Shown: positions 1 through 64,000 of the stretch, piece after piece
How the letters are laid out: each line of letters starts with the position of its first letter
Position numbering within the stretch: the first letter of the stretch is position 1
DNA from: Chloroflexota bacterium
GTDB taxonomy: Bacteria; Chloroflexota; Anaerolineae; Promineifilales; Promineifilaceae
DNA: 64,000 bases
Assembly: GCA_024277135.1 (NCBI GenBank)
Contig: JAJRVV010000103.1
Location: 1,207 to 65,206, forward strand
Direction of reading: 5' to 3'
Program-made: the position numbers and the translations under genes
The notes under the pieces: generated by a model
The model's database searches: none
Seen by the model: the letters and a program-made list of their open reading frames with translations, nothing else
Told to the model about the DNA's origin: nothing

Positions 1-118
1 TGGCCGCCGCATACTGCCGGTGTTTCTCCAGCTCTTTCTCTTTGTCAGCGATTAGCGTCAACGTTCCAGCGTCAAATGCTTCTAAAATCTCTCGTTCTTC
101 ATCATCTAGCTTATCCAT
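1..118 (-). CDS. window-edge partial CDS: N-terminal 39 aa of a small antitoxin-like protein
   Basis: Own minus-strand translation MDKLDDEEREILEAFDAGTLTLIADKEKELEKHRQYAAA... ATG at 118 with GGGAGA 5 nt upstream; open to the window edge. The acidic EEREILEAF N-terminus resembles small CopG/BrnA-type antitoxins. Too short for the ORF track. Confidence 0.35.
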   Translation of the reverse strand, partial: MDKLDDEEREILEAFDAGTLTLIADKEKELEKHRQYAAA

Positions 119-187
119 GATTATCTCCCAAGCCAATAGCAGCATGATGTACATCAAATGCCATCACAATTGCGATTTGCACGGCTT

Positions 188-1912
188 TCATCTGTATCGT
201 CTGCTCCAGATGAACAAACCTAACCCCAACAAACCCCCCGCGCCAATGAGCCAGTAGGAATAATTGGAGGCTGGAGATTGGGGGTCAGGGGTCAGGGGTT
301 GGGGAGTAGATGTTGGTTGTTGATTGTTAACTGTTAACTGTTGACTGTTGATTGTTGGCTGTTGATTGTTTAATGTTGCCGTGGGCACGGCCGTCGCCGT
401 CGCCGATAGCGTAAGCGTAGGCGTAGCGGTGGGGGCGCTGGTGGGCGTCGCTGTCGCCGATGGCGTGGCGGTTGCTGTCGCCATGGGTGTTGACGTGGGC
501 GTGTTTGTCGGCGTGGCCGTCGGTGTCGCCGTAGCCGCAGCCGTCGCCGCCGGCGGCGCGCCCGGAACCGAGGGCACGCCGCTGCCGGTGGTGGACTGCA
601 CCAGGTAGTAGGTGGTTCCGCCAATCATGCAATCCTCGCCAATCACCTGGCTGCAAGCGGCGGCGGGCAGGGCGACGGTGAACACGCCGCCGCTGGCGCT
701 GATGATTTGCCGGGCGCCCCATTGGTCGGCCAGCACGGCCGTACTGGCCACCGCCTCCACCTGGGTCGTTTGCGGCGACGGCCGTCGTGAAAACAGCACC
801 GTCGTCGTTTTATCCGCCTGCTCAATCCGAATCTGCCCCACCGTGTCCCACCGCTGCCGCTGCACGGCCGTCATCCCCGACAAATACCGGATCGCCATCT
901 GGTACGCAGTGAACGCCGGGCGGCGGGAGCCATCCATCCGCACCAGTCCAAATGGTTCCGGGTTCGCCGCCACATCGCCGGGGGTGTCCCGCAATTTGAA
1001 AACGGCGATCCGCTGCGCCCCCGCCGCCAGCGCCGCCGCCATCGCCTGCGGCATAAACGCCGCCTGTTCTTGCTGCGAGACGGCCAGCGTCCAGTTGGGC
1101 ACGGGCCACGCCGGGTCATCAATCGGCGGCGCATTCGTCTCCACCAGCCACAGCGGTTTCCAGGGGATGCCCCGGCTGGCGACAGCGCCGTAAAAACTTT
1201 GGATGATGTCGTAGATGCTGTTGGGCTGAAAGTAAAGATGGGCGGTGATGGCGTCGAAATAATAATTGTTGCCCGGCGCGCCGGGATCGGCTACCAGCAC
1301 GTCGAGAAAGCGATAGATGTAGCCGGGGTCCCAAAAGTAGGTGAAAGCGGGCAGGTGGATGACGGCGTTGGGGTTGACCTGCTTGGCGGCGATGTAGGCG
1401 ATGCGCTGCAACTGGAAAAAATCTTCCACCGAGCCGGGCCAGGTGTGACCGGGTGCGTTGGCGTCGCCGATGTCCGGCTCGTTCCAGATGATCCAATGGT
1501 TGATACGGCCGTCATACCGCCCCACCACATTCCGCACATAGACCGCCCAGGTGTTGTTCGGGTCTTCCTGCGGCAGCCAGAGGCCGCGCGGCAGCCCATT
1601 TTCCCAGGCAAAGGGGGCCGTGCCGATGAGCAGCCCCACCACCATGCGCCCGGCGGCGAGTTCGGCGTTGATTTGGGCGTCGCTGACCGAGGGCGTCCAG
1701 GTTCCCGGCCCGCCCGCCTGCGCTTCCGCCCAATGGAAACGCACCCGCGTCCAAGCCGCCCCCAGCGCGTTCGCCGCCGCCGGGTCTTCGTAGCTTTCGA
1801 TGACGCCGAACCGCCAATCCACCGGCGCGGCTGGGGGCGCGGCTTGGGCGGAGGAGAGTTGGGTGACGCCCGTGAGGAGGATGAGTAGTAAAAGGAATTT
1901 AGTGGCTCGCAT
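188..1912 (-). CDS. secreted clan GH-A (TIM-barrel) glycoside-hydrolase-like protein with Thr/Pro linker and C-terminal membrane anchor
   Basis: 574-aa ORF with signal peptide MRATKFLLLLILLTGVTQLSSAQA. IIWNEPD (acid/base) and LWLVETN (nucleophile) motifs are typical of clan GH-A. ATATPTATPTNTPTSTP linker; C-terminal hydrophobic helix followed by RRYR. Confidence 0.6.
   Translation of the reverse strand: MRATKFLLLLILLTGVTQLSSAQAAPPAAPVDWRFGVIESYEDPAAANALGAAWTRVRFHWAEAQAGGPGTWTPSVSDAQINAELAAGRMVVGLLIGTAPFAWENGLPRGLWLPQEDPNNTWAVYVRNVVGRYDGRINHWIIWNEPDIGDANAPGHTWPGSVEDFFQLQRIAYIAAKQVNPNAVIHLPAFTYFWDPGYIYRFLDVLVADPGAPGNNYYFDAITAHLYFQPNSIYDIIQSFYGAVASRGIPWKPLWLVETNAPPIDDPAWPVPNWTLAVSQQEQAAFMPQAMAAALAAGAQRIAVFKLRDTPGDVAANPEPFGLVRMDGSRRPAFTAYQMAIRYLSGMTAVQRQRWDTVGQIRIEQADKTTTVLFSRRPSPQTTQVEAVASTAVLADQWGARQIISASGGVFTVALPAAACSQVIGEDCMIGGTTYYLVQSTTGSGVPSVPGAPPAATAAATATPTATPTNTPTSTPMATATATPSATATPTSAPTATPTLTLSATATAVPTATLNNQQPTINSQQLTVNNQQPTSTPQPLTPDPQSPASNYSYWLIGAGGLLGLGLFIWSRRYR
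281..380. repeat. heptanucleotide tandem arrays (GGGGTCA x3-4, then TGTTGAT/TGTTAAC x10; sense strand CAACAGT-type) inside the 3' end of the hydrolase CDS
   Basis: Read directly: ggggtcaggggtcaggggttggggagtaga, then ten 7-nt units tgttggt tgttgat tgttaac tgttaac tgttgac tgttgat tgttggc tgttgat tgtttaa tgttgcc (311-380). Translated as NNQQPTINSQQLTVNNQQPT. Confidence 0.85.
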
Positions 1913-1926
1913 GGGGAAATTGTCAA

Positions 1927-2799
1927 TTAGTAATTAATAATTAGAAGCTCTTTCACCGGCCCCCGTTTGTTTGCTTTGCTGTTGATGTTGCGCCGCGCCT
2001 GGATTTTGATGAGACGGTAGGGGGGACGGCCGTCATACAGTTCATACACCAGCGGCGCGCTGGAATTGCTTAACATAACCCTGCAATCTCGCGCCGTCAA
2101 ATCGGCGACGACGGCCGCCAACCGTTTCTGGTCGGCGACGGTAAACCCATCCTTGCTGTAGCTGGTGAAGCTGCTGGTGGCGCTCAGCGGCGCGTATGGC
2201 GGATCGAAATAGACGAAGTCCCCTTCCTGGGCGTCGGCCACCGTCTCTTCAAAATCGGCTGCCAGCAGCCGCGCGCCCTGCAAGGCGCGGGCGGCCGCGC
2301 GCAGGCGGCTCTCGTGGCAAATCGTGGGGTTTTTGTACCGGCCAAAGGGGACGTTAAATTCCCCCCGGCTGTTTTCCCGGTAGAGGCCGTTGTAACAGAT
2401 TTTGTTTAGGTAGATCAGCCGGGCGGCGCGCTCGGCCGGGGATAAATCGGCCGGATTCTGGGCGCGGACGGCGTAAAAGTAATCGGCGTCGTTCCGGTGG
2501 GGCTGCAAGGCGCGGATGACGCCGTCCACATTCTGCTGCACCATCCGGTACGCCTCGATGAGTTTGTCGTTTTTATCGGATAGGGTGGCGCGGGGAAATT
2601 GATAATGGAAGAAAACGGCCGCGCCGCCAATGAACGGCTCGAAATAGCGGCGGACGGTGTGCCTGGGCGGGAAATAATCCTGGTATTGGGCCAGAAGCCG
2701 CTGCTTGCCTCCGGCCCATTTGAGGAATGGGGCGGCGTTTTGGATTTTGGATTTTGGATTTTGGATTTTGGATTGGGACGCCAGGCGTTCATCCTTCAT
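1927..2799 (-). CDS. dam: DNA N6-adenine methyltransferase, Dam / D12 class (no cognate nuclease seen)
   Basis: FLKWAGGKQRLL, EPFIGGAAVFF (SAM pocket) and VYFDPPY catalytic motif. There is no alternative start downstream of the 5' repeats, so the SKIQNPKSKIQN tag must be translated. Confidence 0.8.
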   Translation of the reverse strand: MKDERLASQSKIQNPKSKIQNAAPFLKWAGGKQRLLAQYQDYFPPRHTVRRYFEPFIGGAAVFFHYQFPRATLSDKNDKLIEAYRMVQQNVDGVIRALQPHRNDADYFYAVRAQNPADLSPAERAARLIYLNKICYNGLYRENSRGEFNVPFGRYKNPTICHESRLRAAARALQGARLLAADFEETVADAQEGDFVYFDPPYAPLSATSSFTSYSKDGFTVADQKRLAAVVADLTARDCRVMLSNSSAPLVYELYDGRPPYRLIKIQARRNINSKANKRGPVKELLIINY

Positions 2800-2817
2800 C
2801 CTTCAGCCCTCATCCTT
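2738..2817. repeat. heptamer arrays: TTTTGGA x5 (sense AAAATCC) followed by CATCCTT-type (sense GAAGGAT) units, covering the dam start codon
   Basis: ttttggattttggattttggattttggattttggattggg (2738-2777) and catccttcatccttcagccctcatcctt (2789-2817), read directly. Confidence 0.85.
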
Positions 2818-3696
2818 AAAATCGTACAGTCCGTTTTCTACCCGCCAGATGTGGTCGCAGTCGGGGTTGGGGCAGGGGAGACGGCCGTCCACCTCTGTCA
2901 ACGGCGTCTGGCAGGCGGGACAAGCGAAAAAAGCGTCTGGCGCGGCGGTGACGGCCGTGTCCGGGTGCTGGTTTAGCACAAACACGCTGGGGGATAGCTG
3001 CCACCAATTCCCCGTTAGCTGCGCCAGGCTGTCCAGCCCCGCCAGCAGGCGGGTGGGAACCAGCTTCTTTAGCAGCGCTATCCGGTAGTGGGAGACGGTC
3101 AGCATCCGCCCCGGCCCGAACCCGGCGGTTTCCAGTTGGCGTCGAATCCAGCGAGGGTGAAAATCGAAGTTGAGTTCGGCAAATTCCACCGGGTCCAGGG
3201 TGAAAGGCGACCACTCCTGGCGGCGCAGGCCGTAGCGCAAAATCGCTTTCAGGTTTTGTTTGTTGGCGAATTCGAGGATGTAACGGCCGTCTTTGCGGGC
3301 GATGCGGGCCAGTTGTCGGAAAACAGCCGGGGCGTCGGCGGCGTGGTGCAGGGTGCGCACCTGCACGATGGTATCAAACAGCCCGGCCACGAAAGGCATG
3401 GCGTACCAATTACCGGCCACATAGATGAATTTGGGGTCATCCCCCAGCCGCTCTTGGGCTTCGCGCAGCAGGGAGCGGGAGTAATCGAACAGCGCCACCC
3501 GTTCATAGCCGCGATACTCATCGGCCAGACGGCCAAACCCGGCGCCAATTTCGACGAGCGTACCGCCGTTAGACGGCATCAGGCGGCGCAGGGCGATGCG
3601 CTCCACCCGGTCTTCGTAATTTCGGTTTTGATTTTGCCAAAAGCGGGTGCGGTAATCGGACCCTTCGTAATCACATACGGGCGGGGTGTGGTTCAC
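2803..3696 (-). CDS. class I SAM-dependent methyltransferase with C-terminal Trm112-like zinc ribbon
   Basis: LVEIGAGFGRLADEY motif I. C-terminal CPACQTPL...CPNPDCDHIWRVENGLYDF. Only 3 nt from both neighbouring genes. Confidence 0.7.
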   Translation of the reverse strand: MNHTPPVCDYEGSDYRTRFWQNQNRNYEDRVERIALRRLMPSNGGTLVEIGAGFGRLADEYRGYERVALFDYSRSLLREAQERLGDDPKFIYVAGNWYAMPFVAGLFDTIVQVRTLHHAADAPAVFRQLARIARKDGRYILEFANKQNLKAILRYGLRRQEWSPFTLDPVEFAELNFDFHPRWIRRQLETAGFGPGRMLTVSHYRIALLKKLVPTRLLAGLDSLAQLTGNWWQLSPSVFVLNQHPDTAVTAAPDAFFACPACQTPLTEVDGRLPCPNPDCDHIWRVENGLYDFKDEG

Positions 3697-3699
3697 AAG

Positions 3700-4329
3700 C
3701 TACTCGTTACTGCTGACGGGTTCGGGGGTGACGGCCGTGTTCCCGGTCAAAATTCGCTGCATCAGCTCGGCGTTAGAAGATGGCAGGCGGCGTAGAATTT
3801 CGTCCAACGGACCGAACCGTGTTTTTAGCGTGCCGAACGGCTGGCCCAAATCCGTTTGATCCAGCGGGATTTCCACGTTCACATCCAACTGTACCGGGAT
3901 CGTCTGATCCACGGGCACATCCAGATTGAGCGACACCGGCAAGACCATCCCTTTGGGGAGTGATAAGGTAACGGCGCCTTCAATCGCGCCACTGCCGCCG
4001 GACAACACAAAGACAGTGGGCACATTTTGCAGCGCCACCGCCTCTTGCAGCACCACGTTGGTCGTTTGCGACAAGGGCAGCGTGAAGGAAATGGGCATGG
4101 TGTCGCTGACCGGAATGGTCTGTACGATGCTGGCGTCGTCCATCTGCACAAAACTGTCGTTCAGATCGCCCACGATAGGCACGGCGATATCAGACACAAT
4201 GGGGATGATGAGCGGCGCCACCAGCAACAACACGATGATCAATATCAAATTCATCGTGAAGGAAAAAAAGATGGCAAAGTTTTTGAACGCTTGCCACGGT
4301 TGTCCACGCCAGAGCCATTTACGGTTCAT
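3700..4329 (-). CDS. membrane-anchored hypothetical protein (first gene of a tight four-gene operon)
   Basis: 209-aa ORF with N-terminal TM helix (FAIFFSFTMNLILIIVLLLVAPLIIPIV) and normal, protein-like composition. No family recognised. Confidence 0.5.
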   Translation of the reverse strand: MNRKWLWRGQPWQAFKNFAIFFSFTMNLILIIVLLLVAPLIIPIVSDIAVPIVGDLNDSFVQMDDASIVQTIPVSDTMPISFTLPLSQTTNVVLQEAVALQNVPTVFVLSGGSGAIEGAVTLSLPKGMVLPVSLNLDVPVDQTIPVQLDVNVEIPLDQTDLGQPFGTLKTRFGPLDEILRRLPSSNAELMQRILTGNTAVTPEPVSSNE

Positions 4330-4537
4330 CGCCTACCTCCGGTGATGCTGTAGGTTGACATAGTATGATGGCATTATGGTAACACGGTTCGGATAAATAT
4401 CAAGGGGGCGAGGGTAGCGGGTGAAATTATTTCACGTGAAACAATTTTACCCGCCAGCTTCTCTCTGTTTCCCGTGAAACAATTGCGGGAATGAGTGAAT
4501 CAAGTAGAATTGCCACATACCTGTACTGGGAATTGCT

Positions 4538-5707
4538 ATGAGTCATGATATTGCTATCTTTCTCGATCTGGATAACCTCGTCATCGGGGCCAAACAAATC
4601 AACCTGACGTTTGACATCAATCTGATTCTGGATCATATCAAGGAGAAGACGAACGGCCGTGTCGTCCTGCGTCGGTCGTATGGGGGTTGGCGGCAAAGTC
4701 AAAAGTTATTGCAAGACCTAACTAGGGCGGGATTCACCACCCAGTCCACGGTGCGCATCAATAACTTCATCAAAAATTTGGCCGATATGCAAATTGTGGT
4801 GGATGCGATGGATACGCTGGTGGATGGTCATCAGTACAGCGCCTACGTCCTCATCACCGGCGACCGGGATTTTACGCCGCTGGTGCAGTCGCTGCGGAAG
4901 CGGGGCAAGCGGGTGATCGGGGTGGGTATTCGCCCGTCGGCCAGCCTCAGTTTTGTGCAGTTATGTGATGAGTACACTTTTTATGAGGACCTGGTTCCCG
5001 AATCCGCTAAGCCGGGTCTCCAGGTGGGGACGCTGCTGGAGCAGGCGTTGGCTGAATTGCTGAAAGGGAAAAAACGGGTGCGGGCCAGCGTGCTCAATCA
5101 AAAAATGAGGGCGTTGAGCCACGATGTGTTTGACAGTTCGTTTTATTCTCCCAAAAGTTTTCGCCGCTTTTTGGAGCAATATCCCGATTTGGTGGCGGCG
5201 GAACAGGAGGGTTCGACGACGTATGTGCGCTATCCTGTGACGGAAAGAACACGGCCGTTGCCTCTGCGTTACCGGAGTGAGTTGAAGCGGCGTAAGCTGC
5301 GGGTGACGCCGCCCCGGCCACGATTGCGAATTCTCAAGGATTTGATCGTTCATGTCGAGCGGCAACCCGGCGTCCGCTGGCGGCAGTTGGTTGACGAAAT
5401 GTACCAGCAGTATCAGACGGCCGGTTCAGACATCTCCAAAAACATGATCAATGCGGTGATGTTGGCGGCCCGCCACGCCCAAATTTTGCTGACGCAAAAG
5501 GGGCGCGCGCTGGCCTCTGCGCCAGTTTCGCTGGCAGAATGCAGCTCGTTTCAGGAAGCGGTGATCCAGTGCGATGCGGTGTATTTGCGGGAGATTCTGG
5601 AATTGGATGAGCCGTTTGATTTACAGGCGGCGGCAGAGGCTTTGTATGATTCGGCGGCGTACTGCCGTTACCTGAAACAAGTGATGGACAAGTGGGTGGA
5701 GAGTTGA
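4538..5707 (+). CDS. NYN (LabA-like) domain protein with OST-HTH/LOTUS-like region
   Basis: IAIFLDLDNL ... ITGDRDFTPLVQSLRKRGKRVIGVG is the NYN/LabA signature. It is followed by a helical region of OST-HTH type (FYSPKSFRRFLEQYPDLV). Confidence 0.7.
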   Translation: MSHDIAIFLDLDNLVIGAKQINLTFDINLILDHIKEKTNGRVVLRRSYGGWRQSQKLLQDLTRAGFTTQSTVRINNFIKNLADMQIVVDAMDTLVDGHQYSAYVLITGDRDFTPLVQSLRKRGKRVIGVGIRPSASLSFVQLCDEYTFYEDLVPESAKPGLQVGTLLEQALAELLKGKKRVRASVLNQKMRALSHDVFDSSFYSPKSFRRFLEQYPDLVAAEQEGSTTYVRYPVTERTRPLPLRYRSELKRRKLRVTPPRPRLRILKDLIVHVERQPGVRWRQLVDEMYQQYQTAGSDISKNMINAVMLAARHAQILLTQKGRALASAPVSLAECSSFQEAVIQCDAVYLREILELDEPFDLQAAAEALYDSAAYCRYLKQVMDKWVES

Positions 5708-5732
5708 TCCCGCCAGCAATAAGTATCCAGTT

Positions 5733-5797
5733 GTCAGTATTCAGTTGGCGGTTCATACTGGTCACTGGCCACTGATCACTGGTCGCTGAATACTGAC
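5733..5797. repeat. 12-bp perfect inverted repeat (GTCAGTATTCAG / CTGAATACTGAC) enclosing CAGT/ACTGGTC heptamer-type repeats, between convergent genes
   Basis: Read directly. The same word family recurs at 13444-13492. Confidence 0.7.
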
Positions 5798-5804
5798 ATA
5801 CTTC

Positions 5805-6308
5805 TTATACCGCTATCTCCGAACGATGTCCCAGCCCCTTGCTGTTGTCAATGAAATAAAGGCGTGACGGCCGCAGCCGATACCAGTTGACTTTGGTTAG
5901 AGCTTGCGCAATTTGTGGGTTGGGTTGGGCGATGAAGGGGAATTTGCGCAGGTAGCGGGCGACGGCCGTGGCTTTGGCCGCCCCCGTTAATTCAGCGGCT
6001 GTCCCTTCCAGTTGAATGCCTTGAATCTTGGGCCAATCCCGATAATCCTCATGAACGGCCGCCGCCGCCTGGGGCTGGCTGCTCATGTTTTGGGCGTGGC
6101 GGGTGTGTCTGGCGGAGAGGAAGATCAGGTCGAAGCCGTCATTTACGTAAAACAGGGCCGCCGCCCACACCCCGTCCGGCCCCGTCGTAGCCAACGTCAT
6201 CACCCGATGAGTTTGCAGATATTCGAGGGTCTGGCGGCGCAGGTCACTGCTCACGGCCGTGTCCGCCTCCTTGCCAGCGTGTGAATAAATCCTCATCCAG
6301 TTCCACAT
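5805..6308 (-). CDS. pyridoxamine 5'-phosphate oxidase-like FMN-binding split-barrel protein
   Basis: LEYLQTHRVMTLATTGPDGVWAAALFYVNDGFDLIFLS pattern. The start is uncertain; any start that keeps the conserved N-terminus overlaps ubiX by more than 50 nt. Confidence 0.6.
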   Translation of the reverse strand: MWNWMRIYSHAGKEADTAVSSDLRRQTLEYLQTHRVMTLATTGPDGVWAAALFYVNDGFDLIFLSARHTRHAQNMSSQPQAAAAVHEDYRDWPKIQGIQLEGTAAELTGAAKATAVARYLRKFPFIAQPNPQIAQALTKVNWYRLRPSRLYFIDNSKGLGHRSEIAV

Positions 6309-6837
6309 CCAGCAAATCTAAAGCCCGGTTCACCGTCTGGTTCACGATGTCGTCAATCGTTTGCGGCCGGTGATAAAAGGCGGGCATCGGCGGCGCGATG
6401 ATGCCGCCCATCTCTGTCACCTGCGCCATCAGCCGCAGATGGCCCAGGTGCAAGGGGGTCTCCCGCGTCAGCAAGATCAGCCGCCGCCGGTCTTTGAGGG
6501 TGACGTCGGCCGCGCGTAGCAGCAGGTTGTCGCTGAACGAGTGGGCGATGCCGGCCAACGTTTTCATCGAACAGGGGGCGACTGCCATCCCGTCCGTTTG
6601 GAAGGAGCCGGAGGCGATGGCGGCGGCGATGTTTTTGAAGCTATAGGCCGCGTCGGCCAGGGCGGTCACCTCATCCGGGGTGTACGCCGTTTCCAGGCGC
6701 AGGGTGGCGGCGGCGGCCGTGCTCATCACCAGGTGGGTCTCCACATCAGCCACATTGCCCAACACCTCTAACAGCCGGACGCCATAAATGACGCCGCTGG
6801 CGCCCGAAATACCGATAATAATCCGTCTCTTACTCAT
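6244..6837 (-). CDS. ubiX: flavin prenyltransferase UbiX
   Basis: RIIIGISGASGVIYGVRLLEVL N-terminus and full-length UbiX/Pad1-like sequence. Confidence 0.85.
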   Translation of the reverse strand: MSKRRIIIGISGASGVIYGVRLLEVLGNVADVETHLVMSTAAAATLRLETAYTPDEVTALADAAYSFKNIAAAIASGSFQTDGMAVAPCSMKTLAGIAHSFSDNLLLRAADVTLKDRRRLILLTRETPLHLGHLRLMAQVTEMGGIIAPPMPAFYHRPQTIDDIVNQTVNRALDLLDVELDEDLFTRWQGGGHGREQ

Positions 6838-6952
6838 CCTTCACCCCTCATCCTTCATCCTTTTGCCGGGATTAGTGGCTGGAAAGCGAAAATGCTTTTA
6901 CAATGGCGCGGCACGGCCCTTTTCCGGCGTGACGCAAACAAAAGGATACCAC

Positions 6953-7906
6953 ATGAAATCACATTTTATCTCAGACTTGCGCATTGGCGACGAATTGGAT
7001 AACGAACCTTTCCTGGTGCGGGACATGGTGCGGCGGACGACGAAGGACGGCCGTCCCTTTCTACTCTACACATTGGGCGATAAAACAGGGCAGGAAGCGG
7101 CCGTTTTTTGGGACGTACCCGACTACATCCAAAGCTGGATCAAAACCGGTGTGGTAGCGCTGGTGACGGGCCGGGTCGTCAGCTATAAAGACGCGCTGCA
7201 AATCACCACCACCGACCTCAACCTCAGCTCTCAGCATGACATGGCTGATTTCTTGCCGGCCAGCAAGCGAGAACGAGAGGAAATGGTGGCTGAACTACAC
7301 CAATTCGTAGCTGATTTGGCCCAGCCGTGGCAGGGGTTGGTGCGCCAGCTTTTGCTAAGTGAGGCGTTTCTGCCCCAATTTGCCAGCGCCCCGGCGGCGC
7401 GCGGTTTCCACCACGCCTTCATCGGCGGCTTGCTGGAACACACGCTTAGCATGACCCGCCTGGCCGTCTATCTGGCAGACTCTTACCCTTATGTCAACAA
7501 AGACTTGCTGGTGGCGGGCACGCTTTTGCATGACATGGGCAAGGTGATCGAATATGAAACGGCCGCCGGATTCTCGTTCACGGATGACGGCCGTCTGGTC
7601 GGTCACATCGTCCGCGCCATCACCATGATTGAAAAAGCCGCCGCCGAACCGGGAATGCTGTCCGCCGAGCAGTTACGCCAACTGGTTCACCTGGTGGTTT
7701 CCCATCATGGCAAGCAGGAGTGGGGATCGCCGGTCGTGCCCAAAACGCTGGAAGCCGTTATCCTGCACCAAATTGACATGCTGGACAGCCGGGTGCAGGG
7801 TTTCTATGACCATGTGCGGGCCAACGACAGTGTGGATGGCTGGACGGTCAAAAGCAGCTTGATGTTTGGCACAGATTTAATGAGGCCGGATGGTATGGCG
7901 GAGTGA
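6953..7906 (+). CDS. yhaM: OB-fold + HD-domain 3'-5' exoribonuclease, YhaM family
   Basis: HHAFIGGLLEHTLSM and LLHDMGKV HD motifs after an N-terminal OB-like region. Start moved to the ATG at 6953 (MKSHFISDL); the track's upstream extension translates the GAAGGAT repeat. Confidence 0.7.
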   Translation: MKSHFISDLRIGDELDNEPFLVRDMVRRTTKDGRPFLLYTLGDKTGQEAAVFWDVPDYIQSWIKTGVVALVTGRVVSYKDALQITTTDLNLSSQHDMADFLPASKREREEMVAELHQFVADLAQPWQGLVRQLLLSEAFLPQFASAPAARGFHHAFIGGLLEHTLSMTRLAVYLADSYPYVNKDLLVAGTLLHDMGKVIEYETAAGFSFTDDGRLVGHIVRAITMIEKAAAEPGMLSAEQLRQLVHLVVSHHGKQEWGSPVVPKTLEAVILHQIDMLDSRVQGFYDHVRANDSVDGWTVKSSLMFGTDLMRPDGMAE

Positions 7907-7954
7907 TCGGGTGTGGACAACGAATGTGGGAAAGAACGAATTTCTCAGAGTAAA

Positions 7955-10048
7955 TCATTCGTTTCCTCCGTGATTCGTTGTCCTGTCGTGATACCCGGCC
8001 GGAACCAGATACAACAACCCCATGTGTTCGCCATTGACGGGTGAATAAATGGGACGGGACTCGCCGTCGGGGAAAGCCTGTTCCACGGCCGCCAACTCCA
8101 TCAACCGCTGTGGCAGGAAAATAAACACCGCCCCCCGCCCATCATCCGGGTAAGATAAGGCGGTGGCCACGGCCGTCTCCGGCTCAATCACATCCACCGC
8201 TTTAGCTTCTGGAATCAGGTAAGGCAGGGTGGCAAACCCCCAATACATCCAGGGCGCGCCCACAAAATAGAATCGGTTGGTCAGGGCCAGTTCGTTCAGC
8301 GTGGGCGCGATTTCGGCGGCCAGCGCCGCATGGGGGCCGCCATAAATCCGCTGCGGCGTGTAGTCGAGAAAATAGGTGGCGATACTGCTCAAACTGAACA
8401 GCGCCACCGCCAATGCCCATATCGCCCGCTCCGGCACGCCGCGTATGGCCGTCTTGGCTAATTCTAAAATCTCCCCAATGGCCAGCACGATGAAATAACA
8501 GACCGGGATCGCCAGCGTGATCAGCCGTTGGCTGGATGGCGGGCTTTCCGTCAACATGCCGCCCAACAGCACACCGCCCCACCACCAGGCCACCATCGGC
8601 GCCGAACGGCCGTCCGGCCGTCGCCCCAGCAGGCGCAGGGTGGCATACCCCAACCCCATCAGGAAAACTGTGCCAAAAAACGGAGAAAGCAGCGGTTCTT
8701 TCAGGCCGTACCACACGGTGCGGTCGGCGTAATAGTTGAAAGCCAACACCGCCCGACGAAATTGGTCAAACAGAATGGCGGCCGTGCTTTGGCCACGAAC
8801 CGCCACTTCCCGTTCCAGCCAGCCGCTTTGGATGATGCCCACTTGATTGACGCGGGCGTTGAAGTCGTCGGGGAAGTTGAGCGCGTACTGAATCATGGGC
8901 GCGCCGGTGATGAAAAACGCGATGACTAACACGGCCGTCCCCTGTCGATATTTCCCCCAAAACCGGCGCGGCTGCCGCACTAACGCATACGCCAAAACGG
9001 CCAGCATCACCAGCGGCGTCAATCTGGCTCCGGCGTAAAAATACATCGCCAGCCCGGAAATCACGCCGCTCAACGCCCAATCCCGCCGGTTATCCTCGTC
9101 CATCGCCCGCACTAGGAAAAAGAGGGCCAGCGGCATAAACAAGGTGTCGGCGATCTGGTTGGAACCAAGCCGGGAGAAGTGGATGTGAAAATGGTAGGTG
9201 GCGACCAGCACGGCCGTCAGCCAGCCCCACTTGTTTCCCTTCAAGCGGCGCACCAAAAAATAAGTTGCCACTGCGGAAAGCGCGCCTACCAGCGTCCAGG
9301 GCAGGCGCAAGGCCAACGTGGTGCGCCCCATCCAGCGGATGGAAAGGCTGTTGAACATGAAGCTCAGGGTGGGCACGCCTAGCCAGCCGGCGCTGAACGG
9401 GTTGCGAATCTGGCCGTTGAGGACGCGCACCGCCTCCAGCCCTTGCGAGCCTTCATCGCCGCTCAGGGCGTAGGGGATGCTGTCCAGCCGCCACGCCCGC
9501 AGCGCCAACGCCAGCAGGCCGATGGCCACGGCCGTCACGCTCTCCCGCCAATGCGCCCGCCACCAAACCCGCCAGCCAGACCATTTCAGTCGTGGCGATA
9601 CCGCTGGTATCGCGGCCAGAAACAACCCGATGGCGGCCAGCCACGACCATGTTACCAGGCCGAACTCTCCATCTTTGGGGATGGTGGGCAGCCATTGCCA
9701 GTTAATCCAGGTCAGCAGCGCCGCCGCCGCCAACATCAGCGAACGGCCGTGTTCTTCCAGCGTGGCTGTCCAGGCGAATCCCAGAATTGGCAGTGGCGCC
9801 GGTTCAATGGGCGGATTTGGTTGCGTAGCAGACGGCCGTTCCGCCATACGGCGGCCCAACCTCAGCAGCAAAACAGCCGCCATAAGCGGCAAAAGCGCCA
9901 CCAACGGCAAAGGCGCCATCGGCTGCGCTTCCCGCGCCTTTTGCACCGTCCAGAGGGTGGTGAACATGCCCGACAGAACGGCCGTTAACAGAAGCAGCGC
10001 TTGCGGATTGCGAATACGAGATGAAATTGACATAATTTGCTTAATCAA
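7955..10048 (-). CDS. GT39 / ArnT-like polytopic glycosyltransferase
   Basis: 697 aa with many TM helices and the LSGDEGSQGLEA loop typical of PMT/ArnT-type (GT-C) transferases. Confidence 0.7.
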   Translation of the reverse strand: MIKQIMSISSRIRNPQALLLLTAVLSGMFTTLWTVQKAREAQPMAPLPLVALLPLMAAVLLLRLGRRMAERPSATQPNPPIEPAPLPILGFAWTATLEEHGRSLMLAAAALLTWINWQWLPTIPKDGEFGLVTWSWLAAIGLFLAAIPAVSPRLKWSGWRVWWRAHWRESVTAVAIGLLALALRAWRLDSIPYALSGDEGSQGLEAVRVLNGQIRNPFSAGWLGVPTLSFMFNSLSIRWMGRTTLALRLPWTLVGALSAVATYFLVRRLKGNKWGWLTAVLVATYHFHIHFSRLGSNQIADTLFMPLALFFLVRAMDEDNRRDWALSGVISGLAMYFYAGARLTPLVMLAVLAYALVRQPRRFWGKYRQGTAVLVIAFFITGAPMIQYALNFPDDFNARVNQVGIIQSGWLEREVAVRGQSTAAILFDQFRRAVLAFNYYADRTVWYGLKEPLLSPFFGTVFLMGLGYATLRLLGRRPDGRSAPMVAWWWGGVLLGGMLTESPPSSQRLITLAIPVCYFIVLAIGEILELAKTAIRGVPERAIWALAVALFSLSSIATYFLDYTPQRIYGGPHAALAAEIAPTLNELALTNRFYFVGAPWMYWGFATLPYLIPEAKAVDVIEPETAVATALSYPDDGRGAVFIFLPQRLMELAAVEQAFPDGESRPIYSPVNGEHMGLLYLVPAGYHDRTTNHGGNE

Positions 10049-10190
10049 ACCGCCTTACTGATGACCAGCGGACAACACAATTCGAGCGTACTGGAAATCC
10101 GGCAAAAATGAACTACGTATTGCTTTTTCCTGCCCATTTGAAAGACTCCTTCTATATTGAAATATATGCGAAGTCTCCATTGATTTATGG

Positions 10191-10469
10191 CTAGGGGACA
10201 CGCTGCTTATAAAGCTCACTGTCGATCCGCTCTCGCAGAAAAACCTTAATAAGCGACTGATACGGTATATCTCGTTTGTTTGCCATTACTCGTATCTCAT
10301 TTAACATTGACTCTGACATACGCAGCGAGATCGTTTTTGTAGACGGCTTTAACTTGGGAAACACCGCGCGTTCTGCCTGGTTCCAATCGAGATAATCAGT
10401 GGAATCATGAGTAGCCCAAAATTCTCGTTCTTCATCTTTATTTTCGAATTCAGGGGTTGGTTTTGGCAT
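10191..10469 (-). CDS. brnA: BrnA antitoxin (CopG-like)
   Basis: EFWATHDSTDYLDW ... ISLRMSESMLNEIRVMANKRDIPYQSLIKVFL. Overlaps the upstream brnT by 20 nt. Confidence 0.8.
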   Translation of the reverse strand: MPKPTPEFENKDEEREFWATHDSTDYLDWNQAERAVFPKLKPSTKTISLRMSESMLNEIRVMANKRDIPYQSLIKVFLRERIDSELYKQRVP

Positions 10470-10749
10470 AGGTTCGTCGCTCCTTGCGGCTCATATCGCG
10501 GGCAGAAAGCACGCGAATTTTATTTGTACGAGTGGTGTATGAGATAAAAAGTTTTCGACCCGCGTTTGTTTGTCCTAAACCGTAGAACCGTTTCTCCACT
10601 TGTGAATGCGGCACGTCATCTACGAGCAAAAGAGGTAGGTTAAAGAAAACTTCTTCGCATTCGGATGTTGAGACTTGATGCTTTGTCCAGTTTTTGATCC
10701 GATTGCCATCGTCCCATTCAAATCCATCAACATCGCTCAAATCAATCAT
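10450..10749 (-). CDS. brnT: BrnT toxin (DUF497 ribonuclease)
   Basis: FEWDDGNRIKNWTKHQVSTSECEEVFFN matches the DUF497/BrnT signature. Toxin-first operon order. Confidence 0.8.
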   Translation of the reverse strand: MIDLSDVDGFEWDDGNRIKNWTKHQVSTSECEEVFFNLPLLLVDDVPHSQVEKRFYGLGQTNAGRKLFISYTTRTNKIRVLSARDMSRKERRTYAKTNP

Positions 10750-10859
10750 GTTTGTATATTACTATCATGTACAATGGTCGTCAAGTTGTGTGGCTTTACA
10801 TTTAACGCGGCAGCATTGGGCATCGTTTGCTCCCCATGCTCACGGCGAATTGGAGGCAA

Positions 10860-11835
10860 TTATTCTTGATAAAGCGTCAGGTCGGGAAAGGCGGCGATGA
10901 GGGAAAACCAGAAGGCGGAACGAACGGGCAGCGGCTGGAGTTGGGTTCCGGCCAATTCCCCGGCAACGGCCGTCCTGGTGAAGGCCCAGGTGGAGCCGGT
11001 CTCGTTGTCAGTGATGAGGATGTCGGCCCAGGTGAAGGTGAGGGCGCGGCCGTCCACGCTGGACAAATACGCCGCGCCGGTTGGCCCCTGCTCCTGGCTG
11101 AAGATGACCAGCGCCGTCCCCTCGATTTCGTCGTTGATCACCCCGTCTCCCACCCGTTCAATCGGATAAGCCCGCAGGGTGTCGCCCATGTCCACCCCCA
11201 ACGCCACTTCGCCGGGGGTCGAGCCGGGGATCACGGCCGTTTTCGGACACAGGAAAGGCAAAGCGGCCCGTTTCGTTGATCTGACGGCCGTATCCGGCAA
11301 AGGGGTCAGCCGCGTCCCGGTCAACCGGCCCACAATCGCTTCGCCGCTGACCTGCATCTAATAAGAACCGGTCTGGTGATCTACCATCGCCATGTCCGAC
11401 TCGTACAGGGCGCTGGTGTTGCCAAGCAGGTACGTCTCCCCGTCCACCCGGCGATCATAGACGCCGCCGCTGCGGCACAGAGGGTAGTAGCTAACCAGGA
11501 TGGGACGGCCGTTCACACTGTGGCTGACCATTTCGTGGAAGTTGAGGATGCGGATGGGATAGGCAAAAGCTTCGTCCCCATAGGCGTAACCGAGAACGAT
11601 GTCGTGCTCTCGCAGCCAACCGCTGGCGGCCGTAGCTGGCTCAAAGAGCGGCTGGTAGATGGGGGGGGATGGCGTCTAGATCTACGGTGATTTCTGTTGG
11701 CGGTAAGGGGATGGGCGTCGGGGTAGAGGGGATGGTTGCTTAAGTGACCGGCGTGGCGGTGAGGGGAACGGCCGTCTGGCAAGCCGCTAGAAACAAAAGG
11801 CCGAAAATCATTCCTGCTACACGTCGGTTTCGCAT
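10860..11835 (-). pseudogene. DUF3179-family lipoprotein gene with three lesions (TAA, frameshift in a G8/C8 run, TAG replacing Trp)
   Basis: Own translation. Lipoprotein signal MRNRRVAGMIFGLLFLAACQ from 11835; TAA at 11742-11740. The frame changes at the homopolymer 11661-11668. The DUF3179 core then reads IYQPLFEP...AYPIRILNFHEMV...YYPLCRSGGVYDRRVDGE...DHQTGSY, followed by TAG (11360-11358) where the family has Trp, then MQVSGEAIVGRLTG in the same frame. Confidence 0.6.
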
Positions 11836-11916
11836 ACCTTCAGTTTAGCCAAATCCAGCCGATGGAGATGGAACAGACCTTACGGAAGGCAGCGGGTAAC
11901 AGGCAAAAGGCAGATT

Positions 11917-12192
11917 TTATAGTGTAAATATTTGCCCGGTATAGGCGATCTGGACGCCGGCAGCCAACAAATGAAGCTGGTACTTGATATCCGGAGTGGC
12001 GTCGAACAGCCAGACGGCCGTGCGCTCCCCGCGTCTGTCCACTAATCCCAAACAAGCGGCATATTCCGGCGGCCGCCGACCCTCGTGAACGGTTGTACAG
12101 CGGACGCAGCGGCAGCCAATGTGGGGCAGTCCACCGTCCTGCATGATGCCTAGCGTGACGGCCGTCACCCGGTTCCGAGGAAAGTCGAGCAT
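11917..12192 (-). pseudogene. truncated PqqB-like MBL-fold hydrolase remnant (N-terminal ~75 aa only)
   Basis: VTLGIMQDGGLPHIGCRCVRC...WLFDATPDIKYQL parallels the PqqB/PhnP-type N-terminus (LGsaaGGGfPqwnCnCxnC...llnASPDirqQl). The ORF stops after 91 aa and there is no room for the rest of the fold. Confidence 0.4.
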
Positions 12193-12391
12193 ACCGGTAA
12201 ACTAACTGAAATCTGCCGACGCGCCAAATTAGAGTTTGCGGCGGATCCTCCCGGAGGTGTCGGAACCTTCGGGAGGATGAGTCATCCCCAATTAAACATA
12301 AGTTGTTTGCCCTCCTGAGTTATGGTAAGATAATCAGCGCAGAGGGGATGTCACTGTATGGCGCTCCCAGGGGTCAAAGGTAGGTGACAAT

Positions 12392-13429
12392 ATGGAGAAT
12401 ATCAGCAAGTTATTGAACCGAAACGCAATCATCGCATTTGTGCTGGGCACGCTCTTTGGGCTGGTTGTTCTCGGTTGGTATGTGTTCCCGTTGCAATGGA
12501 CTGGCGGCGGCCCGCAAGACATGGCACAGGCCGAGAAAGAGTTCTACATTCAGGCGATCTCGGAACTTTACTCCCGCGATCTGGATGTAGCGAAGGTGCA
12601 AACAGCCCTCGGCGGTTGGAACAGCGATGAGCTTGCCTGTCAAATGGCGGCCACCACAGTCGATCCCGCCGAGGCGAAACGGCTGGAAGCGGTGGCCGGC
12701 ATCATCAACGGGCAAGGATGTACCGCGCCAACAGCGACCGGGGAACAACCAGCCGCAGAAACAGACGGCCGTTCCTCCGTAGGGCAGCTCATCGTCATCA
12801 TTCTGGTGGCATTCTTCCTGGGCGGCGCCATCCTGGTGGTGCTCAACCGGCGACGCTCCCTGACCAGCGGCGATAGCGGCGGTCAAACCCGCTACGCCAA
12901 TGTGCCAGAGGTCGCTCCAGTCACCGCCGATGAAGGGGTGATGGCTACCCCGTTAGCCCGTTTCCAAACCACCTACAATTTCGGCCACGATTCCTTCGAC
13001 GACTCCTTCAGCATCGAAAACATCAACGGTGAATTCATGGGCGAATGTGGCGTCGGCATCTCCGAATCCATCGGCTCTGACCTGCCCAAGAATGTCACTG
13101 CTTTTGAAGTTTGGCTGTTCGACAAGAATGACATTCGCACCGTCACCAAAGTGGTAATGAGCGATCACGCTTTCTTTGACGAGGCGATCAAGGCCAAATT
13201 GGCGCCCAAGGGCGAGCCGGTTTTAGGTCGGGAAAATGAGACCATCGTGTTGGAAACAGCGTCGCTCATCATCAACGCCGAAATCAAAGCGATGGAATAT
13301 GGCGCCGGAACCCTGCCCCCACAAAGTTTCTTTGAGCGGATGACCTTTGAACTGTCTGCCTGGGCCAAAGAAGCAGATGTGCCGGAACCGGATATCGAAG
13401 GGCGGGTGGATGAGCTGTTAAATTACTGA
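12392..13429 (+). CDS. hypothetical two-TM membrane protein
   Basis: 345-aa ORF with TM helices at about residues 13-33 and 133-152. Protein-like composition; no family recognised. Confidence 0.55.
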   Translation: MENISKLLNRNAIIAFVLGTLFGLVVLGWYVFPLQWTGGGPQDMAQAEKEFYIQAISELYSRDLDVAKVQTALGGWNSDELACQMAATTVDPAEAKRLEAVAGIINGQGCTAPTATGEQPAAETDGRSSVGQLIVIILVAFFLGGAILVVLNRRRSLTSGDSGGQTRYANVPEVAPVTADEGVMATPLARFQTTYNFGHDSFDDSFSIENINGEFMGECGVGISESIGSDLPKNVTAFEVWLFDKNDIRTVTKVVMSDHAFFDEAIKAKLAPKGEPVLGRENETIVLETASLIINAEIKAMEYGAGTLPPQSFFERMTFELSAWAKEADVPEPDIEGRVDELLNY

Positions 13430-13443
13430 TCGGCTATTAAGAC

Positions 13444-13492
13444 GGTATTCAGTAATCAGTATTCAGTGACCAGTGTAAGCCGTCAACTGAAC
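13444..13492. repeat. heptamer array (GGTATTC AGTAATC AGTATTC AGTGACC ...)
   Basis: Read directly. Same word family as 5733-5797. Confidence 0.7.
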
Positions 13493-13498
13493 ACGGAC

Positions 13499-13530
13499 AA
13501 GACCCTGGTCAAGCGCCAGGGTCTTTTTTA
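13499..13530 (+). terminator. intrinsic terminator
   Basis: AAGACCCTGG tcaagcg CCAGGGTCTT followed by TTTTA, downstream of the 12392-13429 gene. Confidence 0.6.
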
Positions 13531-13540
13531 TGAAGCCCGT

Positions 13541-14761
13541 TTACGCCGTTTCATATGGATCGAACAGCTTTTTCCACTCGTCCAGGGCATACCGGTCCGT
13601 CATGCCGGCGATGTAGTCGGTGATGACGCGGGGCAAAGGGACGGCAGCCAGTCGAGTGTAGGTGGCGGCGGGCAGCATGTGCGGCTCTTTGAGGTAGGCA
13701 TTGAAGATTTCGGAGATGAACCGTTCCGCTTTTTCTTGCATACGCACCAACCGGTAATGGCGATACATGCGGGCGAACAAGAACTGTTTGAGCTGCCGGA
13801 TTTTTCCGCCAAATTCGGGCGTGTAACCGACCACGTTTTCAAAATGGGACTGCACTTTCCCCGGCGAGTTCAGATTGTGGGTGACGAGGTTGGCTTCGGT
13901 GTGGCGCAGGACGTTGCCGACGGACAGGCCAATGAGTTCCCGAATGATTTCGTGGCGGATGATGGGGGTGAAATGACGGCCGTTCTCCCCACGGCCGTTC
14001 TCCCACCCCACTCTCTCCTTCAACTCCCGCCAAATCGCCAGCTCATCCAAATCAAACGACGAAAACAGTCCGGCGCGCCAGCCATCATCCAGGTCGTGCG
14101 CATTGTAGGCGATTTCATCCGCCAGATTGGAAATTTGCGCCTCCAGCGACGCCCGCGTCTCCACGCCAAACTCACCGGCGTCGCTTTTGTCATAATCCGT
14201 CTCATGCTTGATCATGCCTTCGCGGGTTTCATGCGTCAGATTCAGGCCGGGAAAATGAGGATAACGCTCTTCCAATTCAGTCACCACCCGGTAGCTTTGG
14301 GTGTTGTGGTTGAAACCGCCATGTTCGGCCATCAACTTATTGAGAATATGCTCACCGGCGTGACCGAAGGGAGAATGGCCCAAATCGTGCGCCAGACAAA
14401 TCGCTTCCGTCAGGTTTTGGTTCACGCCCAGCCCGCGCGCCAATGAGCGGCCCAATTGGGCCACTTCCAACGTGTGCGTCAGCCGGGTACGATAATGATC
14501 CCCTTCGTAGAAAACAAATACCTGGGTCTTGTATTCCAGGCGGCGAAAGGCGGTGGTGTGAATGATCCGATCTCGATCCCGTTCAAAGGCGGTGCGGGAA
14601 GCGGATTCCGGCTCTTCATAGACGCGTCCCTGGCTGGCGGACGCCCGCAGCGCATAGGGTGCCAGGGCTTTGTTTTCCATTTTTTCCAATTGTTCGCGCA
14701 AGTAAATCATCAGTTTCTCCATCAGGGGCAACTTGCCATAAACTGAGGGCAAGTGTAACAT
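13541..14761 (-). CDS. dgt: dGTP/dNTP triphosphohydrolase (HD domain)
   Basis: RTAFERDRDRIIHTTAFRRLEYKTQVF, HYRTRLTHTLEVAQLGRSLA, LAHDLGHSPFGHAGE. The start may be the internal Met at MEKLMIYL. Confidence 0.8.
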   Translation of the reverse strand: MLHLPSVYGKLPLMEKLMIYLREQLEKMENKALAPYALRASASQGRVYEEPESASRTAFERDRDRIIHTTAFRRLEYKTQVFVFYEGDHYRTRLTHTLEVAQLGRSLARGLGVNQNLTEAICLAHDLGHSPFGHAGEHILNKLMAEHGGFNHNTQSYRVVTELEERYPHFPGLNLTHETREGMIKHETDYDKSDAGEFGVETRASLEAQISNLADEIAYNAHDLDDGWRAGLFSSFDLDELAIWRELKERVGWENGRGENGRHFTPIIRHEIIRELIGLSVGNVLRHTEANLVTHNLNSPGKVQSHFENVVGYTPEFGGKIRQLKQFLFARMYRHYRLVRMQEKAERFISEIFNAYLKEPHMLPAATYTRLAAVPLPRVITDYIAGMTDRYALDEWKKLFDPYETA

Positions 14762-14802
14762 AATCCCATACCGTCGGCACGGCTTCTAAGTGAGGGCGAA
14801 CC

Positions 14803-15507
14803 ATGAAAAAATTATCTCCAGTCATCTTCGCCATTATCTTCATGGCGATTATTCTGGCAGTCGGCAGCTTTCTGGCGATTTCCTACGTGCAGCGCCGCCC
14901 GGCAGAGGCGCCTGCTCCCGCAGGCGGCGACAACGTCGGCGGCGTCTCCGTCAACGTGGAAGGGATTGATGTACAGCTTCGGGGCGATTTGATCCAGCAA
15001 GTCCGCATCATCAATCCCGCCGATGTGCAAACCATTCCCTTGGCCACAGACGCCGCCACCGACCAAAACCAGACGGTTGACGGCGGACAGGACAGCCAAA
15101 ACCCGCCGGCCGATCAGCAGAACCAACAAACGGAGCAGCCGACGCCGTTTCCCACCAACACCCCGGAACCGCCGCCCCTCCCCGCCGCCGAGCCGATCAT
15201 CACCATTGATTATGTGGTGCAGGAAGGGGACACGCTGTACAAAATCGCCGACTTGTTCAACACGGCGATTGTGTTGATGGCGGAGCGGGGGATTTCTCAG
15301 GATGATTTGGTGGCGGGGCAGACGATTGCGGTTCCGGTGGGGAACGCGGAGATTTGCCCCGGCCGTCAGCCGTATGTGGTGAAGGAAGCGGAGACGGCGT
15401 TCGCCATTGGCCAGAAGTTTGGCGTCAACGCCGAGGAGATTCAGGCGATTAATGGCCTGGACGAAAATTATACGGTGTATGCCGGAACGGTTATTTGTGT
15501 GCCTTGA
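14803..15507 (+). CDS. membrane-anchored protein with two LysM domains
   Basis: N-terminal TM helix; YVVQEGDTLYKIADLFN and YVVKEAETAFAIGQKFGVNAEEIQAINGL LysM motifs. Confidence 0.7.
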   Translation: MKKLSPVIFAIIFMAIILAVGSFLAISYVQRRPAEAPAPAGGDNVGGVSVNVEGIDVQLRGDLIQQVRIINPADVQTIPLATDAATDQNQTVDGGQDSQNPPADQQNQQTEQPTPFPTNTPEPPPLPAAEPIITIDYVVQEGDTLYKIADLFNTAIVLMAERGISQDDLVAGQTIAVPVGNAEICPGRQPYVVKEAETAFAIGQKFGVNAEEIQAINGLDENYTVYAGTVICVP

Positions 15508-16580
15508 TGAAACGATTTAACTTCACCGCTCTGTTTTTGCTGATGTTGACGGCCGTCGCCTGCCAATCGTTGGTGGATTTGGGGGTTTCGAGTACGGCCG
15601 TACCTGATGCGCCGGAAGGGTTTCCCACCCTCACCCCCACCCCCGCCGCTGGACTGAGCCGGGCCAACCCGCTGCCGGTGGGCGCGGCCGTCACCCTGGC
15701 CGATTGGCGCATCGAAGTATTAGAAATCGCGCGCGGCGACGACGCCTGGGAGCAAATCCGCCGCGCCAACCCAAACAACGAACCGCCGGGCGACAACGAA
15801 GAGTATCTCCTGGCGCGTTACCGCGTCAAAAATGAGAGCGGCAGCGCCGATGACGCCTATTTGGGATTGCACGTCACCGGCGACAACCTGGCGCTGCATT
15901 ACAGCTTTAACGCCGATGTGGTTCAGCCTGAACCCCGCCTGGAAACCACATTGCCCGGCGGCGGCGAAAGCGAAGGCTGGCTTGCTTACCGCATCTGGCG
16001 CGGCGAAAGCAATTTGGTGGCGGTCATTGACTCGCTTCTGGAATACGACACGCCGCCGCAATATCTGGCGCTGGAGCCGGGCGCGGCCATCCCATCCGGG
16101 CAGGCGGCGTTAGAGAGCATCCCCGCCACTAACCTGGGCGCAGACAGCCGCGAACCGGCGCCGCTGGGCCAGGTCGTCACCGGCGAAGATTGGCAGGTCG
16201 CTGTTTTAGACGCGGTCAGCGGTCAGGCCGCCTGGGAAATGGTGTATGAGGCCAACCAGTTCAACGATCCGCCGCCTGACCGCGCCATGTACGTGGTCGT
16301 CCGGGTGCGGGTGAAATACATCGGATGGGAGGAAGATGGCGTCTCCGTTAGCGACAGCAGTTTCACCCTGGTGAACGGCCAGGGGTCTGCTTATGACACG
16401 CCTTCCGTGGTGGAGCCGGAACCAGACTTGTTTTTTGAACTGTATCCCGGCGGCAGCGTGGAGGGGTATTTGGTGTTTTGGGCCAAAGAGGATGATTCCG
16501 GGCTGATGCTGCTGTTTGACCCGCCGCTTTCAGGCGATTACGAGACCCGGTATCTGTCGCTGGGGCTGGGCGGCAGGTGA
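15507..16580 (+). CDS. lipoprotein with two DUF4352-like repeats
   Basis: Start at the ATG overlapping the upstream stop (TGATG). Lipobox MKRFNFTALFLLMLTAVAC. Two homologous halves (ANPLPVGAAVTLADWRIEVLEI... / REPAPLGQVVTGEDWQVAVLDA...). Confidence 0.6.
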   Translation: MKRFNFTALFLLMLTAVACQSLVDLGVSSTAVPDAPEGFPTLTPTPAAGLSRANPLPVGAAVTLADWRIEVLEIARGDDAWEQIRRANPNNEPPGDNEEYLLARYRVKNESGSADDAYLGLHVTGDNLALHYSFNADVVQPEPRLETTLPGGGESEGWLAYRIWRGESNLVAVIDSLLEYDTPPQYLALEPGAAIPSGQAALESIPATNLGADSREPAPLGQVVTGEDWQVAVLDAVSGQAAWEMVYEANQFNDPPPDRAMYVVVRVRVKYIGWEEDGVSVSDSSFTLVNGQGSAYDTPSVVEPEPDLFFELYPGGSVEGYLVFWAKEDDSGLMLLFDPPLSGDYETRYLSLGLGGR

Positions 16581-16654
16581 AAGGGAATTATGAAGGATGA
16601 AACATCCCGTCGCCTTGTTGCCTTGTCACCCTGTCATTTCTATGGGGGGATGCT

Positions 16655-17038
16655 TTGCAATTGGTAGCGATTGCTGTGGGCGGAGCGGTGGGGGCGCTGC
16701 TGCGTTTCGCCGCTTCTGGTCTGGCATACAATGTTCTGGGGTCTGATTTCCCCTGGGGGACGCTGGCGGTGAATGTCATCGGCTCTTTTTTGATTGGGTT
16801 TTTGTGGGAGTGGTTCGCGGACACGGCCGTTTCTCCCAACACCCGCTCCCTCATCTTCACCGGCGGGTTGGGCGCGTTCACCACTTTCTCCACTTACAAC
16901 CTGGAAAACTTGAACTTGTTTCGAGACGGGCAGTTCCGGCTGGGCGCAGCCAACATGGCGGTGAGCAATGGGCTGGGCATCCTGGCCGTGTTTTTGGGGT
17001 TTGTGTTGGGCCGCTGGTTAACGGCCGTGCTACGGTAA
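16655..17038 (+). CDS. crcB: fluoride channel CrcB/FluC
   Basis: VAIAVGGAVGALLRF ... GTLAVNVIGSFLIGF ... TGGLGAFTTFSTY. Apparent TTG start. Confidence 0.8.
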   Translation: MQLVAIAVGGAVGALLRFAASGLAYNVLGSDFPWGTLAVNVIGSFLIGFLWEWFADTAVSPNTRSLIFTGGLGAFTTFSTYNLENLNLFRDGQFRLGAANMAVSNGLGILAVFLGFVLGRWLTAVLR

Positions 17039-17056
17039 GAAATTATTGAGAATGGG

Positions 17057-17093
17057 ACACGGATAACACGGATTCGACGGATTTTCACGGATT
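17057..17093. repeat. CACGGAT-type short tandem repeats
   Basis: acacggataacacggattcgacggattttcacggatt, read directly. Same family at 60848-60935. Confidence 0.7.
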
Positions 17094-17190
17094 AAAAATT
17101 ATTCGTTTCACTTTGAACTCATGTCACAAGTCCTCAACTCTTTCTCTGTGTTCTCGGTGAACTCTGTGGCTATTTACAACGGAGGCGGAG

Positions 17191-17547
17191 ATGAAACTAC
17201 CAGAAGAAGGCGTCCTCCTGCGCATCTTCATCGGTGAGCGAGACACCTACCAGGGCAAACCGCTGTACGAACAGATCGTACACAAGGCCAAAGAGCTGGA
17301 TTTGGCCGGGGCCACGGTGACGCGGGGCATCATGGGGTTTGGCGCCAGCAGCCGGGTGCAAACCGCCAAGCTGCTACGCCTGTCTGAAGACCTGCCGCTG
17401 GTGATTGAAGTGGTGGATAGCGAAAAGTATATCAACCGGCTGCTCCCTTTTCTCGACGAAGTGGTCGAGGAAGGGCTGATCACGCGGGAGAAGGTGCGGA
17501 TTTTCAAATATGGCTACCGCCGACGGGGTAACAAGGTGACAGAGTGA
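17191..17547 (+). CDS. DUF190 (PII-like) protein commonly paired with crcB
   Basis: [43 protein letters not shown] pattern; adjacent to crcB. Confidence 0.7.
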
Positions 17548-17555
17548 CACATTCC

Positions 17556-17589
17556 CAATCCAAAATCCAAAATTGCAAATCCGAAATCC
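17556..17589. repeat. AAAATCC-type heptamer array in the pgk 5' leader
   Basis: ccaatccaaaatccaaaattgcaaatccgaaatcc, ending 13 nt before the pgk ATG. Confidence 0.8.
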
Positions 17590-17602
17590 TACAAGAGGTT
17601 TT

Positions 17603-18817
17603 ATGAACAAGAAGACGATTACCGATATTGATGTGACAGGCAAAAAAGCGCTGGTGCGGGTAGATTTTAATGTGCCCTTGAGCAGTAAAGACCCGAATGA
17701 TGACATTACGGTGACGGACGACACGCGCGTCCGAGCCGCGCTGCCCACGCTGAATTATTTGCTGGACAATGGCGCGGCGTTGATTTTGTGTTCTCATCTG
17801 GGACGGCCGTCCTCCCCCGCCGACGCCCAATTTGCCATGAATCCGGTGGCGGCGCGGTTGAGCCAACTACTGGACAGGCCGGTGCAAAAGCTGGACGAGG
17901 TGGTCGGAGCCAGCGTCACCGCCGCCGCCGCTAACTTGCAGCCGGGGCAGGTGATGCTGCTGGAAAACAGCCGCTTTCACCCCGGCGAGAAGAAAAACGA
18001 CCCGGCGCTGTCCGGCCAACTGGCGGCGTTGGCCGACGTGTACGTGGGCGACGCCTTTGGCTCGGCCCATCGCGCCCACGCCAGCACCGAGGGGGCGGCC
18101 CGCGCCATCCGCGCCAAAGGCGGCCCCGTCGTCGCCGGCTTTTTGATGGGGAAGGAGATTGCGGCGTTGGGCACGGCCGTCGCCAATCCCCCCCATCCCT
18201 ACATCGCCATCATGGGCGGCGCTAAAATCTCCGACAAAATCAAACTGATTGAAAACCTGCGCCACAGCGCCGACAAAATTCTCATCGGCGGCGGCATGGC
18301 CAACACCTTCTTGAAAGCACAGGGACATGAGGTGGGCAAATCCCTGGTGGAAGCTGACGCCCTGCCCGAAGCCGAACGGCTGTTGGCAAAGGCGGCCAAA
18401 CAGATCGTCTTGCCCACCGACGTGGTGGTCGCCGCCGCCTTTGCCGCCGACGCGCCGGCCGATATCGCGCCCATTTACGCTATCCCGGCGCATAAAATGG
18501 CGCTGGACGTTGGCCCGGATACGATTGAGTTGTTCAATGACGCTTTGCAAGGGGCGCGGCTGGTGGTGTGGAACGGGCCGATGGGCGTGTTTGAATTTGA
18601 GCATTTTGCCCAGGGAACCAATGCGTTGGCTGCTTTGCTGGCTGAACTGGCCGGTTTGGGCGTGCAGGTAATCATCGGCGGCGGCGACTCGGCAGCGGCC
18701 GTGCGCCAGGCGGGGCTGACAGACAAGATGACCCACGTCAGCACTGGCGGCGGCGCCAGCCTGGAACTGCTGGAGGGGAAAGAACTGCCGGGCATCTCAG
18801 TTTTGGACAACAGATGA
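17603..18817 (+). CDS. pgk: phosphoglycerate kinase
   Basis: Full-length Pgk ([42 protein letters not shown]). Start set to MNKKTI; the track's upstream extension translates the repeat. Confidence 0.95.
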
Positions 18818-18947
18818 GTTTATGTCGCTGTCTGCCAAATAAAATCTGTTGGGCGATGGCTGGCTGTCACTCTGCATATGGTACAATAACATCGTATGGC
18901 AACGGCCGTTTCATCACAATTGAGCAATCGTCATCTCAGGTAAAGAC

Positions 18948-19427
18948 ATGGAGAGACAAGAAAAATACAAAGCGCTAGCAGGTGCGTTGGCCGAACAGTT
19001 TGGTGAACGGTTAAAGATGATCGTTCTCTTTGGTTCACAAAGCCGTGGCGAAGCAAAACCAGACAGCGACCATGACATCTTTGTTGTTATTGATGATCTG
19101 CCAATAGACCCTCTGGCGCGTCAGCGAGAAGTGATGATCCCTTTGTTGCCTTTCCTGCTTGATTTGCCGAAGCATTTATCCATTATTGCTAAAACGCCCC
19201 AAGAACTCACAGAAAGCCTCACGCCGCTGATGATAGACGTCTGTATGGATGGAATCAGCTTGTATGGAAAAGCGTACTTTGCTGTTTTACAGGCTAAAGT
19301 TGAACAATTGTTACACGACGCTGGTTTACAACGCCGTCGTCTGGCCGGAACCTGGATGTGGATATTCCCTGTCCTGCATGAAAAAGAGTGGGAAATGAGT
19401 TGGGAAGGCTATCGTGAACCTGTCTAA
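18948..19427 (+). CDS. MNT-type minimal nucleotidyltransferase (antitoxin of a HEPN/MNT module)
   Basis: LFGSQSRGEAKPDSDHDIFVV (GSxxRG...DxD). Overlaps the downstream HEPN gene by 14 nt. Confidence 0.75.
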   Translation: MERQEKYKALAGALAEQFGERLKMIVLFGSQSRGEAKPDSDHDIFVVIDDLPIDPLARQREVMIPLLPFLLDLPKHLSIIAKTPQELTESLTPLMIDVCMDGISLYGKAYFAVLQAKVEQLLHDAGLQRRRLAGTWMWIFPVLHEKEWEMSWEGYREPV

Positions 19428-19860
19428 ACAGATAGCGTATCGTGTTGCTCTGGCAACTGGTTTTCTCCGTGAAGCCGAACAAGATTTCACGCTTGAGCGG
19501 TGGCGATCGTGCGTGGATAATGCGCAACTGACAGTGGAAAATGTGGGGAAGGCGGTTTTAGCCTTGTTTGGCATTGTGCCCAAAACGCATGATCCAGCCC
19601 GCCAGATAGCCGCCATTCTCCGCGGGCAGGAATTGCCAGAGAACATAAGCGAGTTGTTGCGCGCCATGTTGCCAGATTTGTTGGTGTTGGGGACAGAGTC
19701 CCATTTCCTTACAGATTATGGCGATGAAGCTAATTTTATCCTACCCTGGGATTTGTTTACCCAGCGCACAGCCGAGGATGCCTTACAATCGGCGAAAAAG
19801 TTGGTTGAAATGATCCAGACGCTCCCTGATTTGATGAACAGTTGGCGAGAGGATGAATGA
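19414..19860 (+). CDS. HEPN-domain protein (toxin of a HEPN/MNT module)
   Basis: Helical HEPN pattern (FLREAEQDF...ERWRSCVDNAQLTVENVGKAVLALFGIVPKTHD) and coupling to the MNT gene. Confidence 0.7.
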   Translation: MNLSKQIAYRVALATGFLREAEQDFTLERWRSCVDNAQLTVENVGKAVLALFGIVPKTHDPARQIAAILRGQELPENISELLRAMLPDLLVLGTESHFLTDYGDEANFILPWDLFTQRTAEDALQSAKKLVEMIQTLPDLMNSWREDE

Positions 19861-19912
19861 TTGAATACCCGCTTCACGCCTGCTTGTAAAACTTGTTGCG
19901 CTTGAGTGCTTC

Positions 19913-20263
19913 ATGAAATGGCAAGATATTGTGCCTCTCATCATCTCCATCCTGGTCATCATCCTGGTAGCGGCGCTGCAAAAGTACAGCAAGCTGGCGG
20001 CGGCGGTGACGGCGACGATGCCGCTCACCGCCCCGTTGGCTTTGTGGGTGGTCTATTCGCTTAATGACGGCCGTCAAGAAGCGACGACCCAGTTTGCCCA
20101 AAGTATGCTCATCGGCGTCATCCCCACCGTTGGTTTTTTGATCGCCCTCTGGCTGGCGGCGCGGGCCGGGGCCAAACTGGGGCCGATGATTGGGATTGGG
20201 TATGGGGCATGGACGGCCGTCCTCCTGCTCACCCTTCTCCTCAAAAACATCTTCCTTCGCTAA
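19913..20263 (+). CDS. small hypothetical membrane protein
   Basis: 116 aa with 3-4 hydrophobic helices. No family recognised. Confidence 0.45.
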   Translation: MKWQDIVPLIISILVIILVAALQKYSKLAAAVTATMPLTAPLALWVVYSLNDGRQEATTQFAQSMLIGVIPTVGFLIALWLAARAGAKLGPMIGIGYGAWTAVLLLTLLLKNIFLR

Positions 20264-20395
20264 CTCTTTCCCCCGTAATCTTCACGTAATCTTTTAGACA
20301 GATTTCTTTAAGCTGCCTTTTCTACACTGTGCCGGATGCAGGCAATTTTGCCTGCCCGCATAACGGTAAAATTTATGGAAAAGAGGTGTGATTTG

Positions 20396-21175
20396 ATGAG
20401 AAAGTTAACGATGTTGAGTTTGTTGTTACTGGCGCTGCTGTTGCTGGCGGCGTGTAACACGGCCGTCGAAGAAGCGGCGGTGGTGGATACGGCCGTGCAG
20501 TCGGCAGATGAAATGAGCCAGGAAGATGAGATGGCCGATTCCGAAGAGGAAATGCAAGATGACGCCATGGACTCCGAAGACGACATGATGGATTCTGAAG
20601 AGGAAATGGAGGATGACGCCATGGATTCTGACGACGACATGATGGACTCTGACGACGACACGCACGATGGCGCCATGGACTCTGAGGACGACGCGATGGC
20701 TGAAGGGGAAGAGATGGCGGATGAAGAGATGATGCTGGCTGTCTGGCAGGAAATCCCCCTCGTTAACGCCCGTACCGGCGAAACCTTCACCCTGGCCGAT
20801 TTTTCCGGCAAAACCATTTTCATTGAGCCGATGGCTACCTGGTGTACCAACTGCCGCCGCCAGCTCAACAATGTCAAGCAAGCGCGCACCGACCTAAACA
20901 GTGATGAAATCGTCTTCATCGGCCTGAGCCTGGAAACGAACCTGGACGCGGCCACCCTGGCGGCCTACGCTGATAACCAGGGGTATGAGTGGCTGTTTGC
21001 CGTCATGACGCCGGAGCTTTTGCAGGCGATGGCCGAGGATTTCGGGCAAGTCTTGACTTCGGCGCCATCCACGCCTCACTTCGTCATTCGGCCGGATGGC
21101 ACGTTTACGGAATTGGCGACTGGCATTGAGTCGCCAGAAGAAATTTCGGCCCAACTGCTGGCCGCCAGCGGGTAA
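20396..21175 (+). CDS. TlpA/ResA-like thiol:disulfide oxidoreductase lipoprotein with Asp/Glu/Met-rich repeat linker
   Basis: Start at MRKLTMLSLLLLALLLLAAC (lipobox). WCTNC redox motif. About 70 aa of DSEDDMM / DSEEEME-type repeats. Confidence 0.7.
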   Translation: MRKLTMLSLLLLALLLLAACNTAVEEAAVVDTAVQSADEMSQEDEMADSEEEMQDDAMDSEDDMMDSEEEMEDDAMDSDDDMMDSDDDTHDGAMDSEDDAMAEGEEMADEEMMLAVWQEIPLVNARTGETFTLADFSGKTIFIEPMATWCTNCRRQLNNVKQARTDLNSDEIVFIGLSLETNLDAATLAAYADNQGYEWLFAVMTPELLQAMAEDFGQVLTSAPSTPHFVIRPDGTFTELATGIESPEEISAQLLAASG

Positions 21176-21184
21176 TCCCTTTCA

Positions 21185-21215
21185 TTTTCCCGGAAACTCC
21201 GAGTTTCCGGGAAAA
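21185..21215 (+). other. 14-bp perfect hairpin between the TlpA-like gene and ccdA
   Basis: TTTTCCCGGAAACT ccg AGTTTCCGGGAAAA. No U tract follows, so it is not a classical terminator. Confidence 0.5.
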
Positions 21216-21225
21216 TCACTTCATC

Positions 21226-21891
21226 ATGGATCAATTAATTCAAGCATTTGTGTTGGGAAACAGCGCCATTTTGACGAATGTGTGTATTTTGCCGCTGTAT
21301 CCGGGATTAGTAGCGTTTATGGCGGGGAATGCCGGGAACGAGCAAGCGGAACGGGCCACGCGCTGGATGGGAGCGCTGGTGCTGGCCGGAGTGTTGACGT
21401 TGATGACGGCCGTTGGCGGGCTGTTATACCTGCTGCAACAAACCTTCGGCGCGGTTTTGCCGGTGGCGCTGCCTATCATCTATGCCGCCATCATCGGCCT
21501 GGGACTGTTGATGCTGACCGGCCGCAATCCGTTCAACCGATTGAGTCAGATGCAGACGCCGGCGCTGCGCAATCCGTATGTGGCGGCGTATGTGTATGGT
21601 CTGCTGTTGGGGCCTATCACCCTGCCCTGCGCCGGGCCGGTGGTGGTGAGCGCGTTTTTGCTGGGGGCGGGCAGCTTGTCTGGGCTGACAGAGGGATTGG
21701 GCTTTTTCTTCGTGTTTGGTCTGGGGTTTGGCTGGCCGTTGGCGCTGCTACCGTTGCTGGCACGGCCGTTACAGCAGCGCTTTACCCGGTGGATGACGCA
21801 AAACTACGGCTTGCTCACCCGCGTCTCCGGCGTCCTGCTCATCGGCATCGGTCTCTTCGGCATCTACGCCGACATCTTGCCGAATGTGTAG
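21226..21891 (+). CDS. ccdA: cytochrome c biogenesis / thiol-reductant transfer protein CcdA (DsbD family)
   Basis: Six TM helices with the NVCILPLYPG and ITLPCAGPVV Cys motifs. Confidence 0.8.
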   Translation: MDQLIQAFVLGNSAILTNVCILPLYPGLVAFMAGNAGNEQAERATRWMGALVLAGVLTLMTAVGGLLYLLQQTFGAVLPVALPIIYAAIIGLGLLMLTGRNPFNRLSQMQTPALRNPYVAAYVYGLLLGPITLPCAGPVVVSAFLLGAGSLSGLTEGLGFFFVFGLGFGWPLALLPLLARPLQQRFTRWMTQNYGLLTRVSGVLLIGIGLFGIYADILPNV

Positions 21892-21894
21892 AAA

Positions 21895-22065
21895 AGCAAG
21901 AGCTAGAGCGAGAGCTAGAGTTAGGGCAGTATTTCCCCCCTCTAGCAGTTTGTCGGAGAACCCTATTTTGTAGCCGAGGTATCCTTACCTCGCCTCTGGG
22001 AACGCGGTAAGAAACCGCTACAGATACTTTTCCGACAGCCTGCTAGCTCTAGCTCTTGCTCTAGC
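21895..22065. repeat. MITE-like nested inverted-repeat element, copy 1
   Basis: Outer arms GCAAGAGCTAGAGCGAGAGCTAGAG / CTCTAGCTCTTGCTCTAGC. Inner arms CTAGCAGTTTGTCGGAGAA (21942-21960) / TTTTCCGACAGCCTGCTAG (22028-22046). The hairpin-rich core tgtagccgaggtatccttacctcgcctctgggaacgcggta is shared with 48152-48221. Confidence 0.7.
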
Positions 22066-24434
22066 TAATCTTCGGAGCCAAACGCTTTCATTTCTTCGGC
22101 CAGTTCCAGCAGCCGCTTTTGCACGGTATGGTGAACGGTTCCTTCGGGGTAATTGCCCGACTCGTCCGCTACCCCGGCCGGAACGCCGGTCAACAGTTCA
22201 ATCCCCTCATCAATCGTTTCGATGGTCCAAATGTGGAATTGTCCCGATTTAACGGCCGTGACCACATCCTCCCGCAGCATCAAATTATCCATGTTGCTGG
22301 CCGGGATCATCACGCCCTGTTCGCCGGTTAACCCCCGCGCCTGACACACATCAAAAAAGCCTTCGATCTTCTCGTTGACGCCGCCGATGGGCTGAATTTT
22401 TCCCAACTGGTTGACCGAGCCGGTAACGGCGATGCCTTGCTTGATGGGAATGCCGCTCAAGCTGGAGAAAAGCGCGTAAATCTCGGTGGAAGAGGCGCTG
22501 TCGCCGTCCACGCCGCCATAATTTTGCTCGAAGGTGAGGCTGGCGGTGAGGGTGAGCGGTTGGTTCTGCGCGTACTTGCCGCCCAAATAGCCGCGCAGGG
22601 TGAGCAGCCCTTTGTCGTGGATGGGGCCGGACATCTCCGTTTCCCTCTCGATATGGACGACGCCACCCTCGCCCATGAAGGTGCGGGCGGTGATGCGGGA
22701 GGGCTGGCCGAAGGCGTAGTCGCCGGTATCCAGCACGGTCAGCCCATTGACCTGACCGACCACGGCGCCCTCGGTGGCGATGAAGCGGCTGCCTTCCAGG
22801 ATGTGCTCCTGCATCTGCTTTTCCACGCTGTTGGCGCGGTAGCGGCGTTCGTCCAGGGCTTGTTTGACATCGGCGGCGGTGACGGTGGTACGGCCGTTGA
22901 CCTCTGTCCAATAGCTGGCTTCCCGAATCAAATCGGCCACCATACCAAACCGGGTACTCAATTTGTCCTGATGATCGGCCAACCGGGAACCAAACTCAAC
23001 CATCTTTTCCACGGCAGCCCGGTCAAAATGGTTCAGGCCCTCTTCATGGCAAAGCGTGGCCACGAACTGAGCATATTCTGCTTCATGCGCGTCATCACGG
23101 GGCATAAAGGTATCAAAATCAGCCCGTACCTTAAACAGATCGCCGAAATCCTCATCCCGGCTGAACAGAAGATAATACATTGATGGACTGCCCAGGAGGA
23201 TGATTTTCACTTTCAGCGGAATCGCTTCCGGGTCAAGCGATTTAGCCACCACCTGCCCGCTGTCCATGTTAGCCGAAGGTTGGACAAAAATTTCTTTGGT
23301 TTTGAGCGCCCGTTTCAACGCTTCCCACGCCGCCGGATTTTTCATCAGTTCATTGGCGTTCATGATGAGATAACCGCCGTTAGCCCAATGCAAACTGCCA
23401 CATTTGATGTTGGTGAAATGGGTGGAGACAAAGCCGCCATGCATTTCATACTCGATCCGGCCAAACAGGTTGTGGTAAGTGGGGTTTTGCTCGATGATGA
23501 CCGGGGCGCCGCTGGTTTGGCCGTTGTTCACCAACAAATTAACCTGGTACCGGCTCAAATCCATTTGGATGTCGGCTTCTTTGTCCACCGGCGGCGCAAA
23601 GGCGTCAATTTGAGACAGCACATCCTGCCGCACTGCTTCCAGGTAAATTTGCACGTCCTCATTGGCAGTATATTCGGATTTGAGTTGAACAAATAGATGC
23701 TGGATCGCCTTTTGCGCCACTTCATTATCAATTTGCTTTATCGTTTGTTGGGTGTTGGCTTCTGTTTCCCGAAGCTGGTGCAGGATATTTTCCAGTTCGC
23801 CGCCCAGAGTTTGGCGAGTATCGTCCAATTCGCGTCGTTTTTCCACGGGCAGTTGTTGCCACGCTTCTGGGGTCATGGGGCTGCCATCCATCATCGGCGT
23901 CAGCGTAAAACCAGAGGCCGTATTTAGCAAGGCAAATCCCTGCTCCGCCGCCTTTTGTTGGAAGTTTTGCAGCAATTCCGTCTGCTTTTGCTCAAATCCC
24001 TGGCGCACGCCTTGAATCTCTTCCTGGTAAGCATCCGTGTCAAATGCCTGAGGCAGATCGATCTGCAGTTGGTCAATTAATGCCGCCATCTTGTCTTTGA
24101 AGGCGGCGCCCCGCCCGGCGGCGAAAGCGATAGCCCGCGGCTGATGAGGCACAGTGAAATTGTGGACATATATCCAATCAGACGGCGCCGGTTCTTGGCG
24201 GGTTCGATCTTGCAAGAACCGCTCAATGGCCGTCGCCCGGCCCGTGCCCGTCGCCCCCAGGACATACGTGTTGTACCCCTGGCTTTTGATGCCGATTCCA
24301 AATTCAATGGCTCGCGTCCCGCGCGGCTGGCCGATGATTTTGGCGCTGCCAGGTAAGTCGGCCGTCGTCTCAAAGTTGAAATGATTTTGGCTACAAATGT
24401 GGCACAGTTTGTCTGGCGCTAATTCAATGGGCAT
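22065..24434 (-). CDS. Lon-like AAA+ protease (Lon-related family)
   Basis: Walker A GATGTGRATAIERF. C-terminal Lon proteolytic domain (GGVDGDSASSTEIYALFSSLSGIPIKQGIAVTGSVNQLGKIQPIGGVNEKIEGFF). Confidence 0.8.
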   Translation of the reverse strand: MPIELAPDKLCHICSQNHFNFETTADLPGSAKIIGQPRGTRAIEFGIGIKSQGYNTYVLGATGTGRATAIERFLQDRTRQEPAPSDWIYVHNFTVPHQPRAIAFAAGRGAAFKDKMAALIDQLQIDLPQAFDTDAYQEEIQGVRQGFEQKQTELLQNFQQKAAEQGFALLNTASGFTLTPMMDGSPMTPEAWQQLPVEKRRELDDTRQTLGGELENILHQLRETEANTQQTIKQIDNEVAQKAIQHLFVQLKSEYTANEDVQIYLEAVRQDVLSQIDAFAPPVDKEADIQMDLSRYQVNLLVNNGQTSGAPVIIEQNPTYHNLFGRIEYEMHGGFVSTHFTNIKCGSLHWANGGYLIMNANELMKNPAAWEALKRALKTKEIFVQPSANMDSGQVVAKSLDPEAIPLKVKIILLGSPSMYYLLFSRDEDFGDLFKVRADFDTFMPRDDAHEAEYAQFVATLCHEEGLNHFDRAAVEKMVEFGSRLADHQDKLSTRFGMVADLIREASYWTEVNGRTTVTAADVKQALDERRYRANSVEKQMQEHILEGSRFIATEGAVVGQVNGLTVLDTGDYAFGQPSRITARTFMGEGGVVHIERETEMSGPIHDKGLLTLRGYLGGKYAQNQPLTLTASLTFEQNYGGVDGDSASSTEIYALFSSLSGIPIKQGIAVTGSVNQLGKIQPIGGVNEKIEGFFDVCQARGLTGEQGVMIPASNMDNLMLREDVVTAVKSGQFHIWTIETIDEGIELLTGVPAGVADESGNYPEGTVHHTVQKRLLELAEEMKAFGSED

Positions 24435-24550
24435 ATCCTGTCTCCCTTCTCAGCCGATGATGGGTTTTCGTTCAACTTGTATAGGCAAGCGCTAACATTA
24501 TCGTCATGCTCAACTCTGATGGTATGGTACTCTCTGGATAGCGTCAGGGC

Positions 24551-24598
24551 AACAAAAAGGGGAGACCTGGGAGGTTTTAGAAACTTCGCAGGTCTCCC
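24551..24598 (-). terminator. intrinsic terminator after the 24603-25445 gene
   Basis: Minus strand: GGGAGACCTG ... CAGGTCTCCC long hairpin followed by CTTTTTGTTG. Confidence 0.6.
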
Positions 24599-24602
24599 TG
24601 TG

Positions 24603-25445
24603 TTATGCCATCAAGGTTGGTTTGGCTGCCTCATAAACCGCCCAGGCAAAATCCTGCAAACGGGCTGCGCCATTTTCATCGTCAATCAGTTCGGCATAGG
24701 GGAAAATTGATCCCTGCCAGCTTTCGGTGAACCATCTGGCTCCGGCGGGCAGGGGTTTGTGTACCAGGTCATCCGTCTCAAACGGCCAGGGGTTGGAGTA
24801 AAAGTATTGCTGGTCGGCCGTGCCGCCGGGGTAAAAGCCGAGGTTGAGCTGGGAAGGAAGTTTCTGAACCTGGCCATGCTCTTCGTATTCCACCCGGCGG
24901 GTGCCGAACCATTCAAAGGAGAGGTCAAAGCCATGCGGCCAAAGCTGAATGATGCCCAGGTTGACATCTGCGCTGGTTAATTTGGCCCGATGCTTTTGGA
25001 ATACGGCATGGGCGGTTTGCACGGCCGTCCAAAAGGCGCTGGCGGCGGCGGGATCGTATTGGCGCGGTTCGTCATTCTCGAACTTTTCGCGGACATAGTC
25101 GCCGGTCAAGCCCAAATCGGCCACGGCTTTGATGATGGCATCCCCCATTTCTGTGGCGGTGGGAACGGCCGTCATGTCAAATTCTTGCACATCGCCGCCC
25201 GTCGTCTCCAACACTATTTTGTGCTGTTCCAGGTCAAGCCGCAAATGGAAGGCGTCGCCATTGGACAAAGGCATCTCATTCGTGCCCAGGCCGTTGGCCG
25301 AAACTTTCAGGCTGACATGCCACCATTTGGGATGCGCTTCCGCATGGACGCGGGGAATGACGCCGATGGCATTGGCATACAAGTGCAGGGTCTGGCGGGT
25401 TTCTTCCCAGCCGTCAGTCAGATCGGGAAATATGTGATTGGACAT
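24603..25445 (-). CDS. conserved hypothetical protein
   Basis: Start set to MSNHIFPDL (ATG 25445, GAGGAG 5 nt upstream). 280 aa, protein-like composition. I cannot assign a family with confidence. Confidence 0.6.
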   Translation of the reverse strand: MSNHIFPDLTDGWEETRQTLHLYANAIGVIPRVHAEAHPKWWHVSLKVSANGLGTNEMPLSNGDAFHLRLDLEQHKIVLETTGGDVQEFDMTAVPTATEMGDAIIKAVADLGLTGDYVREKFENDEPRQYDPAAASAFWTAVQTAHAVFQKHRAKLTSADVNLGIIQLWPHGFDLSFEWFGTRRVEYEEHGQVQKLPSQLNLGFYPGGTADQQYFYSNPWPFETDDLVHKPLPAGARWFTESWQGSIFPYAELIDDENGAARLQDFAWAVYEAAKPTLMA

Positions 25446-25463
25446 TTTTTCTCCTCGACACAA

Positions 25464-25496
25464 GACATCCGATTTCTTCGCCAGAAATCGGATGTC
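25464..25496. repeat. 14-bp perfect hairpin of the AGAAATCGGATTTCT word family
   Basis: GACATCCGATTTCT tcgcc AGAAATCGGATGTC. Related palindromes AGAAATCTGATTTCT / AGAAATCGGATTTCT at 28161-28193. Confidence 0.6.
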
Positions 25497-25514
25497 TGCA
25501 TTGGCCTCAATTAT

Positions 25515-26024
25515 TTAAGCGCCAAACAAACCTAACAAACTATCCACACTCCACACAAACCAGGAGCCGGTGAACAACAGCGCGATTTGGGCGATGATCA
25601 TGTTCCAGTTTTGGCCTTGCTCGCATTGGTACGCTTTATTGATAGTGATGTCTTTAGGGCGGACGCCGGCCAGCGTCAGGTAGTTCAGATTCAGGAGGAT
25701 GGCGGCGATCAACGAAATGGGGGTGAGAAAACCGAAGATAAGGCCAATGGCAACGGCCGTTTCCCCCGTCAAAATCAAATACGGGAACCAGGAAGCATTG
25801 GGCGCCACCAGCCCCTTAATCATGCGGCCGAACGCCGGAACCGGGTGGTTATCCGCCAGCGCCACCGTCCAATTCACCATTTGCCCGCTGACAAACTGGC
25901 GCAGCGGCTTGTGCAGCACGCTCTTGGCCCACCACAAGCCAATGCCAATCCGTAGCAGCGCCAGCCATTGCTCAACCGTGAGAAAACCAATTACATCGTC
26001 CATGCGGGGATTCCTTTTGCTCAA
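25515..26024 (-). CDS. DoxX-like small membrane protein
   Basis: Four TM helices; LALLRIGIGLWWAKSVLHK-type first helix as in DoxX/DoxD proteins. Confidence 0.5.
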   Translation of the reverse strand: MSKRNPRMDDVIGFLTVEQWLALLRIGIGLWWAKSVLHKPLRQFVSGQMVNWTVALADNHPVPAFGRMIKGLVAPNASWFPYLILTGETAVAIGLIFGFLTPISLIAAILLNLNYLTLAGVRPKDITINKAYQCEQGQNWNMIIAQIALLFTGSWFVWSVDSLLGLFGA

Positions 26025-26262
26025 TTCCAGCCTGATTTTTTGCCTGGAGACTGTTCTTGCTACAGGATAGACGCGGCTGGCACAACCCGCCTTACCTCTG
26101 CCCGCCGCCCGCCATTTGGAACGTTATCTGGAGATCGCGCGAATCTGTCAAAACGAAAAACGTAAAACGAATGGCTGTGATGAAAAGGTATTGCGTTTTA
26201 CGTTTTGCGGCAAATTCCCAAAGCTAAAATTTGGGGTCAGACCGTTTAGATGGATTGGCTGT

Positions 26263-27171
26263 TTACCACCACGTCTGAAACGACACCGTATCCGCGCCCA
26301 CCAGCCGGTCGCCGGGGGCGTAGACGTTAATCTCCAGATCCACCTGAACGCCCGGCGGCACATCGGTCATGTCCAGCGGCGCGTGTACCCAGCTTTCCTC
26401 CTGGGTGACGCCTAAATCCAGCAGCCGCTCCTCTGCCCCAAAGCGCATCACCGCTTCCACGCGCAAATCAGATACCGATTCGCCCCCGTCCTGGTTGATG
26501 ATTTTGATGGTGAGGGTTTGCTCATCCCCGCTATACAGCACCGGCGCCCGCACAGACGCATACACGTCAACGGCCGTCACATTCACCGCCGGCACCACGA
26601 TATTGTCTCGAATGTCGGGCAAAACCACCGCCATCTTGTCGGCAAAATGGGCCGCGCCCAACTGCCCCGGCAACGCCCGGCTTCCTTGTGGCAGTTCAGG
26701 ATACCAGTCCAAACGGCCGTTGCGAAAATACTGCACTGCCCGCTCCCCTTCCAAAATCACCGGCGAAATGGCCGGGCCAAACAGGATCGCTCCCTGATGC
26801 TCGGCGTAAAACGCATTGAACGCCGCTTGAATCGCTTCGGCGTCTTCGGGAACCGGCATATTGTTCACATCCGGCGCGATTTCTGCGCCCAGCGCCGAAA
26901 CCAACACGGCCCCGCTGTCCGGCTCTAATTCCAGCCGCAGATTTTCAAAGTATTGTAGCAGACGGCCGTCATCCGGGGCCGGAAAAGCGGGTTCCAACAC
27001 GTCGCCAAAAACGGCGCGGCCGCCCATCTCCTCATAAAAGGCGCGAAACGGCTCGGCCACCGGAAGGGCAGCGGGGTCGCTGGCGGGGCCGGGTGTTGGC
27101 GCGCAGGCCGCCAGCCAGAACAGGAAAAGGATGAAGGATGAAGGATGAAGGATGAATTGAGACGTTCTCAT
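26263..27171 (-). CDS. hypothetical lipoprotein
   Basis: Start set to MRTSQFILHPSSFILFLFWLAAC (lipobox) at 27171, which avoids overlap with rsgA. The signal-peptide core is encoded by the GAAGGAT repeat (27127-27156). Confidence 0.6.
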   Translation of the reverse strand: MRTSQFILHPSSFILFLFWLAACAPTPGPASDPAALPVAEPFRAFYEEMGGRAVFGDVLEPAFPAPDDGRLLQYFENLRLELEPDSGAVLVSALGAEIAPDVNNMPVPEDAEAIQAAFNAFYAEHQGAILFGPAISPVILEGERAVQYFRNGRLDWYPELPQGSRALPGQLGAAHFADKMAVVLPDIRDNIVVPAVNVTAVDVYASVRAPVLYSGDEQTLTIKIINQDGGESVSDLRVEAVMRFGAEERLLDLGVTQEESWVHAPLDMTDVPPGVQVDLEINVYAPGDRLVGADTVSFQTWW

Positions 27172-27181
27172 CAACAAATTC

Positions 27182-28216
27182 TCAGGCGCGACGGCCGTAC
27201 ATCTCATGTTCCAATGTCTCATGATCTTCCCGCAATCGGAGATAACTGTCATAGCGGGCGGGGGAGATACGGCCGTCGGCCGCCGCTGCTCGCACCGCGC
27301 ATTTCGGTTCATGCCGGTGGCTGCAATCATTAAATTGGCACATCGGCACCAACGGCGCTATTTCCCGAAAATAGCCGTCCAATTCAGTCGGCTCCACATC
27401 AAACAGGGCCAGCCCGCGAATGCCCGGCGTATCCACCACATAACCGCCCATTTCCAGCGGAATCATCTCGGCAAACCGGGTGGTGTGCATCCCCTTGCCG
27501 GTGGCCTCGCTCACTTCACGCACCTTCAAGCCCAATCCCGGCTGGACAGCGTTGAGCAGGCTCGATTTGCCTACGCCCGACGACCCGGCCAGCACCGAAA
27601 TTTTGCCGCGCAACCGCTGCCGCAGGTCGGCCACACCGTCACCTTCGCTGGCGCTGGTATAAATGACAGCGTATCCAATTTTCTCGTAAATTTGAAACAG
27701 GTCACGGGCGGCATCTTGCCCCGTCAGATCAGTTTTATTGGCGCAAATGATGGCTGGTAGTTCATTCATTTCGGCCACCACCAAAAATCGATCCAGTTTG
27801 CGTAAACTGGGGGTCGGATTTTTGACAGAAAACACAAACACCACCTGGTCTGGATTAGCCACCAGCACTTGTTCCTGGTCGCGGGAAGCCTGCCGGGTAT
27901 CTTCGGCGCGGGTGCGGGTGCGGGAAAGAGCCGCGCGCCGTTCGGCCACCGACTCAATTTGCCCAGACCCATCTGCTAACAAAGAAAGCGTGACCTGATC
28001 CCCCACGGCAACCAACGTGGTGCGCTGCCATTCCCGCTTCAACCGCCCCGGCACCTGGGCCACAATCTGGCCCTGGGGCGTTTCTACTGTATAAAAGCCG
28101 CTGATTGCCTTGATGACAATCCCTTCCAGTTTCTTGTCCAGATTCGTTTGCCCCACTTTTAGAAATCTGATTTCTGGGAGAAATCGGATTTCTTGGTTCA
28201 ATGGATTATAACGCAA
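27182..28216 (-). CDS. rsgA: ribosome small-subunit-dependent GTPase A
   Basis: Circularly permuted GTPase: NKTDL before GSSGVGKSSLLNAV. Zn finger CQFNDCSHRHEPKCAV. Confidence 0.85.
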   Translation of the reverse strand: MRYNPLNQEIRFLPEIRFLKVGQTNLDKKLEGIVIKAISGFYTVETPQGQIVAQVPGRLKREWQRTTLVAVGDQVTLSLLADGSGQIESVAERRAALSRTRTRAEDTRQASRDQEQVLVANPDQVVFVFSVKNPTPSLRKLDRFLVVAEMNELPAIICANKTDLTGQDAARDLFQIYEKIGYAVIYTSASEGDGVADLRQRLRGKISVLAGSSGVGKSSLLNAVQPGLGLKVREVSEATGKGMHTTRFAEMIPLEMGGYVVDTPGIRGLALFDVEPTELDGYFREIAPLVPMCQFNDCSHRHEPKCAVRAAAADGRISPARYDSYLRLREDHETLEHEMYGRRA

Positions 28217-28248
28217 AGGGGAAGGTTAAGTGAAGCGGCCGCCAGGAA

Positions 28249-28347
28249 GCGAATGAATTCGCGGCCACAACTGCGAAACCGGCCTGCGCCGGTTAGCGAT
28301 CAGTCGGCGAAGGCCGACTTGGCAACCGTAGCCGCAGATTCATCTGC
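28249..28347. repeat. array of four short perfect hairpins
   Basis: GCGAAT ga ATTCGC (28249-62), AACCGGC ctgc GCCGGTT (28277-94), AGTCGGC gaag GCCGACT (28302-19), GCAGAT tc ATCTGC (28334-47). Same tandem-hairpin style as the core of the MITE-like element. Confidence 0.6.
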
Positions 28348-28374
28348 CGTGTTGTTAAAGCAGATGAAACACAC

Positions 28375-29385
28375 CTATTTGATGAGCGGTGTATTGGGGA
28401 TCGGGACTTTTATAAGAGAGGGTTTGGCGAACAGCGTCGAGTACTCTTCTTGAGCGGCAAGCAGGAGTGATTCATCAATGTCCCAGATGCGGATCATCTT
28501 TTCGTTGTGCCCTTGGGTCGCCAACACCGGCGCGGCGGGATGGAAGGCCAGGCTGGCAAAGGAAAAGCCGGAGTGGGGTTCGGTCAGGACGCCGGCCGGT
28601 TGCCAGGTATCAGTGTGCCATAAAATCACCTGGCCGTCGGCCGATTTGGAAGCTAGGAAACGGCCGTTGCCGGCGAAGGAGAGACTGGTGATCGCTTTGC
28701 TATGGGTAGATAAAACGTGGCAGCGGCTGCCCGAAGCCATCTCCCATAAATAAATGGAACCATCATCACCGGCTGAGGCTAAAATTTGCCCGTCGGGAGA
28801 GAGGGCTAACGTCAACACTTCATTCGTGTGGCCGGTGAGGGCGCGGTAATGTTGCATCTCCGGCAATGCCCAAAAGCGGACGGTGCGGTCGCCGGCGCCA
28901 GAAATGGCAAACTGCCCATCGGGGGTGATGATGATGCTGTTGACCCGCCCCCAATGGCCGCGAAAAGTGTGCAGTTCCCGATTAGTCTCCAAATTCCACA
29001 CTTTCACGCTTTGGTCATAGCCGCCGGAAACGGCCAGACGGCCGTCTGGCGAAATAGCCACTGCATACACATAATCTCTGTGTCCTACCAGGGTGACAGG
29101 CCGCCGGTTAGAAGTCAGGCTCCAATACTTGAGGTTGTTTTTGGAGGCGGACAGGGCAAAGCGGCCGTCGGGCGCGATGGTGACGGCGAAAACGGAGCTA
29201 TTGTGACCAGGGATGGTTCGCTTAATGTCGCCCGTTTCCGGGTTCCAGATGCGAATGGTCTGATCATAACTGGCGGTAGCTAAAGTACGGCCGTCCGGCG
29301 ACCAAGCCATCCGGGTAAACGGCCGGTTGCCCGCGCGCAACGTATGCCGCAGCTTAAATCCTGGGGGTATTTTTTTTCCGCGCAT
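28375..29385 (-). CDS. stand-alone WD40 beta-propeller protein
   Basis: Seven to eight repeats of GH..xV.AVaiSPDGr.a.Sgs.DxtvkvW type. Confidence 0.8.
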   Translation of the reverse strand: MRGKKIPPGFKLRHTLRAGNRPFTRMAWSPDGRTLATASYDQTIRIWNPETGDIKRTIPGHNSSVFAVTIAPDGRFALSASKNNLKYWSLTSNRRPVTLVGHRDYVYAVAISPDGRLAVSGGYDQSVKVWNLETNRELHTFRGHWGRVNSIIITPDGQFAISGAGDRTVRFWALPEMQHYRALTGHTNEVLTLALSPDGQILASAGDDGSIYLWEMASGSRCHVLSTHSKAITSLSFAGNGRFLASKSADGQVILWHTDTWQPAGVLTEPHSGFSFASLAFHPAAPVLATQGHNEKMIRIWDIDESLLLAAQEEYSTLFAKPSLIKVPIPNTPLIK

Positions 29386-29750
29386 AAATCATTAAACAAT
29401 TGTAACTGTACAGCGACCCCTTGGGGGCGACTGCCTGCGCGCCCAAAGAAACGTTGACATAAAGTTTGTTTCTTGGTAGGTCATTAACCTCTTCACCCTT
29501 GTTAGTTTACCGGGAAGGGAGTGGGTTTGTATGCGGTACTTTTGTCCGTCATTCCGGGATTAGGCTAGTACTTCGGTTTTGGTGGAGGGGTTAGGATATT
29601 GGTGACAAGTTAAGTAGGTTTAAGAATAGTCAAGTTCATCTTGCCCGCCCGCACCGCTTGAGAGTAGGGGCCGCCGGCGCTATATGATTCGTTTTTTCTT
29701 TGGGGGGATCCTTTCCATCGGTCAACTTGCGGCGCTTTAGGTTGAGGGGG

Positions 29751-30332
29751 TCAGATGATGGCAGCGTCTTTGATGGGGATATGTGGGTGGAGGGAAGGAT
29801 GGTGGCGGGGAGGACGGCCGTTTCCATTCCCATTATGCGCCGCCCCATTCGTGGGGCGGAGATAAGCTTGAGTTAACCGGGGCTGCGGCCGTGACGCGGC
29901 TTCCTTGTTAGCCATTATCTGGTGAAAACGATGCCAGAAAATCAGGAACCCGCCCAGGATTGCCGCATAGACAGCAAAACCAATGACTGCTTTACCCGCC
30001 CAATCTAAAAGGTTCAATTTAACCTGGTTCATCTGGCGATGATAAACGATGTCATCGTTGGTTTTGGCGATTTGGGCCTGGGCTGTCTCTTCTCGTTCTC
30101 GCCGATAATAAATGAGGTCAACCTCCTTTTTTTTGGCGTTATAAACGGTTTGCATCTCTATCTGCGCCGCTTGAGCCTGGCTTGTCCAAGGATTGGCCAG
30201 ATCGGACCCGGCTAACGCTAAACCGGCGAGCAACCCCAGAATAGCGGCGCAAAGCACAATAGTGGATACTCCCTTAAATGTATTCATAACCATCTTTGTC
30301 TTGTCGCCTTTTGTCGAATCAATTATCCGCAT
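29751..30332 (-). CDS. hypothetical two-TM protein
   Basis: 193-aa ORF with TM helices near residues 22-42 and 115-135 separated by a charged coiled region. No family recognised; start uncertain. Confidence 0.4.
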   Translation of the reverse strand: MRIIDSTKGDKTKMVMNTFKGVSTIVLCAAILGLLAGLALAGSDLANPWTSQAQAAQIEMQTVYNAKKKEVDLIYYRREREETAQAQIAKTNDDIVYHRQMNQVKLNLLDWAGKAVIGFAVYAAILGGFLIFWHRFHQIMANKEAASRPQPRLTQAYLRPTNGAAHNGNGNGRPPRHHPSLHPHIPIKDAAII

Positions 30333-30620
30333 TGGCGAAGTTGACCGGTAAACTTGCGCTGGTCAACTCCGCCAGAATAAGCGGCAATTGATTCGATAAA
30401 CAAATCTCCTTTTGATAACTCAATCGAATGCTTTCACCCGCTCAATTTTTGTGAAAGCGGCGAGTATCAGATAGTTGTATTGTATGGGCAGGAGGGAGGG
30501 ATTGCTGGACAGGAGACGGCCGTTTACAGAACAAGCGCCCCTCTATTTTTCAGACAACAAACGGACACGATGGTCAGCGGCGGGCTGTCTGTCACCATGC
30601 CGCATGAGTGTTGACGACGG

Positions 30621-33600
30621 TTATCGTGACAAAAAGCTTAAATCACAGCCTTGTTTTTCAGCGGCTGCTGTCAGGCTGTCGCGTATTTCACTTAGAGGAA
30701 TATGCAGTAAAGTTAGCAAAGAAAGCATCTTTTCATATCTGGATGCCACCAACGCCGTATCCGGCCAATACTTTTGAAAATGAACGATCGCAGCAGAAAA
30801 ATGGTTGGCGCATTCTCTGATAGCTTGATGTTTTTTGGCGTCCGTTAAATGCCCCTGTTTGATCTCAGATATATTCCACATTGCCTGCTGCCAGCCGATC
30901 TTGCCCAGAACAAACCAGTAGGCATCGCCCTGTTCCAACGGGCCGCGCGCCGCCAAATAATCTGAAACCAGCTTGTTTGCCATGTCCAATGAAGATGCTA
31001 CTGATTGGGGGTTGCCCTGACTAACCGCAATTTGGGCCAAATCATCATGGGTATCCGCCAACTGAAAGAGTAGATTATGTTCCTCGGCTATTTCTAACGC
31101 TTGATGGTAATATGCTTGCGCCTGGTCATATTTTTGTCCGGATAACTCTTGATCCACCGCTTGCGCGCAATCGCCCCAATCCCGATAGGCGCTTCCCATC
31201 TCATTGAACGCTTCCCACAATCGAATGGGTTCGTCTACTGTCTGGGAAAATATGGAGACCGATCTCTCAAGGGAGAGAATGGCGGATTGATAACTTGGCG
31301 CAACGGTTTCCAAAGCCATCCCGTCAGCAAACAATGAAGCCCCTTTCTGACGGCGACCCCACCCCAACGCATTGTACGCTAACCCGGTTCCTCTATCTGA
31401 ATTCATTTCGGCAAAGATGTTGAAAGCGGTCTGGCAGTCTCGAATCCCTGGCTCAATTTGCCCGCGAAGTATCTGAATGAGGCCCCTGGTATTGAGGCTG
31501 AGCGCGATGGGATAGCTCTGGCCTAATTCTTGGCGAAGGGTTAAGGCGCGGTTGACTTGGGCAAACGCTTCATCTACTAAACCGAGGCTGGCTTGCACGA
31601 ATGACATGTTGTTCAGGGTATTGGCTTGTTCGTCTTTGACTTCCGCGTTTTCATAATGAAAAAGCGCGTGTTCGTACTGCTCTAACGCTTTGCCGTAACG
31701 GCCGTTGCTGCGCAAGAGGTAACCTAAACGATCATAAGCGCGACCAAGACTCCGTTCCTGTATCCACGAGAGAGAAGATTCATTTTTAAATGGCAGTTGG
31801 TGCAATAATTTTGCCGCATTTTCCAGTATCGCCTGAGTAGAAAAATTAAGTTCGCCAACATAAACCAATGTTTCCCCATACAGGCTAAGAAACTGTCCCC
31901 AAAAGAATTCATCTTCCAGAGAAAACAAGGCGCGCGCTTGTTGTTCTTCATCAGCAGACAAATCTCGTGGTTCAGATACCCGGTTGCGCATCTTCTGATA
32001 TTGATCCGGACTGAATTCAACAATGGTCTCAGAGATTTCTAACGCATTTTGGTATTGAGCCTGAATTAGGTAACGTTTAACCCACCTTAAAGCGCTGTCT
32101 CGTTCTACATCTTCGAGGAATAATCCTACTTCTTCAAGGTAATCCTGATTGAACGCGGAACGGATAAAACGCAAGATTTCATTCCGCAGCTGCATATCAA
32201 GACCAATTTCCAAGCCGCGTATCGCTTCTTCATCCCAACGCATGTAATGTTTTTCAAAGGCTGATTTGGGGTTTAATCGCAGCTCGTAGTAAAACAACTT
32301 GGTAACAGTTTGTATCCAGATTGTCCGTTCCCCATTGGTCCGCGCTAAACAAGAGCGGTAATAATCAGCAATGCGTTCATACCAGGGCAGCAGTTGGCTG
32401 CGAGGCGGCGAGTATTGATCAAACAGCTCGTACAAAGCGTCATGCAAAAATAGTTCGTTATGGGAACGGCTCTTGACCACGCCCAGCCCGGATGCTTCTG
32501 ATAAATTGGCGCTGCACTCTTCTTTTGACCAGGCAGGTTCCAAGTAGTGCAAGAGTTCGGGGGTCAGCCCCTTGCGGGCCAGCGCTAGAAAAAAGAAGGT
32601 GCGGGAGGCTGGATCAGCATAGTTAAATAAACTGGCGACTATACTTTCGCCGATATTTGACGAATCTGTAATATCTTTCAGCATGCCAAATTGCTTGGCT
32701 TGCTTTAATATCTCGACGACGAGCGTGAGAATCACTGGATTTCCCTGAGTTTCCCGCCACAATTTATCAGATTTATCCAGATGGGTTACTAACTCCGGCG
32801 TGTCTGCCAGTAATGTTTGCAACAAATCACGGCTCTCTTTTCGCGTTAACGGCCGTACCATGATGCTCTCTACCAGACTGGCATTATCTTCTCTTAATTT
32901 GTCTAAATCTTGCTGCAAAACGGGATCAGGTCGTCCCGCCAACAAGATAACGCTGTTTTCAAAATGTTCAAGCTTTTGCAGCAGCCAATCACGAACCGCC
33001 ACTGACATGCTCTTAATTTGACAAATGGACTGGATTAACTCAGATTCAAAAGCTAATGTTTCTGCGGTATCCAAGGCGATTACCAGGCGATTTTGCTGCC
33101 GGGAAAATGCGCGCAAGTTTTCAATAAATAGTGTGTCCAATTCTTGTTGAACCGCTGGCGCGCTGCTTCGCCCTTGCAGACGCATTTCCTCAAACTGCGC
33201 TCGCGCCGAAATATACTCTTGGAAGAAACGATTATCCGGGTCTAATTTTTCTGCAATTGCGTCTTGAAATTCAAGGACGTCATGTAAATCGGCGTGGTAA
33301 AGATCGTATAACCCGCCCCAGTACGGCCGTTTCCTTGAAGAAGTTTTCTGGATAACCTTCTCGACTTCCTCAATCAACCTCGTTTTGCCGATGCCGCCCG
33401 GCCCATAAAAATACAAGATACGGGTTGTCCCTGCCTCATTGATAGCGCTGTCAATCGCTTCCATCTCTTTCTTGCGGTTAACAAAATCGGGGCGACGAAC
33501 GGATGCGTGGTGCCATGACCAGGAGGGTAAACGCAGGTTGGGTTTGTTTTTTAGACTCTCAGGCAGTTTCTTAAGGGACGTTTTGAGCAACTGCTCCAAA

Positions 33601-33635
33601 ATGATCTCAGCAATAACTGATAATAGAAAGTTCAT
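30621..33635 (-). CDS. STAND (NB-ARC-like) NTPase with long C-terminal TPR array, paralogue 1
   Basis: Walker A YFYGPGGIGKTRLIEEV; Walker B LVIALDTAE. More than 400 aa of TPR-like repeats. GGGAGA RBS. Shares blocks with 35582-38665 (LFYELRLNP, ALRWVKRYL, DEPIRLWEAFNEMGSAYRDW). Confidence 0.8.
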   Translation of the reverse strand: MNFLLSVIAEIILEQLLKTSLKKLPESLKNKPNLRLPSWSWHHASVRRPDFVNRKKEMEAIDSAINEAGTTRILYFYGPGGIGKTRLIEEVEKVIQKTSSRKRPYWGGLYDLYHADLHDVLEFQDAIAEKLDPDNRFFQEYISARAQFEEMRLQGRSSAPAVQQELDTLFIENLRAFSRQQNRLVIALDTAETLAFESELIQSICQIKSMSVAVRDWLLQKLEHFENSVILLAGRPDPVLQQDLDKLREDNASLVESIMVRPLTRKESRDLLQTLLADTPELVTHLDKSDKLWRETQGNPVILTLVVEILKQAKQFGMLKDITDSSNIGESIVASLFNYADPASRTFFFLALARKGLTPELLHYLEPAWSKEECSANLSEASGLGVVKSRSHNELFLHDALYELFDQYSPPRSQLLPWYERIADYYRSCLARTNGERTIWIQTVTKLFYYELRLNPKSAFEKHYMRWDEEAIRGLEIGLDMQLRNEILRFIRSAFNQDYLEEVGLFLEDVERDSALRWVKRYLIQAQYQNALEISETIVEFSPDQYQKMRNRVSEPRDLSADEEQQARALFSLEDEFFWGQFLSLYGETLVYVGELNFSTQAILENAAKLLHQLPFKNESSLSWIQERSLGRAYDRLGYLLRSNGRYGKALEQYEHALFHYENAEVKDEQANTLNNMSFVQASLGLVDEAFAQVNRALTLRQELGQSYPIALSLNTRGLIQILRGQIEPGIRDCQTAFNIFAEMNSDRGTGLAYNALGWGRRQKGASLFADGMALETVAPSYQSAILSLERSVSIFSQTVDEPIRLWEAFNEMGSAYRDWGDCAQAVDQELSGQKYDQAQAYYHQALEIAEEHNLLFQLADTHDDLAQIAVSQGNPQSVASSLDMANKLVSDYLAARGPLEQGDAYWFVLGKIGWQQAMWNISEIKQGHLTDAKKHQAIRECANHFSAAIVHFQKYWPDTALVASRYEKMLSLLTLLHIPLSEIRDSLTAAAEKQGCDLSFLSR

Positions 33636-33699
33636 GATCTCCCTCGCCGATACTTAACGGATTATGCTGTGTGGCGCACTCTCGTATCTTTTGTCAGTT

Positions 33700-35286
33700 T
33701 CAAATGATGGGCGTTAATTGGCCGTTTGCTTTTAACGCCTGCAATCCCTGCAAACGCAACAGTTCAGGAAGCAATGTTTTGTAAATGCGGCAGTGGGGGC
33801 TTTTGACATCCCAACGGCCGGCGGCCCGAACCGTTTCCAGCGGGCAGCCGCCAGTACACCGATAACGAAAGGCGCAATCACGGCATCCCTCTTTCTCATC
33901 CACCGCCAAATTGTGTATTTTTTGCCGGCGGCCGGGCGCTAACAAATCGTCCGGGAGCGGGGTGGAGGTTTGCAGGCGCATGTGACATTCCGCCAATTGG
34001 CCGGTGTGGGTGATGACGACGTAGTTCTGCCCCACGCCGCAGGTGTGGGTGTGCGCCGCCGCCTGCACTCGATCCAGCAGCCCGCCCAGAATGGGTTCAT
34101 CAGGTAATGCCTGCTTAATAACGGCGTAGGCCGCTTTTAGCCCGGTAATGATGGCTTCTTCTTCCAGCGCCAATTCTTGTCTTGAGGCAGACAGCAGGTT
34201 TTGCCGGTACAGGTTGAAGTTGACGGGAAGCTGCCGCTCTATGATGGCCCATCGGGCCAGGCCGGCGGCGCCGTGGGCATTGGCGCGGGTGATGGTCATG
34301 GTGATGTGGGGGCGAACGGCGTGGGGCAAGAGCAAGCGGTCAATTGTGTGGGCAACCCGGTCAAATGTGCCGCCGCCTCCTTTGCGCGGCCGCAGCCGGT
34401 CGTGCAGTTCGCCCACGCCGTCCAGCGACACCATGAGCCGAATGTTGTTTTCTTTGATCCAGGTTACATCATCGGGGCGCAGATTTACGCCGTTGGTTAA
34501 GATGACGGCCGTCAACCTGATTCCTGTCTCCTGCGCTTTTTGCCGCGCCAGCCGGTGCAGTTGGCGAATCATGTTAAAGTGCAGGGTGGCTTCGCCGCCG
34601 GCGTATTTTAGTTTGACTTGAGACAAGTTGTGACGGACGGCCGTGTTAAATACCGCCTCAATCGCCTTCTTCCCCGTTTCCTCACTCATCCGCGCCGATG
34701 ATTTACGCACGTAGCAGTAGGGGCACTCCAGGTTGCAGGCATTGGTCACGTGCAGCCAGACCGTCAGCGTCTGCGGTTGGGGCTGCCGCCATCTTATCTG
34801 CGTTCCGGCCGGCTGAATGAGGCGCTGCCGGGCGAATTCATGGTCAATGGCGGCCGTCAGCGGGCGCGGCTGGGCAAAAGCGCGCCACCGCTCCCAGGCG
34901 GCCCGGTTCAACAGCGCCGCCCCGCCCGGCGCAAAAGGACTTAAGGCTAGGTGAAAATCTGGCGAGAGTTTTAGCAAAAACGGGTTGGGCGTCTGGCGGT
35001 AGTGGGTGGAGTGGGGTGTGACGGCCGTCTGCGCCGACAATGGCGCAACGGCGCAGGCGCAATCATTTTCACCGCCAGCTTCTTCCGCAACCAGAGAGGC
35101 GGGGGCGCAGGCGCAATCATCTTCGCCCGCGCCCGCCGCATAAAACTGAACGGGGGCGTCCGGCGCAAAACAATCATCCTCCCCGGCCGAAGATACAAAA
35201 AAGCGAACCGGCGCATCTGGCGCATAACAATCATTTTCTCCGGCGGGCGGAGCTAAAATAAAGATGAGTGGGGTATTCGGGGACAT
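33700..35286 (-). CDS. radical SAM / SPASM-domain enzyme with N-terminal tandem Cys-repeat extension
   Basis: CNLECPYC (CX3CX2C). SPASM Cys cluster CGVGQNY...ECH...CRDCAFRYRCTGGCPLE...SPHCRIY. GAGGAG RBS. Residues 15-86 form four repeats of AG(E/G)(E/N/D)DC. Confidence 0.85.
   Translation of the reverse strand: MSPNTPLIFILAPPAGENDCYAPDAPVRFFVSSAGEDDCFAPDAPVQFYAAGAGEDDCACAPASLVAEEAGGENDCACAVAPLSAQTAVTPHSTHYRQTPNPFLLKLSPDFHLALSPFAPGGAALLNRAAWERWRAFAQPRPLTAAIDHEFARQRLIQPAGTQIRWRQPQPQTLTVWLHVTNACNLECPYCYVRKSSARMSEETGKKAIEAVFNTAVRHNLSQVKLKYAGGEATLHFNMIRQLHRLARQKAQETGIRLTAVILTNGVNLRPDDVTWIKENNIRLMVSLDGVGELHDRLRPRKGGGGTFDRVAHTIDRLLLPHAVRPHITMTITRANAHGAAGLARWAIIERQLPVNFNLYRQNLLSASRQELALEEEAIITGLKAAYAVIKQALPDEPILGGLLDRVQAAAHTHTCGVGQNYVVITHTGQLAECHMRLQTSTPLPDDLLAPGRRQKIHNLAVDEKEGCRDCAFRYRCTGGCPLETVRAAGRWDVKSPHCRIYKTLLPELLRLQGLQALKANGQLTPII
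35029..35244 (-). repeat. in-frame tandem coding repeats (4 units of 17-19 codons) at the 5' end of the radical SAM gene
   Basis: AGENDCYAPDAPVRFFVSS / AGEDDCFAPDAPVQFYAAG / AGEDDCACAPASLVAEE / AGGENDCACAVAPLSAQ. The DNA units ggcgcaggcgcaatcat... recur four times. Confidence 0.85.
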
Positions 35287-35492
35287 GCTAACTCCTCGCT
35301 AGAAGCCAGCAATATGACAGATCGCCGTTCAATTCCTCACAAACGAAATTTTTGTTGGTTATCTTGATAGGCTAAACTCTGGCACGCTGGCATGGTTTTG
35401 CTCCATTATTCACGATGAATTGACGCCTCCATATCTTAGCAGTCAAAATAACCCTTGTCCAGACCCTCTCAGATTTTTTGTATTTTGGCAGC

Positions 35493-35533
35493 AACAAAAA
35501 ACCACACTTTGACAAATTCCCGCCAAAGTGTGG
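35493..35533 (-). terminator. intrinsic terminator after the upstream STAND-TPR gene
   Basis: Minus strand CCACACTTTG gcgggaatttgt CAAAGTGTGG TTTTTTGTTGC, 49 nt after the stop at 35582. Confidence 0.75.
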
Positions 35534-35581
35534 CTAATTGCTCTTACACGCTGCGTTCAGGAGCGTTGTTTAATGAGGCTG

Positions 35582-38500
35582 CTAAAACATCACAGTTCTA
35601 TCAATCAAGTTACGTAATTCCGGCAGTTGAATATCGTACTTTGTTTCGATTGACTCCACCTGCGCTTTAGCCCATGTTGCCGGCTCTTGGGTTCGGGGTA
35701 AATAATCTCCGAGCTGCGGCAGATAGTTGGTTAAGTACCCCATCGTGCGGTCATAATCGAAAGATGTGGGCCAGTATTGGCGGAAATAGATGCTGGACAG
35801 GAAAAGGTTTGCCATGGCTTCTTTTAACCGGCTCTCCGTTTCCCCTTCCGCTGCTTGTTTATATTCCACATCCCGGAAGCGCCAAACGCCGCGCCACAGA
35901 TGCAATTTGCCCATCGCCACCCATTGGGCTTCGCCTTCACCGGTCTCCGAATCAAAGCCGCCAACCGCAAGTTTGAATTTAGCGTCAATGGAACCATCCA
36001 CCTCAATCAGATACCGCTCTGCCTGCTGCCGGTCGCGGCGCGCCGTTTCGATATCATCCATTTCAATGTTAAGGGTACTGCGGTCGCCATACGCTTGCGC
36101 CAAATCATCCAGAGAATCCCAAGTTTGAGATTCTAAATCATGCTCATCAGCTAATTTTCTGGCCTGTTCCTGGTAACTGATAGATTGGTCGTAATAGGCT
36201 AAAGCCTGGGAACGATCATTCAGCCGCGAACGCATCAGCCAGGCCCAGTCACAGTAGAGGCTGCCCAATTCATTGTTTGCCTCCCACAACCTGATAGGTT
36301 CGTCAAATGCAGAGAAAATATCTACGGCTTCATTAAGCGTCTTTGCCGCTTGCTGGAAAATCGAGTTTGCTTCTTTTGCGCTGATGCCGCCGAATTTCCA
36401 TTGGTTGGCCTGTTTGCGTAAGGAGTAGCCAAGCCCAATAAGGGCCATACCGATACCTCGGTCATCCCCAATCGCCTTTACAGTTTCCAGCGCTTCATGG
36501 CACTCCTTAACTCCCCAGTTTGGATGATTATCAAGGGTGTATATGATACCCAGGGTATTCAACGCCAATGCCAACGGGTAATCTCGTTTTGACTCTCGAT
36601 TGAGTTCGATTGCTCGTGAGATGAGACGAAACGCTTCCGTCGGGCGCGCATTAAGTCCCAGCAAGTAGGCGGTGTTTGTTAATGCAAAGGTTAACTCGCT
36701 CTTAACATCAGCCCGGCTGAAATGGGCAACCGCTTGTTGGTAATGGGACAAAGCCAGACCATACCTGCCTGTTGTGCGATAGAAATAGCCCAAACGATTG
36801 TGGGCCGCGCCTGAAATGCGATGGTAATGCCATTGTTGAGCTTTATCCAGGCTGCTTTGGTTTCCTTTTGCTTTCAAAATATTGATGGCATATTCGAGAA
36901 AGTCGGGGACATCTTTGAAAGCTAACTGTAATTTCTGGTTCAATACGGCCGCAGCTGATTTGATGTGCGCCGCTTCCTGAACGGCCGCCTCCACCAACGC
37001 CACCAGCAAATCCGCCTTGTAAAAATCGTCGTCAATTTTATTCCAATCGAATAATGGATCTTCACTGGCAATTAAATCCAGGGCGACTTCGCGGGCCGTT
37101 TGTGAATCGCCCCGGGCCCAATGACGGCGCACCCAGCGCACGGCGCAATCCCGATCAACGCTGTCTCTATCTAATCGGTTGGCGATCAGTGCGTCATAAA
37201 ACTTAGATTGAGGATCCACATACCGGTTCAAAAAGCCCAACACTTCGTTACGCAGGCGCATGTCATAACTATGCTCATGCACTTGAATCGCATCATGATC
37301 CTGCCAGGCATAATGAAAGTGATACCCCTGGTATGGGTTGACGCGCAACTCATAAAAAAGGCTGTCAACGGCTAATTTTTCTGGTGACGGGCCAGATTTG
37401 TCTTGTAATTTTTGGCGGTAGTATTCGACAAATGGTTGGTACTCTATGGATTCAGACGCGGCCCCCCTAAAGTATTGATCATACATGTTATAAAGTTCAT
37501 CGTGGAAGAAGAAAGTTTTGTGGGAATTCTGGGAGTCGCCTGCCTGCCGCACCTTGACAATGGCTAATTTCTCCAACCAGTTTAATAGGGAATCAATATC
37601 TTTCTCTTCTTCTCCTAGGTATGTCAGCAGTTCAGCATCTAACCCTTTGCGCGCTCTGAATAAGTTTTGGATGATACGGCCGTGCGGGTCTGGCAATCTC
37701 CGTAAATCATCAATCAATTGTTCGGCCAACTTGTCTTCCGGGAATTCACGACCAGCCAAAATATCATTGACAAATTGTTTGCTGCCTTCCGATTGAGTCA
37801 AGAAAAGGTCAACGATCAACGCCAGGTAAACGGGACGGCCGGCAGCCACCCGGTGACAGTGCGCGTCCAAATTTTCATACTCGCCCAGAATTTCGTCCAG
37901 GCTGGCGTCACCCTGTTCTTTTAGTTTTTTGGATATCTCATTCAGATATTCGCTAGTTTCCTCCGGGGAAAACGCCTTCAATTCTTCTGCGTCGAATGTG
38001 TTGTCTTTTGCGTGGAACCGTTTAGTAAAGGTTGTTTCAATCCGTTCTCGATTCTGCGGCCGGCCGGCCATCAAAATGACTGTATTCGGCAAAGCCGGCA
38101 GCTGCTCCACCAGCCAGTTCATCACCAACGCATCTACTGTTTCTACCTGACAGATTTTTTGCACTGGATCACTTTCATGCTGCATCAATTCCATCGTGTC
38201 CAGGCGAATCACCAGCCGATGCTTTTGCGCCAGTGTCCGGTAGTCGTTTAGGAATGCTGTCTCCGTCTCGTCTTGCAGCCGCTGCAATTCTCCGCTGGAA
38301 GCGCCGGCCGTCTGCTTTTCTATCAACTCTTTCCGTTTGGCGTAATATTCCCGGAAATCATTCGACTCTTCCTCCTCCAATCCGGCGACAATGCCATGAC
38401 GGATGCCGTCGCTGCTTTGATAATCGGAGTGGTACATATCCAGAATGTCAGTACAGCGGAAAGAAAGCCCTCTCCATTTGCCTTCTTCAGTCGCCACATC

Positions 38501-38665
38501 TTCCAGCAAACGGGTTTTGCCAATGCCGCCAGGGCCATGAAAATAGAGCAGCCAGGTGCGGCCTTCATCTTTGAGGGCATTATAAATTGCTGCTAATGGT
38601 TTCTTGCGGCCAATGATTTTTTCAGTGCGTCGAGAGGGCGTTTGGTCGTGAGCAGAGGGGGACAT
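35582..38665 (-). CDS. STAND (NB-ARC-like) NTPase with long C-terminal TPR array, paralogue 2
   Basis: Walker A YFHGPGGIGKTRLLEDV; Walker B LVIRLDTME; TPR-like C-terminal half; AAGGAG RBS. Confidence 0.8.
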   Translation of the reverse strand: MSPSAHDQTPSRRTEKIIGRKKPLAAIYNALKDEGRTWLLYFHGPGGIGKTRLLEDVATEEGKWRGLSFRCTDILDMYHSDYQSSDGIRHGIVAGLEEEESNDFREYYAKRKELIEKQTAGASSGELQRLQDETETAFLNDYRTLAQKHRLVIRLDTMELMQHESDPVQKICQVETVDALVMNWLVEQLPALPNTVILMAGRPQNRERIETTFTKRFHAKDNTFDAEELKAFSPEETSEYLNEISKKLKEQGDASLDEILGEYENLDAHCHRVAAGRPVYLALIVDLFLTQSEGSKQFVNDILAGREFPEDKLAEQLIDDLRRLPDPHGRIIQNLFRARKGLDAELLTYLGEEEKDIDSLLNWLEKLAIVKVRQAGDSQNSHKTFFFHDELYNMYDQYFRGAASESIEYQPFVEYYRQKLQDKSGPSPEKLAVDSLFYELRVNPYQGYHFHYAWQDHDAIQVHEHSYDMRLRNEVLGFLNRYVDPQSKFYDALIANRLDRDSVDRDCAVRWVRRHWARGDSQTAREVALDLIASEDPLFDWNKIDDDFYKADLLVALVEAAVQEAAHIKSAAAVLNQKLQLAFKDVPDFLEYAINILKAKGNQSSLDKAQQWHYHRISGAAHNRLGYFYRTTGRYGLALSHYQQAVAHFSRADVKSELTFALTNTAYLLGLNARPTEAFRLISRAIELNRESKRDYPLALALNTLGIIYTLDNHPNWGVKECHEALETVKAIGDDRGIGMALIGLGYSLRKQANQWKFGGISAKEANSIFQQAAKTLNEAVDIFSAFDEPIRLWEANNELGSLYCDWAWLMRSRLNDRSQALAYYDQSISYQEQARKLADEHDLESQTWDSLDDLAQAYGDRSTLNIEMDDIETARRDRQQAERYLIEVDGSIDAKFKLAVGGFDSETGEGEAQWVAMGKLHLWRGVWRFRDVEYKQAAEGETESRLKEAMANLFLSSIYFRQYWPTSFDYDRTMGYLTNYLPQLGDYLPRTQEPATWAKAQVESIETKYDIQLPELRNLIDRTVMF

Positions 38666-38732
38666 GAGGCTCTCCTTATCATCTGTTTTTATGCGCGGGC
38701 AAGAGATATGCCGGCCGATCGAACGTGACTTG

Positions 38733-40187
38733 TTAATGGGGAACGGGTATTTCTCTGCCCTCGGCCAGGGCGCTGGCTAATTGATTTGCCAATATAGCAA
38801 AAAGTGGTTCCGGAAGCAACTCTCTCAATTCTTCATCTGATTCAAATTGATTGTACAGGGTGTTGGCTCTATCAAAGCTGAGGTTTTCTAAGGCAAAGGT
38901 GAGGCTCTGTTTCAGTTGGTCTTCTAATTTTTCCGCATCCCCCTCTAAACTGTAGATACTGGCTTGATGGAGCCACGTTTCCAGGATGAAATCTTCGCTG
39001 GCTTCAGGGTACTCGTTAATCCAGCTTTCATACATCTCTATCGCTTGCCGGTGCTGCTGGATGAAACGGCCGGGGTCGGCCAACATTTGTTGTTGGTTGA
39101 GCAGGGAGCGGACGATGCGGCTGGTGGTGTAGGCGCGGCGTTCCCGGTTCCACCAGACGTATTCGGTGTTTTGTTCCAGAGCGCGGATGAGTTTGAGGTA
39201 GTAGTTGTACGGCCGTTCCTCCTCCCCTTGCAATTGGAGCGTGTGCCGAACCCCTTCCAGCCGATAGTAACGCAAAACTGAAACCGCTTTTAACACCTTA
39301 ATCAACCGGTCAGGCACGTCCTCAAACAAATAATCAACCGCTGCTTGATAAACAGGAGGTAAAATCTCTGACTGATGCTGTTTCCAGATTGCGGCCGTGA
39401 GCGGAACTTCCCCAAGCCGCCGCTCGCTTTCTACCAGCAGCTCTTTGGCAATGAGCGGGCTGGTGGCTGACCATTTATAAATATCATCAACATCTATGGA
39501 GCGGCCGGATAGCCGGTTGATTTGCTCCTGAATATTCTCTTTCGTAAAACCATTGAGACGGCTTAATTCCAGAGGCGCTACCCGTCGTCTCGTCTCAAAG
39601 CGAACCCATTCGGGGATCGGCCGTCGCCCGGCGATGACGAAAACAATGCGGTTGGTCATTGCCAATGGTTCGATGAATGATTTTTCCAGATTTGCCCAAT
39701 CATCAAATGCCGATTCTGCTTGATCCAGGAGGATAACCGGCGCAAAACGATGGGAAAGAGTTTTTAAGAGTTCGACCAAAGCTGCGATCGTCTTGTTTTT
39801 ATCAGCCTGTTTATAGGCAGACTGTTCATGAGGCAAGAATTTTTTTTGTAATCGTTCTTCAATTTGCTCCAGACAAGCAGAAATGAACGCTTTATAATCA
39901 ATCTGTCCACTCTTCTCTTTGGGAAATCGGTGAAAAAGGGAAAACGTTGGGGCCGGAGCCAGTTTGTCTGGGAGGGAACCGTCATATTGATACAACTGCC
40001 TTAAGTGAGAGATGAACCACGATTTGCCAATGCCGCGCACCACCCAAATGTTAACAATTGGCGACTCCGCGATGCCCCCTGACTGGATTTGTTTTACCAT
40101 GCCCGATATCCAGCGCAGGCGTTTCTCTCGATTGACAAATAAACTTAGACGATACGGTTCTTCTGCCTCAAACATACTGGCCATCAT
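38733..40187 (-). CDS. short STAND-type P-loop NTPase
   Basis: FVNREKRL...IWVVRGIGKSWFISHL (P-loop), VILLDQAE (Walker B), VFVIAGRRP, helical C-terminus. Start set to the ATG at 40187, 14 nt after the upstream stop; the track start at 40235 would overlap that gene. Confidence 0.7.
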   Translation of the reverse strand: MMASMFEAEEPYRLSLFVNREKRLRWISGMVKQIQSGGIAESPIVNIWVVRGIGKSWFISHLRQLYQYDGSLPDKLAPAPTFSLFHRFPKEKSGQIDYKAFISACLEQIEERLQKKFLPHEQSAYKQADKNKTIAALVELLKTLSHRFAPVILLDQAESAFDDWANLEKSFIEPLAMTNRIVFVIAGRRPIPEWVRFETRRRVAPLELSRLNGFTKENIQEQINRLSGRSIDVDDIYKWSATSPLIAKELLVESERRLGEVPLTAAIWKQHQSEILPPVYQAAVDYLFEDVPDRLIKVLKAVSVLRYYRLEGVRHTLQLQGEEERPYNYYLKLIRALEQNTEYVWWNRERRAYTTSRIVRSLLNQQQMLADPGRFIQQHRQAIEMYESWINEYPEASEDFILETWLHQASIYSLEGDAEKLEDQLKQSLTFALENLSFDRANTLYNQFESDEELRELLPEPLFAILANQLASALAEGREIPVPH

Positions 40188-40201
40188 GATACCCTTTGTG
40201 A

Positions 40202-41329
40202 TTATTGATGAACACTTTGGTGGAATTTCTCCCAATCTTCTGGGGAGATACGGCCGTTACGAAACGCTGATTGACTGACCAATTGACTGGTTAATTGCAA
40301 GAGTGTGCGAGGTGGCCCCAAATATGGGTGGCTAAGAGCCATCTTGGTAAGCTCTTTTTCAACTTTCACACGCGCTGATAATTCTTGAGAACATAAATCT
40401 TCTACTCGCTGATAAAGCGATGGTTGATCAAACTGCTTGCTGGCCCATTTGAGCCGCGAGTTTAAAAATTGAACAAGGCTTTCATGATCCCATTCTATGG
40501 GCACAGGATGTAAACGGCCGGTTCTGCATCCACTTGATTCCAACACAGTCGGTTCTAACAATTTTGGAAGAAAAAACTTCCAGACAACGCCTGGAATGGA
40601 TAACAAAGACAATCCATTTAGCAGTGGATTCACTAATGCTGTCATACTGGTGAAATCTACAAACTCGTTTAAGCCATCCACGCCATCTATCAATATAAAT
40701 AGGCGGGAGATTCCTAATGGATGAATATGTTCTCTTATGTTATTGAGGGCGCGAGCAAGGGGAGTATTACTTTGAATTGGAGACCCAATGTAATCCGTTT
40801 CAAGATAGTTCAATTCACTTCTAAGATCATCATCGAGTTCAAATTGCAGATCATATCCTAAATAAGCCTTAATAAAAGCCCAACACCACCTGCGATCAGC
40901 CAGGGGCATATCTTTATCTTCCAAAAACCGTTCTTTGTTATGCGGTTGCTTGATATAGCAAAGCAGCGCTTTGGCAACACAAGCCATCAAAGGCTTAAAA
41001 TGATCGGATGTTTTAATATTCGGTAATTTCTGTATGATTAACTCAAAACTATCGTATGTGACAACTAACCAATCTGGACGCAACTTCAGCTTTTGAGCAA
41101 AGCGCAGCCGGTGGGCTGTTTTACCCCCACCCCGTTCAGCCAACAACACGGCCGATTTCTCTAAATTTTGAATTTGGTCAAACCCGGGATGTTCCACAAA
41201 AAGCCTTTCCCACAACCCTGCATCATCAGGCATTTTTTCAGCTTCTGCGTAACCAAATGGGTCATAAATAAACCCCAACCCTTGTAAATGTGGCGGCGGG
41301 TTGGGTAATTTAACGCTGCGTTTGGTCAC
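40202..41329 (-). CDS. P-loop NTPase, paralogue of the N-terminal 370 aa of 41547-43118
   Basis: LQGLGFIYDPFGYAEAE...LLAERGGGKTAHRLRF (Walker A), LFILIDGVDGLNE (Walker B). GTG start. Confidence 0.7.
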   Translation of the reverse strand: MTKRSVKLPNPPPHLQGLGFIYDPFGYAEAEKMPDDAGLWERLFVEHPGFDQIQNLEKSAVLLAERGGGKTAHRLRFAQKLKLRPDWLVVTYDSFELIIQKLPNIKTSDHFKPLMACVAKALLCYIKQPHNKERFLEDKDMPLADRRWCWAFIKAYLGYDLQFELDDDLRSELNYLETDYIGSPIQSNTPLARALNNIREHIHPLGISRLFILIDGVDGLNEFVDFTSMTALVNPLLNGLSLLSIPGVVWKFFLPKLLEPTVLESSGCRTGRLHPVPIEWDHESLVQFLNSRLKWASKQFDQPSLYQRVEDLCSQELSARVKVEKELTKMALSHPYLGPPRTLLQLTSQLVSQSAFRNGRISPEDWEKFHQSVHQ

Positions 41330-41467
41330 TGCTGAGAACCTTGTTTGTTACCTATGATCTGGAAAATCACACACGATTGGTTACGTCTCCAGTGTTGGCG
41401 TTTGCAATTGTAACGGACTATACATAAATGTAACCGCATCACCATACGCCATTGTAAACATTAGTGA

Positions 41468-41508
41468 TGGACAATTGCTGGACAAATCTCTCCCAATTGT
41501 TGGACAAT
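41468..41508 (-). promoter_or_regulatory. three direct repeats TGGACAA(T/A) phased 11 and 22 bp apart (candidate wHTH operator)
   Basis: Copies at 41468, 41479 and 41501 (plus strand; TTGTCCA on the gene strand), in the 217-nt gap upstream of 40202-41329. TGTCCATCAC also occurs at 43241-43250. Confidence 0.4.
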
Positions 41509-41546
41509 TTGCAGACAGATATTGCCCTATTTCTGACTCCTTACAA

Positions 41547-43118
41547 TCATGCAGCGTAGTTTTTTAGAATAAATCCCGAACCCCGATGGGTCTCAATGTA
41601 GTTTTGTAACTGGCCGCTATCGCCGACTTTTTTGCGGAGGCGGCCGATATTGCGATCTATCGTCTCCTCGCTGACGCCATCCTTGCTTCCCCACACTTTT
41701 TCAGCTAATTCGTCCCGCTCACAAAACCCATCATTTTCTATCAATGCCTTCACTATCTTCCATTGGATAGGCGTCAATTTGATTGGTTTGTCTCCCAACC
41801 AGATTAGATGCTTGTTTATTTGCACGCGGAGTATTGGGATACCTTCAGGTGCAATCGCTTCTGCTGCGTCCGGTTCTGGTTGAGCAGGTATGACGGCCGT
41901 CCTCCTCACATCCCCCAATTCTCCCTCTACCGCCTTCCAATCCGCCATCGTCAAAAAGCCGGATGTCCCGGCGCGCCGTACATGCGCTTCACACAACTGC
42001 TGCATCGTTAACAAAAGCTGACGCGGGGATACGGCCGTACAAACCCCCGCCTCAATCTCCTCCGCCACCCCCTTACTCCGACAAATCTGCCCCAAATCCG
42101 TTACATCCTGCCGGCTAAAAACCCCCATCCGTTCATTCAGCAGCCGTACCAGACGCCCTCTATCCCAACTCAACTGAGCCATCTTTATCCGAACCCTATC
42201 CAGCCGCAGCCAATCCCGCGCTTCCAACACATCCCGCACCATATCAGGCAAGAAAAACTTGAACGCCACCCCTCGTTTCTCCAACAAAGGCAAATGCCCC
42301 AAAATCGGGTGCAGCAATTCCGCCTGTAGCTGCGGATCATTCATCGTTTCCGGGATCTCATCCACCCGATCAACTAAAAAGAAAACCGACCGGAGACCTG
42401 CATCCCGGCACAAACCAACAAACAGTTCAAGTTGCCGCGCCGGTCTTAAAGGAACCGCATCCGGCAGACCAAAATCATTCAACTCCGCCAACAACCTGGC
42501 CTGGGTCTGCTCCGTCACCTGAAGAACAAGGGGGGCCAAAGATTTACTTCCTGCCCGCTGCCTAAACTCCGCCCAACTCACACCCATGGCAGCTAAAGAA
42601 ATATCCGGCGACATCCCACTCAAGCGGGTTAACAAAGCGTCAGGCGACCACAAAAGCGGCGCGCGCGCGTGTAAAAATTGCGCCAGGTTGATTTTTACCG
42701 GTTCCGGCATACTTACCCCTGGCTTTGCCAGGAGATATGAAAGCAGTGTGTTTGCGCCAATTTCAAGCAAAGCCTGAATTGCCGACTCGCTGTTAAGCGT
42801 TCCCTGCCGATGATGTGCCAACAAGCCGTCAAAATCAGTGAATTCCACAGACAAAACAGGTTGGGACATCTCTTTAGGCGCTGTTTTGTCCGCCAGCATC
42901 ATCCGCAAAGCCGTCTTACCCCCGCCGCGCGGCGCAAAAATGATAATACCCCCCTCTCCCCTTATTTCGTCAATCTCCGGCACATCCACAAAGAAGCGAG
43001 GCAGCAGTTCCCGCTCTTGCTCCGCCTCCACACTGGCAAAAGGATTGCCCATATGAAACCCCAGGCCCTCAAGCCATTCATCAACCTTCTTGTTCAAATC
43101 AGGGGATTGGTTCGTCAT
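41547..43118 (-). CDS. P-loop NTPase fused to a C-terminal OmpR/PhoB-type winged-helix DNA-binding domain
   Basis: LEGLGFHMGNPFASVEAE...IFAPRGGGKTALRMM (Walker A), VFFLVDRVDEIPE (Walker B). C-terminal LTPIQWKIVKALIENDGFCERDELAEKVWG...IDRNIGRLRKKV...IETHRGSGFIL. GGGAGA RBS. Confidence 0.75.
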   Translation of the reverse strand: MTNQSPDLNKKVDEWLEGLGFHMGNPFASVEAEQERELLPRFFVDVPEIDEIRGEGGIIIFAPRGGGKTALRMMLADKTAPKEMSQPVLSVEFTDFDGLLAHHRQGTLNSESAIQALLEIGANTLLSYLLAKPGVSMPEPVKINLAQFLHARAPLLWSPDALLTRLSGMSPDISLAAMGVSWAEFRQRAGSKSLAPLVLQVTEQTQARLLAELNDFGLPDAVPLRPARQLELFVGLCRDAGLRSVFFLVDRVDEIPETMNDPQLQAELLHPILGHLPLLEKRGVAFKFFLPDMVRDVLEARDWLRLDRVRIKMAQLSWDRGRLVRLLNERMGVFSRQDVTDLGQICRSKGVAEEIEAGVCTAVSPRQLLLTMQQLCEAHVRRAGTSGFLTMADWKAVEGELGDVRRTAVIPAQPEPDAAEAIAPEGIPILRVQINKHLIWLGDKPIKLTPIQWKIVKALIENDGFCERDELAEKVWGSKDGVSEETIDRNIGRLRKKVGDSGQLQNYIETHRGSGFILKNYAA

Positions 43119-43364
43119 GTTTCTCCCTACATGAGACCGCGCTTTTCATACATTGTAAAGGGCATCAGAGGCCCTGGCAAGAGTGCCATCACGCTATTCT
43201 GTCCATCTTGGCTGTCAGCTTTTTGTCCGCGTCCGATTTCTGTCCATCACTTGTTAACAAACCGAGGGGCGGTTGTCCAGCGCGTCAACGCTGTCTGATC
43301 TACTGTATAACCAGGCCGGCCAAACAATCGAACGTTAAAAAACAACTTTACGGAGGTACAAAAA

Positions 43365-43559
43365 ATGACAATTTTACCAACCATCTACACCGTACTGGCT
43401 ATTCTTTCCTTGGCAGCTTTCTTCATTGCCCGCAGTTTAATCGGAATCGCTATGGCAAACGGACATCACGACCATCACTCCTGCCAACTGGCATGGGTCT
43501 TCTGCTCGCCACTGTTAGCCGTCAGCCTGATTTTCTTCATCGCTTCAATACCGCCATAA
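43365..43559 (+). CDS. small two-TM membrane protein with His-rich loop
   Basis: 64 aa with GGAGG 8 nt upstream of the ATG. TM1-NGHHDHHSC-TM2. Divergent from the island. Confidence 0.5.
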   Translation: MTILPTIYTVLAILSLAAFFIARSLIGIAMANGHHDHHSCQLAWVFCSPLLAVSLIFFIASIPP

Positions 43560-43720
43560 CCGGCGACCTACACTTTACAAAGGAGGTGAACCGCCCACTT
43601 AACCAACTGTATCACTCACCCCAACTTAAAAAACAATGCACCAACCATACCGGATAAGAATCCATAGGAGGCGCGCCTATCATCGAATTTACCTAAACGT
43701 CAAAAATCAAAAACTGAATA

Positions 43721-43760
43721 AACCAGCCGCACAATTTTTGTGCGGCTGGTTCGTTTTTGG
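43721..43760 (+). terminator. intrinsic terminator
   Basis: AACCAGCCGCACA atttt TGTGCGGCTGGTT CGTTTTTGG. Confidence 0.7.
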
Positions 43761-43817
43761 TTGATTTGATCTGCCCGTCGTGCCATCGGCGCTAGATGAG
43801 ATGCGCCTAACGGCCGT

Positions 43818-43846
43818 TTGACACCCCCGCCGCCATATGTCATAAT
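43818..43846 (+). promoter_or_regulatory. sigma70-type promoter upstream of hom
   Basis: TTGACA (43818-23), 17-nt spacer, CATAAT (43841-46). Confidence 0.55.
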
Positions 43847-43888
43847 GCCCCCATCTTCTCATTCATCGGACAGCCATCTTAATGATGA

Positions 43889-44001
43889 GGAGGTGGCGCT
43901 TATGAGTTGTTACTCTTGTAAACGTACCGTAGCGCCGCCTCCCAATAAGAGTTGAGCGCTACGGTACAAAATGCAAAGGCCCTGTGCAAAACAGGGCCTT
44001 T
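43889..44001 (+). promoter_or_regulatory. structured hom leader with a 17-codon uORF and mutually exclusive hairpins
   Basis: uORF 43902-43955 (MSCYSCKRTVAPPPNKS) behind GAGGAGG. Pairings: GGAGGTGGCGC (43889-99) with GCGCCGCCTCC (43932-42); GTACCGTAGCGC (43924-35) with GCGCTACGGTAC (43956-67); AAAGGCCCTG (43975-84) with CAGGGCCTTT (43992-44001). Confidence 0.45.
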
Positions 44002-44020
44002 CGCATGTCAGGAGGATTGT

Positions 44021-45085
44021 ATGAAGCAGATTCCCGTGATGATTTTAGGCGCCGGCGGCGTGGGGCAGGCGCTGCTCCGGCAAATCGTGGACGGCCGTGC
44101 CCAGACAATCAATCGCGCCCACTGCCGGTTCAACATCATCGCCGTCGCCGACAGCCGCACCTGGCAGTTCCAGCCCGATGGCTTGAGCGACGAGCAACTG
44201 CGGGCCATCGTGGCCGCCAAACAAGCGGGAAAGCCGGTGGGGGGGAAACGGCCGTCCACCCTGGAAACCCTGAACGCCGCCCACGAAGCCAATCCGGCCC
44301 CCCACATCCTGGTAGATGTCACCGCCGAATCCGGCATGGAACTGGCGCTGGATCGCGCCCTGGCTCTGGGCTGGGGCGTGGCCATGGCCAACAAAAAAGC
44401 GTTGGCCGGCCCCTGGCAAACTGCCCAAAACTACTTCAATCAGCCCCAAATCCGGCACGAATCCACCGTCGGCGGTGGCCAGCCCGTCATCGCCACCCTG
44501 CGTTACCTGCTGGACACTGACGACCCCATCTACGAAATTGAAGGGCAGTTGAGCGGCACATTGGGCTTCATCTGCCAACAGCTTGACCAGGATGCCCCAT
44601 TCTCCGCCGCCATCGCCGCCGCCAAAGCCAACGGTTTCACCGAACCCGACCCCCGCCAAGATTTGGGCGGACAGGATGTGATGCGTAAGGCGCTGATTTT
44701 GGGGCGAATGGCCGGTTGGCCGTTAGCCGCTGCCGATATTCAGGTGGAGTCGCTCTATCCGGCGCAGATGGCGGCGTTAAGCGTGGCCGACTTCATGGCC
44801 CAATCCCCCCGACTGGATGATGCCATGCGGCGGCGCGCAGTTCAGGCGCGGCAAAATGGGCAGGTGTTGCGTTACGTGGCGCGTGTGGATGAAAAAGGGG
44901 GCCGCGTCGGCTTGCAAGCGATCCCGACCGGCAGCCCCTTAACCAACATGAAGTACATCAGCTTCCGCACCGAACGATATTCCGATGAACCCCTGCTGAT
45001 TGGCGGTAAAGGGGCCGGTGTGGAGATGACGGCCGCCGGCGTGTTGGGCGATATGATAGGGCTGGTTCGTGAAATGATGTCCTGA
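44021..45085 (+). CDS. hom: homoserine dehydrogenase
   Basis: MKQIPVMILGAGGVGQALLRQI Rossmann N-terminus; GKGAGVEMTAAGVLGDMIGL C-terminus. ATG at 44021 with GGAGG 5 nt upstream. Confidence 0.85.
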   Translation: MKQIPVMILGAGGVGQALLRQIVDGRAQTINRAHCRFNIIAVADSRTWQFQPDGLSDEQLRAIVAAKQAGKPVGGKRPSTLETLNAAHEANPAPHILVDVTAESGMELALDRALALGWGVAMANKKALAGPWQTAQNYFNQPQIRHESTVGGGQPVIATLRYLLDTDDPIYEIEGQLSGTLGFICQQLDQDAPFSAAIAAAKANGFTEPDPRQDLGGQDVMRKALILGRMAGWPLAAADIQVESLYPAQMAALSVADFMAQSPRLDDAMRRRAVQARQNGQVLRYVARVDEKGGRVGLQAIPTGSPLTNMKYISFRTERYSDEPLLIGGKGAGVEMTAAGVLGDMIGLVREMMS

Positions 45086-45109
45086 TTTCCCTGAAAAACG
45101 ACAGCTCTT

Positions 45110-45166
45110 GAGACTGGAGACTGGAGACTGGTTAATCCCTAATCTCCACTCTCTACTCTCCAATTC
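45110..45166. repeat. GAGACTG heptamer array plus partial inverted copy
   Basis: gagactggagactggagactgg ttaatccctaatctccactctctactctccaattc, between convergent genes. Confidence 0.75.
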
Positions 45167-46712
45167 GAGAGAAAGGAGACTGCACCAAATTCGTCTGGCC
45201 GCCAAAGGGAGTGTCTACGCCGTCTGGGTACTCAAACTGGCCTGCATCGCCCTCGTTCCGATGCAGAGCGGCGTGCAAAACACCCGTCGCCGCCGCCAGA
45301 TCAATTTCAACCGGCACATCCCGGTGGATGCCCGGCGATAAGGCTGCCCGCCCCACAATTTCCGATGCCGCGCCACCCACATCGTTGTAAATGACCAGCC
45401 AGACATCCCTGTCCAGGACGACCAGCGGCAGGATGACCGTGGCCGTGTCGCCGTCTGCGCCGATCTGCCACGCCTGATCTTGTGTCAGGAAGTAATTGCC
45501 GGGGTTGGTGGCAAAAGTGACGGAATTTTGGAACTGATCATTCACCCGCAGCGGCGGGTCGTTAACCGGAAAATCAAAATCATCCCCCGGTTCACTGTCT
45601 TCGTGGATGAGAATGTGCAGGGGAGAGGTGACGGCCGTCTCCACCACCGGTATCACAATCTGCTCATTCACTCCCGGCCGCAGCGGCGCAAAGCCAATTA
45701 TGCGCCCCGGCAGGCCATCCTCATCAAAATAAATCGCCAGCCAGGCCGGATCGTTGACAAAGACGCGCTCGACCACCACTTCGCCATTCACAATCGGTTG
45801 ATCCAGTACGAACACATCCAGGGGCAGGGTGACAGAGAAGGGAACGACCACCGGAGAGCCGTTCACCACCACCGGCGGCTCCATGTCCGCGCCATCCATG
45901 CGGTTGGGTTGGCCGGCGTCCTGGTGCAAAACCGCATAGAGCCGGGCGGTAGCCTGCCGCCATTGAATAGGAACGCTCAGGTTTGAATGTCTACCCGCTT
46001 CCACCCGGATAAACCCCAGCAAATCGCCCATCACTCCGCCGGCGTCGGCGTAGATGAGTAGCCAGCCCGGTTCCAAGGCAAAGACTTCGGCCACGGCAAC
46101 CTGTCCCGCTTCTGTCACTGACTGGCTGGCGATGGTGATGGCGGGCAAGGGCATGTCTAGGGTGATGGCGAATGAGGCGGCGGCCGTTTCCCCCGCCATC
46201 GGTTCATCCGCTCCTGGAAATTCAAACAGGCCGATTTTGCCGCCATCCGCGATGAGTACGGCCGTCAATTCCGGGCTGGCTTGCAATGGATCAATCGTCA
46301 CCGTCACCGACTCATTCAAACCGGGGGCGACGGCCGTAAAGCCCAATACTGCCTCCGAGTCCGGTTCTGCCAGCAGCGCCAGCCAGCCCGCTGCCGGCGA
46401 AACCACCTGTTGCACCAGGATACGGCCGTCCTCAACTACCGTCTGGTCCATCACCGACACCAGCGGCGCAATGGGCGTGGGCGAAGGCGTGGGCGTCGCT
46501 GTCGCCGTCGGCTGCGGCGTATTAGGGACCAAAGTCGCCGTCGGCGGTGTCGTCGGTGTGGGCGTTGCCGCCGGTTCCGAGCCACAGGCCGCCAGCAGCC
46601 ACAACATGATCAATAAAAAGAGCGCGTTCCGTTTCAACAAAGCACTTCCTTTCCTTTTTTTACGGGAAAACCCGCCACCCGCCGATTGTATGCAAATCCA
46701 TAAATCAAGCAA
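45153..46712 (-). CDS. lipoprotein with four tandem beta-sandwich-like repeats
   Basis: Lipobox LLIMLWLLAAC and TP-rich linker. Four homologous modules (GWLALLAEPD..., GWLLIYADAGG..., AWLAIYFDEDG..., VWLVIYNDVGG...). Exact start uncertain. Confidence 0.65.
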   Translation of the reverse strand: MLDLWICIQSAGGGFSRKKRKGSALLKRNALFLLIMLWLLAACGSEPAATPTPTTPPTATLVPNTPQPTATATPTPSPTPIAPLVSVMDQTVVEDGRILVQQVVSPAAGWLALLAEPDSEAVLGFTAVAPGLNESVTVTIDPLQASPELTAVLIADGGKIGLFEFPGADEPMAGETAAASFAITLDMPLPAITIASQSVTEAGQVAVAEVFALEPGWLLIYADAGGVMGDLLGFIRVEAGRHSNLSVPIQWRQATARLYAVLHQDAGQPNRMDGADMEPPVVVNGSPVVVPFSVTLPLDVFVLDQPIVNGEVVVERVFVNDPAWLAIYFDEDGLPGRIIGFAPLRPGVNEQIVIPVVETAVTSPLHILIHEDSEPGDDFDFPVNDPPLRVNDQFQNSVTFATNPGNYFLTQDQAWQIGADGDTATVILPLVVLDRDVWLVIYNDVGGAASEIVGRAALSPGIHRDVPVEIDLAAATGVLHAALHRNEGDAGQFEYPDGVDTPFGGQTNLVQSPFSRIGE

Positions 46713-46887
46713 CGATGACCGTGCAACGGGGTTAATACAGACATCCGATTTCTCGCTGTCGAGTAGGCTAATATCATGAGTGACAAGAAATCAGATTCTT
46801 GTAAGGGATTGGGGAAATGGATTGCCCCAACAGTCAAATTACGTTATAACGCAGCGCGTAATTTTTAGATTGGCAGAGGTTGAGTAG

Positions 46888-47853
46888 ATGAGTGTATCCG
46901 TCATAGTCACCGTCAAAAATGAAGGGGAAGCGATACGGCCGTTGCTCGATTCCCTCATGGATCAGGTGCGCCAACCGGACGAGGTTGTCATTTGTGATGG
47001 CGGTTCCAGCGACAATACCGTCGAAATCATCGAATCGTACCGGCGGTGGCTGCCCATCAAAATCGTCATTTCCGCCAACGCCAACATCAGCCAGGGGCGC
47101 AACCGGGCCATTGAGGCCGCCGCCGGCCCCATCATCGCCGCCACCGATGCCGGGGTGGCGCTTTCCCCCTACTGGCTGGCTGATTTGGTTCAGCCCATCG
47201 AACAAGGGGAAACGGCCGTCGTTAGCGGCTGGTTCGAGCCAGACCCGTACACCGATTTTGAAGTGGTCATGGGATCAACCGTCTTGCCCGCTCGTCAAGA
47301 CATCAATCCTGACGAGTTTCTGCCCTCCAGCCGCTCCATCGCTTTCCTCAAATCCGCCTGGGCCGAAGTCGGCTGCTATCCCGAATGGCTTGATTATGGC
47401 GAAGACCTGGTGTTTGACCTGGCTCTCCGCAAAAAATATGGCGCCTTTGTTTGGGCGGATACGGCCGTGGCCTACTATCGGCCGCGCGGCAGCCTGCGCG
47501 CCTACTTCCGCCAATACTACGCCTACGCCCGCGGCGACGGCAAAGCCAACTTATGGCCGCTGCGCCACGCCATACGCTACTTCACCTATCTGGTGGCCCT
47601 GCCTGCCATTTTCCGTCTCATCTGGCGCGAAAAACGCGCGGGTTGGCTGCTCCTCTTCGCTGGCGTCGGCGCTTACAGCAGCCGTCCCGCTCAACGCTTG
47701 TGGGAACACACCTGGGGTTGGCGGCCGCCGGCCCGCGTCCGCGCCTTCGCCCTCATCCCCATCATTCGGCTCATCGGCGATGTGGCCAAGATGATGGGTT
47801 ATCCGGTCGGGTTGTGGTGGCGTTGGCGTCACCGGCATCAAATTCCCGGCTAA
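46888..47853 (+). CDS. family 2 glycosyltransferase
   Basis: VSVIVTVKNEGEAIRPLLDSLMDQ...VVICDGGSSDNTVEII; C-terminal membrane helices. Confidence 0.8.
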   Translation: MSVSVIVTVKNEGEAIRPLLDSLMDQVRQPDEVVICDGGSSDNTVEIIESYRRWLPIKIVISANANISQGRNRAIEAAAGPIIAATDAGVALSPYWLADLVQPIEQGETAVVSGWFEPDPYTDFEVVMGSTVLPARQDINPDEFLPSSRSIAFLKSAWAEVGCYPEWLDYGEDLVFDLALRKKYGAFVWADTAVAYYRPRGSLRAYFRQYYAYARGDGKANLWPLRHAIRYFTYLVALPAIFRLIWREKRAGWLLLFAGVGAYSSRPAQRLWEHTWGWRPPARVRAFALIPIIRLIGDVAKMMGYPVGLWWRWRHRHQIPG

Positions 47854-47919
47854 AGTCGCTTTTTGAGGATAGAGGTGTTGTTTTAATCTGTTTTAATCAA
47901 CAAGCGACACAATGGCGTC

Positions 47920-47963
47920 AACAGCCTCTTGCTTTAACGAACAAGAGGCTGTTTGCGTTTCTC
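47920..47963 (+). terminator. intrinsic terminator nested in a longer stem
   Basis: AACAGCCTCTTG ctttaacgaa CAAGAGGCTGTT TGCGTTTCTC, flanked by the 11-bp pairing ATGGCGTCAAC / GTTGACGCCAT. Confidence 0.6.
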
Positions 47964-48030
47964 TCCGGCTGGCCTGGTTGACGCCATTTGCGGGGAAATA
48001 CCCTTCCTGCACCGAGCAGAAAACCTTGCT

Positions 48031-48240
48031 CTAGCAGTTTGTCGGAGAAGTTAGATTCTCCAAACAAAGATAATTTTGGTGTAAACTTTGGGCATGACAA
48101 GAAAATTCAGAACCGCCAACTACGAAAAGACATTAGCAGTTTGTCGGAAAACCCCATTCTGTAGCCGAGGTATCCTTACCTCGCCTCTGGGAACGCGGTA
48201 GGATATCGGGGTTGTAGCTACTTTTCCGACAGCCTGCTAG
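48031..48240. repeat. MITE-like element, copy 2 (duplicated left arm)
   Basis: Left arms CTAGCAGTTTGTCGGAGAA (48031-49) and TTAGCAGTTTGTCGGAAAA (48133-51); right arm TTTTCCGACAGCCTGCTAG (48222-40). The 41-nt core is identical to copy 1. The right arm supplies the murJ stop codon. Confidence 0.7.
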
Positions 48241-49844
48241 AGGGGAGGTTTTCCCAACCGGCTCTGAAGCAGGGCAGCCAACCGCCTAATTTCGCGGATG
48301 CCCAGCAAATAACTGGCGACAACATACACGGCCGCGCCTACCAGACTGCCCGCGACTACCTGCCACAAAACGGCCGTCTGCGCCAACCCCCGCAACGCCA
48401 GCCACATACCGCCCGCCATCACCCCGCTGGCCGCCAACATGCGCCACAAGCCGCTCCAGAGGAGACGGCCGTTCAGCCCGCCCATCTTCCGCCGCAGCAG
48501 CCAGAGCAGCGCCGCCGCCTCCACAAAATTAGAGAGGCTGAACCCCAACGCCAGCCCGCCCAATGGATGCCAGCCCAAAGCCGGGAACAGCCCCCGAATC
48601 AGCCAGACGCTCAGCCCCGCCATGGCCGCGATTTGGATAGCGCCCGCCAGCACCGGCGTCAGCGTATCGCTCAGGGCAAAAAAGGCGCGGTTCACCACCT
48701 CCAGCGCCGACAGCGCCAGCAAGCCCAACGCATAAAACAGCAGCGCCCAGGCCACCAGCCCGGCGTCTTCCGCCACAAACGCCCCGCGCTGGAACAACAG
48801 CACAATCACCGGCTGGCCCACCAGCATCAGCAGCGCGGTGGCGGGCAGCGCCAAAAACGCCAACAGGCGCAGGGAGTCGGACAGAATCCGGCGCATCTGG
48901 GCAAACGCTTCTTGCGCCGCCAGATCGGCCATGGTGGGAAAAGCGGCAATGCCCAGCGCCTGCCCCAACATCCCCTGCGGCATCAGCATCAGACGCAAGG
49001 CCAGCCGGGAGGCGGGCACGCTTTCCGGGGTGATGAGGCCGCTCAGGAACAGGGTGATAAAGGCGTTAACCTGGCTGAAGGACAGCCCCAACACGCGCGG
49101 GGCCATCAATTTGAGTACTTGGCGCACACCGGGATCACGCAGAGTGAAGACGGCCGTATACCGCGCCCCCTTCCACCTCAATCCCGGCAGTTGAATCAGC
49201 AAATGGCCCAACGCGCCTGCCACCGTCCCCCACGCCATCCCCGCTGCCGCGCCCAAATCGGTGCGGCCGCCCGCCACCGCCCCGGCAATAATCCCCAGAT
49301 TGTAGATAATGGGCGCAATCGCAGGCAAAAGAAAATGCTGCCGGGCTTGCAACGTCCCCATCATCACGCCGCTGGCGCCAAAAATGATGGAGGAAAGCAG
49401 CATGATCCGCATCAACCGCACCGTCAGCGGCAGCAGTTCCGGATTCTGGGCCACCAGCTTGGGCAAAAAAGTCTCGACCAATTCTGGCGCGAACAAGATA
49501 GCTGCGCCAGCCAGCGCCGTCACCGCTGCCACAATTAAATTGAGCACGCCAGAAAACAACCGCCAGGCGCCGGCATCGTCATCGCGGGCAAAATAAGCGG
49601 CAAAGGTGGGGATAAACGCCGAACCGATGGCGCCGCCAGCCACAATGAAGAAAATGGCGTCGGGGAACGTGATGGCGGCAAAGTATGCGGTCGCCTCTTG
49701 CTCCAGCCCCAGGTAGTTGGCCTGCACCATATCCCGCGCCAGGCCCAACAGCTTGCTCACCAGGAAGGCGGCGCTGACAATGCCAGCAGCGCGCATCACT
49801 TGTCGTCTGGCGGTTTGGGAGGCGGTCTCTGTGGCGTCACTCAT
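48237..49844 (-). CDS. murJ: lipid II flippase MurJ
   Basis: 535 aa, about 14 TM helices. N-terminal VSKLLGLARDMVQANYLG...AYFAAITFPD pattern of MurJ/MviN. Confidence 0.85.
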   Translation of the reverse strand: MSDATETASQTARRQVMRAAGIVSAAFLVSKLLGLARDMVQANYLGLEQEATAYFAAITFPDAIFFIVAGGAIGSAFIPTFAAYFARDDDAGAWRLFSGVLNLIVAAVTALAGAAILFAPELVETFLPKLVAQNPELLPLTVRLMRIMLLSSIIFGASGVMMGTLQARQHFLLPAIAPIIYNLGIIAGAVAGGRTDLGAAAGMAWGTVAGALGHLLIQLPGLRWKGARYTAVFTLRDPGVRQVLKLMAPRVLGLSFSQVNAFITLFLSGLITPESVPASRLALRLMLMPQGMLGQALGIAAFPTMADLAAQEAFAQMRRILSDSLRLLAFLALPATALLMLVGQPVIVLLFQRGAFVAEDAGLVAWALLFYALGLLALSALEVVNRAFFALSDTLTPVLAGAIQIAAMAGLSVWLIRGLFPALGWHPLGGLALGFSLSNFVEAAALLWLLRRKMGGLNGRLLWSGLWRMLAASGVMAGGMWLALRGLAQTAVLWQVVAGSLVGAAVYVVASYLLGIREIRRLAALLQSRLGKPPL

Positions 49845-50052
49845 GGCGGGGGATTATAAACCGACCAGCCAGGTTTTGGAAACCCGGCCGGTCTTCACCC
49901 AAATAAAATCGGGCTGACTCGTTGGAGCCAGCCCGCTTGTTTTTGGTGAGAGTCAGGAACGCCGAAACCTGACTCTCGTTAAAAGGAGGAGAAGAAGAAG
50001 AGATTTTTTACCCTTCACCGTCTATTCTATGATTGAATCCCGCCCATTGCAG

Positions 50053-50096
50053 TACGCAGAAACTACGCCAAACCTACGTTTTTGCTACGCAGCGCG
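50053..50096 (+). promoter_or_regulatory. four TACG(C/T) direct repeats at exact 11-bp spacing
   Basis: tacgcagaaac tacgccaaacc tacgtttttgc tacgcagcgcg; repeat starts at 50053, 50064, 50075 and 50086. Lies between divergent murJ and the LCP gene. Confidence 0.4.
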
Positions 50097-50214
50097 AGGA
50101 ATAGGCCGGTAATTGCGGGGCGGCGGGAAGGCAATTTTAGGTTATAATTCTGCCGGTATCGGTAATTTTCTTCACATAAAGTATAGCAAGGGAACTCTGA
50201 TTTCGATTAGACCT

Positions 50215-51735
50215 ATGGCACGCAAGTTTTTCTCCCGACCCACGCTTTTTGTCATCATCCTGCTGGTTGGCATCTTCGGCGTATTAGCCTGGCAGCAGGT
50301 GAGCCAATCCCAGGCGCAGCCGGCGCCAACCCGCGCCCTGGTCGCCCACGCCCCGCCGCCGCCGACCGCCACCTCTACCAGCCCGCCGCCGCCCACGTAC
50401 ACGCCCGCCGGAACCAACACGCCCGGCCCCAGCCTGACGGCATCCCCCTTCAGCACAAACACGCCGGAACCGACGGACACGGCCGTGCCCACCATCACCC
50501 CCACCAGCATCCCCCAATCCAACCCCACCATGGCCGTCACCGGAACCGGCCTGCTGCTAGACGGTGTTCCCACGCCTGTTACCCCCATCCCCTCGCCAGT
50601 ACCCACGTTTGAAGCGCCGGATAATGTCACCAATATCCTGCTGTTGGGACAGGACATGGAAGTGGAAACCGGCGATGTCCGCACCGACACCATGATCATC
50701 GTCTCGATCAATCGGGAAACAAAAACCGCGTCCATGGTATCTTTGCCCCGCGATTTGTATGTGTATTTACCCAATCACACCATGAATCGGTTGAACACGG
50801 CCGTCAAACGAGGCGGCGTGGAACTGCTGGAACAAACCATCCTGTACAATTTCGGCATTCCCATCCATTACTACGCCCTGGTCAATTTTGATGGATTCAA
50901 AGAGATCATTGACAGCATGGGCGGCGTCAACATCAACGTCAGCTGCCGGTTGGAAGATTGGCGTCTCAAATCGCCGGAACTGGACATTTATGATGAAGAC
51001 AATTATGAATGGTTTACTCTGGAACCGGGCGTGTACGACATGGACGGCGACACCGCCCTTTGGTATGCTCGCTCCCGGCTCACCAGCAGCGATTTTTACC
51101 GGGGATGGCGGCAGCAGCAGCTGCTGCGGGCCATCCTCAACCAGGGGATTGACCTGGGCATGATCACTGAAGCGCCCACTTTATGGGGCGTCTACAAAGA
51201 TCGAGTGGAAACCGACCTGGACATTGGCCGAATTTTGCAACTGGCTGCCATGGCGACGGCCGTCAAGGAAAACGGGGTCCAGCATTTGTACCTGGCGCGG
51301 GGGACGTATAACTGGACGGCCGAAACCGGCGCCCAACTGCTCCTGCCTCGATGGGAAGGCGCCAACGGCATGGAAGAAACTTTCACCAATCTGTTTGAAC
51401 CCATCGCCATGCGGAAATCCGGCAGGCAGGCTATTTTTGTGGAACTGATCAATGCCACCGACAATGAAGACCTGGCCATCCTGGCGGCGGATAACCTGGC
51501 GTGGCAGGGGTTTGCGCCGGTGATTGGCCCGGCCGAATATCAGGAAGATGCCCGCACCAGCATTGAGTATTTCGGCCCCAACTTCAAAGGTTCTTATAAT
51601 CAATTGGTAGCCTGGGTGTTTAATCGAGGCCAATCATCTACCAAACTGGTGGATGATCCTGATTACCCGTATGATTACCGGGTGACGCTGGGCGACGATT
51701 ATAATCCTTGCCGCGATGCGATTTACGCGCCCTAA
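50215..51735 (+). CDS. LytR-CpsA-Psr (LCP) family protein
   Basis: Start at MARKFFSRPTLFVIILLVGIF (TM anchor), then a PT-rich linker. ILLLGQDME...RTDTMIIVSINRETKTASMVSLPRDLYVYLP. Confidence 0.8.
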   Translation: MARKFFSRPTLFVIILLVGIFGVLAWQQVSQSQAQPAPTRALVAHAPPPPTATSTSPPPPTYTPAGTNTPGPSLTASPFSTNTPEPTDTAVPTITPTSIPQSNPTMAVTGTGLLLDGVPTPVTPIPSPVPTFEAPDNVTNILLLGQDMEVETGDVRTDTMIIVSINRETKTASMVSLPRDLYVYLPNHTMNRLNTAVKRGGVELLEQTILYNFGIPIHYYALVNFDGFKEIIDSMGGVNINVSCRLEDWRLKSPELDIYDEDNYEWFTLEPGVYDMDGDTALWYARSRLTSSDFYRGWRQQQLLRAILNQGIDLGMITEAPTLWGVYKDRVETDLDIGRILQLAAMATAVKENGVQHLYLARGTYNWTAETGAQLLLPRWEGANGMEETFTNLFEPIAMRKSGRQAIFVELINATDNEDLAILAADNLAWQGFAPVIGPAEYQEDARTSIEYFGPNFKGSYNQLVAWVFNRGQSSTKLVDDPDYPYDYRVTLGDDYNPCRDAIYAP

Positions 51736-51845
51736 TTTCACAACTCTAGCCAAGCCGTTGTGTTATTAAAATTGTGACTTACGGCCGTTCGGCCTTACGG
51801 CCAGGCCATCCCTATCCCCAATTCAGCAAGAACAGGAGACACTCC

Positions 51846-53174
51846 ATGAACGATAGACGCGAAATCCTGGGCTGGACGATGTATGACTGGGCCAATTCGG
51901 CCTTCAGCACCACCGTCGTCACCGCCCTGCTTGGACCATACATTCTAGCCCTAGCCGAATCCAGCAGCGCGCCGTTGATGATTTTTGGCACGGCCGTCGA
52001 ACCCGCCGCCATCTTCCCCTTCAGCGCCTCCATGTCCGTTTTGCTGCAAGTCCTTTTCTTGCCCCTGCTGGGAACCATCGCCGACTACACCCACCTCAAG
52101 AAAAAGATGATGATGGCTTTCGCTTACGTGGGAGCGGGGGCCACCATTCTGCTCTTTTTAGTCCAGGCCGACATGCCCATCCTCGGCACCAATGGCGCCA
52201 TTTTGCTGGCCAGCTTCCTGGTTATCATCGCCAACCTGGCCTTTGGCGCCGCTATCGTTTTTTACAACGCCTTTTTACCCGAAATCGTCTCCCCTGACCG
52301 GCGGGACGCCATCAGTTCCAAAGGCTTTGCCTATGGCTACCTGGGCGGCGGCCTGCTCTTGTTAGCCAATTTGGGACTGTTGCAAACGATGGAAGACACA
52401 GCGTTAGCCGTCCGCATCAGCCTGGCCAGCGCCGGGGTGTGGTGGTTGGCGTTCACCTACATTTTCCCGCAAAAACGGCTGGTGCAGCGCGATGCCGCCC
52501 GCCAACTGCCGGAAGGAACCAGCCTGTTTGCCCACGGCATTCGCCAGATTCGGCACACGCTTAACGAAATGCGTACCAAGTACCCGATGACTTTCCGCTA
52601 TTTGATCGCATACCTGATTTACAATGACGGTATCCAAACGGTCATCATCGTTGCCACCGCCTTTGCCGCTGATGAGTTGGGCGTGGAAACGACTAATTTA
52701 CTCCTGCTCGTCTTGATGATTCAGTTTATGGCCTTTGCCGGAGCGTTTTTCTTTGGCTGGCTGGCCGGGCGAATGGGGGCCAAACGAGCCATCATGATCA
52801 GCCTTGTCATCTGGTCGGGGGTTGTGATTTATGCCTTCGCTTTGTTGTACACCACGTTGCAGTTATTCATCCTGGGGGCGGCGCTGGCCATTGTGTTTGG
52901 CGGCTCGCAGGCGTTGAGCCGGTCGCTGTTCTCACAAATGATTCCGCGAGACCATGAGGCGGAGTATTTCGGCTTTTACGAAATCAGCGAACGGGGCACG
53001 TCATGGATTGGGCCGCTGTTGTTTGCGGCGGCGGTGCAGATCACCGGCTCCCAACGCATTGCCATTACGTCGCTGATTCTTTTCTTTGTGGCCGGTTTGC
53101 TGCTGCTCAGCCGGGTGGATGTGAAACAGGCGATGCTGGATTCGGGGAATGATCCGGAGGGGGTTATCCTGTAA
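51846..53174 (+). CDS. MFS transporter, UMF1/Atg22-like family
   Basis: MNDRREILGWTMYDWANSAFSTTVV N-terminus and 12 TM helices. Start at the ATG at 51846 behind GGAGA. Confidence 0.75.
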   Translation: MNDRREILGWTMYDWANSAFSTTVVTALLGPYILALAESSSAPLMIFGTAVEPAAIFPFSASMSVLLQVLFLPLLGTIADYTHLKKKMMMAFAYVGAGATILLFLVQADMPILGTNGAILLASFLVIIANLAFGAAIVFYNAFLPEIVSPDRRDAISSKGFAYGYLGGGLLLLANLGLLQTMEDTALAVRISLASAGVWWLAFTYIFPQKRLVQRDAARQLPEGTSLFAHGIRQIRHTLNEMRTKYPMTFRYLIAYLIYNDGIQTVIIVATAFAADELGVETTNLLLLVLMIQFMAFAGAFFFGWLAGRMGAKRAIMISLVIWSGVVIYAFALLYTTLQLFILGAALAIVFGGSQALSRSLFSQMIPRDHEAEYFGFYEISERGTSWIGPLLFAAAVQITGSQRIAITSLILFFVAGLLLLSRVDVKQAMLDSGNDPEGVIL

Positions 53175-53225
53175 TGTTCTGAGAGAGGTGCGACGCACTT
53201 TTCAAGCGCGTCGCACCTGGAGTTA

Positions 53226-53660
53226 TTAATCATCAAGCTCTCGTATCTTTTTTCGCGTTTGTTTCTTTTGTTTGCGCTGCCGTTTTTGGGACAGCCGCTT
53301 TTCCACGGCCGTCCGGCTGGGCTTAGTCGGTTTGCGTTTTTTGCGTTTGACGAGGGCGGCGGCCAAGAGGGCTTGGAAGCGGGCGACGGCCGTTTCCCGA
53401 TTCCGGTGTTGGCTGCGTGACTCCTGCGCATCAAGGCGCAGAACCCCCTGTTTATCCAGGCGGGTCGCCAGCTTTTTCAGCAGACGTTGGCGGGTTTTCT
53501 CATTCAGGCTGGGCGATTGGGCCACATCAAACAACAGCGTCACCCGCGTGGCCGAGCGGTTGGCGTGCTGACCGCCCGGCCCGCTGCTGGCGCTAAAACG
53601 GAATTCCAATTCGGCCGTTGGAATACTAAGATGTTGGTTAATAACGATGGTTTCATCCAT
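53226..53660 (-). CDS. arfB: alternative ribosome-rescue factor ArfB (peptidyl-tRNA hydrolase)
   Basis: GPGGQHANRSATRVTL GGQ domain plus a Lys/Arg-rich C-terminal tail. Confidence 0.85.
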   Translation of the reverse strand: MDETIVINQHLSIPTAELEFRFSASSGPGGQHANRSATRVTLLFDVAQSPSLNEKTRQRLLKKLATRLDKQGVLRLDAQESRSQHRNRETAVARFQALLAAALVKRKKRKPTKPSRTAVEKRLSQKRQRKQKKQTRKKIRELDD

Positions 53661-53713
53661 GCCTTGATTGTACCAGACCTGACAGCCTGACCACTTTTGG
53701 TTACACTCCGTTT

Positions 53714-54220
53714 ATGCAACTCGTTAATCAATACTCTGCGCTGTTTTCCCTGATCTTACCAGTGGGGCTGCTGGCAACGGCCGTTGTCTGGCGTCATCAT
53801 CCCCTTCGCAGCCGGATCGTGGGCGGCTTCGGCCTGTTGCTGCTGGTTTTCATCGGCTACTTCCTGATCCAGCCGGAAGCTGATGCAGTGGCTGTCAATG
53901 AAGTGGAAAGGCTGTTGACCGCGGCGGACGGACGGCCGCCGGACAATCGTCCGCTGTTCCTGTACCTCTACTCTGACTATTGAGCGGCCTGCCTGCGGGC
54001 CAAACCCATCGTGGATGGGTTAGAAGCAGAGTGGGGCGAGCAAGTGTACGTGGTGCGCCTCAACGTCCACGATAAGGGCGTGACGCCCCTGCTCCAGCGA
54101 CTCAACTTCCGCTTTACGCCTACCTTCATCCTGTTCGATGGCGAAGGGCAGGAGGCGTGGCGCACTACCGGCATCGTGAATCCTGACGAAGCCAGCCAAA
54201 AGGTAACCGGCTTGCCGTGA
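53714..54220 (+). CDS. membrane-anchored thioredoxin-fold protein with one in-frame TGA at the first Cys of the CxxC motif (selenoprotein candidate, otherwise pseudogene)
   Basis: Track ORFs 53714-53983 and 54011-54220 are in the same frame, separated only by the TGA at 53981-53983. The joined sequence reads ...PLFLYLYSDY-[TGA]-AACLRAKPIVDGLEAEW...FTPTFILFDGEGQEAWRTTG, a Trx fold with its cis-Pro region. Confidence 0.45.
54003..54021 (+). promoter_or_regulatory. hairpin 20 nt downstream of the in-frame TGA (SECIS-like position)
   Basis: AACCCATC gtg GATGGGTT: perfect 8-bp stem with apical loop GUG. Confidence 0.35.
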
Positions 54221-55227
54221 CCATGCCCAATCAAAAATCAAAAATCCAAAATCCAAAATCCCGCCACGTCCACCTCTTTTTCATGGACGGCGTGGGCATG
54301 GGCGGGGACGACCCGGCGGCGAACCCGTTTGTGACGGCCGCACTCCCCTACCTGACCGGGTTGTTTGGGGAGAATTGGTTTTTTCCCAACGGCCGTCTCA
54401 CCACCCCTCGCGCCAGCCTCATCCCCACCGACGCTAACCTGGGCCTGCCGGGACGGCCGCAATCCGCCACCGGGCAGGCCGCCATCCTCACTGGCCGCAA
54501 CGCGCCCCAACTGGTCGGCGAGCATTACGGCCCCAAACCGAACCCGGCCGTCGCCGCCGTCATCCGGCAGGGGACGTTATTTCACGATGTGGTCGCTATC
54601 GGCGGACGCGCCGCGCTCATCACCCCCTACCCCCAACCCTATTTCGACGCCATCGCCAGCGGCCGGCGGCTGCTCTCCAGCGTGCCCCTGGCCGTCACCG
54701 ACGCCGGTTTGCCTTTGATGACGGCCTATGATTTGCGAAACGGCCGTGCCGTCAGTCCCGGCTTCACCGGCGCCGGGTGGCGGGACCACCTGGGCTACAG
54801 CGACATCCCCCTCATCACCCTGGCAGAAGCCGGGCAGCGCATCGCCGCCATCGCCCGCGAACACCATTTCAGTTTCTTTGAACATTGGCCCAGCGACCGC
54901 AGCGGGCATCGGGGTTCGTTGGATGCGGCCGTCAGCCACCTGGAAATGCTCGACGAAGCCATCGGCGGCTTGCTGGCGGCGTGGGATGACGAACATGGCC
55001 TGCTCATCATCACCAGCGATCACGGCAACATCGAAGACAAGTCCCAGCGCCGACACACCCGCAACCCGGTTCCCACCATCCTAGCCGGCCGGGGGCACGC
55101 CGAATTTGCCGCTCAGATTCACGATTTGACAGATATTGCGGCCGCAGCGCGTCAATTCCTCGGCCTGAACCAACAGTCAACAGCTAACAACCAACAGTTA
55201 ACAGTTAACCCAAGAGGTGAAACATGA
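54217..55227 (+). CDS. metalloenzyme-superfamily phosphomutase (cofactor-independent phosphoglycerate mutase-like)
   Basis: HVHLFFMDGVGMGGDDP, SATGQAAILTG, ITSDHGNIED motifs. The N-terminal tag PNQKSKIQNPKS and the C-terminal tail NQQSTANNQQLTVN are repeat-encoded. Confidence 0.55.
   Translation: MTMPNQKSKIQNPKSRHVHLFFMDGVGMGGDDPAANPFVTAALPYLTGLFGENWFFPNGRLTTPRASLIPTDANLGLPGRPQSATGQAAILTGRNAPQLVGEHYGPKPNPAVAAVIRQGTLFHDVVAIGGRAALITPYPQPYFDAIASGRRLLSSVPLAVTDAGLPLMTAYDLRNGRAVSPGFTGAGWRDHLGYSDIPLITLAEAGQRIAAIAREHHFSFFEHWPSDRSGHRGSLDAAVSHLEMLDEAIGGLLAAWDDEHGLLIITSDHGNIEDKSQRRHTRNPVPTILAGRGHAEFAAQIHDLTDIAAAARQFLGLNQQSTANNQQLTVNPRGET
54228..54262. repeat. AAAATCC-type heptamer array just inside the 5' end of the phosphomutase-like CDS
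   Basis: caatcaaaaatcaaaaatccaaaatccaaaatccc. Confidence 0.8.
55171..55212. repeat. CAACAGT-type heptamer array (6 units) at the 3' end of the phosphomutase-like CDS
   Basis: caacagt caacagc taacaac caacagt taacagt taaccca. Same family as 311-380. Confidence 0.8.
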
Positions 55228-55724
55228 GTATCGGTTCTGAACAATTTCGGGACGCCCTGCGCCATTTTCCGGCCGGGGTGACGATTGTGACCATGAAAAC
55301 GAAGGATAGCGAGGTGCGGCATGGCCTGACGGTATCCGCCTTCTCCTCCATCTCGCCCAAACCGCCGCTGATCATGGTGGCGATTGACCACCGCGCCAAT
55401 GCGTACAAAATCATGGAACAGGAAGGGACAGTGTTTGCCGTCAATATCCTGGCCCAAGACCAGATGGAGTTATCCAATCGGTTTGCCTGGATTAAGGATG
55501 AGGATCGGTTTGCACAAGGGGATTGGGGCACGGCCGTCACCGGCGCGCCCATTCTGCAAAACGCCCTGGTCTGGCTCGACTGCACCATTTTTGCCCGGCA
55601 CAACGTCGGCGACAACACCCTGTATCTGGGCCAAGTTCAGGCCAGTCAAGTCAACCGCCCCGAAGAGCCGCCGCTCATCTATTGGAACCGGGGATACCGG
55701 CAGCTAAAGTTAGGGGATGATTGA
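55224..55724 (+). CDS. flavin reductase-like FMN-binding protein
   Basis: FRDALRHFPAGVTIVT...GLTVSAFSSISPKPPLIMVAID pattern. Overlaps the upstream stop by 4 nt. Confidence 0.75.
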   Translation: MSIGSEQFRDALRHFPAGVTIVTMKTKDSEVRHGLTVSAFSSISPKPPLIMVAIDHRANAYKIMEQEGTVFAVNILAQDQMELSNRFAWIKDEDRFAQGDWGTAVTGAPILQNALVWLDCTIFARHNVGDNTLYLGQVQASQVNRPEEPPLIYWNRGYRQLKLGDD

Positions 55725-55915
55725 AATGAACAATGAGAAATGAGCAATGAACAAGTTATTCGTTGTTCATTACTCATTGTTCATTATTCATTACTCATTA
55801 TTCATTACTCATTGTTCATTACTCATTGTTCATTATTCATTACTCATTGTTCATTACTCATTATTCATTACTCATTATTCATTACTCATTGTTCATTACT
55901 CATTGTTCATAGCTC
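55724..55915. repeat. about 190-bp TCATTAC/TCATTGT/TCATTAT heptamer array with an inverted head
   Basis: gaaatgaacaatgagaaatgagcaatgaacaa, then more than 20 units of (t)cattactcattgttcattattcatt... Lies between convergent genes. Track ORFs 55740-56033 and 55747-55962 merely translate it. Confidence 0.85.
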
Positions 55916-57348
55916 ATCCTGGCCGCCGCCCATTCGTACAACTGCTGATACCCCAACGCTGACCGGCGCCAGGAGAAATCCCGGATCATGCCGTTGCCTT
56001 GAATTTGCCGCCAGCTATCCTTGTCCACATTGAAAATATAAATCGCGCGTTGCAGCGCCTGCCAAAAATCCTCTGTGGCGTAATTGTGGAAGGTGAAGCC
56101 GGTGATGCCGTCCTGCACCGTATCCGCCAGGCCGCCGGTGGCGCGCACCACCGGCACGCTGCCATAACGCATGGCGATCATTTGCCCCAATCCACATGGC
56201 TCAAACAAGGATGGCATAAGGAACAAATCACTCCCGGCATAAATAAGCGGGGCCAGACCAGCGTTATAGGCCAAAAATGCGGTCATTTTTTGCGGATGCT
56301 GGCTGGCCAGATGGGCAAACATCCGCTCATACTGCGCCGCCCCGGTCCCCAGCGCGATGAACTGCGCTTCCCCGGCGTAACCGTTCATCAGCAAGTGGAC
56401 GACATGGCCGGTGATGTCCATCCCTTTTTGCCAATCCAGCCGGGAGATCATAGCCACCAGGGGGATGTCGTCCCGTAGGGGCAGACCCGCTTTTTCTTGC
56501 AGCGCGCGCCGGTTGGCGGCACGGCCGTCCATCTGCCCCACCCCATACGTTTGCGCCAATCGCGTATCCGTTTCTGGATTCCACACGGCCGTGTCCAACC
56601 CATTGAGAATGCCAAACAAATCCCCCTGCCGGTGACGCAGCAACCCATCCAGACCGGCGCCGCCATCAGACGTCATAATCTCGCGGGCGTAGGTAGGGCT
56701 GACCGTGTTCACCAACGTGGCATGGAAAATGCCCCGCGCCATAAAATTCACTTCCCCATACCCTTCTTCCCGCAGCGAATGGGTGCAAAGCTGAAGATAG
56801 TCAAAAATATCCCAGCTCGTTTTGCCCTGGTGCGCCAGATTGTGAATGGTGAAGACAGACGCCATCTTTTGAAAAGCGGGATGCCGTTGCCCGGCGGTCG
56901 CCAGCCAGGTGACGGCCGGGGCTGCGTGCCAATCATGCGCATGAACCAGATCCGGCCGCCAAGCCAGCGCCAACGTCAATGCCAGCGCCGCCCGGCTGAA
57001 AAAGGCAAACCGGTACGGGTCGTCGCCATACCCATACGTTTGGGGGCGAGCAAACAAATTGCGCTCGGCGATGAAATAAACCGGCACATCGCTGTCCGGC
57101 AGACGCCCCTGGAAAACGCCGGCTTCTATCAAACCGGAGCCGGTGGGCACGCGCAGCGTATGCGGCATAGGGGTCACGCCCTCAACCCCGCGCTCAATCG
57201 GCAGATAGGCGGGCATGACCACCCGCACATCATGCCCCAGCGCCCGCAGCGCTTTAGGCAAAGAACCGGCCACATCGCCCAGACCGCCCGTTTTGGCGAA
57301 GGGGGCGGCTTCAGCGCTGATGAACAAAATTTTGAGCGAATTTGTCAT
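55900..57348 (-). CDS. glgA: glycogen synthase
   Basis: KILFISAEAAPFAKTGGLGDV and full-length GlgA. Start set to MTNSLK (ATG 57348). Confidence 0.9.
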   Translation of the reverse strand: MTNSLKILFISAEAAPFAKTGGLGDVAGSLPKALRALGHDVRVVMPAYLPIERGVEGVTPMPHTLRVPTGSGLIEAGVFQGRLPDSDVPVYFIAERNLFARPQTYGYGDDPYRFAFFSRAALALTLALAWRPDLVHAHDWHAAPAVTWLATAGQRHPAFQKMASVFTIHNLAHQGKTSWDIFDYLQLCTHSLREEGYGEVNFMARGIFHATLVNTVSPTYAREIMTSDGGAGLDGLLRHRQGDLFGILNGLDTAVWNPETDTRLAQTYGVGQMDGRAANRRALQEKAGLPLRDDIPLVAMISRLDWQKGMDITGHVVHLLMNGYAGEAQFIALGTGAAQYERMFAHLASQHPQKMTAFLAYNAGLAPLIYAGSDLFLMPSLFEPCGLGQMIAMRYGSVPVVRATGGLADTVQDGITGFTFHNYATEDFWQALQRAIYIFNVDKDSWRQIQGNGMIRDFSWRRSALGYQQLYEWAAARMSYEQ

Positions 57349-57358
57349 ACCCTCACCA

Positions 57359-58576
57359 TCATTTACCGCCAGCCCACCCCACAAACAGGATGACGGCCGT
57401 CCCCGCCAACGCCGCCCCAAACAAAAAGGGAGCCTGGGGGCCGAATCCGGGCCAGGAACCGACGCCCTGCCACAGTATACCGGCGATCAAGCTGGCCGGT
57501 AAAGCCGCCAATCCCACCGCCGCGTTGTACACGCCAAACGCCGTTCCCCGCTGTGCCTCTGGCGCCAGATCGGCTACATACGCTTTAGCCGTGCCTTCAA
57601 AGGCGGCGTAGTAAATGCCATACAACGCATAGAGCAGCCAGATGTGGACGGCGGTTCTCGCCAGGGCAAAGCCGAGATAGAGCGCCCCATACACCAGCCA
57701 GCCGCCGATGATGATTGGGCGACGGCCGTATCGATCTGACAGCGATCCCATTTTGCCCGACAAAGCGGCATACACCAGGTTAAACGCGGCCAGCATCCCC
57801 AAAATGGCGACGATGCTCAATCCCCGCTCCTGCGCCCGCAAAATCAGGAAGGCGTCGGCGGAATTGCCCAGGGTAAACAGGATGATGATGAACAAAAAGC
57901 GGCGAAAACGGCTGTCGAATTCTTTTAACGACAGCCGGGGCCGTTTTCGGGGACGGGTGACGGCCGTTTCCTGCACCCCGATAACTAATGCCGCCACCGC
58001 CAGCCCGCCGGGCACGATGCTCCACAACACCACTCGCTGGAACGCCGTCCGGCTCAAAGCCAGGCCATTCGATTGCACCAGCCACACCACTGCCAGGGCG
58101 ATGAGGATGCCCAGCATGGCCCCCGCTGTGTCCCCGGCCCGGTGCAGGCCATAGGCTCGTCCTCGCTGCGCCGGGGTGATGCTGTCGGCGATCAACGCAT
58201 CGCGCGGCGCGGTGCGGATGCCTTTGCCCACTCGGTCAGCGAAGCGCACGCCGAGGACGGCCGTCCATGACCCGGCCCATACCAGTAGCGGCCGTACCAG
58301 CGCCGAGAGACCATACCCGGCCGCTGCCAACTGTTTGCGGCGGCCTAATTTATCCGAAATCCAACCAAAATATACTTTGAGTAAACTGGCCGTCGTTTCG
58401 GCAATGCCTTCAATCAGGCCAATCGTCGCCGCGCGCGCGCCCAGCACGTTGGCCAAAAACAGGGGCATCAAGTTTAAGACCATCTCGCTGGCGATGTCGT
58501 TGAGAAAACTGGTGGCAGTCACTGCCCAGATGTTACGTGGCAGTGATTTTTGTGAGGGAGGTGTTTCCGTTATCAT
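57359..58576 (-). CDS. MFS transporter
   Basis: 405 aa with 12 TM helices and the GWISDKLGRRK loop motif. Confidence 0.75.
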   Translation of the reverse strand: MITETPPSQKSLPRNIWAVTATSFLNDIASEMVLNLMPLFLANVLGARAATIGLIEGIAETTASLLKVYFGWISDKLGRRKQLAAAGYGLSALVRPLLVWAGSWTAVLGVRFADRVGKGIRTAPRDALIADSITPAQRGRAYGLHRAGDTAGAMLGILIALAVVWLVQSNGLALSRTAFQRVVLWSIVPGGLAVAALVIGVQETAVTRPRKRPRLSLKEFDSRFRRFLFIIILFTLGNSADAFLILRAQERGLSIVAILGMLAAFNLVYAALSGKMGSLSDRYGRRPIIIGGWLVYGALYLGFALARTAVHIWLLYALYGIYYAAFEGTAKAYVADLAPEAQRGTAFGVYNAAVGLAALPASLIAGILWQGVGSWPGFGPQAPFLFGAALAGTAVILFVGWAGGK

Positions 58577-58622
58577 TTTTTTCTCCTGATGCCGGGATTA
58601 TCACGCCATTTACCAAAGGCGG

Positions 58623-58672
58623 CAATTAACAATTAGCAATTAACAATTAGCAATTAGCAATTAGCAATTCAT
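58623..58672. repeat. CAATTAG/CAATTAA heptamer array
   Basis: caattaacaattagcaattaacaattagcaattagcaattagcaattc. Related words at 1918-1950, 59503-59525 and 62117-62165. Confidence 0.8.
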
Positions 58673-58735
58673 TATTCCTCCCCCCTGTTGTACAATAGAG
58701 TTAATGCGTGCATATTTGGAAACCAGGAGACAACC

Positions 58736-59503
58736 ATGAGTATTCGTCGAATGCTGCCCTTCATCCTCATCAACATCATCGTCTCCGCCGCCGTGGTGCT
58801 GGCGGTTCTGTTTTGGTGGGAGCGGCGGCAGGCGGAAACGGCAGAACCGACGCCGCCGGCCGTCATTGAAGTCACAGCGCCGCTGGCAACGGCCGTGCTC
58901 GACCTGGCCGCGCTGCCCACCGACACGCCGGAGCCGGAAGGCAACCAACCGCTCATCCACATCGTCAAAGCCGGCGAAACGCTGGGCAGCATCAGCCAAT
59001 TCTATGAGGTAGATTTAGAAGACATCATGACGGTGAACGGGATCGGCAACCCTAACTTGCTGTCGGTGGGGCAAGAACTGGAAATCCCGATTGGCGGCAT
59101 TCCCACACCCACGCCGCCGCCCACAGATACGCCGGCCCCGGCCCAAATCCCCTCGCCCATCCCCACCGAAGATTTGTCCGGGAACGGAGAAGTGATTGTG
59201 GAGATCACGGCCGTCACCGGCAGCGGCCGTCTCGCCGAAGAAATCGTGCAAATCACCAATCGGGGCGGTCAACAAATCGCTCTGCTGGGTTGGCAGCTCG
59301 CCGACGCCGATGGCTTTGTCTATACTTTTGGCCCCGTTACTCTTTTTGGGGATGGGGCAGCCATTCAACTGCACACCGAAACGGGCATAGACACCCACGC
59401 TGACTTGTTTTGGGGGCTGGAAACGCCCATCTGGGCCAGCGGCGAGCTGGTCACTTTATCCGATGCCGATGGTAACACTCAGGCTACTTATCAAATTCCG
59501 TAA
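58736..59503 (+). CDS. membrane-anchored LysM + lamin-tail-like (LTD) domain protein
   Basis: Start at MSIRRMLPFILINIIV (AGGAGA RBS). LysM IVKAGETLGSISQFYEVDLEDIMTVNGI. C-terminal VEITAVTGSGRLAEEIVQITNRGGQQIALLGWQLAD. Confidence 0.65.
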   Translation: MSIRRMLPFILINIIVSAAVVLAVLFWWERRQAETAEPTPPAVIEVTAPLATAVLDLAALPTDTPEPEGNQPLIHIVKAGETLGSISQFYEVDLEDIMTVNGIGNPNLLSVGQELEIPIGGIPTPTPPPTDTPAPAQIPSPIPTEDLSGNGEVIVEITAVTGSGRLAEEIVQITNRGGQQIALLGWQLADADGFVYTFGPVTLFGDGAAIQLHTETGIDTHADLFWGLETPIWASGELVTLSDADGNTQATYQIP

Positions 59504-59533
59504 TACCAATTGACAATTAATTGGAGGTTCATC

Positions 59534-59752
59534 ATGCGTGGCTTGATTGATAAAAAGGGAGAGCAATTCGCTTACGTTGAAGGCGCCGCTTTATACACAT
59601 TAGACGGAGAGTTGACGGGCCGCATCAAAGGGGATTTCGTCATTGACCTGGCCGGTAACAAGGTCTGGCGCATTGTGGGCGATGGCGTCTATTCCCTAGA
59701 CAGCATGGAAACAATCGGCTTTTTCAGCGGCGAGAAACAAGAGCAGGGATGA
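59534..59752 (+). CDS. small hypothetical protein
   Basis: 72 aa with GGAGG 6 nt upstream of the ATG. Internal duplication (GELTGRIKGDFVIDLAGNKVWRIVGDGVYSL). Confidence 0.5.
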   Translation: MRGLIDKKGEQFAYVEGAALYTLDGELTGRIKGDFVIDLAGNKVWRIVGDGVYSLDSMETIGFFSGEKQEQG

Positions 59753-59825
59753 CAGGGTAACAAGGTGACAGGGTGATGGGGTGGTTTCATCCTTCATCCT
59801 TCATAATTCAAAGCAAGGAGGTTTT

Positions 59826-60698
59826 ATGCGATTAGGCGCACATATGAGTGCGGCCGGCGGCGTTTACACCGCCTTTGCTCGCGGCCAGAAGGCTGCCTGC
59901 GAGACCATTCTGGTGTTTACCAAGAGCAACCGGCAGTGGAAAGCGAAACCATTGGCCGATGAAGATGTCCAGAATTACCGGGAGGCGGCCGCCGAACATA
60001 GCGGTATTTTCCCAACGGCCGTTCACGCCAGCTATCTGATTAACCTCGCTTCCCCCAAGCCCGATTTGTGGCAGAAATCCCTCGACGCGCTCAAAATCGA
60101 AGTGGAGCGCGCCGGGCAGCTAGGCATCCCCCTGCTCGTCTTCCACCCCGGCTCCTACGTCACCGCCGATGAACAAACCGGACTGGATAACATCGTCCGC
60201 GCTTTGCAGCAGCTTTTGGCGGATACGGCCGATTCCGCCCCCGGCGTGACAGTGTGTCTGGAAACAATGGCCGGGCAGGGTACCAACCTGGGGCATCGCT
60301 TCCAGCAGTTGGCCTATTTGCTGGAAAACGCCGGGCCATCGGAACGGATGGGCGTCTGCTTCGACACCTGCCACGTCTTCGCCGCCGGATACGACATCCG
60401 CACCCCGGAGGCGTATGCAGCCACGATGTCTGAATTCGACCGGGTGATCGGCCTGGAACAGATCAAATGCTTCCATTTCAACGACAGCAAATTTGAGTTG
60501 GGCCGGCGCAAAGACCGGCACGCCCACATCGGCGACGGCTTCATCGGCGGGGAAGGATTCGCCAACTTCCTCAACGATCCGCGCTGGGCAGAGTATCCGG
60601 CCCACCTGGAAACACCCAAAACGGAAGAGGATGAGGACGGTAACGAGATTGAAATGGATGTGGTCAACCTGGCAACTTTACGCAGCTTAATCAAATAG
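59826..60698 (+). CDS. nfo: endonuclease IV
   Basis: MRLGAHMSAAGG..., FHPGSY, CLETMAG, CFDTCH, FHFNDSK...DRHAHIGDG metal-ligand motifs. AAGGAGG RBS. Confidence 0.9.
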   Translation: MRLGAHMSAAGGVYTAFARGQKAACETILVFTKSNRQWKAKPLADEDVQNYREAAAEHSGIFPTAVHASYLINLASPKPDLWQKSLDALKIEVERAGQLGIPLLVFHPGSYVTADEQTGLDNIVRALQQLLADTADSAPGVTVCLETMAGQGTNLGHRFQQLAYLLENAGPSERMGVCFDTCHVFAAGYDIRTPEAYAATMSEFDRVIGLEQIKCFHFNDSKFELGRRKDRHAHIGDGFIGGEGFANFLNDPRWAEYPAHLETPKTEEDEDGNEIEMDVVNLATLRSLIK

Positions 60699-60819
60699 GA
60701 AGGTTGTAGAATGGTAACATAAATATTACTATTACTATTGATTTATGGCTGTTGCCAGAAATTTTAGGGACACAATTCAAGAACGTGTTAAATATGACGA
60801 CGCATTTGCTACAGCGTTG

Positions 60820-60838
60820 CTAGCAGGCTGTCGGAGAA
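60820..60838. repeat. solo terminal arm of the MITE-like element
   Basis: CTAGCAGGCTGTCGGAGAA, the reverse complement of the right-arm type TT(C/T)TCCGACAGCCTGCTAG. Confidence 0.5.
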
Positions 60839-60847
60839 TGATTTAAT

Positions 60848-60935
60848 GGATACACGGATGATACGGATCTAACGGATTTACACGGATTTTCCCTTATTTT
60901 ATCCGTGAAAATCCGTCCAATCCGTTCTACCCGTG
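60848..60935. repeat. CACGGAT-type repeats including a 10-bp hairpin
   Basis: ggatacacggatgatacggatctaacggatttacacggattttc ... gaaaatccgtccaatccgt. ACGGATTTTC pairs with GAAAATCCGT. Confidence 0.7.
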
Positions 60936-61014
60936 TTGCTATTTCGACTCTTCCGGCAAGCGAGCAAACCGTTAGCCAGCTAAATCGCCTTAAAATTAAC
61001 ATTAGTTTTGAAAT

Positions 61015-61443
61015 TTAACTGACACTTCGAGCAACAAAATGAGGAAAAGACGCTCGCCGCTCATCCTGCAAGATGTCGTCTATTTCCAGCCAATGCATCC
61101 CCTCCCACAAATAGACATCCAAATCCACGCGCAAATCGTCGCTGACGACGACGCCTTCGGCGCGTAAGCGATCCGCCTGTTCGTTGCCGCTATGTTCCGG
61201 GTTGATGATGCTGATGCGTCCCTGACTGTTGATCACCCGCTGCCAGGGCACGCCGTGATCTTCTTTGTCCTTGAGGGCGCGCAGGGCATACCCCACCGCT
61301 CGCGCCGCCGTGGGCCGGCCCAACATGCGCGCCACACGGCCGTAACTCGTCACCTGCCCCCGCGGAATCCGGCGCACCACCGCATAAACCTGTTCGTAAA
61401 AATTGGAAGCGCTCACCCCGACATTATAATGAGAAATGAGCAA
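61015..61443 (-). CDS. alkyltransferase-like (ATL) protein: MGMT DNA-binding fold with Trp in place of the acceptor Cys
   Basis: IPRGQVTSYGRVARMLGRP...VPWQRVINSQG (PWQRV instead of PCHRV). The start is uncertain: TTG at 61443 lies in the repeat; GTG at 61416 is possible. Confidence 0.7.
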   Translation of the reverse strand: MLISHYNVGVSASNFYEQVYAVVRRIPRGQVTSYGRVARMLGRPTAARAVGYALRALKDKEDHGVPWQRVINSQGRISIINPEHSGNEQADRLRAEGVVVSDDLRVDLDVYLWEGMHWLEIDDILQDERRASFPHFVARSVS

Positions 61444-61492
61444 TGAACAATGAGCAAACAGATTTGTTCATTGCTCATTTCTCATTGTTCAT
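61428..61492. repeat. 20-bp perfect inverted repeat of the TCATTGT word family
   Basis: GAGAAATGAGCAATGAACAA (61431-50) pairs with TTGTTCATTGCTCATTTCTC (61464-83). Confidence 0.8.
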
Positions 61493-62126
61493 CCCCCCCC
61501 CGCCCACTTAAAACTCGCCAGCAAAAACGCCGGAATCCAGGCCCACATAGCGTACAACTCCCACATGTGCCCCAAATACCCCAGATTCGCCAGCGCCACT
61601 TCCCGCTTCCGCATAATCTGGCCGATGTATTTCCAGTTAAACGGCGGCGCTTGCGTTCGATATGGCCCTTCCTGCACAAAGAGCCAGGCGATGAGACCGC
61701 CCGCCATCGCCAGCCCCGCCGCCAGATACAACACCAGCCGCCAATCGCCCACCCCGCCAAAAACATGCCGGTGAGAAAGCGTAGCAGCAGGGCGGCGGCC
61801 AGCCCGTCGGCCACAGCCGGGATGAGCGCCGTTGCCAGCCCAGCCAACAGCGAGGCGGCGGTGAAAAACCAGCGGGCCGGGATGCGGTCGGCCAGGTTGA
61901 GAACCGCCGACGCCAACGCCCCCGCCACAAAGCCGATCTGCACCGACATCGTCAGCCAGGCACGGCCGCCATCGCTCAGATTCCACGCTTCGGTGAGGGC
62001 CGGCACCACCGCCGACGCCGAAAACCAGACAGCCATCCCCAGCATTTCGGCCAGGGAAAGCAGCCAGAGGGTGCGCCATTTGTGAGGGGAGGGGGTTGTG
62101 GTCATGTGCGTCTCTTTAATTGCCAA
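61489..62126 (-). pseudogene. frameshifted and 3'-truncated MFS transporter remnant
   Basis: The frame from 62126 gives MFS TM1-4 (WLLSLAEMLGMAVWF...RFLTGMFLAG) and then nonsense. A second frame (61489-62079) continues with GDWRLVLYLAAGLAMAGGLIAW...LGYLGHMWELYAMWAWIPAFLL. It ends in the repeat after about half a transporter. Confidence 0.55.
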
Positions 62127-62196
62127 TTGTCAATCGTCAATTATCAATTGCTAATTGCTCGTTGCTTCTCATTAGACGCACAAACCGGGGTCAGGC

Positions 62197-62931
62197 TTAC
62201 GGGGTTTGGCTGGCGGCGGCTTTGTCTAGCAGCCAGGTGAGACGGCCGGTGTGGGGTTGAATGCGGGCGGCGGGGCATTGGATGGGGTCGGGTTTGGGGG
62301 CCAGCACGGCCGTCAACGCCGCCGCCTTATTCTCCCCCGCCACCAGGAAAATAACGTGGCGGGCGTCGTTGAAAACGAGGGGGGTGAGGGTGATGCGGTG
62401 GGCGGGACGGCCGTCATAATCGGCAGTGACGGCGATGACGGGCTGACTGGTTTCTGCCGGCGGAATCGGGCCGGGGAACAGGGAAGCGGTATGCCCGTCG
62501 CCGCCCATCCCCAACAAAACCAGGTCGAATCGAGGCCAGACACGGCCGTCTTCGGCAAATTGACGCAGGAGATGAGCGTAATGGGTGACGGCCGTCGCCG
62601 CCGCTGATTCGCCCAGCACCCGGCGATAATTTTTGCCAGGAATGAGTAAATGCTCCCGCCATAGCTGCGCCACCTGCCCATAATTGCTGCCCGGATCATC
62701 AGGCGGAACCAGCCGCTCGTCCCCCCAAAAGAGATGGGTTTGCGCCCAGGGCACGGCCGCGCGATACGGCGATTGGGCCAGCAGTTCATACAACCGTTGG
62801 GGTGTGCCGCCGCCGGACAGCGCCGCCAAAAAACGGCCGCGCGCCGCTACCGCCGCCCGCGCTATCTGGGCAAACATCTCCGCCGCCGCCCGGCTCAAGC
62901 TCTCCTTGTCAGGAAAAACCTGAATGTCCAT
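62197..62931 (-). CDS. pgl: 6-phosphogluconolactonase
   Basis: LSGGGTPQRLYELLA and WGDERLVPPDDPGSNY. Start set to MDIQVF (ATG 62931). The track start at 62964 would add the repeat-encoded MKSKIRNPKSK. Confidence 0.85.
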   Translation of the reverse strand: MDIQVFPDKESLSRAAAEMFAQIARAAVAARGRFLAALSGGGTPQRLYELLAQSPYRAAVPWAQTHLFWGDERLVPPDDPGSNYGQVAQLWREHLLIPGKNYRRVLGESAAATAVTHYAHLLRQFAEDGRVWPRFDLVLLGMGGDGHTASLFPGPIPPAETSQPVIAVTADYDGRPAHRITLTPLVFNDARHVIFLVAGENKAAALTAVLAPKPDPIQCPAARIQPHTGRLTWLLDKAAASQTP

Positions 62932-62975
62932 TTTGGATTTTGGATTGCGGATTTTAGATTTCATCCTTCATCCTT
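62931..62975. repeat. AAAATCC-type array followed by GAAGGAT-type units in the glk-pgl junction
   Basis: ttttggattttggattgcggattttagatttcatccttcatcctt. Confidence 0.8.
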
Positions 62976-63949
62976 TGCATCGCGTACTCCGCCGCTCCCA
63001 ACAGCCCGGCATGGGGATGGCAGATGACGTAAATGGGCATATCGGCCAGAATGTCGCTGAAGCGGCCTTTGCGTTGAAACTGTTCCCGGAAAAACGGCCG
63101 TTGCAACTGCGATAAAATTCGGGGCGGAATGCCGCCGCCGATGTAAATGCCGCCGGTGGACAAAACCTTGAGCGCCAGATTGCCGGCCTCATCGGCCAAA
63201 ATGCTGATGAACAAATCCAGCGCTGCCAGCGCCATCGGTTCCTCTTCTTCCAACGCCGCCGCAAAAATGATCGGGGTCGGGTCTTCGGCGGCGGCGACGG
63301 CCGTGTCCAGCCAACCCGGTACGGCAAAACAGCCGCTGTCGCGCAAAAACGCATACAGATTGGGAACGCCGCTGCCGGAGCAAACCCGCTCGTAGCTGAC
63401 GTGATCAAATTGGGTTTGTAAGTAAATCAGCAAATCGCGCTGCGCGGCCGTCGTCGGCCCAAAAGAGGCATGTCCCCCCTCGGACGGATGCGCCTGGTAG
63501 GTACGGCCGTTCCAGGTCAGGAACGCCTCGCCCAACCCGGTTCCCGGCGCAATCACCGCTATCGCTCCGTCCGCTTCCGCTTCACCCGGTTTTAACGTCG
63601 CCAGATCATCCGGCTGCAAATGGGGCACGGCATTAGCAATCGCCTCTAAATCATTCAGCAAAAACACCCGCTCAATGCCAAAAACGCGCGCCAGTTCGGC
63701 GGCGTCAATCACCCAGGGCAAGTTGGTAATTTCGGCCCGGCCGGCCACCACCGGCCCGGCCACGCCAAAGCTGGCCTGGGCGATCTGGTTTTGTTCAGAC
63801 GGGGTGAGGAATTGGGCGATGATGGCGGTTAGAGAATTATACGCATCACTGGCAAACCGGGCTTCGCGCAACGGCCGTCGCGCCCCCTGCGCCGGATCAA
63901 TCAGAGCCAGCGCTGTTTTTGTGCCGCCAATATCACCCGTCAACAACAT
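62954..63949 (-). CDS. glk: glucokinase
   Basis: MLLTGDIGGTKTALALID ATP-binding N-terminus; Glk-family length and motifs (VIAPGTGLGEAF, YIGGGI). Confidence 0.85.
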   Translation of the reverse strand: MLLTGDIGGTKTALALIDPAQGARRPLREARFASDAYNSLTAIIAQFLTPSEQNQIAQASFGVAGPVVAGRAEITNLPWVIDAAELARVFGIERVFLLNDLEAIANAVPHLQPDDLATLKPGEAEADGAIAVIAPGTGLGEAFLTWNGRTYQAHPSEGGHASFGPTTAAQRDLLIYLQTQFDHVSYERVCSGSGVPNLYAFLRDSGCFAVPGWLDTAVAAAEDPTPIIFAAALEEEEPMALAALDLFISILADEAGNLALKVLSTGGIYIGGGIPPRILSQLQRPFFREQFQRKGRFSDILADMPIYVICHPHAGLLGAAEYAMQRMKDEI

Positions 63950-64000
63950 GCCCAAAATCGCCTGTAGGCGTTAAGAAAAACATTTTGGGTTTATTTCCGG

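Follow-up and report, generated by a model that had tools for sequence, protein, structure and literature searches.

The maturase PapB joins Cys to Asp within C-X3-D motifs, and in the borosin-type OphMA a C-terminal substrate core is fused to the methyltransferase of a natural-product pathway. The FxSxx-COOH (Fxs) and Haa triceptide 'peptide-processing systems' combine the radical SAM (rSAM)-SPASM enzymes FxsB and HaaB with the NB-ARC/AP-ATPase-TPR proteins FxsT and HaaT (Kaur et al. 2020, PMC7159879, section 24). DS-41 ('AAA2'), from E. coli, is an experimentally validated single-gene antiphage ATPase (DefensePredictor, PMC13092281). Here we describe a Chloroflexota gene cluster in which a peptide-maturase-type rSAM enzyme carrying its own Cys-containing peptide is embedded among several NTPases, ATP-driven switches of immune-receptor type. 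It appears to be a new kind of bacterial system for defence or cell fate, and we found no description of this combination of NTPases with a self-tagged rSAM enzyme in the literature searched.

Results

The window, meaning the whole 64,000-nt stretch analysed, comes from a Chloroflexota bacterium (GTDB lineage Bacteria; Chloroflexota; Anaerolineae; Promineifilales; Promineifilaceae) and spans positions 1,207-65,206 of the forward strand of contig JAJRVV010000103.1 (GCA_024277135.1). Within it, an island at 30621-43118 holds six ORFs, all on the minus strand and transcribed in the order g1, g2, g3, g4, R, g6 (Table 1). A first-pass annotation, made from the sequence alone, had already delineated these six genes, and their coordinates and motifs were confirmed. 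The island has a G+C content of 0.496 against 0.573 in its flanks. On either side the island is bordered by housekeeping genes (for homoserine dehydrogenase, MurJ, RsgA and a Lon-like protease), which therefore offer no neighbouring pathway for the NTPases to regulate, contrary to one alternative that the annotation had named. The cluster has two predicted transcription units, g1-g4 and R-g6-M7; a conserved terminator, a promoter and a leader with a uORF precede the second. The annotation had overlooked several elements: the fused Asp-Cys tail of R, the seventh co-conserved gene M7, and the conserved promoter, 18-codon uORF and leader that precede R.

Table 1. Features of the island and its surroundings (window coordinates)
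Feature	Position	Strand	Description
g1-g4 promoter-like site	43152..43180	-	TTGCCA-17-TACAAT; consensus match at 10/12 positions, best of the scan
g1	41547..43118	-	Sll1717/DS-41-like P-loop ATPase with C-terminal OmpR/PhoB-type winged helix
g2	40202..41329	-	paralogue of g1 without winged helix
g3	38733..40187	-	short STAND-type (AAA_16) ATPase
g4 (S1)	35582..38665	-	effector-less STAND NTPase with TPR array
Intrinsic terminator 3' of g4	35500..35535	-	16-bp stem, then T-run
R-g6-M7 promoter-like site	35433..35461	-	TGGACA-17-TAAGAT with upstream TG; consensus scan
uORF in R leader	35337..35393	-	18 codons, MPACQSLAYQDNQQKFRL
R	33700..35286	-	radical SAM/SPASM peptide-maturase-type enzyme
R tail (aa 1-85)	35032..35286	-	leader-like strand (PLIFIL), then four acidic Asp-Cys repeats
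g6 (S2)	30621..33635	-	second effector-less STAND-TPR paralogue
M7	29751..30332	-	two-TM membrane protein with coiled-coil linker

The first two genes encode ATPases related to a known defence protein. g1 matches the NCBIfam model DS41_1 with 155 bits (E 2e-45, model positions 4-358 of 448) and ATPase_Sll1717 with 58.7 bits, and g2 matches them with 110 bits (E 1e-31) and 55.7 bits; both proteins fall short of the DS41_1 equivalog cut-off (370 bits) and narrowly miss that of Sll1717 (75 bits), and their ATPase modules cover about 355 of the 448 DS41_1 positions. By sequence comparison, g1 and g2 are thus remotely homologous to DS-41, whose antiphage activity is validated. The winged helix that had been read at the C-terminus of the g1 P-loop NTPase is borne out by a Pfam Trans_reg_C match (63 bits, aa 444-518), and the ATPase-winged-helix fusion is retained by orthologues in loci L080, L083 and L084. 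It is the only recognisable output domain within the window, which suggests a transcriptional response. g2 is, as annotated, a g1 paralogue without this domain (27% identity, E 8e-20); its orthologue in L080, 56-58% identical, has an additional EAD7 insert that is missing from g2. g3, annotated as a short STAND NTPase, is a real ORF with a weak Pfam AAA_16 match (E 0.0016) and an alternative TTG start at 40235. Its L080 orthologue is 70% identical over 38736-40184, and its family (s3) lies directly upstream of a large STAND-TPR gene in 10 loci. The equivalent slot in other loci is taken by EAD7-tagged (L005, L006, L011) or TIR_2-tagged (L033) ATPases.

g4 and g6 belong to a family of large STAND-TPR proteins that we call S. 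They are 30% identical along their full length (E 7e-117), and each has NTPase matches of the AAA_16/NACHT/NB-ARC type as well as TPR matches, to AAA_16, NACHT and TPR_12 (Pfam) in g4 and to ATPase_2, AAA_16 and TPR_12 in g6, in agreement with their annotation as paralogous NB-ARC-like TPR proteins. Walker A residues G46, G47, G49 and K50 and Walker B residue D156 are invariant among 60 family members. The annotation had seen no effector domain on the two large proteins, and the same was found across the family: all 40 S proteins scanned have NTPase and TPR domains only. Against the PDB, the S family profile matches the peptide-binding TPRs of LGN/Pins, kinesin light chain, AfsR and Rap; TPR_MalT matches 6 of the 40. 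S evolves fast, with a mean column identity of 22-23% against 55% for the conserved R. The S genes that immediately precede R in L066, L068 and L073 are the nearest relatives of g6 (576-623 bits), and its orthologue in L083/84/85 begins 70 nt downstream of R.

R has the architecture of a peptide maturase. Behind an N-terminal tail lie an RRE-like domain (aa ~95-160), the rSAM core with its CX3CX2C motif (C184/C188/C191) and a SPASM domain (aa 416-499) with seven invariant cysteines, not eight (C416, C434, C468, C471, C477, C481 and C499), upholding the annotated rSAM/SPASM identity. Its ATG start at 35286 is preceded by a strong Shine-Dalgarno sequence, GAGGAG. R matches Pfam Radical_SAM and scores below the cut-off of every NCBIfam maturase model (best: rSAM_nif11 137/519 bits, PapB 131/340, FxsB 56/370). 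With no curated cut-off reached, placement of R in a characterised rSAM family, which had been named as counting against a new system, was rejected. The top phmmer match in the PDB is CteB (5wgg, E 4.7e-23). An AlphaFold2 model (pLDDT 79.7, pTM 0.83) retrieved CteB (5why), anSME, TigE and ChlB as top Foldseek matches. The closest solved relative of R is thus a thioether-forming maturase, and its nearest characterised enzymes, CteB, PapB and anSME, work on Cys peptides.

The R tail resembles a precursor peptide. The first-pass annotation had found no convincing stand-alone precursor gene; this was correct, with no separate conserved precursor small ORF near R in 79 loci, but a precursor-like peptide is fused to the R N-terminus. 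In three loci the tail is additionally encoded as a free-standing small ORF. Its repeats in the window read ENDCYAPD, EDDCFAPD, EDDCACAP and ENDCACAV, the first two with a single Cys each. At least one CxC site is present in 181 of 189 full-length family members (96%), and Asp directly precedes the first Cys in 306 of 317 CxC sites. The copy number of Asp-Cys-x-Cys motifs is one to four per tail, with 22 aa as the most frequent spacing; two CxC pairs (four Cys) with acidic flanks are the rule in most members. An acidic residue at +4, which would fit PapB-type Cys-X3-Asp chemistry, is missing in cyanobacterial DCDCAC variants and present at just 74% of tail sites. AlphaFold2 gives aa 1-10 of the window R a pLDDT of 86, with a strand at 8-10, and aa 18-81 a pLDDT of about 30; a canonical homologue gives the same picture. 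In both models, aa 1-10 are thus predicted to dock as a strand (pLDDT 86-87), with the Cys motifs flexible.

R and S are conserved together. R relatives are encoded by up to 412 species genomes, mostly of Chloroflexota, along with filamentous cyanobacteria and Beggiatoa-like bacteria; most hosts are filamentous. The first-pass annotation had suggested a search for co-occurrence of the rSAM enzyme with NTPases in other genomes, and this was found: of 65 informative loci, 60 have an S gene (>=700 aa) no more than three genes away from R, 48 have it as the immediate same-strand upstream neighbour, and 56 have one to four additional P-loop ATPases ahead of the S-R pair. The R start falls -10 to +20 nt from the S stop in 42 of 55 loci (start/stop-coupled). 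The sub-lineage of the window is an exception, in which a terminator and promoter part S from R and there is no coupling. As judged from these sequences, S is the invariant partner of R. An orthologous operon in L080, from another metagenome, has g1, g2, g3, g4, R and the downstream membrane gene at 53-71% protein identity. Chance juxtaposition was rejected because the architecture recurs in dozens of genomes of several phyla and L080 stems from a different metagenome.

The putative regulatory sites of the cluster are shared with related loci. Both hexamers of the g1-g4 promoter-like site are conserved upstream of g1 orthologues (L080, L083, L084), as are the -10 and most of the -35 of the R-g6-M7 site in five related loci. 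The intrinsic terminator annotated after g4 was found, and its hairpin recurs in L001, L080 and L083, where one stem pair shows a compensatory change from A:T to G:C. An 18-19-codon uORF (MP..Q...HL*) has preserved its reading frame across a 3-nt indel in L001, L080 and L083/85 and is possibly regulatory. In the predicted leader fold the uORF region pairs with downstream sequence and the R Shine-Dalgarno sequence is sequestered; covariation for this fold, from only 4 sequences, is weak. M7 probably starts at 30293, where the alignment with its 53% identical L080 orthologue begins. In 6 other loci a member of its family (family 8) immediately follows R, and in L004 one lies a short way downstream, making M7 a probable accessory gene. 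It has no domain or defence match in Pfam, NCBIfam or PADLOC; in other loci the same slot holds a Band_7/SPFH gene.

Effector domains appear in related loci. The annotation had reported no classical effector, which holds for the window, where no classical toxic effector was found, but not for the family. Accessory ATPases elsewhere bear TIR_2 (L025, L033), Trypsin_2 (L040 and the cyanobacterial F4, with a Trypco1 gene beside it), Schlafen/AlbA_2 (L069), EAD7 with PNP_UDP_1 (L026) or EAD7 (L005, L006, L011, L030, L080, L083); SEFIR and CHAT each occur in 1 of 35 scanned proteins. Unfused extra genes near R include a PLD-like gene abutting it (L024) and Band_7 genes downstream in some loci. A PADLOC run, which the annotation had proposed, returned no match on the window. 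The conflict reading is strengthened both by these domains (TIR, trypsin, CHAT, PNP, Schlafen, SEFIR and EAD7) and by the homology of g1 and g2 to DS-41. The absence of effectors from S, its fast evolution beside a conserved R and the low G+C of the island point the same way. Modules that are interchangeable between loci, the winged helix included, together with that homology are, at the level of sequence, the signature of an NTPase-centred conflict system. The proposal of an undescribed NTPase-rSAM conflict or signalling system is thus supported, and none of the three alternatives named with it holds.

Discussion

We give about an even chance to the reading that these loci encode a widespread, unnamed NTPase-centred conflict (immune or cell-fate) system with an S-R core, in which R modifies a tethered peptide that S reads. 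The invariant core pair would be S, with a peptide-binding-type TPR array, and R, a CteB-like maturase with a built-in N-terminal peptide. We infer that the Cys motifs of the R tail may be a substrate of R itself, acting in cis or on another R molecule with the help of its RRE-like domain and SPASM clusters; the most likely product would be a thioether derived from Cys, or some other cross-link. Through its TPR array, S would read the tail, modified or unmodified, so that S and R together could form a sensor or switch, and NTP-dependent assembly of S with the accessory ATPases would fire whatever output they carry. In the window this would be a transcriptional response through the g1 winged helix, with the two-TM M7 a possible second output. 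With its substrate fused, R would be limited to a single turnover, which would be unusual for an enzyme and counts against self-modification. The lack of a classical effector or PADLOC match in the window, DS-41/Sll1717 matches below their cut-offs, the uncoupling of S and R here and the incomplete conservation of the acidic +4 residue also count against this reading, and two CxC pairs at the modal 22-aa distance could suit a metal site as well.

The foremost alternative, though unlikely, is a RiPP-type natural-product or cell-cell signalling pathway in which R matures a released peptide and the STAND protein and ATPases regulate, with the g1 winged helix as output. The SPASM maturase fold with its RRE-like domain and multi-core-like tail would suit it, the trypsin-like domains of some loci could free a peptide, the g1-type fusion is conserved in the window sub-lineage, RRNPP-type quorum sensing works by TPR-peptide sensing (Rap is among the PDB matches), and the hosts are mostly filamentous. 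However, neither an exporter nor a dedicated leader protease accompanies R as a conserved neighbour in the 79 loci, homology links the accessory ATPases to DS-41, and the TIR, PNP, CHAT, Schlafen, PLD and EAD7 domains at the corresponding positions are modules of cell death or immunity rather than regulators of a pathway. It is also improbable that R is itself the effector, its tail being a tethered pseudo-substrate that autoinhibits it until activated S pulls the tail off through its TPRs and radical chemistry damages a host or phage target. This would accommodate an effector-less S translationally coupled to R, the apparent docking of the first tail strand on the enzyme body, predicted with high confidence in two models, and loci, the window included, that have no other obvious toxic domain; yet classical effectors (TIR, PNP, trypsin and others) are variable additions to operons in which R is a constant, which fits a core sensing or signalling part better, and R retains an RRE-like domain for peptide recognition, as is typical of maturases.

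In other proteins, CxC motifs are known to hold Cu or Fe-S clusters. That the Asp-Cys-x-Cys motifs form a metal, Fe-S or redox-sensing site in a stress-responsive regulatory module appears quite unlikely: two CxC pairs at a modal 22-aa spacing with acidic flanks in most members would offer four Cys ligands, but the copy number varies from one to four, the first two repeats of the window have a single Cys, AlphaFold2 predicts flexible, low-confidence motifs and no compact knuckle in either model, and the retention of a full RRE-rSAM-SPASM maturase body would be left unexplained. Least of all do we credit chance juxtaposition, or NTPases that are ordinary regulators of an adjacent known cluster; the separate R promoter in the window is the only point in its favour, against an architecture recurring across phyla, housekeeping flanks and the L080 operon.

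Comparison with known systems

The S-R core resembles Fxs/Haa in tying a SPASM rSAM peptide enzyme obligately to a STAND/AP-ATPase with C-terminal TPRs and in sitting inside NTPase conflict systems enriched in multicellular bacteria. The first-pass annotation had judged the locus a mismatch to actinobacterial FxsB/FxsT, and rightly so: R reaches just the 56 of 370 bits given above on FxsB and S 23-38 of 1125 bits on HaaT, no FxSxx-COOH ORF was found at the locus, and there is no zincin peptidase or vWA-MoxR core. Unlike in Fxs/Haa, the peptide is Cys-based and fused to the enzyme N-terminus, the partners are Sll1717/DS-41-like ATPases, and the hosts are Chloroflexota and cyanobacteria instead of actinobacteria.

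Avs/AVAST systems likewise pair a STAND NTPase with a TPR-type sensor array, and the TIR, trypsin, PNP and Schlafen repertoire of the surrounding family is theirs too. In contrast to them, S has no fused effector (0 of 40 scanned), effectors sit on separate accessory ATPases, an rSAM enzyme is the obligate partner, and PADLOC gave no Avs match; the word 'radical' is absent from the main text of a 2026 STAND survey (PMC13581612). DS-41 works as a single gene, whereas g1/g2-type ATPases stand within a 6-7-gene operon. S shares with MalT/AfsR-type regulators an NTPase with TPRs, reflected in its TPR_MalT and AfsR matches, but lacks a domain for DNA binding; the winged helix belongs to another ATPase, g1.

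R itself shares the RRE, rSAM and 7-Cys SPASM layout of the SCIFF/ranthipeptide maturases CteB and PapB, which provide its closest solved structure and are among its best sequence models, and whose substrates, like the R tail, are Cys-rich acidic peptides; the D/E at +4 in 74% of tail sites recalls the C-X3-D motifs of PapB substrates. Yet R scores far under their cut-offs (113/425 and 131/340 bits), their precursors are separately encoded whereas the candidate substrate of R is fused, and NTPases surround R in place of a RiPP cluster. Like borosin OphMA, R joins a peptide-modifying enzyme and its putative substrate peptide in one polypeptide; unlike OphMA, it carries that peptide at its N-terminus, is a radical SAM enzyme and not a methyltransferase, and belongs to an NTPase system.

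Gene content and organization of the island

We examined the minus-strand island at 30621-43118, for which the first-pass annotation had described six ORFs. All six were recovered (Table), among them five NTPases. The claimed C-terminal winged helix of g1 is of the OmpR/PhoB type (63 bits to the Pfam model), g2 is a paralogue of g1 as proposed (E 8e-20), and the short NTPase g3 matches AAA_16. The proposed paralogy of g4 and g6, two effector-less STAND-TPR proteins (hereafter S), extends over their full length (30% identity, E 7e-117), with an N-terminal NTPase whose Walker A motif starts at aa ~44 in g4 and ~80 in g6. The terminator called after g4 is present, with a 16-bp stem. R, the radical SAM/SPASM enzyme, carries seven invariant SPASM cysteines in addition to its radical SAM motif, in keeping with its original assignment.

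Table. Genes of the island and the gene downstream of g6.
Gene	Coordinates	Strand	Assignment
g1	41547-43118	-	P-loop ATPase with C-terminal Trans_reg_C winged helix
g2	40202-41329	-	g1 paralogue, 27% identity
g3	38733-40187	-	short AAA_16-type ATPase
g4 (S)	35582-38665	-	STAND-type NTPase with TPR_12 repeats
R	33700-35286	-	radical SAM/SPASM enzyme, CX3CX2C
g6 (S)	30621-33635	-	STAND-type NTPase with TPR_12 repeats
M7	29751-30293/30332	-	two-TM membrane protein

The island has a G+C content of 0.496 against 0.573 in its flanks, with housekeeping genes on either side. Its composition is a mosaic: R is host-like (0.60, GC3 0.68), while the five surrounding NTPase genes range from 0.43 to 0.53 (g2 GC3 0.39), so that these genes either have a different history or evolve under different constraints. 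The window holds no tRNA genes and hence no tRNA integration site. At gathering thresholds, Rfam gave no match over 28-45 kb, and hence no SAM riboswitch; the sole hit, a chance miRNA match (E about 1), fell in the R leader. PADLOC 2023 models returned nothing significant for the seven island proteins.

Several features lie around the island. Upstream, a plus-strand ORF (43365-43559), preceded by a ribosome-binding site of GGAGG type, encodes a His-rich 64-aa peptide with two TM segments (MTILPTIYTVLAILSLAAFFIARSLIGIAMANGHHDHHSCQLAWVF...). Beyond it comes a strong bidirectional terminator (43720-43752) with a stem of 14-15 bp, and both lie between the island and a homoserine dehydrogenase gene. 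Just downstream of M7 lies a gene for a 336-aa WD40 beta-propeller (28375-29385, minus strand); a homologue (cluster f43) occurs near the R locus in L021, an occurrence too sparse to call the gene part of the system. Unrelated to the island is a minus-strand gene at 45153-46712, whose 519-aa product combines a lipoprotein-like signal at its N-terminus with four DUF7282 repeats.

S and R are neighbors across genomes

To survey R relatives, one genome was scanned per GTDB species, yielding 412 stretches, of which 79 loci were fetched. Their hosts comprise 66 Chloroflexota (Anaerolineae, Ardenticatenaceae, Promineifilaceae, Caldilineaceae, Chloroflexus and Roseiflexus), nine cyanobacteria, two Thiotrichaceae/Beggiatoa-like bacteria, one member of the Blastocatellia and one of the Actinomycetota. 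No R relatives were found in viral contigs. Going by record titles and at the level of groups, we take most of these hosts to be filamentous or multicellular (Chloroflexota filaments, Leptolyngbya, Nostoc, Adonisia and Beggiatoa-like Thiotrichaceae). In raw host counts, this filamentous-leaning range would match the pattern that Kaur et al. report for other NTPase conflict systems (PMC7159879).

Gene calling and clustering gave, in most loci, a canonical same-strand operon of accessory ATPases (A), S and R: A (~700 aa), A (~440), A (~420), A or a short STAND ATPase (~400), S (~1150) and R (~495). Where at least 3.5 kb of sequence precedes R (65 loci), an S protein of at least 700 aa lies within three genes of R in 60 and directly upstream in 48, and further ATPases are present in 56. 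The genes are thus co-conserved beyond the window, and their chance juxtaposition is refuted. In 42 of 55 loci an R start codon falls -10 to +20 nt from the stop codon of S, a spacing that indicates translational coupling. Cyanobacteria have a variant order of S, an ATPase-trypsin fusion, Trypco1 and R. Mean column identity is 55% for R versus 22-23% for S.

Within the canonical operons (L002-L060), the second gene (~440 aa) always encodes a distinct ATPase subfamily, absent from the window, with a conserved N-terminal RWPF.P....PE....WW.EC motif before Walker A; the N-terminal ~420 aa of the first gene product (~700-770 aa) have no Pfam match. Some genomes hold more than one R: a Blastocatellia contig (L038:721-14167) carries two complete tandem sets of S, ATPase-trypsin and R, and in the Chloroflexi genome SZPK01 R occurs at two separate loci (L065, L072). 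What follows directly downstream of R differs between loci: the closest relative L001 encodes a protein of 2537 aa that includes a beta-propeller and AAA_16 (2485-10098), and L021 an alpha-2-macroglobulin-like giant (12041-18295).

R resembles ranthipeptide maturases

No NCBIfam maturase model reaches its cut-off for R. The best scores were 137 of 519 bits for rSAM_nif11, 130.8 of 340 for PapB (NF047865), 112.7 of 425 for SCIFF (TIGR03974) and 56 of 370 for FxsB. R has the layout of a SCIFF/ranthipeptide maturase, comprising a radical SAM core (C184/C188/C191), the seven SPASM cysteines and an N-terminal RRE-like module, and its closest solved sequence is CteB (5wgg, E 4.7e-23). Foldseek searches with an AlphaFold2 model of R (pLDDT 79.7, pTM 0.83) returned CteB (5why) as the top match, with anSME, TigE and ChlB also among the best. 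In the model, the RRE-like module of strands and helices spans residues about 95-160, residues 1-10 form a confident strand (pLDDT 86), and residues 18-81, which hold the Cys repeats, fall to a pLDDT of about 30. A model of P0022, a canonical homologue with two repeats, agrees, with a strand at 8-10 (pLDDT 87) and DCAC motifs below 50. Because a DSSP strand needs a partner, the N-terminal segment of R would be expected to pair with a putative partner strand on the body of the enzyme, much as a leader pairs with an RRE.

An Asp-Cys tail is fused to R

Residues 1-85 of R form a repeat tail in which a hydrophobic PLIFIL segment precedes four acidic Asp-Cys units (ENDCYAPD, EDDCFAPD, EDDCACAP and ENDCACAV). 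The tail belongs to the protein, since the ATG at 35286 has a strong Shine-Dalgarno sequence in front of it. One or more CxC sites occur within the N-terminal region in 181 of 189 full-length R relatives; 129 carry two, and the modal spacing is 22 residues. The consensus reads E-x-[DE]-[DNE]-D-C-A-C-P-D-x-A-F-x-L; Asp immediately precedes the first Cys in 306 of 317 sites, and D/E occupies position +4 in 74%. Cyanobacterial, Thiotrichaceae and Blastocatellia members carry DCDCAC variants. The Asp-Cys tail is a hallmark of the R family.

The first-pass annotation had seen no convincing stand-alone precursor gene. That observation extends to all 79 loci, where no conserved small ORF encodes a separate Cys-rich precursor adjoining R; what it had missed is the Cys-motif peptide fused to R itself. 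The few apparent splits between tail and enzyme were rejected as sequencing errors. In L029 an in-frame TGA replaces a conserved Trp codon (TGG to TGA), and in L003 and L012 the gene is broken across reading frames; judging from contig names, both appear to be long-read (nanopore) assemblies. Separately, three loci hold small tail-only ORFs in addition to R (L066:6485-6877, L068:6564-6806 and L073:6497-6895). Each lies between two S genes, has a GGAGG ribosome-binding site and follows the R-type pattern MD.MVLLVG..R..EDDCAC.H...; these are either free-standing precursor-like peptides or leftovers of a second R now lost.

Effector modules reside on accessory ATPases

All 40 S proteins scanned contain NTPase and TPR domains only, with no fused effector domain in any of them. 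Against the PDB, the S family profile matched, through its TPR part only, the peptide-binding TPR arrays of LGN/Pins, kinesin light chain, AfsR and Rap; sequence searches with g3 and g4 gave no PDB hits.

Interchangeable modules instead occupy equivalent positions across loci on the accessory ATPases. These include TIR_2 (N-terminal in L025, C-terminal in L033), Trypsin_2 (L040 and the cyanobacterial F4), Schlafen/AlbA_2 (SLFN_AlbA_2, L069), EAD7 with PNP_UDP_1 (L026) and EAD7 (L005, L006, L011, L030 and the nearest relatives L080 and L083), while SEFIR and CHAT occur in one protein each among 35 scanned. Trans_reg_C is found on an accessory ATPase in L026 and on g1. Apart from the ATPases, a PLD-like gene abuts R in L024, and a Band_7 gene lies downstream in some loci. 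The PLD-like (PLDc_2) reading frame, at L024:10436-12499, overlaps the R stop codon. Hence the earlier statement that the island lacks a classical effector is right for the window, which has Trans_reg_C only and where EAD7 was not detected, but not for related loci, which carry TIR, trypsin, CHAT, PNP, Schlafen and SEFIR.

Promoters and the R leader in the sub-lineage of the window

The closest relatives of the window, L080 and L083/84/85, keep its gene set, with R at 71% identity. L080 encodes g1 with its winged helix (59% identity), g2 (57%, with an EAD7 insert), g3 (70%), g4 (71%), R and M7 (53%), and additionally an EAD7-only gene; in L083/84/85 a g6-like second S begins 70 nt after R. In this sub-lineage about 285-350 nt lie between S and R. 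The spacer holds a terminator whose stem shows one compensatory change, and a predicted promoter (-35 TGGACA, -10 TAAGAT). Because of this spacer, and because the g1 promoter hexamers are also conserved in related loci, the window probably comprises two transcription units, g1-g2-g3-g4 and R-g6-M7.

The R 5' leader is conserved in nucleotide sequence (window 35287-35440, minus strand; L001:752-905; L080:8484-8636; L083:8894-9045). It contains a uORF of 18-19 codons (MP..Q...HL*; MPACQSLAYQDNQQKFRL in the window) that stays in frame despite a 3-nt indel. In a predicted hairpin, CUGGCUUC pairs with the R Shine-Dalgarno sequence GAGGAG and would sequester it, with weak covariation over only four sequences. 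This leader suggests that R may be under translational control.

Upstream of the g1 promoter, four copies of GGACA lie at 43197-43278 (minus strand), two of them inside an exact 11-nt direct repeat (GATGGACAGAA) whose copies are spaced by 40 nt; TGGACA also serves as the -35 of the predicted R promoter. The GGACA/GATGGACAGAA repeats were rejected as an operator for the g1 winged helix, because neither L080 nor L083/84 has them ahead of its g1 orthologue.

A candidate mechanism

The R loci probably encode a conserved conflict-type NTPase system built on an S-R core. The fuller picture, in which R modifies its own tail, S reads the result and the ATPases supply outputs, we consider evenly poised. 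Several features lead us to propose that R could act on the Cys motifs of its own tail. R keeps an RRE-like domain, and the loci lack a conserved separate precursor; the N-terminal strand is predicted to dock in the manner of a leader; the flexible, repeated motif looks like a multi-core substrate; and Cys peptides are the substrates of the nearest enzymes. The count of SPASM cysteines, seven rather than eight, points the same way; in CteB, this leaves a site on the auxiliary cluster free for a substrate Cys. The TPR array of S might then read the tail, and NTP-driven assembly of S with the accessory ATPases would engage their outputs, of which the only recognizable one in the window is a DNA-binding domain. 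Self-modification of the tail and its reading by S form a tentative part of the picture, to which we give about one chance in three. About as tentative is a specific version in which R cross-links its tethered Cys motifs and the modified tail serves as a ligand or multivalent hub for the TPRs of the effector-less STAND proteins, which would then recruit DS-41-like ATPases whose outputs would be TIR, protease, PNP or DNA-binding.

Other readings account for parts of the same evidence. The tail could be a metal or redox site; a 4-Cys zinc-ribbon or knuckle fold is unsupported by both AlphaFold2 models, neither of which predicts a compact 4-Cys fold. R could be an autoinhibited effector, which the predicted docking of its N-terminus on the enzyme body would favor and the effector modules found on other proteins of these loci speak against. 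Alternatively, the locus could be a RiPP or signaling pathway with the NTPases as regulators, a reading favored by the maturase-like layout of R and the winged helix of g1, and opposed by the effector-bearing ATPases of related loci.

STAND/NLR-like immune receptors are usually viewed as sensing invader proteins directly and carrying their own effector. The S-R arrangement contrasts with this, as an effector-less STAND-TPR protein is tied to a peptide-modifying-type radical SAM enzyme with its own candidate substrate, and effectors sit on accessory ATPases. To our knowledge, FxsT and HaaT have had no assigned role ever since their systems were first described. If R modifies its own tail and S reads it, as proposed, the recurring co-occurrence of radical SAM/SPASM enzymes with NB-ARC/TPR proteins would gain a testable answer, and a radical-SAM-made peptide mark would join the immune signaling repertoire. 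A radical peptide modification that an enzyme installs on itself and that switches an immune or cell-fate pathway would be a new signaling principle for NLR-like proteins, and R would be the first natural radical SAM maturase-substrate fusion, useful for RiPP enzymology. Given its size (up to 412 species genomes) and its apparent concentration in filamentous or multicellular hosts, the family also bears on the link between multicellularity and programmed cell fate or immunity.

Comparison with known systems

Kaur et al. define NTP-dependent conflict systems by EADs, Trypco1, Band-7 and polymorphic effectors (PMC7159879), and both a conserved regulatory NTPase core and interchangeable effectors are found in R loci. 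Avs/AVAST proteins share with S a STAND NTPase and a C-terminal repeat sensor but have a fused effector that S lacks; PADLOC gave no match to Avs profiles, only weak TPR, DolB and PDC-S27 hits, all with E > 1e-4 except TPR (3e-6). By homology g1 and g2 group with the Sll1717 ATPases, at 58.7 and 55.7 bits against a cut-off of 75. Their matches to DS41_1 (E 2e-45 and 1e-31; 155.4 and 110.2 bits against a cut-off of 370) reflect clear homology rather than equivalog membership. DS-41 ('AAA2') is a single-gene system that protects E. coli from phage (PMC13092281).

SCIFF/ranthipeptide maturases such as CteB and PapB have the same core layout as R, but R stays below their curated cut-offs and has no separate precursor beside it. 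The mismatch with FxsB/FxsT claimed earlier holds for enzyme, precursor and partner alike: R falls short of the FxsB cut-off (56 versus 370 bits, TIGR04269), the only regex match to an FxSxx-COOH precursor in 29001-44000 is spurious, with no valid 20-120-aa ORF ending in that C-terminus, and FxsT gave no hit at E <= 0.01. The HaaT model scores 23.5 and 37.6 bits against a cut-off of 1125, through the TPR part only; the STAND-TPR protein of the window is nevertheless analogous.

Searches of open-access full text found no paper with the DDCAC/DCACPD motif, with Sll1717 or, Kaur et al. 2020 aside, with a SPASM-STAND defense system, and the word 'radical' is absent from the main text of a 2026 STAND survey (PMC13581612). 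The nearest precedent is the actinobacterial module of an FxSxx peptide and a radical SAM-SPASM enzyme, which is always accompanied by an AP-ATPase-TPR protein (PMC7159879). Fxs and Haa systems thus already show the logic of STAND-TPR protein, radical SAM-SPASM enzyme and peptide, but R belongs to a different clade, its Cys peptide is fused to the enzyme, and its partner ATPases and host range differ. No prior description of the S-R system was found in the open-access papers searched, and its mechanism has a fair prospect of being new in kind.

Follow-up and report, generated by a model that had tools for sequence, protein, structure and literature searches.

To our knowledge, radical SAM/SPASM maturases act on separately encoded peptides. 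QhpD, a SPASM radical SAM enzyme, forms Cys-to-Asp/Glu thioethers in a polypeptide that is kept in a protein complex and is not secreted. A modifying enzyme and its core peptide(s) are combined in one polypeptide in the fungal borosin OphMA and in plant BURP-domain cyclases, and the fused BURP cyclases carry several core repeats N-terminal to the catalytic domain and catalyze a stoichiometric reaction. Neither the curated models nor the searchable literature yielded an example of a radical SAM enzyme-substrate fusion. PapB closes each repeated Cys-X3-Asp unit of its substrate into a thioether, joining Cys to Asp/Glu with spacings of 0–6 tolerated (PMC9413430), and in both PapB and Tte1186 the substrate Cys/SeCys is bound to iron of an auxiliary cluster (PMC10177961). 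The FxSxx-COOH/HaaT-type systems of filamentous and multicellular bacteria combine SPASM radical SAM peptide modification with STAND+TPR NTPases and, in the passages of Kaur et al. (2020) that deal with them, are proposed to give a peptide toxin or signal (PMC7159879).

The locus considered here lies in a 64,000-nucleotide stretch of Chloroflexota DNA (the window) and centers on a radical SAM (rSAM) gene whose N-terminal Cys repeats were taken in an earlier note, made from the letters of the DNA, as a possible substrate array fused in cis to the enzyme. The features of the gene and its surroundings are collected in Table 1. A search of the 295-nt region 5' of the rSAM gene for a riboswitch or other RNA element gave no credible Rfam match.

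Table 1. Features of the rSAM locus, in positions of the window
Feature	Position	Strand	Remarks
Complete rSAM/SPASM ORF, 528 aa	33700..35286	minus	precursor-like tail, RRE-like domain, radical SAM domain, SPASM domain
Precursor-like array, residues 1-86	35029..35286	minus	four units [hydrophobic strand - x6 - E[DN]DC]
Leader-like strand PLIFIL, residues 6-11	35254..35271	minus	counterpart of family-wide P-[ILV]-[ILV]-L-T-G
Unit 1 motif ENDCYAPD	35215..35238	minus	C20; C-X3-D
Unit 2 motif EDDCFAPD	35158..35181	minus	C39; C-X3-D
Unit 3 motif EDDCACAP	35101..35124	minus	C58, C60; aligns with first DDDCACPD of typical homologues
Unit 4 motif ENDCACAV	35047..35070	minus	C76, C78; aligns with second xDCACPD of typical homologues
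RRE-like, putative peptide-binding domain, residues ~95-165	34792..35004	minus	AF2 strands then helices, pLDDT ~90
CX3CX2C radical SAM cluster motif CNLECPYC	34714..34737	minus	C184, C188, C191
SPASM region	33790..34041	minus	seven invariant Cys: C416, C434, C468, C471, C477, C481, C499
GAGGAG ribosome-binding site	35292..35297	minus	5 nt 5' of ATG
In-frame TAG	35299..35301	minus	5 codons upstream of rSAM ATG
Promoter-like site TGGACA-17-TAAGAT, TG-extended	35433..35461	minus	5' of rSAM gene
Terminator-like hairpin, 16 bp, with T-run	35500..35535	minus	after upstream STAND gene
STAND NTPase + TPR protein, family F1, 1027 aa	35582..38665	minus	5' of rSAM
Second STAND NTPase + TPR protein, F1 paralogue, 1004 aa	30621..33635	minus	64 nt 3' of rSAM stop
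F5 protein, 500 aa	38733..40235	minus	operon gene
F2 P-loop protein, 375 aa	40202..41329	minus	operon gene
F2 P-loop protein with C-terminal OmpR-type wHTH, 523 aa; operon gene	41547..43118	minus	
Small membrane/coiled-coil protein F25, 193 aa	29751..30332	minus	

Judged by its sequence, the protein belongs to the radical SAM superfamily and to the SPASM subfamily. The cluster motif C184-x3-C188-x2-C191 is invariant across homologue sets of 60 and of 70, and the Radical_SAM domain of Pfam (PF04055) matches above its cut-off (E 6e-13). The SPASM pattern for two auxiliary clusters (CX9-15GX4C ... CX2CX5CX3C ... C) is represented by C416-x12-G-x4-C434, C468-x2-C471-x5-C477-x3-C481, and C499, all of them invariant, so that the Cys conserved in this family number seven, not eight; NCBIfam models of SPASM families align through residue 490, and the Pfam SPASM model itself gave no match at E<0.01. 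Between the array and the radical SAM domain lies the RRE-like domain, which is predicted by AF2 (pLDDT about 90) to consist of strands 103-108, 111-115, and 124-127 followed by helices 128-138 and 146-153, and which holds a near-invariant G-P-S-V-L-N strand (GGAALLN in the window protein); PqqD/RRE sequence models did not match it. Among proteins of solved structure, the best matches are CteB (SCIFF thioether synthase), TigE, anSME, and ChlB. CteB ranks first both in the profile comparison (5wgg, E 1e-29) and in the fold comparison (5why, E 7e-14), where the Foldseek alignment of the window model with the 421-residue CteB runs over 459 aligned columns. The best-scoring curated models all stay below their cut-offs, namely TIGR04064 for nif11-peptide rSAM enzymes (136.9 bits against 518.7), NF047865 for PapB (130.8 against 340, over residues 176-490), TIGR03906 for QhpD, the third-best curated model (114 against 453), and TIGR03974 for SCIFF maturases (112.7 against 425). 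By these profile and fold matches, the window enzyme is of the peptide maturase type.

Retranslation bears out the four acidic-Cys units of the earlier note, with Cys at residues 20, 39, 58/60, and 76/78, and likewise the single open frame that it described, which runs from the array to the CX3CX2C motif (C184-C191) 98 residues away without a stop. The sequence E/D-D/N-D-C begins at residues 17, 36, 55, and 73, and at least four such motifs occurred in none of 200,000 shuffles of residues 1-95, the shuffle maximum being two. The four units are real, but the register given for them was shifted: the natural unit is a P-hydrophobic strand-x6-E[DN]DC (PLIFIL..ENDC, PVRFFV..EDDC, PVQFYA..EDDC, PASLVA..ENDC) with periods of 19, 19, and 18 residues, and each Cys motif is thus preceded by a short hydrophobic strand of its own. 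Tandem Repeats Finder detected no DNA-level repeat over the array, and units 1 and 2 have 39 of 54 bases in common while all other pairs share 23-34 of 54. The repeat is therefore maintained at the protein level.

This module extends well beyond the window. Our comparison was based on 179 full-length homologues and on 84 loci. The detected relatives, more than 1,000 of them, come from Chloroflexota, filamentous cyanobacteria, and other phyla; Thiotrichaceae are also within the range of the family. All 179 full-length homologues have the module, a P-[ILV]-[ILV]-L-T-G strand followed by one to five copies of [DE][DN]D-C-A-C-P-D, and a low-complexity linker is ruled out by this conservation. The first motif Cys is at about residue 21 in 178 of the 179, the leader-like strand lies family-wide at the fixed distance of -14 to -9 from it, and the positions conserved before it are P(-14), [LIV](-13), [LIV](-12), L(-11), T(-10), G(-9), D(-3), D(-2), and D(-1), with the Asp immediately before Cys near-universal. 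The copy number, which the earlier note had proposed to compare, varies, with one, two, three, four, and five Cys clusters in 23, 115, 27, 12, and 2 proteins, respectively (median spacing 22 aa), and it differs even among the closest relatives, given that the window protein has four units and P0002-P0004, which are 71% identical to it, have three. C-X3-[DE] occurs in 198 of 261 strict units (76%). Homologues that seemed to be tail-less, and hence possible natural splits, proved to be artefacts of start codons or contig ends, the apparently short ones having the motif in frame 5' of the annotated start. In a six-frame search of 1.37 Mb of flanking DNA, the motif was found away from called rSAM N-termini at only three kinds of site, which were a frameshifted rSAM N-terminus (L016), an isolated match in a 33-codon frame (L036), and a small ORF internal to the operon. 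No precursor or domain family in Pfam and NCBIfam matches the tail even at E<=10, and literature searches with the motif string, or for SPASM together with STAND in Chloroflexi, found nothing specific. The absence of the fused family from the curated families and papers searched points to a large family that is undescribed.

The same motif is found as a free peptide, and thus as the small gene split off elsewhere that the earlier note had proposed to look for. An exhaustive profile search with the tail recovered the standalone peptides P0137 (four copies of DCACPDGAKVI, E 5e-14) and P0144-6 (three to four copies of DCACP), of which P0137 (697-1047 of locus L090) lies 50 nt and P0145 15 nt 5' of an rSAM gene (1098-2537 of L090 in the case of P0137). 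These belong to a split family in which D-C-A-C-P, in one to four copies, is encoded by small ORFs directly 5' of an RRE-rSAM enzyme that carries no fused tail, which is the usual precursor-plus-maturase arrangement. Loci retrieved independently with the enzyme had a D-C-A-C(-P) small ORF directly upstream in seven of the eight that include upstream DNA. The two enzyme families are homologous by hhalign (probability 99.9, E 1e-32, 396 columns, from the last RRE strand to the C-terminus) at only about 19% identity, and the C-terminal domain of the split family is twitch-like, with one cluster, and retains only three Cys of the SPASM region, equivalent to C416, C434, and C481; the fused family may have a closer sister group than this one. 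Partner proteins akin to the window NTPases were sought in the split systems and rejected, an OmpR-type wHTH being all that is in common. In addition, a sub-clade of the fused family has within its operon an extra free-standing ORF of 66-78 aa (MDTMVLLVGDSRRYEDDDCAC...) in which the "strand + EDDDCAC" module recurs. This ORF is served by an SD, a promoter-like site, and an upstream terminator of its own. Positions 1-21 of its profile are colinear with residues 1-21 of several rSAM proteins and with the first motif of others, and among 1,365 proteins the profile matched nothing else.

Based on the conserved module of variable copy number and its split counterpart, we propose, with a probability of roughly two in three (0.68), that residues 1-86 represent a precursor peptide of the RiPP type that is joined in frame to the rSAM/SPASM maturase acting on it. 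This reading, the cis array of the earlier note, is well supported by comparison. The architecture is RiPP-like in having a leader-like strand, core repeats, and a homologous split system with separate precursors. Most likely the members of the family modify their own tail, and the most likely product is a Cys thioether. The steps that follow are inferred, from docking and self-modification to the chemistry involved and what becomes of the tail. The polypeptide would begin with the leader-like strand and the repeated acidic-Cys core units and continue with the RRE, the radical SAM domain, and the SPASM domain. The hydrophobic strand, PLIFIL first and then one per unit, would dock in the fashion of a leader on the edge strand of the RRE-like domain, and this would loop a flexible [DE][DN]D-C-x-x-P unit into the active site. 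There the Cys thiolate of the unit would bind to auxiliary cluster I at its open iron. A nearby residue would lose a hydrogen to the 5'-deoxyadenosyl radical, and the resulting carbon radical would capture the sulfur, so that each unit would close into an intramolecular thioether and become 2 Da lighter. The likeliest acceptors would be the near-universal Asp directly before the Cys (-1) or the Asp at +4, which has the C-X3-D spacing known from PapB. Neither the split-family peptides nor units 3 and 4 of the window protein conserve this Asp at +4, which weakens the case for a PapB-like C-X3-D chemistry in particular. With one to five of its own units processed per enzyme molecule (or by a neighbor in trans), the reaction would be stoichiometric rather than catalytic.

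The predicted structures bear on the first of these steps. AF2 places a strand at residues 8-10 of the window protein with a pLDDT of 88 (86 in a second independent model), and it is only the confidence and secondary structure of these models that suggest that the strand may pair with the RRE. The Cys units have a pLDDT below 50 and are predicted to be disordered in both models. Hence, regarding the idea that the repeats reach the active site, the N-terminal strand is confidently placed but no Cys unit is placed near the active site. It also counts against a fused substrate that a self-consuming, stoichiometric radical SAM enzyme is costly and that acidic CxC clusters could bind metals.

The rSAM gene is the terminal member of a conserved STAND/TPR NTPase operon. 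F1, the STAND+TPR family, is the commonest rSAM neighbor, present in 73 of 84 loci, and in most cases the rSAM start follows it directly; the median gap from the end of the upstream F1 gene to the first Cys codon is 71 nt, which leaves room for a leader segment of only about 20 residues. In other loci proteins of about 200 aa with TM segments (F6, F10, F25) follow the rSAM gene in the position that F25 has in the window. The operon contains no separate conserved candidate substrate gene, no immunity gene was found with the rSAM gene, and across the 84 loci there is no conserved peptidase or transporter, and so no sign of the proteolytic release and export that belong to the definition of a RiPP, the sole exception being cyanobacterial cassettes with a STAND-trypsin fusion and Trypco1. 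With no protease or exporter other than this trypsin-like domain, it is less likely that the cross-linked acidic tail is secreted as a natural product than that it stays tethered and acts as a ligand or signal for the neighboring TPR-NTPase machinery. Typical RiPP cores are also far less conserved than this motif, which fits a cofactor-like or ligand role better than a diversifying product. A tentative extension, which we hold to be possible but rather unlikely in its full form, is that the protein is a single-use, self-modifying signalling enzyme of a STAND-NTPase system of filamentous bacteria, whose tail would be cross-linked. The cross-linked tail would then be the specific ligand that the TPR domain of the STAND NTPase from the same operon recognizes, or it would be released by cleavage to act as a signal, in cyanobacteria through the STAND-trypsin fusion.

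The same neighborhood allows the tail to be read as a docking or adaptor peptide for the TPR of the STAND NTPase, or as a pseudo-substrate that blocks the enzyme's own RRE and active site until the NTPase releases it, with the real substrate lying elsewhere. TPR domains commonly bind short acidic peptides, a STAND+TPR gene is at hand in most of the loci, the operon offers no other conserved candidate substrate, protease, or exporter, and the prediction has the N-terminal strand bound in cis. However, the tail motif is missing from all neighboring and partner proteins, which also led us to reject a matched-motif adaptor or amyloid-signalling (EAD-kind) pairing, and the split family has peptide and enzyme with no STAND+TPR gene near its loci. 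We judge this explanation unlikely, and it is moreover compatible with a fused substrate, as the modified tail could itself be the ligand.

That the tail is a metal-binding, Fe-S-binding, or redox segment (serving, for instance, as an additional cluster site, as a Cu/Zn site, or as a donor of clusters or sulfur) rather than a substrate appears distinctly improbable. Radical SAM enzymes often bear extra cluster-binding segments, and in a typical unit carboxylates flank a pair of Cys (C-A-C), which with two such units in most proteins makes four Cys. A binding site of this kind is at odds with a number of units that ranges from one to five, with one to five Cys per unit among the homologues, with single-Cys units both in window units 1 and 2 and in whole clades (DCAP.., DCR..), and with the predicted disorder of the Cys region, and the occurrence of the same motif as a multi-copy free peptide 5' of an rSAM gene is the layout of a precursor and not of a cluster domain. 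Finally, that the true start is downstream and the repeats are a 5' leader or a separate small ORF, as might be read from the later Met at which NCBI and other callers begin P0107 (413 aa) and P0072 (418 aa), is extremely improbable, because both of these genes have an open frame with the motif upstream of that Met, the amino-acid motif is kept across phyla while its D, C, and A codons vary synonymously, room is lacking between the upstream gene and the first Cys codon, no complete locus has a stop between array and enzyme, and the strong GAGGAG SD to which the earlier note drew attention is indeed 5 nt 5' of Met1 in the window, this Met being the first possible start because of the in-frame TAG 5 codons upstream.

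If residues 1-86 and their counterparts are built-in substrates, this multi-phylum family of more than 1,000 members would represent the first radical SAM enzyme-substrate fusion and would provide a compact single-gene system for leader recognition and Cys-directed radical chemistry, be it thioether formation or other. D-C-A-C-P, in both fused and split forms, is a peptide class that is undescribed in the literature and curated families searched, and it would then define a new modification class common to fused and split precursor/maturase systems. Gene callers sometimes clip the tail or miss precursor ORFs of 28-90 aa, and as a result the class is invisible in current annotation. The family also connects STAND/TPR NTPase operons, which are typical of multicellular bacteria, with a radical enzyme that modifies peptides and, should the tail serve in signalling, a redox- and SAM-dependent chemical mark would be coupled to NTPase-driven regulation or cell-fate decisions.

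In its gene context the system is reminiscent of the NTP-dependent conflict systems of multicellular bacteria (Kaur et al., 2020), with STAND+TPR proteins and several P-loop paralogues at the window locus, the Pfam families EAD7, iSTAND, and CHAT in or near related loci, and Trypco1 within the cyanobacterial cassettes. PADLOC, applied with a defence system in mind, gave only a generic viperin-type similarity for the rSAM protein and nothing for its partners. The FxSxx-COOH/HaaT-type systems, as set out in the corresponding passages of Kaur et al. (2020), rely on separate precursors that bear C-terminal motifs and include a zincin peptidase as well as vWA-MoxR cores, whereas the window system has none of these and its cassette contains no vWA-MoxR or GAP1 core; the TPR repeats of F1 give it only a weak match to the HaaT model (37.6 bits, cut-off 1125). 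The rSAM-containing peptide systems in those passages differ from the one described here, and a cassette of the window type is absent from the passages on radical SAM, SPASM, EAD7, and Chloroflexi and in section 24 of that paper (PMC7159879).

At the level of the enzyme, PapB is like the window protein a SPASM radical SAM peptide maturase, and its substrate PapA has several repeated Cys units, but PapA is encoded by a separate gene, which the window protein lacks, and the operon context is unrelated. Moreover, the PapB signature is C-X3-D, while that of the window family is an Asp just before Cys followed by C-A-C-P, with CX3[DE] in only two of the four window units (units 1 and 2). CteB and Tte1186 have the same order of an N-terminal RRE (predicted in the window protein), radical SAM domain, and SPASM domain, with the difference that the SCIFF precursor is a separate gene of about 45 aa whose Cys pattern is unlike that of the window tail. 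For QhpD, the substrate QhpC is a separate subunit, and the window neighborhood has STAND/TPR NTPases in place of qhp genes. If the fusion is a true one, a parallel in design would be the autocatalytic fungal borosin and plant BURP enzymes; these are eukaryotic SAM-dependent N-methyltransferases or copper enzymes, whereas the window enzyme is a bacterial radical SAM protein.

The 528-residue product of the window ORF is a SPASM radical SAM (rSAM) enzyme. Its Radical_SAM domain lies at residues 180-318 (Pfam), and both the CX3CX2C motif (C184/188/191) and seven SPASM cysteines are invariant in an alignment of 60 homologues. The top NCBIfam models, those for nif11-peptide rSAM, PapB, QhpD, and SCIFF maturase, are all SPASM peptide maturases, with scores all far under the family cut-offs, so the protein lies outside these equivalog families. 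Among solved structures, those closest in sequence profile and in fold are CteB (the SCIFF thioether synthase), TigE, anSME, ChlB, and SkfB. The AlphaFold2 model (mean pLDDT 77.9) places a domain of strands and then helices at residues ~95-160, ahead of the catalytic barrel, a prediction that fits a RiPP recognition element (RRE).

The N-terminal 86 residues (the tail) contain the four Cys-containing units described in the earlier note. Our translation reads the same, the E/D-D/N-D-C motif begins at residues 17, 36, 55, and 73, in agreement with the reported Cys positions (20, 39, 58/60, 76/78), and the reported GAGGAG ribosome binding site is indeed present 5 nt 5' of the ATG, with an in-frame TAG five codons 5' of that ATG. 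The unit is better read in a different register, as [P-hydrophobic strand]-x6-E[DN]DC, with one strand (PLIFIL, PVRFFV, PVQFYA, PASLVA) ahead of each acidic Cys motif. When residues 1-95 were shuffled 200,000 times, four motifs never arose and the highest count was two. No DNA-level tandem repeat was detected for the array and its units are pairwise identical at only 23-39 of 54 bases, so the repeat is maintained at the protein level. In alignments the two canonical units of homologues correspond to units 3 and 4 of the window protein; units 1 and 2 (CYAPD, CFAPD) are a clade-specific insertion, and the retrieved proteins P0002-P0004, 71% identical to the window protein, have three units rather than four.

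A protein search gave 1,097 relatives at E<=1e-10, and the best 120 of these are 50-77% identical and mostly 490-497 aa. Nearly all of the 120 share a start of ..P-I-L-L-T-G.., DDDCACPD-KAF.L.F, ~10 residues, and xDCACPD. The same pattern occurs at 79 genomic loci of named organisms (Chloroflexota, Leptolyngbya, Adonisia, Nostoc, Thiotrichaceae, Blastocatellia, Actinomycetota, Chloroflexus, Roseiflexus), and distant family members have DCDCAC or CDCDCDCAC variants. That the region is a non-conserved linker, the refutation envisaged in the earlier note, is contradicted by a module present in one to five copies in all 179 full-length sequences (23, 115, 27, 12, and 2 proteins, respectively), and the tail is, by this comparison of sequences, a hallmark of the family. 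In the same 179 sequences the Cys clusters have a median spacing of 22 aa, the first motif Cys has a median position of 21, and it is preceded by Asp in 97%; a P(-14)-[LIV]-[LIV]-L-T-G(-9) strand lies at a fixed distance ahead of it, and the codons of the motif show synonymous variation. P0107, P0072, and P0005 were considered as truly short homologues and rejected, since each has the motif encoded further 5' in the same frame, making them start-codon or contig-end artefacts. At the P0107/P0072 loci the public annotation begins at a downstream Met, 5' of which 82-85 open codons hold the in-frame Cys module; such starts cut off the module, which is thus under-annotated. Six-frame translation of the flanking DNA (1.37 Mb) placed the motif off called rSAM N-termini only five times: once in a frameshifted rSAM N-terminus (L016), once as a lone match within a 33-codon frame (L036), and three times in the operon-internal small ORF described next.

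The earlier note asked whether homologues carry the repeats as a separate small gene, and two such arrangements were found. The first is a 66-78-aa ORF seen within one sub-clade of the fused enzymes, where it sits between a pair of duplicated STAND/TPR genes 5' of the rSAM gene and has its own SD, TATAAT-like box, and upstream terminator hairpin. It forms 12 clusters (P0121-P0132) with the N-terminus MDTMVLLVGDSRRYEDDDCAC, also written MDTMVLLVGDSRRYEDDDCACSHNLAGVPKQV..., and three of the 12 sequences have F, Y, or G in place of one or other of the two Cys. The first 21 positions of its N-terminal profile align to residues 1-21 of several rSAMs and the profile also aligns to the first motif of others, with no matches beyond rSAM N-termini among 1,365 proteins.

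The second is a distant split family. An exhaustive HMMER search with the tail profile (A4) against 1.84 billion representatives gave 25 proteins at E<=1e-3, including rSAM N-terminal fragments, P0137 (116 aa, four copies of DCACPDGAKVI), and P0144-P0146 (three or four copies of [NQS]DCACP). The P0137 gene lies 50 nt 5' of the gene for a 479-aa rSAM and that of P0145 15 nt 5' of another. P0140, P0150, P0154, and P0157 also match, and these long ORFs of highly regular repeats (HDGACPRRALLLAS, QDCGCPDAVGKM, LDCACPSGAFLSEV) look like translated repetitive DNA. The split-family enzyme (45 clusters, including a Pseudomonadales MAG and Candidatus Chisholmbacteria) lacks the N-terminal Cys motif. Its alignment to the window family covers the last RRE strand through the C-terminus (BLASTP E 1e-16; hhalign probability 99.9, E 1e-32, 396 columns), and the enzyme retains just three auxiliary-cluster Cys, equivalent to C416, C434, and C481. 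At metagenome loci retrieved by the enzyme alone, not by the peptide, seven of the eight with upstream DNA have small ORFs directly 5' of the rSAM gene (one to three per locus, 28-90 aa) in which D/H-C-A-C(-P) precedes a hydrophobic stretch. Overall, the split-system ORFs are 28-135 aa with 1-4 D-C-A-C-P units, directly 5' of the RRE-rSAM gene; several are uncalled as genes (for example, a 36-aa ORF in L098/L104) and an I-R-V-x-V-V-x-P segment is conserved at the end of some. The split family shows the tail motif in the classical arrangement of precursor and maturase, and no other available evidence speaks as strongly for the window tail being a fused precursor, a reading to which we assign, on comparative support, a probability of about 0.7.

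Features of the window, the conserved cassette, and homologous loci
Feature	Locus	Position	Strand	Size or content
rSAM/SPASM ORF	window	33700..35286	-	528 aa; GC 0.60
Tail, residues 1-86	window	35029..35286	-	
Terminator-like 16-bp hairpin and promoter-like site	window	35433..35535	-	between upstream STAND gene and rSAM gene
P-loop/ORC-Cdc6-like protein (F2-523)	window	41547..43118	-	C-terminal OmpR-type winged helix
STAND/P-loop cassette genes	window	within 30621..43118		GC 0.43-0.53
Housekeeping neighbours	window	24603..29385, 43952..46712		GC 0.56-0.62
F3	cassette			~700 aa; TM and P-loop regions
F2	cassette			~440 aa each; P-loop paralogues, two or three per cassette
F1	cassette			~1,000-1,250 aa; STAND and TPR
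Membrane/coiled-coil protein	cassette			~200 aa; often present
P0107/P0072 genes	L084/L085; L087	3001-4242; 3001-4257		
Small ORF P0121-P0132	L071; L073; L078; L088; L089	~6668-6880; ~6672-6812; ~6668-6898; 8001-8216; 8001-8216		
Split-system sites	L090; L091; L093-L099; L104	697-2537; 293-1183; just 5' of rSAM match; ~6890-7000		
Split-system wHTH proteins	L096; L098	1089-2174, 5053-6240; 1622-2716		~360-395 aa
STAND NTPase-trypsin-like peptidase fusion	L031; L049, L061, L045, L051, L042	7352-9900; 		
Two-TM hydrophobic peptide	L001; L002	11666-11833; 11659-11820		53-55 aa
Band_7 Pfam match	L087	5812-6498		

Clustering the neighbour proteins of 84 loci gave a conserved cassette of families F3, two or three F2, F5 in some, F1, the rSAM, and often a further small protein. 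F1 adjoins the rSAM in 73 of the 84, and the median of 71 nt from its end to the first Cys codon leaves room for a leader segment only. The window order is F2-wHTH, F2, F5, F1, terminator and promoter, rSAM, a second F1, and F25, and the window rSAM seems, from these signals, to begin its own transcription unit; at most homologous loci, unlike the window, the STAND stop abuts the rSAM start. The STAND/P-loop genes are lower in GC than the rSAM gene and the housekeeping neighbours, with the same tendency at L006 and L009. At some Chloroflexota loci a two-TM peptide lies 3' of the rSAM, followed by an SPFH/Band-7-like gene; the peptide has no counterpart in the window. Cyanobacterial cassettes run F1, STAND-trypsin fusion, Trypco1 protein, rSAM, the fusion replacing F2/F3 in cyanobacterial and Blastocatellia loci and the 119-123-aa Trypco1 protein lying just ahead of the rSAM in three Leptolyngbya-type loci (L031, L049, L061). 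No conserved peptidase or exporter was found across the 84 loci; the trypsin-like peptidase of the fusion is the one protease that might release the tail. STAND/TPR genes are absent near split-system enzymes, which are often flanked by a divergent ~360-aa protein sharing the OmpR-type wHTH of F2-523 (35% identity over 74 aa), and this hints at a common transcriptional output of the fused and split systems.

Structure prediction bears on whether the repeats reach the active site, as the earlier note asked, and does not show the Cys units there. In two independent models, of the window protein and of P0022, a canonical two-unit homologue, confidence is high for residues 1-10 (pLDDT 88 and 86), with a beta-strand at residues 8-10, and is below pLDDT 50 over the Cys units. 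For a short terminal strand, confidence this high indicates packing against the folded body, for which the GPSVLN edge strand of the RRE-like domain, near-invariant in the homologue alignment, is the obvious predicted partner. We propose that the RRE would bind the hydrophobic strand ahead of each unit as a leader-like element, so placing the flexible acidic Cys unit in the active site, where the Cys could coordinate auxiliary cluster I at its open iron, as in PapB and Tte1186 (PMC10177961), and radical hydrogen abstraction would then give an intramolecular thioether. C-X3-[DE] occurs in 76% of family units, matching the CX3D rule of PapB (PMC9413430), but is missing in window units 3 and 4 and in most split-family peptides; the acceptor residue is uncertain. 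The truly universal features are Asp(-1) and the first Cys, usually with A-C-P. A thioether is a tentative assignment, somewhat below even odds, and an alternative Cys-directed chemistry, such as anSME-like oxidation, may take its place. The fused tail may stay attached and act as a ligand for the TPR-NTPase, or it may be released.

The tail matched no curated family, and in the literature covered, which was incomplete so that an earlier description elsewhere is possible, we found no rSAM-substrate fusion or this motif described. OphMA-type borosins and BURP-domain cyclases are eukaryotic enzyme-substrate fusions and the closest functional analogues of the fusion principle, although their chemistry is other than rSAM and their hosts are eukaryotic. 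In Kaur et al. 2020 (PMC7159879), other rSAM-SPASM peptide modules of multicellular bacteria are coupled to AP-ATPase and TPR proteins, with peptide toxins or signals proposed as their output; the precursors in these modules are encoded separately, and a zincin peptidase is also part of them.

Follow-up and report, generated by a model that had tools for sequence, protein, structure and literature searches.

Background

Bacterial selenoproteins that combine a thioredoxin fold, a UxxC motif and a SECIS element located within the open reading frame constitute a well-established class, and nothing that we report below overturns this picture. Such proteins, which the original prediction on the present locus had described as known in bacteria, are indeed catalogued (PMC13188914 Table 1, PMC1794560). 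Among them are the bacterial Trx selenoproteins (Pfam PF00085), in which selenocysteine (Sec) stands for the first, nucleophilic cysteine of the CxxC motif, Cys-containing homologues exist, and the SECIS lies inside the coding sequence just past the UGA. A second family, named "Thiol:disulfide interchange protein" (Pfam PF13098 with a UxxC motif; representative WP_011366075.1; PMC13188914, PMC9312934, PMC1794560), is found in Geobacter metallireducens, G. uraniumreducens and Syntrophus aciditrophicus (PMC1794560 Table 3). The consensus bacterial SECIS (bSECIS), in the model of Zhang and Gladyshev, has an apical loop of 3-9 nt on an upper stem of 4-16 bp (PMC13188914 Fig. 2), a G among the loop's first two positions with G or U next, a distance of 16-37 nt from the UGA and a minimum free energy (MFE) of -7.5 kcal/mol or lower (PMC13188914). 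Selenoproteins have been reported in Chloroflexi (PMC1794560), and Dehalococcoidia have 46-49 of them (PMC13326102).

Here we describe a gene on a 64-kb stretch of Chloroflexota DNA (henceforth the window, from whose first base all positions are counted) that is an unannotated member of this already known class of UxxC thioredoxin-fold selenoproteins. Its mid-gene TGA almost certainly encodes Sec, as judged from the conservation of the same TGA and of a matching RNA hairpin in dozens of distant relatives.

A membrane-anchored thioredoxin-fold protein interrupted by TGA

The gene occupies positions 53714..54220 of the forward strand and is complete, with 168 codons, an ATG start and a terminal TGA stop at 54218-54220. 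Within it, a first ORF (53714..53983) is closed by the TGA at 53981-53983, which is codon 90, and the same frame is then open up to the terminal stop, making codon 90 the sole interruption of the 168-codon frame 53714-54220. Re-derivation from the sequence confirmed that the two ORFs form one frame split by this TGA only, as first proposed, and the joined product quoted at that time, ...RPLFLYLYSDY-[TGA]-AACLRAKPIVDGLEAEWG...FRFTPTFILFDGEGQEAWRTTG, matches the sequence exactly. The NCBI gene records contain only its 89-residue N-terminal fragment (P0203).

With Cys substituted at the TGA, the protein passes the Pfam gathering cut-offs of both Thioredoxin_2 (PF13098; 28.8 against a cut-off of 27), which is its best Pfam family, and Thioredoxin (PF00085; 24.8 against 23.5). 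Searches of the PDB with a profile of the family recovered solved thioredoxins (6zom, E = 1.7e-12) and the C-terminal domain of DsbD (~1e-9). In the resulting alignment the TGA column coincides with the first Cys of the WCGPC motif of the solved thioredoxins, which agrees with the placement of the TGA in the original prediction, and the T-P of the FTPTF strand falls on the thioredoxin cis-Pro (R-A-I-P-T-L). The putative Sec (U90, 53981..53983) would hence stand where the CxxC motif has its N-terminal, nucleophilic Cys, giving a predicted redox motif U-A-A-C (TGA GCG GCC TGC; 53981..53992) with the resolving Cys93 encoded at 53990-53992. This second Cys and the strand bearing the predicted cis-proline (Pro136, codon 54119..54121) are both intact, as had been noted. 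Pro136 and the T-P dyad are invariant in the family alignments; Cys93 is invariant in an alignment of 28 sequences (A5) and is replaced by Ser in five CxxS variants (P0197-P0201) in a wider one (A6).

An AlphaFold (AF2) model of the homologue P0001 (mean pLDDT 82.7) displays helices at residues 5-28 and 31-52, followed by a beta-alpha-beta-alpha-beta-beta-alpha arrangement in which strands and helices follow the thioredoxin order. The Sec position, residue 86 of this model, is directly N-terminal to a helix spanning 87-103, and the CxxC-bearing helix, the cis-Pro and the topology are all those of a thioredoxin. Foldseek comparisons of the model with thioredoxins gave a TM-score (normalized by the target) of ~0.8 and an rmsd of 2.1-2.5 Å. 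Together with the profile matches to PDB structures, these comparisons place the thioredoxin-fold domain of the window protein at 53891..54208 (approximately residues 60-165).

Upstream of this domain lies an N-terminal membrane anchor (53735..53869) comprising two hydrophobic helices at approximately residues 8-26 and 34-52, the boundaries being approximate, connected by a short basic loop, WRHHPLRSR; a conserved motif, NQYS, is found in this region. Based on the AF2 model of P0001 and a hydropathy scan, both helices are predicted to be transmembrane. The two-helix anchor and thioredoxin fold originally proposed are therefore borne out by hydropathy, the P0001 model and the Pfam and PDB profile matches, all of which agree. 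Across 31 family members, Lys and Arg residues number 70 in the inter-helix loop, 7 at the N-terminus and 34 after the second helix. Applied to this basic loop, the positive-inside rule predicts a cytoplasmic location, so the charge counts suggest that the thioredoxin domain is at the membrane's outer face. The opposite charge pattern is seen in one Cys-containing subfamily (typified by locus L006).

Conservation of the in-frame TGA

To the question of Cys versus TGA at codon 90, raised by the original prediction, the relatives give a clear answer. Among 39 related loci encoding full-length homologues, drawn from independent genome and metagenome assemblies, the homologous codon is TGA in 32 and TGC (Cys) in seven (L006, L014, L016, L018, L022, L023 and L025). 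The 32 TGA loci comprise two database homologues, three GTDB Chloroflexota metagenome-assembled genomes (MAGs), which are GTDB species representatives, and 27 further metagenome loci; along with the window they provide 29 distinct sequences, showing 26-67% protein identity to the window and a gene G+C content of 43 to 59%. Over the 50 codons that follow the TGA, nine pairwise comparisons yielded dN/dS values of 0.05-0.29 at dS values of 0.7-3.0, i.e. this region is under purifying selection.

These data bear directly on two alternative explanations. Taken by itself, a single sequence would allow a one-base sequencing or assembly error in a Cys or Trp codon; nothing specific points to such an error, and the presence of the same codon in independent ENA, Logan, JGI and NCBI assemblies makes it exceedingly improbable. 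The second is that an ordinary CxxC thioredoxin-like gene lost its function when TGC/TGT, as already entertained in the original prediction, or else TGG recently mutated to the stop TGA, which would be in keeping with the existence of Cys-containing relatives and with the 89-aa fragment in the public annotation (P0203). Against this, the identical TGA recurs in 32 other loci, which are not near-identical copies of one sequence and whose synonymous sites are saturated, and the frame past it retains the low dN/dS values given above. The conservation of the TGA and the downstream selection exclude the nonsense mutation, and we consider inactivation of the gene very unlikely.

A library of 1.84 billion proteins offered a broader view of this position: among 86 full-length representatives, the residue at the site is Cys in 69, "W" in 12 and Ser in three, showing that CxxC forms dominate library-wide. 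The library additionally holds many fragments of 83-86 aa that end in ...YSDY, as well as C-terminal fragments of 56-95 aa that begin just past the TGA or at a point beyond it; they represent TGA genes cut in two.

The "W" entries (P0001, P0002 and 10 further representatives) could be taken to favor an alternative genetic code that reads UGA as sense (code 4 or code 25). However, the two database homologues showing "W" at the site, P0001 and P0002, have TGA in their DNA, and the "W" entries disagree with their own DNA under table 11; as no such translation results under that table, they are gene-calling artefacts. Moreover, TGA closes 24 of the 57 large ORFs in the window and also terminates the selenoprotein gene itself and four of its Sec-form homologues. 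Away from codon 90 the window uses TGA as a normal stop and the genetic code is not reassigned, leaving this explanation with a negligible probability.

A covarying hairpin downstream of the TGA

The reading that we favor is insertion of Sec at codon 90, and a candidate bacterial SECIS core hairpin is located at 54003..54021 on the forward strand. It was found just as originally described, as a perfect 8-bp stem (54003-54010/54014-54021) closed by the apical loop GUG (54011-54013), with the sequence AACCCATC-GTG-GATGGGTT lying within the codons for K-P-I-V-D-G-L. The hairpin starts 19 nt past the UGA and 27 nt separate the UGA from the apical loop, in line with the earlier figure of about 28 nt and inside the 16-37 nt spacing of bacterial SECIS elements. 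A 71-nt stretch has an MFE of -30.5 kcal/mol against a mean of -22.1 for shuffled sequences (z = -2.9), and the core hairpin alone has one of -10.4 kcal/mol. The hairpin thus lies within all four bSECIS constraints (3-nt loop and 8-bp stem, GUG, 27 nt and -10.4 kcal/mol).

Across 28 distinct TGA sequences, 87.5% of the stem cells are paired, as against 24-47% for slid partners; changes on both sides are seen at four of the eight stem pairs (32 cells), and none of 500 shuffles reached the observed values. The six outer pairs of the stem were recovered independently by RNAalifold, which also offered a small upstream stem (alignment columns 17-19/24-26) that we did not adopt on account of its little covariation. 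Synonymous codon choice follows the pairing: the Asp codon is GAT where the partner codon starts with A (13/13) and GAC where it starts with G (10/10), while the Pro codon is CCC with GGG (13 cases) and CCU with AGG (seven cases). Likewise, Gly is encoded by GGG in 14 of 16 cases, in comparison to 25% GGG usage in the window. The hairpin is mostly lacking in the Cys forms, which encode similar residues without complementarity and retain a mean of 4.6 of the eight stem pairs, versus 6.9 in the Sec forms. Its conservation among orthologues, one of the checks originally suggested, is accordingly seen as retention with compensatory changes in the TGA forms, and this pattern further argues against inactivation by nonsense mutation.

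The strength and geometry of the hairpin vary across the family. The MFE of the core alone reaches -7.5 kcal/mol in 18 of the 29 distinct Sec forms, and some marine members have a weak hairpin with 4-6 pairs and -3.5 to -6.2 kcal/mol. Promineifilaceae-like members have an apical loop of 3 nt, marine ones of 5-8 nt. The G-U of the loop coincides with codon positions one and two of a conserved Val, and therefore the invariance of this dinucleotide is not independent evidence for a SECIS. A scan of the whole 64-kb window at the Rfam gathering thresholds returned no match. As in the SECIS elements of E. coli fdhF and fdnG and the bSECIS model, we find a coding-region stem-loop downstream of the UGA, with G then U opening a small apical loop at a spacing of 16-37 nt; in contrast to fdhF and fdnG, the candidate shows no sequence similarity to them, no bulged U is evident and the loop is only 3 nt long.

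Decoding of the UGA

Nonsense mutation, assembly error and a reassigned code are ruled out by the conservation of the TGA, the selection on the downstream frame, the covariation of the hairpin and the use of TGA as a stop elsewhere, and we rejected a split gene alongside them. As far as sequence comparison goes, the UGA is decoded and the frame downstream of it translated. From the established bacterial pathway we infer Sec as the residue inserted and SelB as the agent, and the conserved SECIS-like structure and the pattern of Sec and Cys homologues support this.

A different outcome at the UGA is conceivable, such as near-cognate read-through inserting Trp, Cys or Arg, or termination followed by re-initiation to give the thioredoxin part. 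Gene callers did propose alternative downstream starts (e.g. GTG 54011), and neither sel genes nor tRNA-Sec are found within the window. Specifically, tblastn searches with E. coli SelA, SelB and SelD gave no match in 237 kb, made up of the 64-kb window and 173 kb of related loci, and a tRNA scan found no tRNA-Sec in the window or in 30 related loci; such absence is to be expected given how small the sampled stretches are. On the other hand, relatives have at this site the catalytic Cys of a CxxC motif, making up the Sec/Cys pair that serves as a signature, and the geometry of the hairpin fits a SelB-type bSECIS. Further, re-initiation at 54011 would yield a product without the conserved xxC, even though the xxC codons are conserved in frame after the TGA, and Sec users exist among Chloroflexota (PMC1794560, PMC13326102). 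Decoding other than as Sec is consequently improbable in our estimation. In a scan of the 64-kb window for TGA-interrupted coding frames we found no second convincing selenoprotein candidate, the other flagged frames being neighboring genes that by chance lie in one frame.

With high confidence, then, the best overall explanation on the sequence evidence is that 53714-54220 is one 168-residue selenoprotein gene whose Sec would be inserted by means of a bacterial SECIS. The original proposal of a UxxC thioredoxin-like selenoprotein is upheld by the conserved TGA, the covarying hairpin and the Cys homologues. Under this scenario, the ribosome would encounter the UGA at codon 90 during translation and the hairpin at 54003-54021 would serve as the SECIS, recruiting SelB-GTP with Sec-tRNA(Sec) and resulting in insertion of Sec rather than termination, while the second TGA (54218), which is without such a hairpin, would end the protein. 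In the product a classical thioredoxin fold would come after two transmembrane helices at the N-terminus, and the active site U90-A-A-C93 would sit where the active-site helix starts. As Sec would replace the attacking nucleophile, the enzyme is likely to cycle between selenolate/thiol and selenenylsulfide states, exchanging with disulfides or thiols of its substrates.

Gene neighborhood

Immediately downstream on the same strand (54217..55227) is a gene for an uncharacterized member of the metalloenzyme (alkaline-phosphatase/iPGM) superfamily (Pfam PF01676, 1e-20), which has only weak NCBIfam matches, to iPGM and phosphopentomutase. The earliest start open to it, GTG 54217, overlaps the stop codon of the selenoprotein gene. 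This gene is found directly 3' of Sec forms and Cys forms alike (10 loci, 47-79% identity). A flavin reductase gene (55224..55724, forward strand; Pfam Flavin_Reduct, 4e-39) is the third member of the conserved gene string, and the same order of three genes recurs in L003, L004, L005, L008 and L014. The selenoprotein gene is probably co-transcribed with the other two. On the opposite strand (53226..53660) lies the gene for ArfB, the alternative ribosome-rescue peptidyl-tRNA hydrolase (NCBIfam NF006718, 3e-44, above cut-off). It is the divergently transcribed upstream neighbor in the eight related loci with tblastn matches and represents conserved context only.

Relationship to known thioredoxin-like proteins

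With the bacterial Trx selenoproteins the window protein shares the thioredoxin fold, the predicted Sec in place of the first Cys of CxxC, the existence of Cys homologues and the position of the SECIS. Unlike them, it has a two-helix membrane anchor, and its motif context is NQYS...YSDY-U-x-x-C...KPIVDGLE...FTPTF as opposed to their WCGPC. It also differs from cytoplasmic TrxA, a soluble protein of ~105 aa with WCGPC, in having the two-helix anchor and YSDY-U-AAC; because its score of 29.2 bits against the NCBIfam thioredoxin equivalog TIGR01068 is far below the cut-off of 96.8, it is not an orthologue of TrxA.

The likeness to the "Thiol:disulfide interchange protein" selenoproteins consists of the Pfam family Thioredoxin_2 and the UxxC motif alone, both groups being thiol:disulfide oxidoreductase homologues. 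No named relative from that family was among the matches of our word-indexed and exhaustive homologue searches, and the taxa differ, namely Chloroflexota and marine lineages for the window family and Deltaproteobacteria for the other. Among solved structures the DsbD gamma domain, which resembles the predicted arrangement of the window protein as a membrane-tethered, extracytoplasmic thioredoxin domain, has the highest identity to the window family (30%). It has a Cys nucleophile and forms a fusion with an electron-transfer domain of eight helices and two cysteines and with an Ig-like domain at the N-terminus, whereas the window protein is a 168-aa polypeptide with two helices, neither a beta nor an alpha domain and a predicted Sec nucleophile. 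Consistent with this, its match to the DsbD model NF001419 scores 24.1 bits against the 330 required and is limited to positions 460-569. The matches from a scan against NCBIfam release 20 at E <= 1 were confined to generic thioredoxin, DsbD and TraF-like models, with none to selenoprotein-specific ones (e.g. NF045500 GOS_C, NF040730 SaoT, NF047660 HUIPC and NF041383 VPGU).

Conclusions

Public annotation is wrong for this gene, of which NCBI presents only the N-terminal fragment; further records have split halves or a "W" derived from code-4 gene calling. The corrected annotation adds a membrane-anchored Sec-thioredoxin to the Chloroflexota selenoproteome, including that of the Promineifilaceae/Anaerolineae lineages, to which the closest relatives of the window (L003 and L004) belong and near which its own host, a Chloroflexota bacterium, falls. 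The presence of a selenoprotein gene in turn implies a selenium requirement and the Sec-decoding trait in its hosts. The 29 distinct Sec forms, along with many Cys, Ser and CxxS forms, furnish a natural data set that suits the study of how a SECIS constrains codon and amino-acid choice in a conserved motif, and of Sec/Cys exchange.

The YSDY-U-x-x-C proteins occur in Chloroflexota MAGs (Promineifilaceae, Anaerolineae) and on many metagenome contigs. We tentatively raise the possibility that they form a selenoprotein family absent from any catalogue, composed of two-helix-anchored and probably extracytoplasmic Sec-thioredoxins, whose SECIS may be embedded in, and co-evolve with, the protein motif KPIVDGL and whose gene would share an operon with those of the uncharacterized alkaline-phosphatase-superfamily metalloenzyme and the flavin reductase. 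If this were true, the uncatalogued family would point to an unrecognized redox pathway that depends on selenium and operates at the envelope of the bacteria that host it.

Reading frame and active site

An ATG at 53714 on the forward strand opens an ORF whose first stop is the TGA at 53981-53983, and the same frame then remains open up to a TGA at 54218-54220, as in the original prediction of a single frame split only by the internal TGA. Readthrough gives a product of 168 residues with LYLYSDY-[TGA]-AACLRAKPIVDGLEAEWG...NFRFTPTFILFDGEG around this codon (position 90, U90 if read as Sec). With Cys placed there, the product scores above the Pfam gathering thresholds for both Thioredoxin_2 and Thioredoxin, and the family profile matches solved thioredoxins (E = 1.7e-12). 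The corresponding alignment puts the TGA column on the first Cys of WCGPC and T-P on the cis-Pro, bearing out the proposals that the TGA replaces the first Cys of a thioredoxin CxxC motif and that the cis-Pro strand is intact. An NCBIfam scan indicated that the protein is neither a TrxA orthologue nor DsbD, and matched zero selenoprotein-specific models.

Conservation of the TGA among homologues

The first protein search recovered only two relatives, P0001 and P0002, each with a 'W' at the critical position. Their own contigs do not translate to the listed proteins under table 11 and have TGA at this codon; hence the 'W' is spurious, the result of gene calling under code 4. Scanning GTDB at one genome per species recovered four loci: YSDY-TGA-xxC in three Chloroflexota MAGs (Candidatus Promineifilaceae bacterium, Anaerolineae bacterium and Chloroflexota bacterium) and YSDY-TGC-AAC in one Anaerolineales MAG. 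A metagenome scan contributed 33 further loci. Overall, the homologous codon is TGA in 32 of 39 related loci (Sec forms) and TGC in seven (Cys forms), which answers the question of Cys versus TGA in orthologues. The TGA-bearing sequences, drawn from independent ENA, Logan, JGI and NCBI assemblies, share 26-67% identity with the window protein, with gene G+C of 43 to 59%. Between them dS is 0.7-3.0, near saturation at synonymous sites, and yet dN/dS over the 50 codons 3' of the TGA is only 0.05-0.29; therefore, the frame past the TGA is translated and under selection. This low ratio, together with retention of the TGA across diverged loci, rules out a nonsense mutation, and together with the same TGA in independent assemblies it rules out an assembly error. 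A reassigned code was likewise rejected: TGA terminates 24 of 57 large ORFs in the window and is the final stop of the gene itself, as it is of four other Sec-form homologues.

The hairpin as a probable bacterial SECIS element

The predicted 8-bp hairpin 3' of the TGA, AACCCATC-GUG-GATGGGTT, is present at 54003-54021, and the local region around it folds better than shuffled sequences (z = -2.9). When 28 distinct TGA sequences are aligned without gaps, the named helix has standard pairs in 87.5% of cells; shifting the 3' partners by 1-3 columns lowers this to 24-47%. Four of the eight pairs show both-side changes (32 cells). In none of 500 shuffles did the paired fraction, the number of double changes or the covariation score rise to the observed value, and RNAalifold independently predicted the six outer pairs. 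The covariation involves synonymous sites: the Asp codon is GAU whenever its partner codon starts with A (13/13) and GAC whenever it starts with G (10/10), while for Pro CCC is paired with GGG (13 cases) and CCU with AGG (7 cases). The Gly codon is GGG in 14 of 16, compared with 25% GGG among window Gly codons, and the 3'-arm Arg is AGG or AGA in Sec forms versus CGN in Cys forms. Despite similar residues, the seven Cys forms average 4.6 of 8 pairs and -5.0 kcal/mol, against 6.9 of 8 and -8.9 kcal/mol for 29 Sec forms. The hairpin thus stands up as a structure conserved across orthologues and specific to the TGA forms.

The window hairpin agrees with all constraints of the published bacterial SECIS model (PMC13188914 Fig. 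2): apical loop 3 nt (model 3-9 nt), upper stem 8 bp (4-16 bp), UGA-to-loop spacing 27 nt (16-37 nt, as anticipated) and MFE -10.4 kcal/mol (<= -7.5 kcal/mol), with the caveats that the loop G-U also opens a conserved Val codon and that some marine members have just 4-6 hairpin pairs. We consider it very probable that this hairpin directs programmed decoding of the UGA as Sec.

No tRNA-Sec or relatives of SelA, SelB or SelD were found in the 64-kb window and 173 kb of related loci, a small sample from which little follows. Chloroflexi are among the phyla with selenoproteins (PMC1794560), and BSepDB lists Dehalococcoidia genomes with 46-49 of them (PMC13326102); from these Sec users in the phylum we infer that the host genome would possess the Sec machinery.

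Protein fold, topology and mechanism

An AlphaFold model of P0001 from a 32-row alignment (mean pLDDT 82.7) begins with two long helices (5-28 and 31-52) at the N-terminus and continues with the elements alpha, beta, alpha, beta, alpha, beta, beta, alpha in the thioredoxin order, with the Sec position directly N-terminal to the active-site helix. Foldseek searches with it returned thioredoxins as best matches (TM(target) ~0.8, rmsd 2.1-2.5 A), the highest sequence identity being to the DsbD C-terminal domain (30%). The product is in all likelihood a membrane-anchored thiol-disulfide oxidoreductase, in which Sec would occupy the attacking-Cys position and form a selenenylsulfide with C93 during thiol-disulfide exchange. 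Across 31 family members K/R residues number 70 in the inter-helix loop, 7 at the N-terminus and 34 in the acidic segment past helix 2; by the positive-inside rule the window protein would have its thioredoxin domain facing outward, and we lean towards an extracytoplasmic catalytic domain. A Cys-only subfamily (MRNFIRFFSYRSF...; locus L006 and proteins P0179-P0201) is rich in K/R at the N-terminus and in the segment past helix 2, a charge pattern opposite to that of the Sec forms that suggests an inverted membrane topology.

Gene neighbourhood and other features of the window

Immediately downstream on the forward strand, from 54217 on, lies an uncharacterised gene of the metalloenzyme superfamily (PF01676; weak iPGM and phosphopentomutase similarity), whose first possible start overlaps the stop of the candidate selenoprotein gene. 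It is followed by a flavin reductase gene, the pair spanning 54217-55724 (+). The metalloenzyme gene directly follows Sec and Cys forms in ten related loci (L003, L004, L005, L008, L009, L010, L014, L016, L022 and L023; 47-79% identity), often with the flavin reductase third. This retained adjacency suggests a functional link, and the three genes probably constitute an operon. A scan of ten neighbouring genes (46888-60698) revealed no CcdA- or DsbD-type partner. The divergent upstream neighbour (53226-53660, minus strand) codes for the alternative ribosome-rescue hydrolase ArfB and occupies this position in eight related loci with tblastn matches (L001, L002, L003, L005, L007, L009, L011 and L013). 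Its pairing with a UGA-recoding gene is curious; we see no mechanistic link.

Elsewhere, 20336-21175(+) codes for a second candidate envelope thiol-disulfide oxidoreductase, with ordinary Cys in a WCTNC motif; its product is lipoprotein-like, with an acidic linker of MDSEDD-type repeats. The overlapping minus-strand ORF at 20308-20955 is probably spurious. A tandem heptamer, AAATCCA, occurs in 3-5 copies at 2743-2775(-), 17556-17588(+), 54235-54260(+) and 62929-62961(-), at or just within the 5' ends of four unrelated genes, and would translate as 'KSKIQNPKSK' if their first start codons are real. The 12-mer AAATCCAAAATC (<=1 mismatch) has 13 occurrences against 0.68 expected. The repeat is absent from 41 of 41 related loci, and is possibly a 5'-UTR or leader element peculiar to the window's genome.

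The family in public databases

When 1.84 billion cluster representatives were searched exhaustively with a profile, 1412 matched at E <= 1e-3. Among the best 150 of these, 86 are full-length (135-190 aa), with Cys in 69, 'W' in 12 and Ser in 3 at the aligned Sec column; such pairing of Sec and Cys at a catalytic redox residue classically marks a selenoprotein family. Among the remainder of the 150 are many fragments of 83-86 residues whose last residues are exactly ...YSDY, along with fragments of 56-95 residues starting just past the TGA or further downstream; gene callers have cut TGA-containing genes in two, and these are the resulting halves. P0203 (NCBI), of 89 residues, is the N-terminal fragment of the window gene itself. 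The SxxC forms are P0024, P0039 and P0042, and P0197-P0201 have Ser at the resolving-Cys position (CxxS), being monothiol forms. A 'W' is found in P0001, P0002, P0034, P0044, P0049, P0061, P0065, P0069, P0073, P0100, P0119 and others. Source names are generic ('thioredoxin family protein', 'thiol-disulfide isomerase/thioredoxin'), and public annotation does not mark the window gene as a selenoprotein.

Bacterial SECIS elements inside ORFs are well known. Equally established are thioredoxin-fold UxxC selenoproteins, including Trx, thiol:disulfide interchange protein, DsbA-like, DsbG-like and many others (PMC13188914 Table 1). The window gene resembles these in every membership feature tested. 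We accordingly rate it as a currently mis-annotated UxxC thioredoxin-fold selenoprotein; it may belong to the published PF13098 'thiol:disulfide interchange protein' family, with which it shares the Pfam family and the UxxC motif. The 'W' in public collections, verified on DNA for P0001 and P0002, presumably arises in the others too from metagenomic gene callers switching to code 4 across the TGA, and this 'W'-at-TGA pattern is a possible handle for mining missed selenoproteins.
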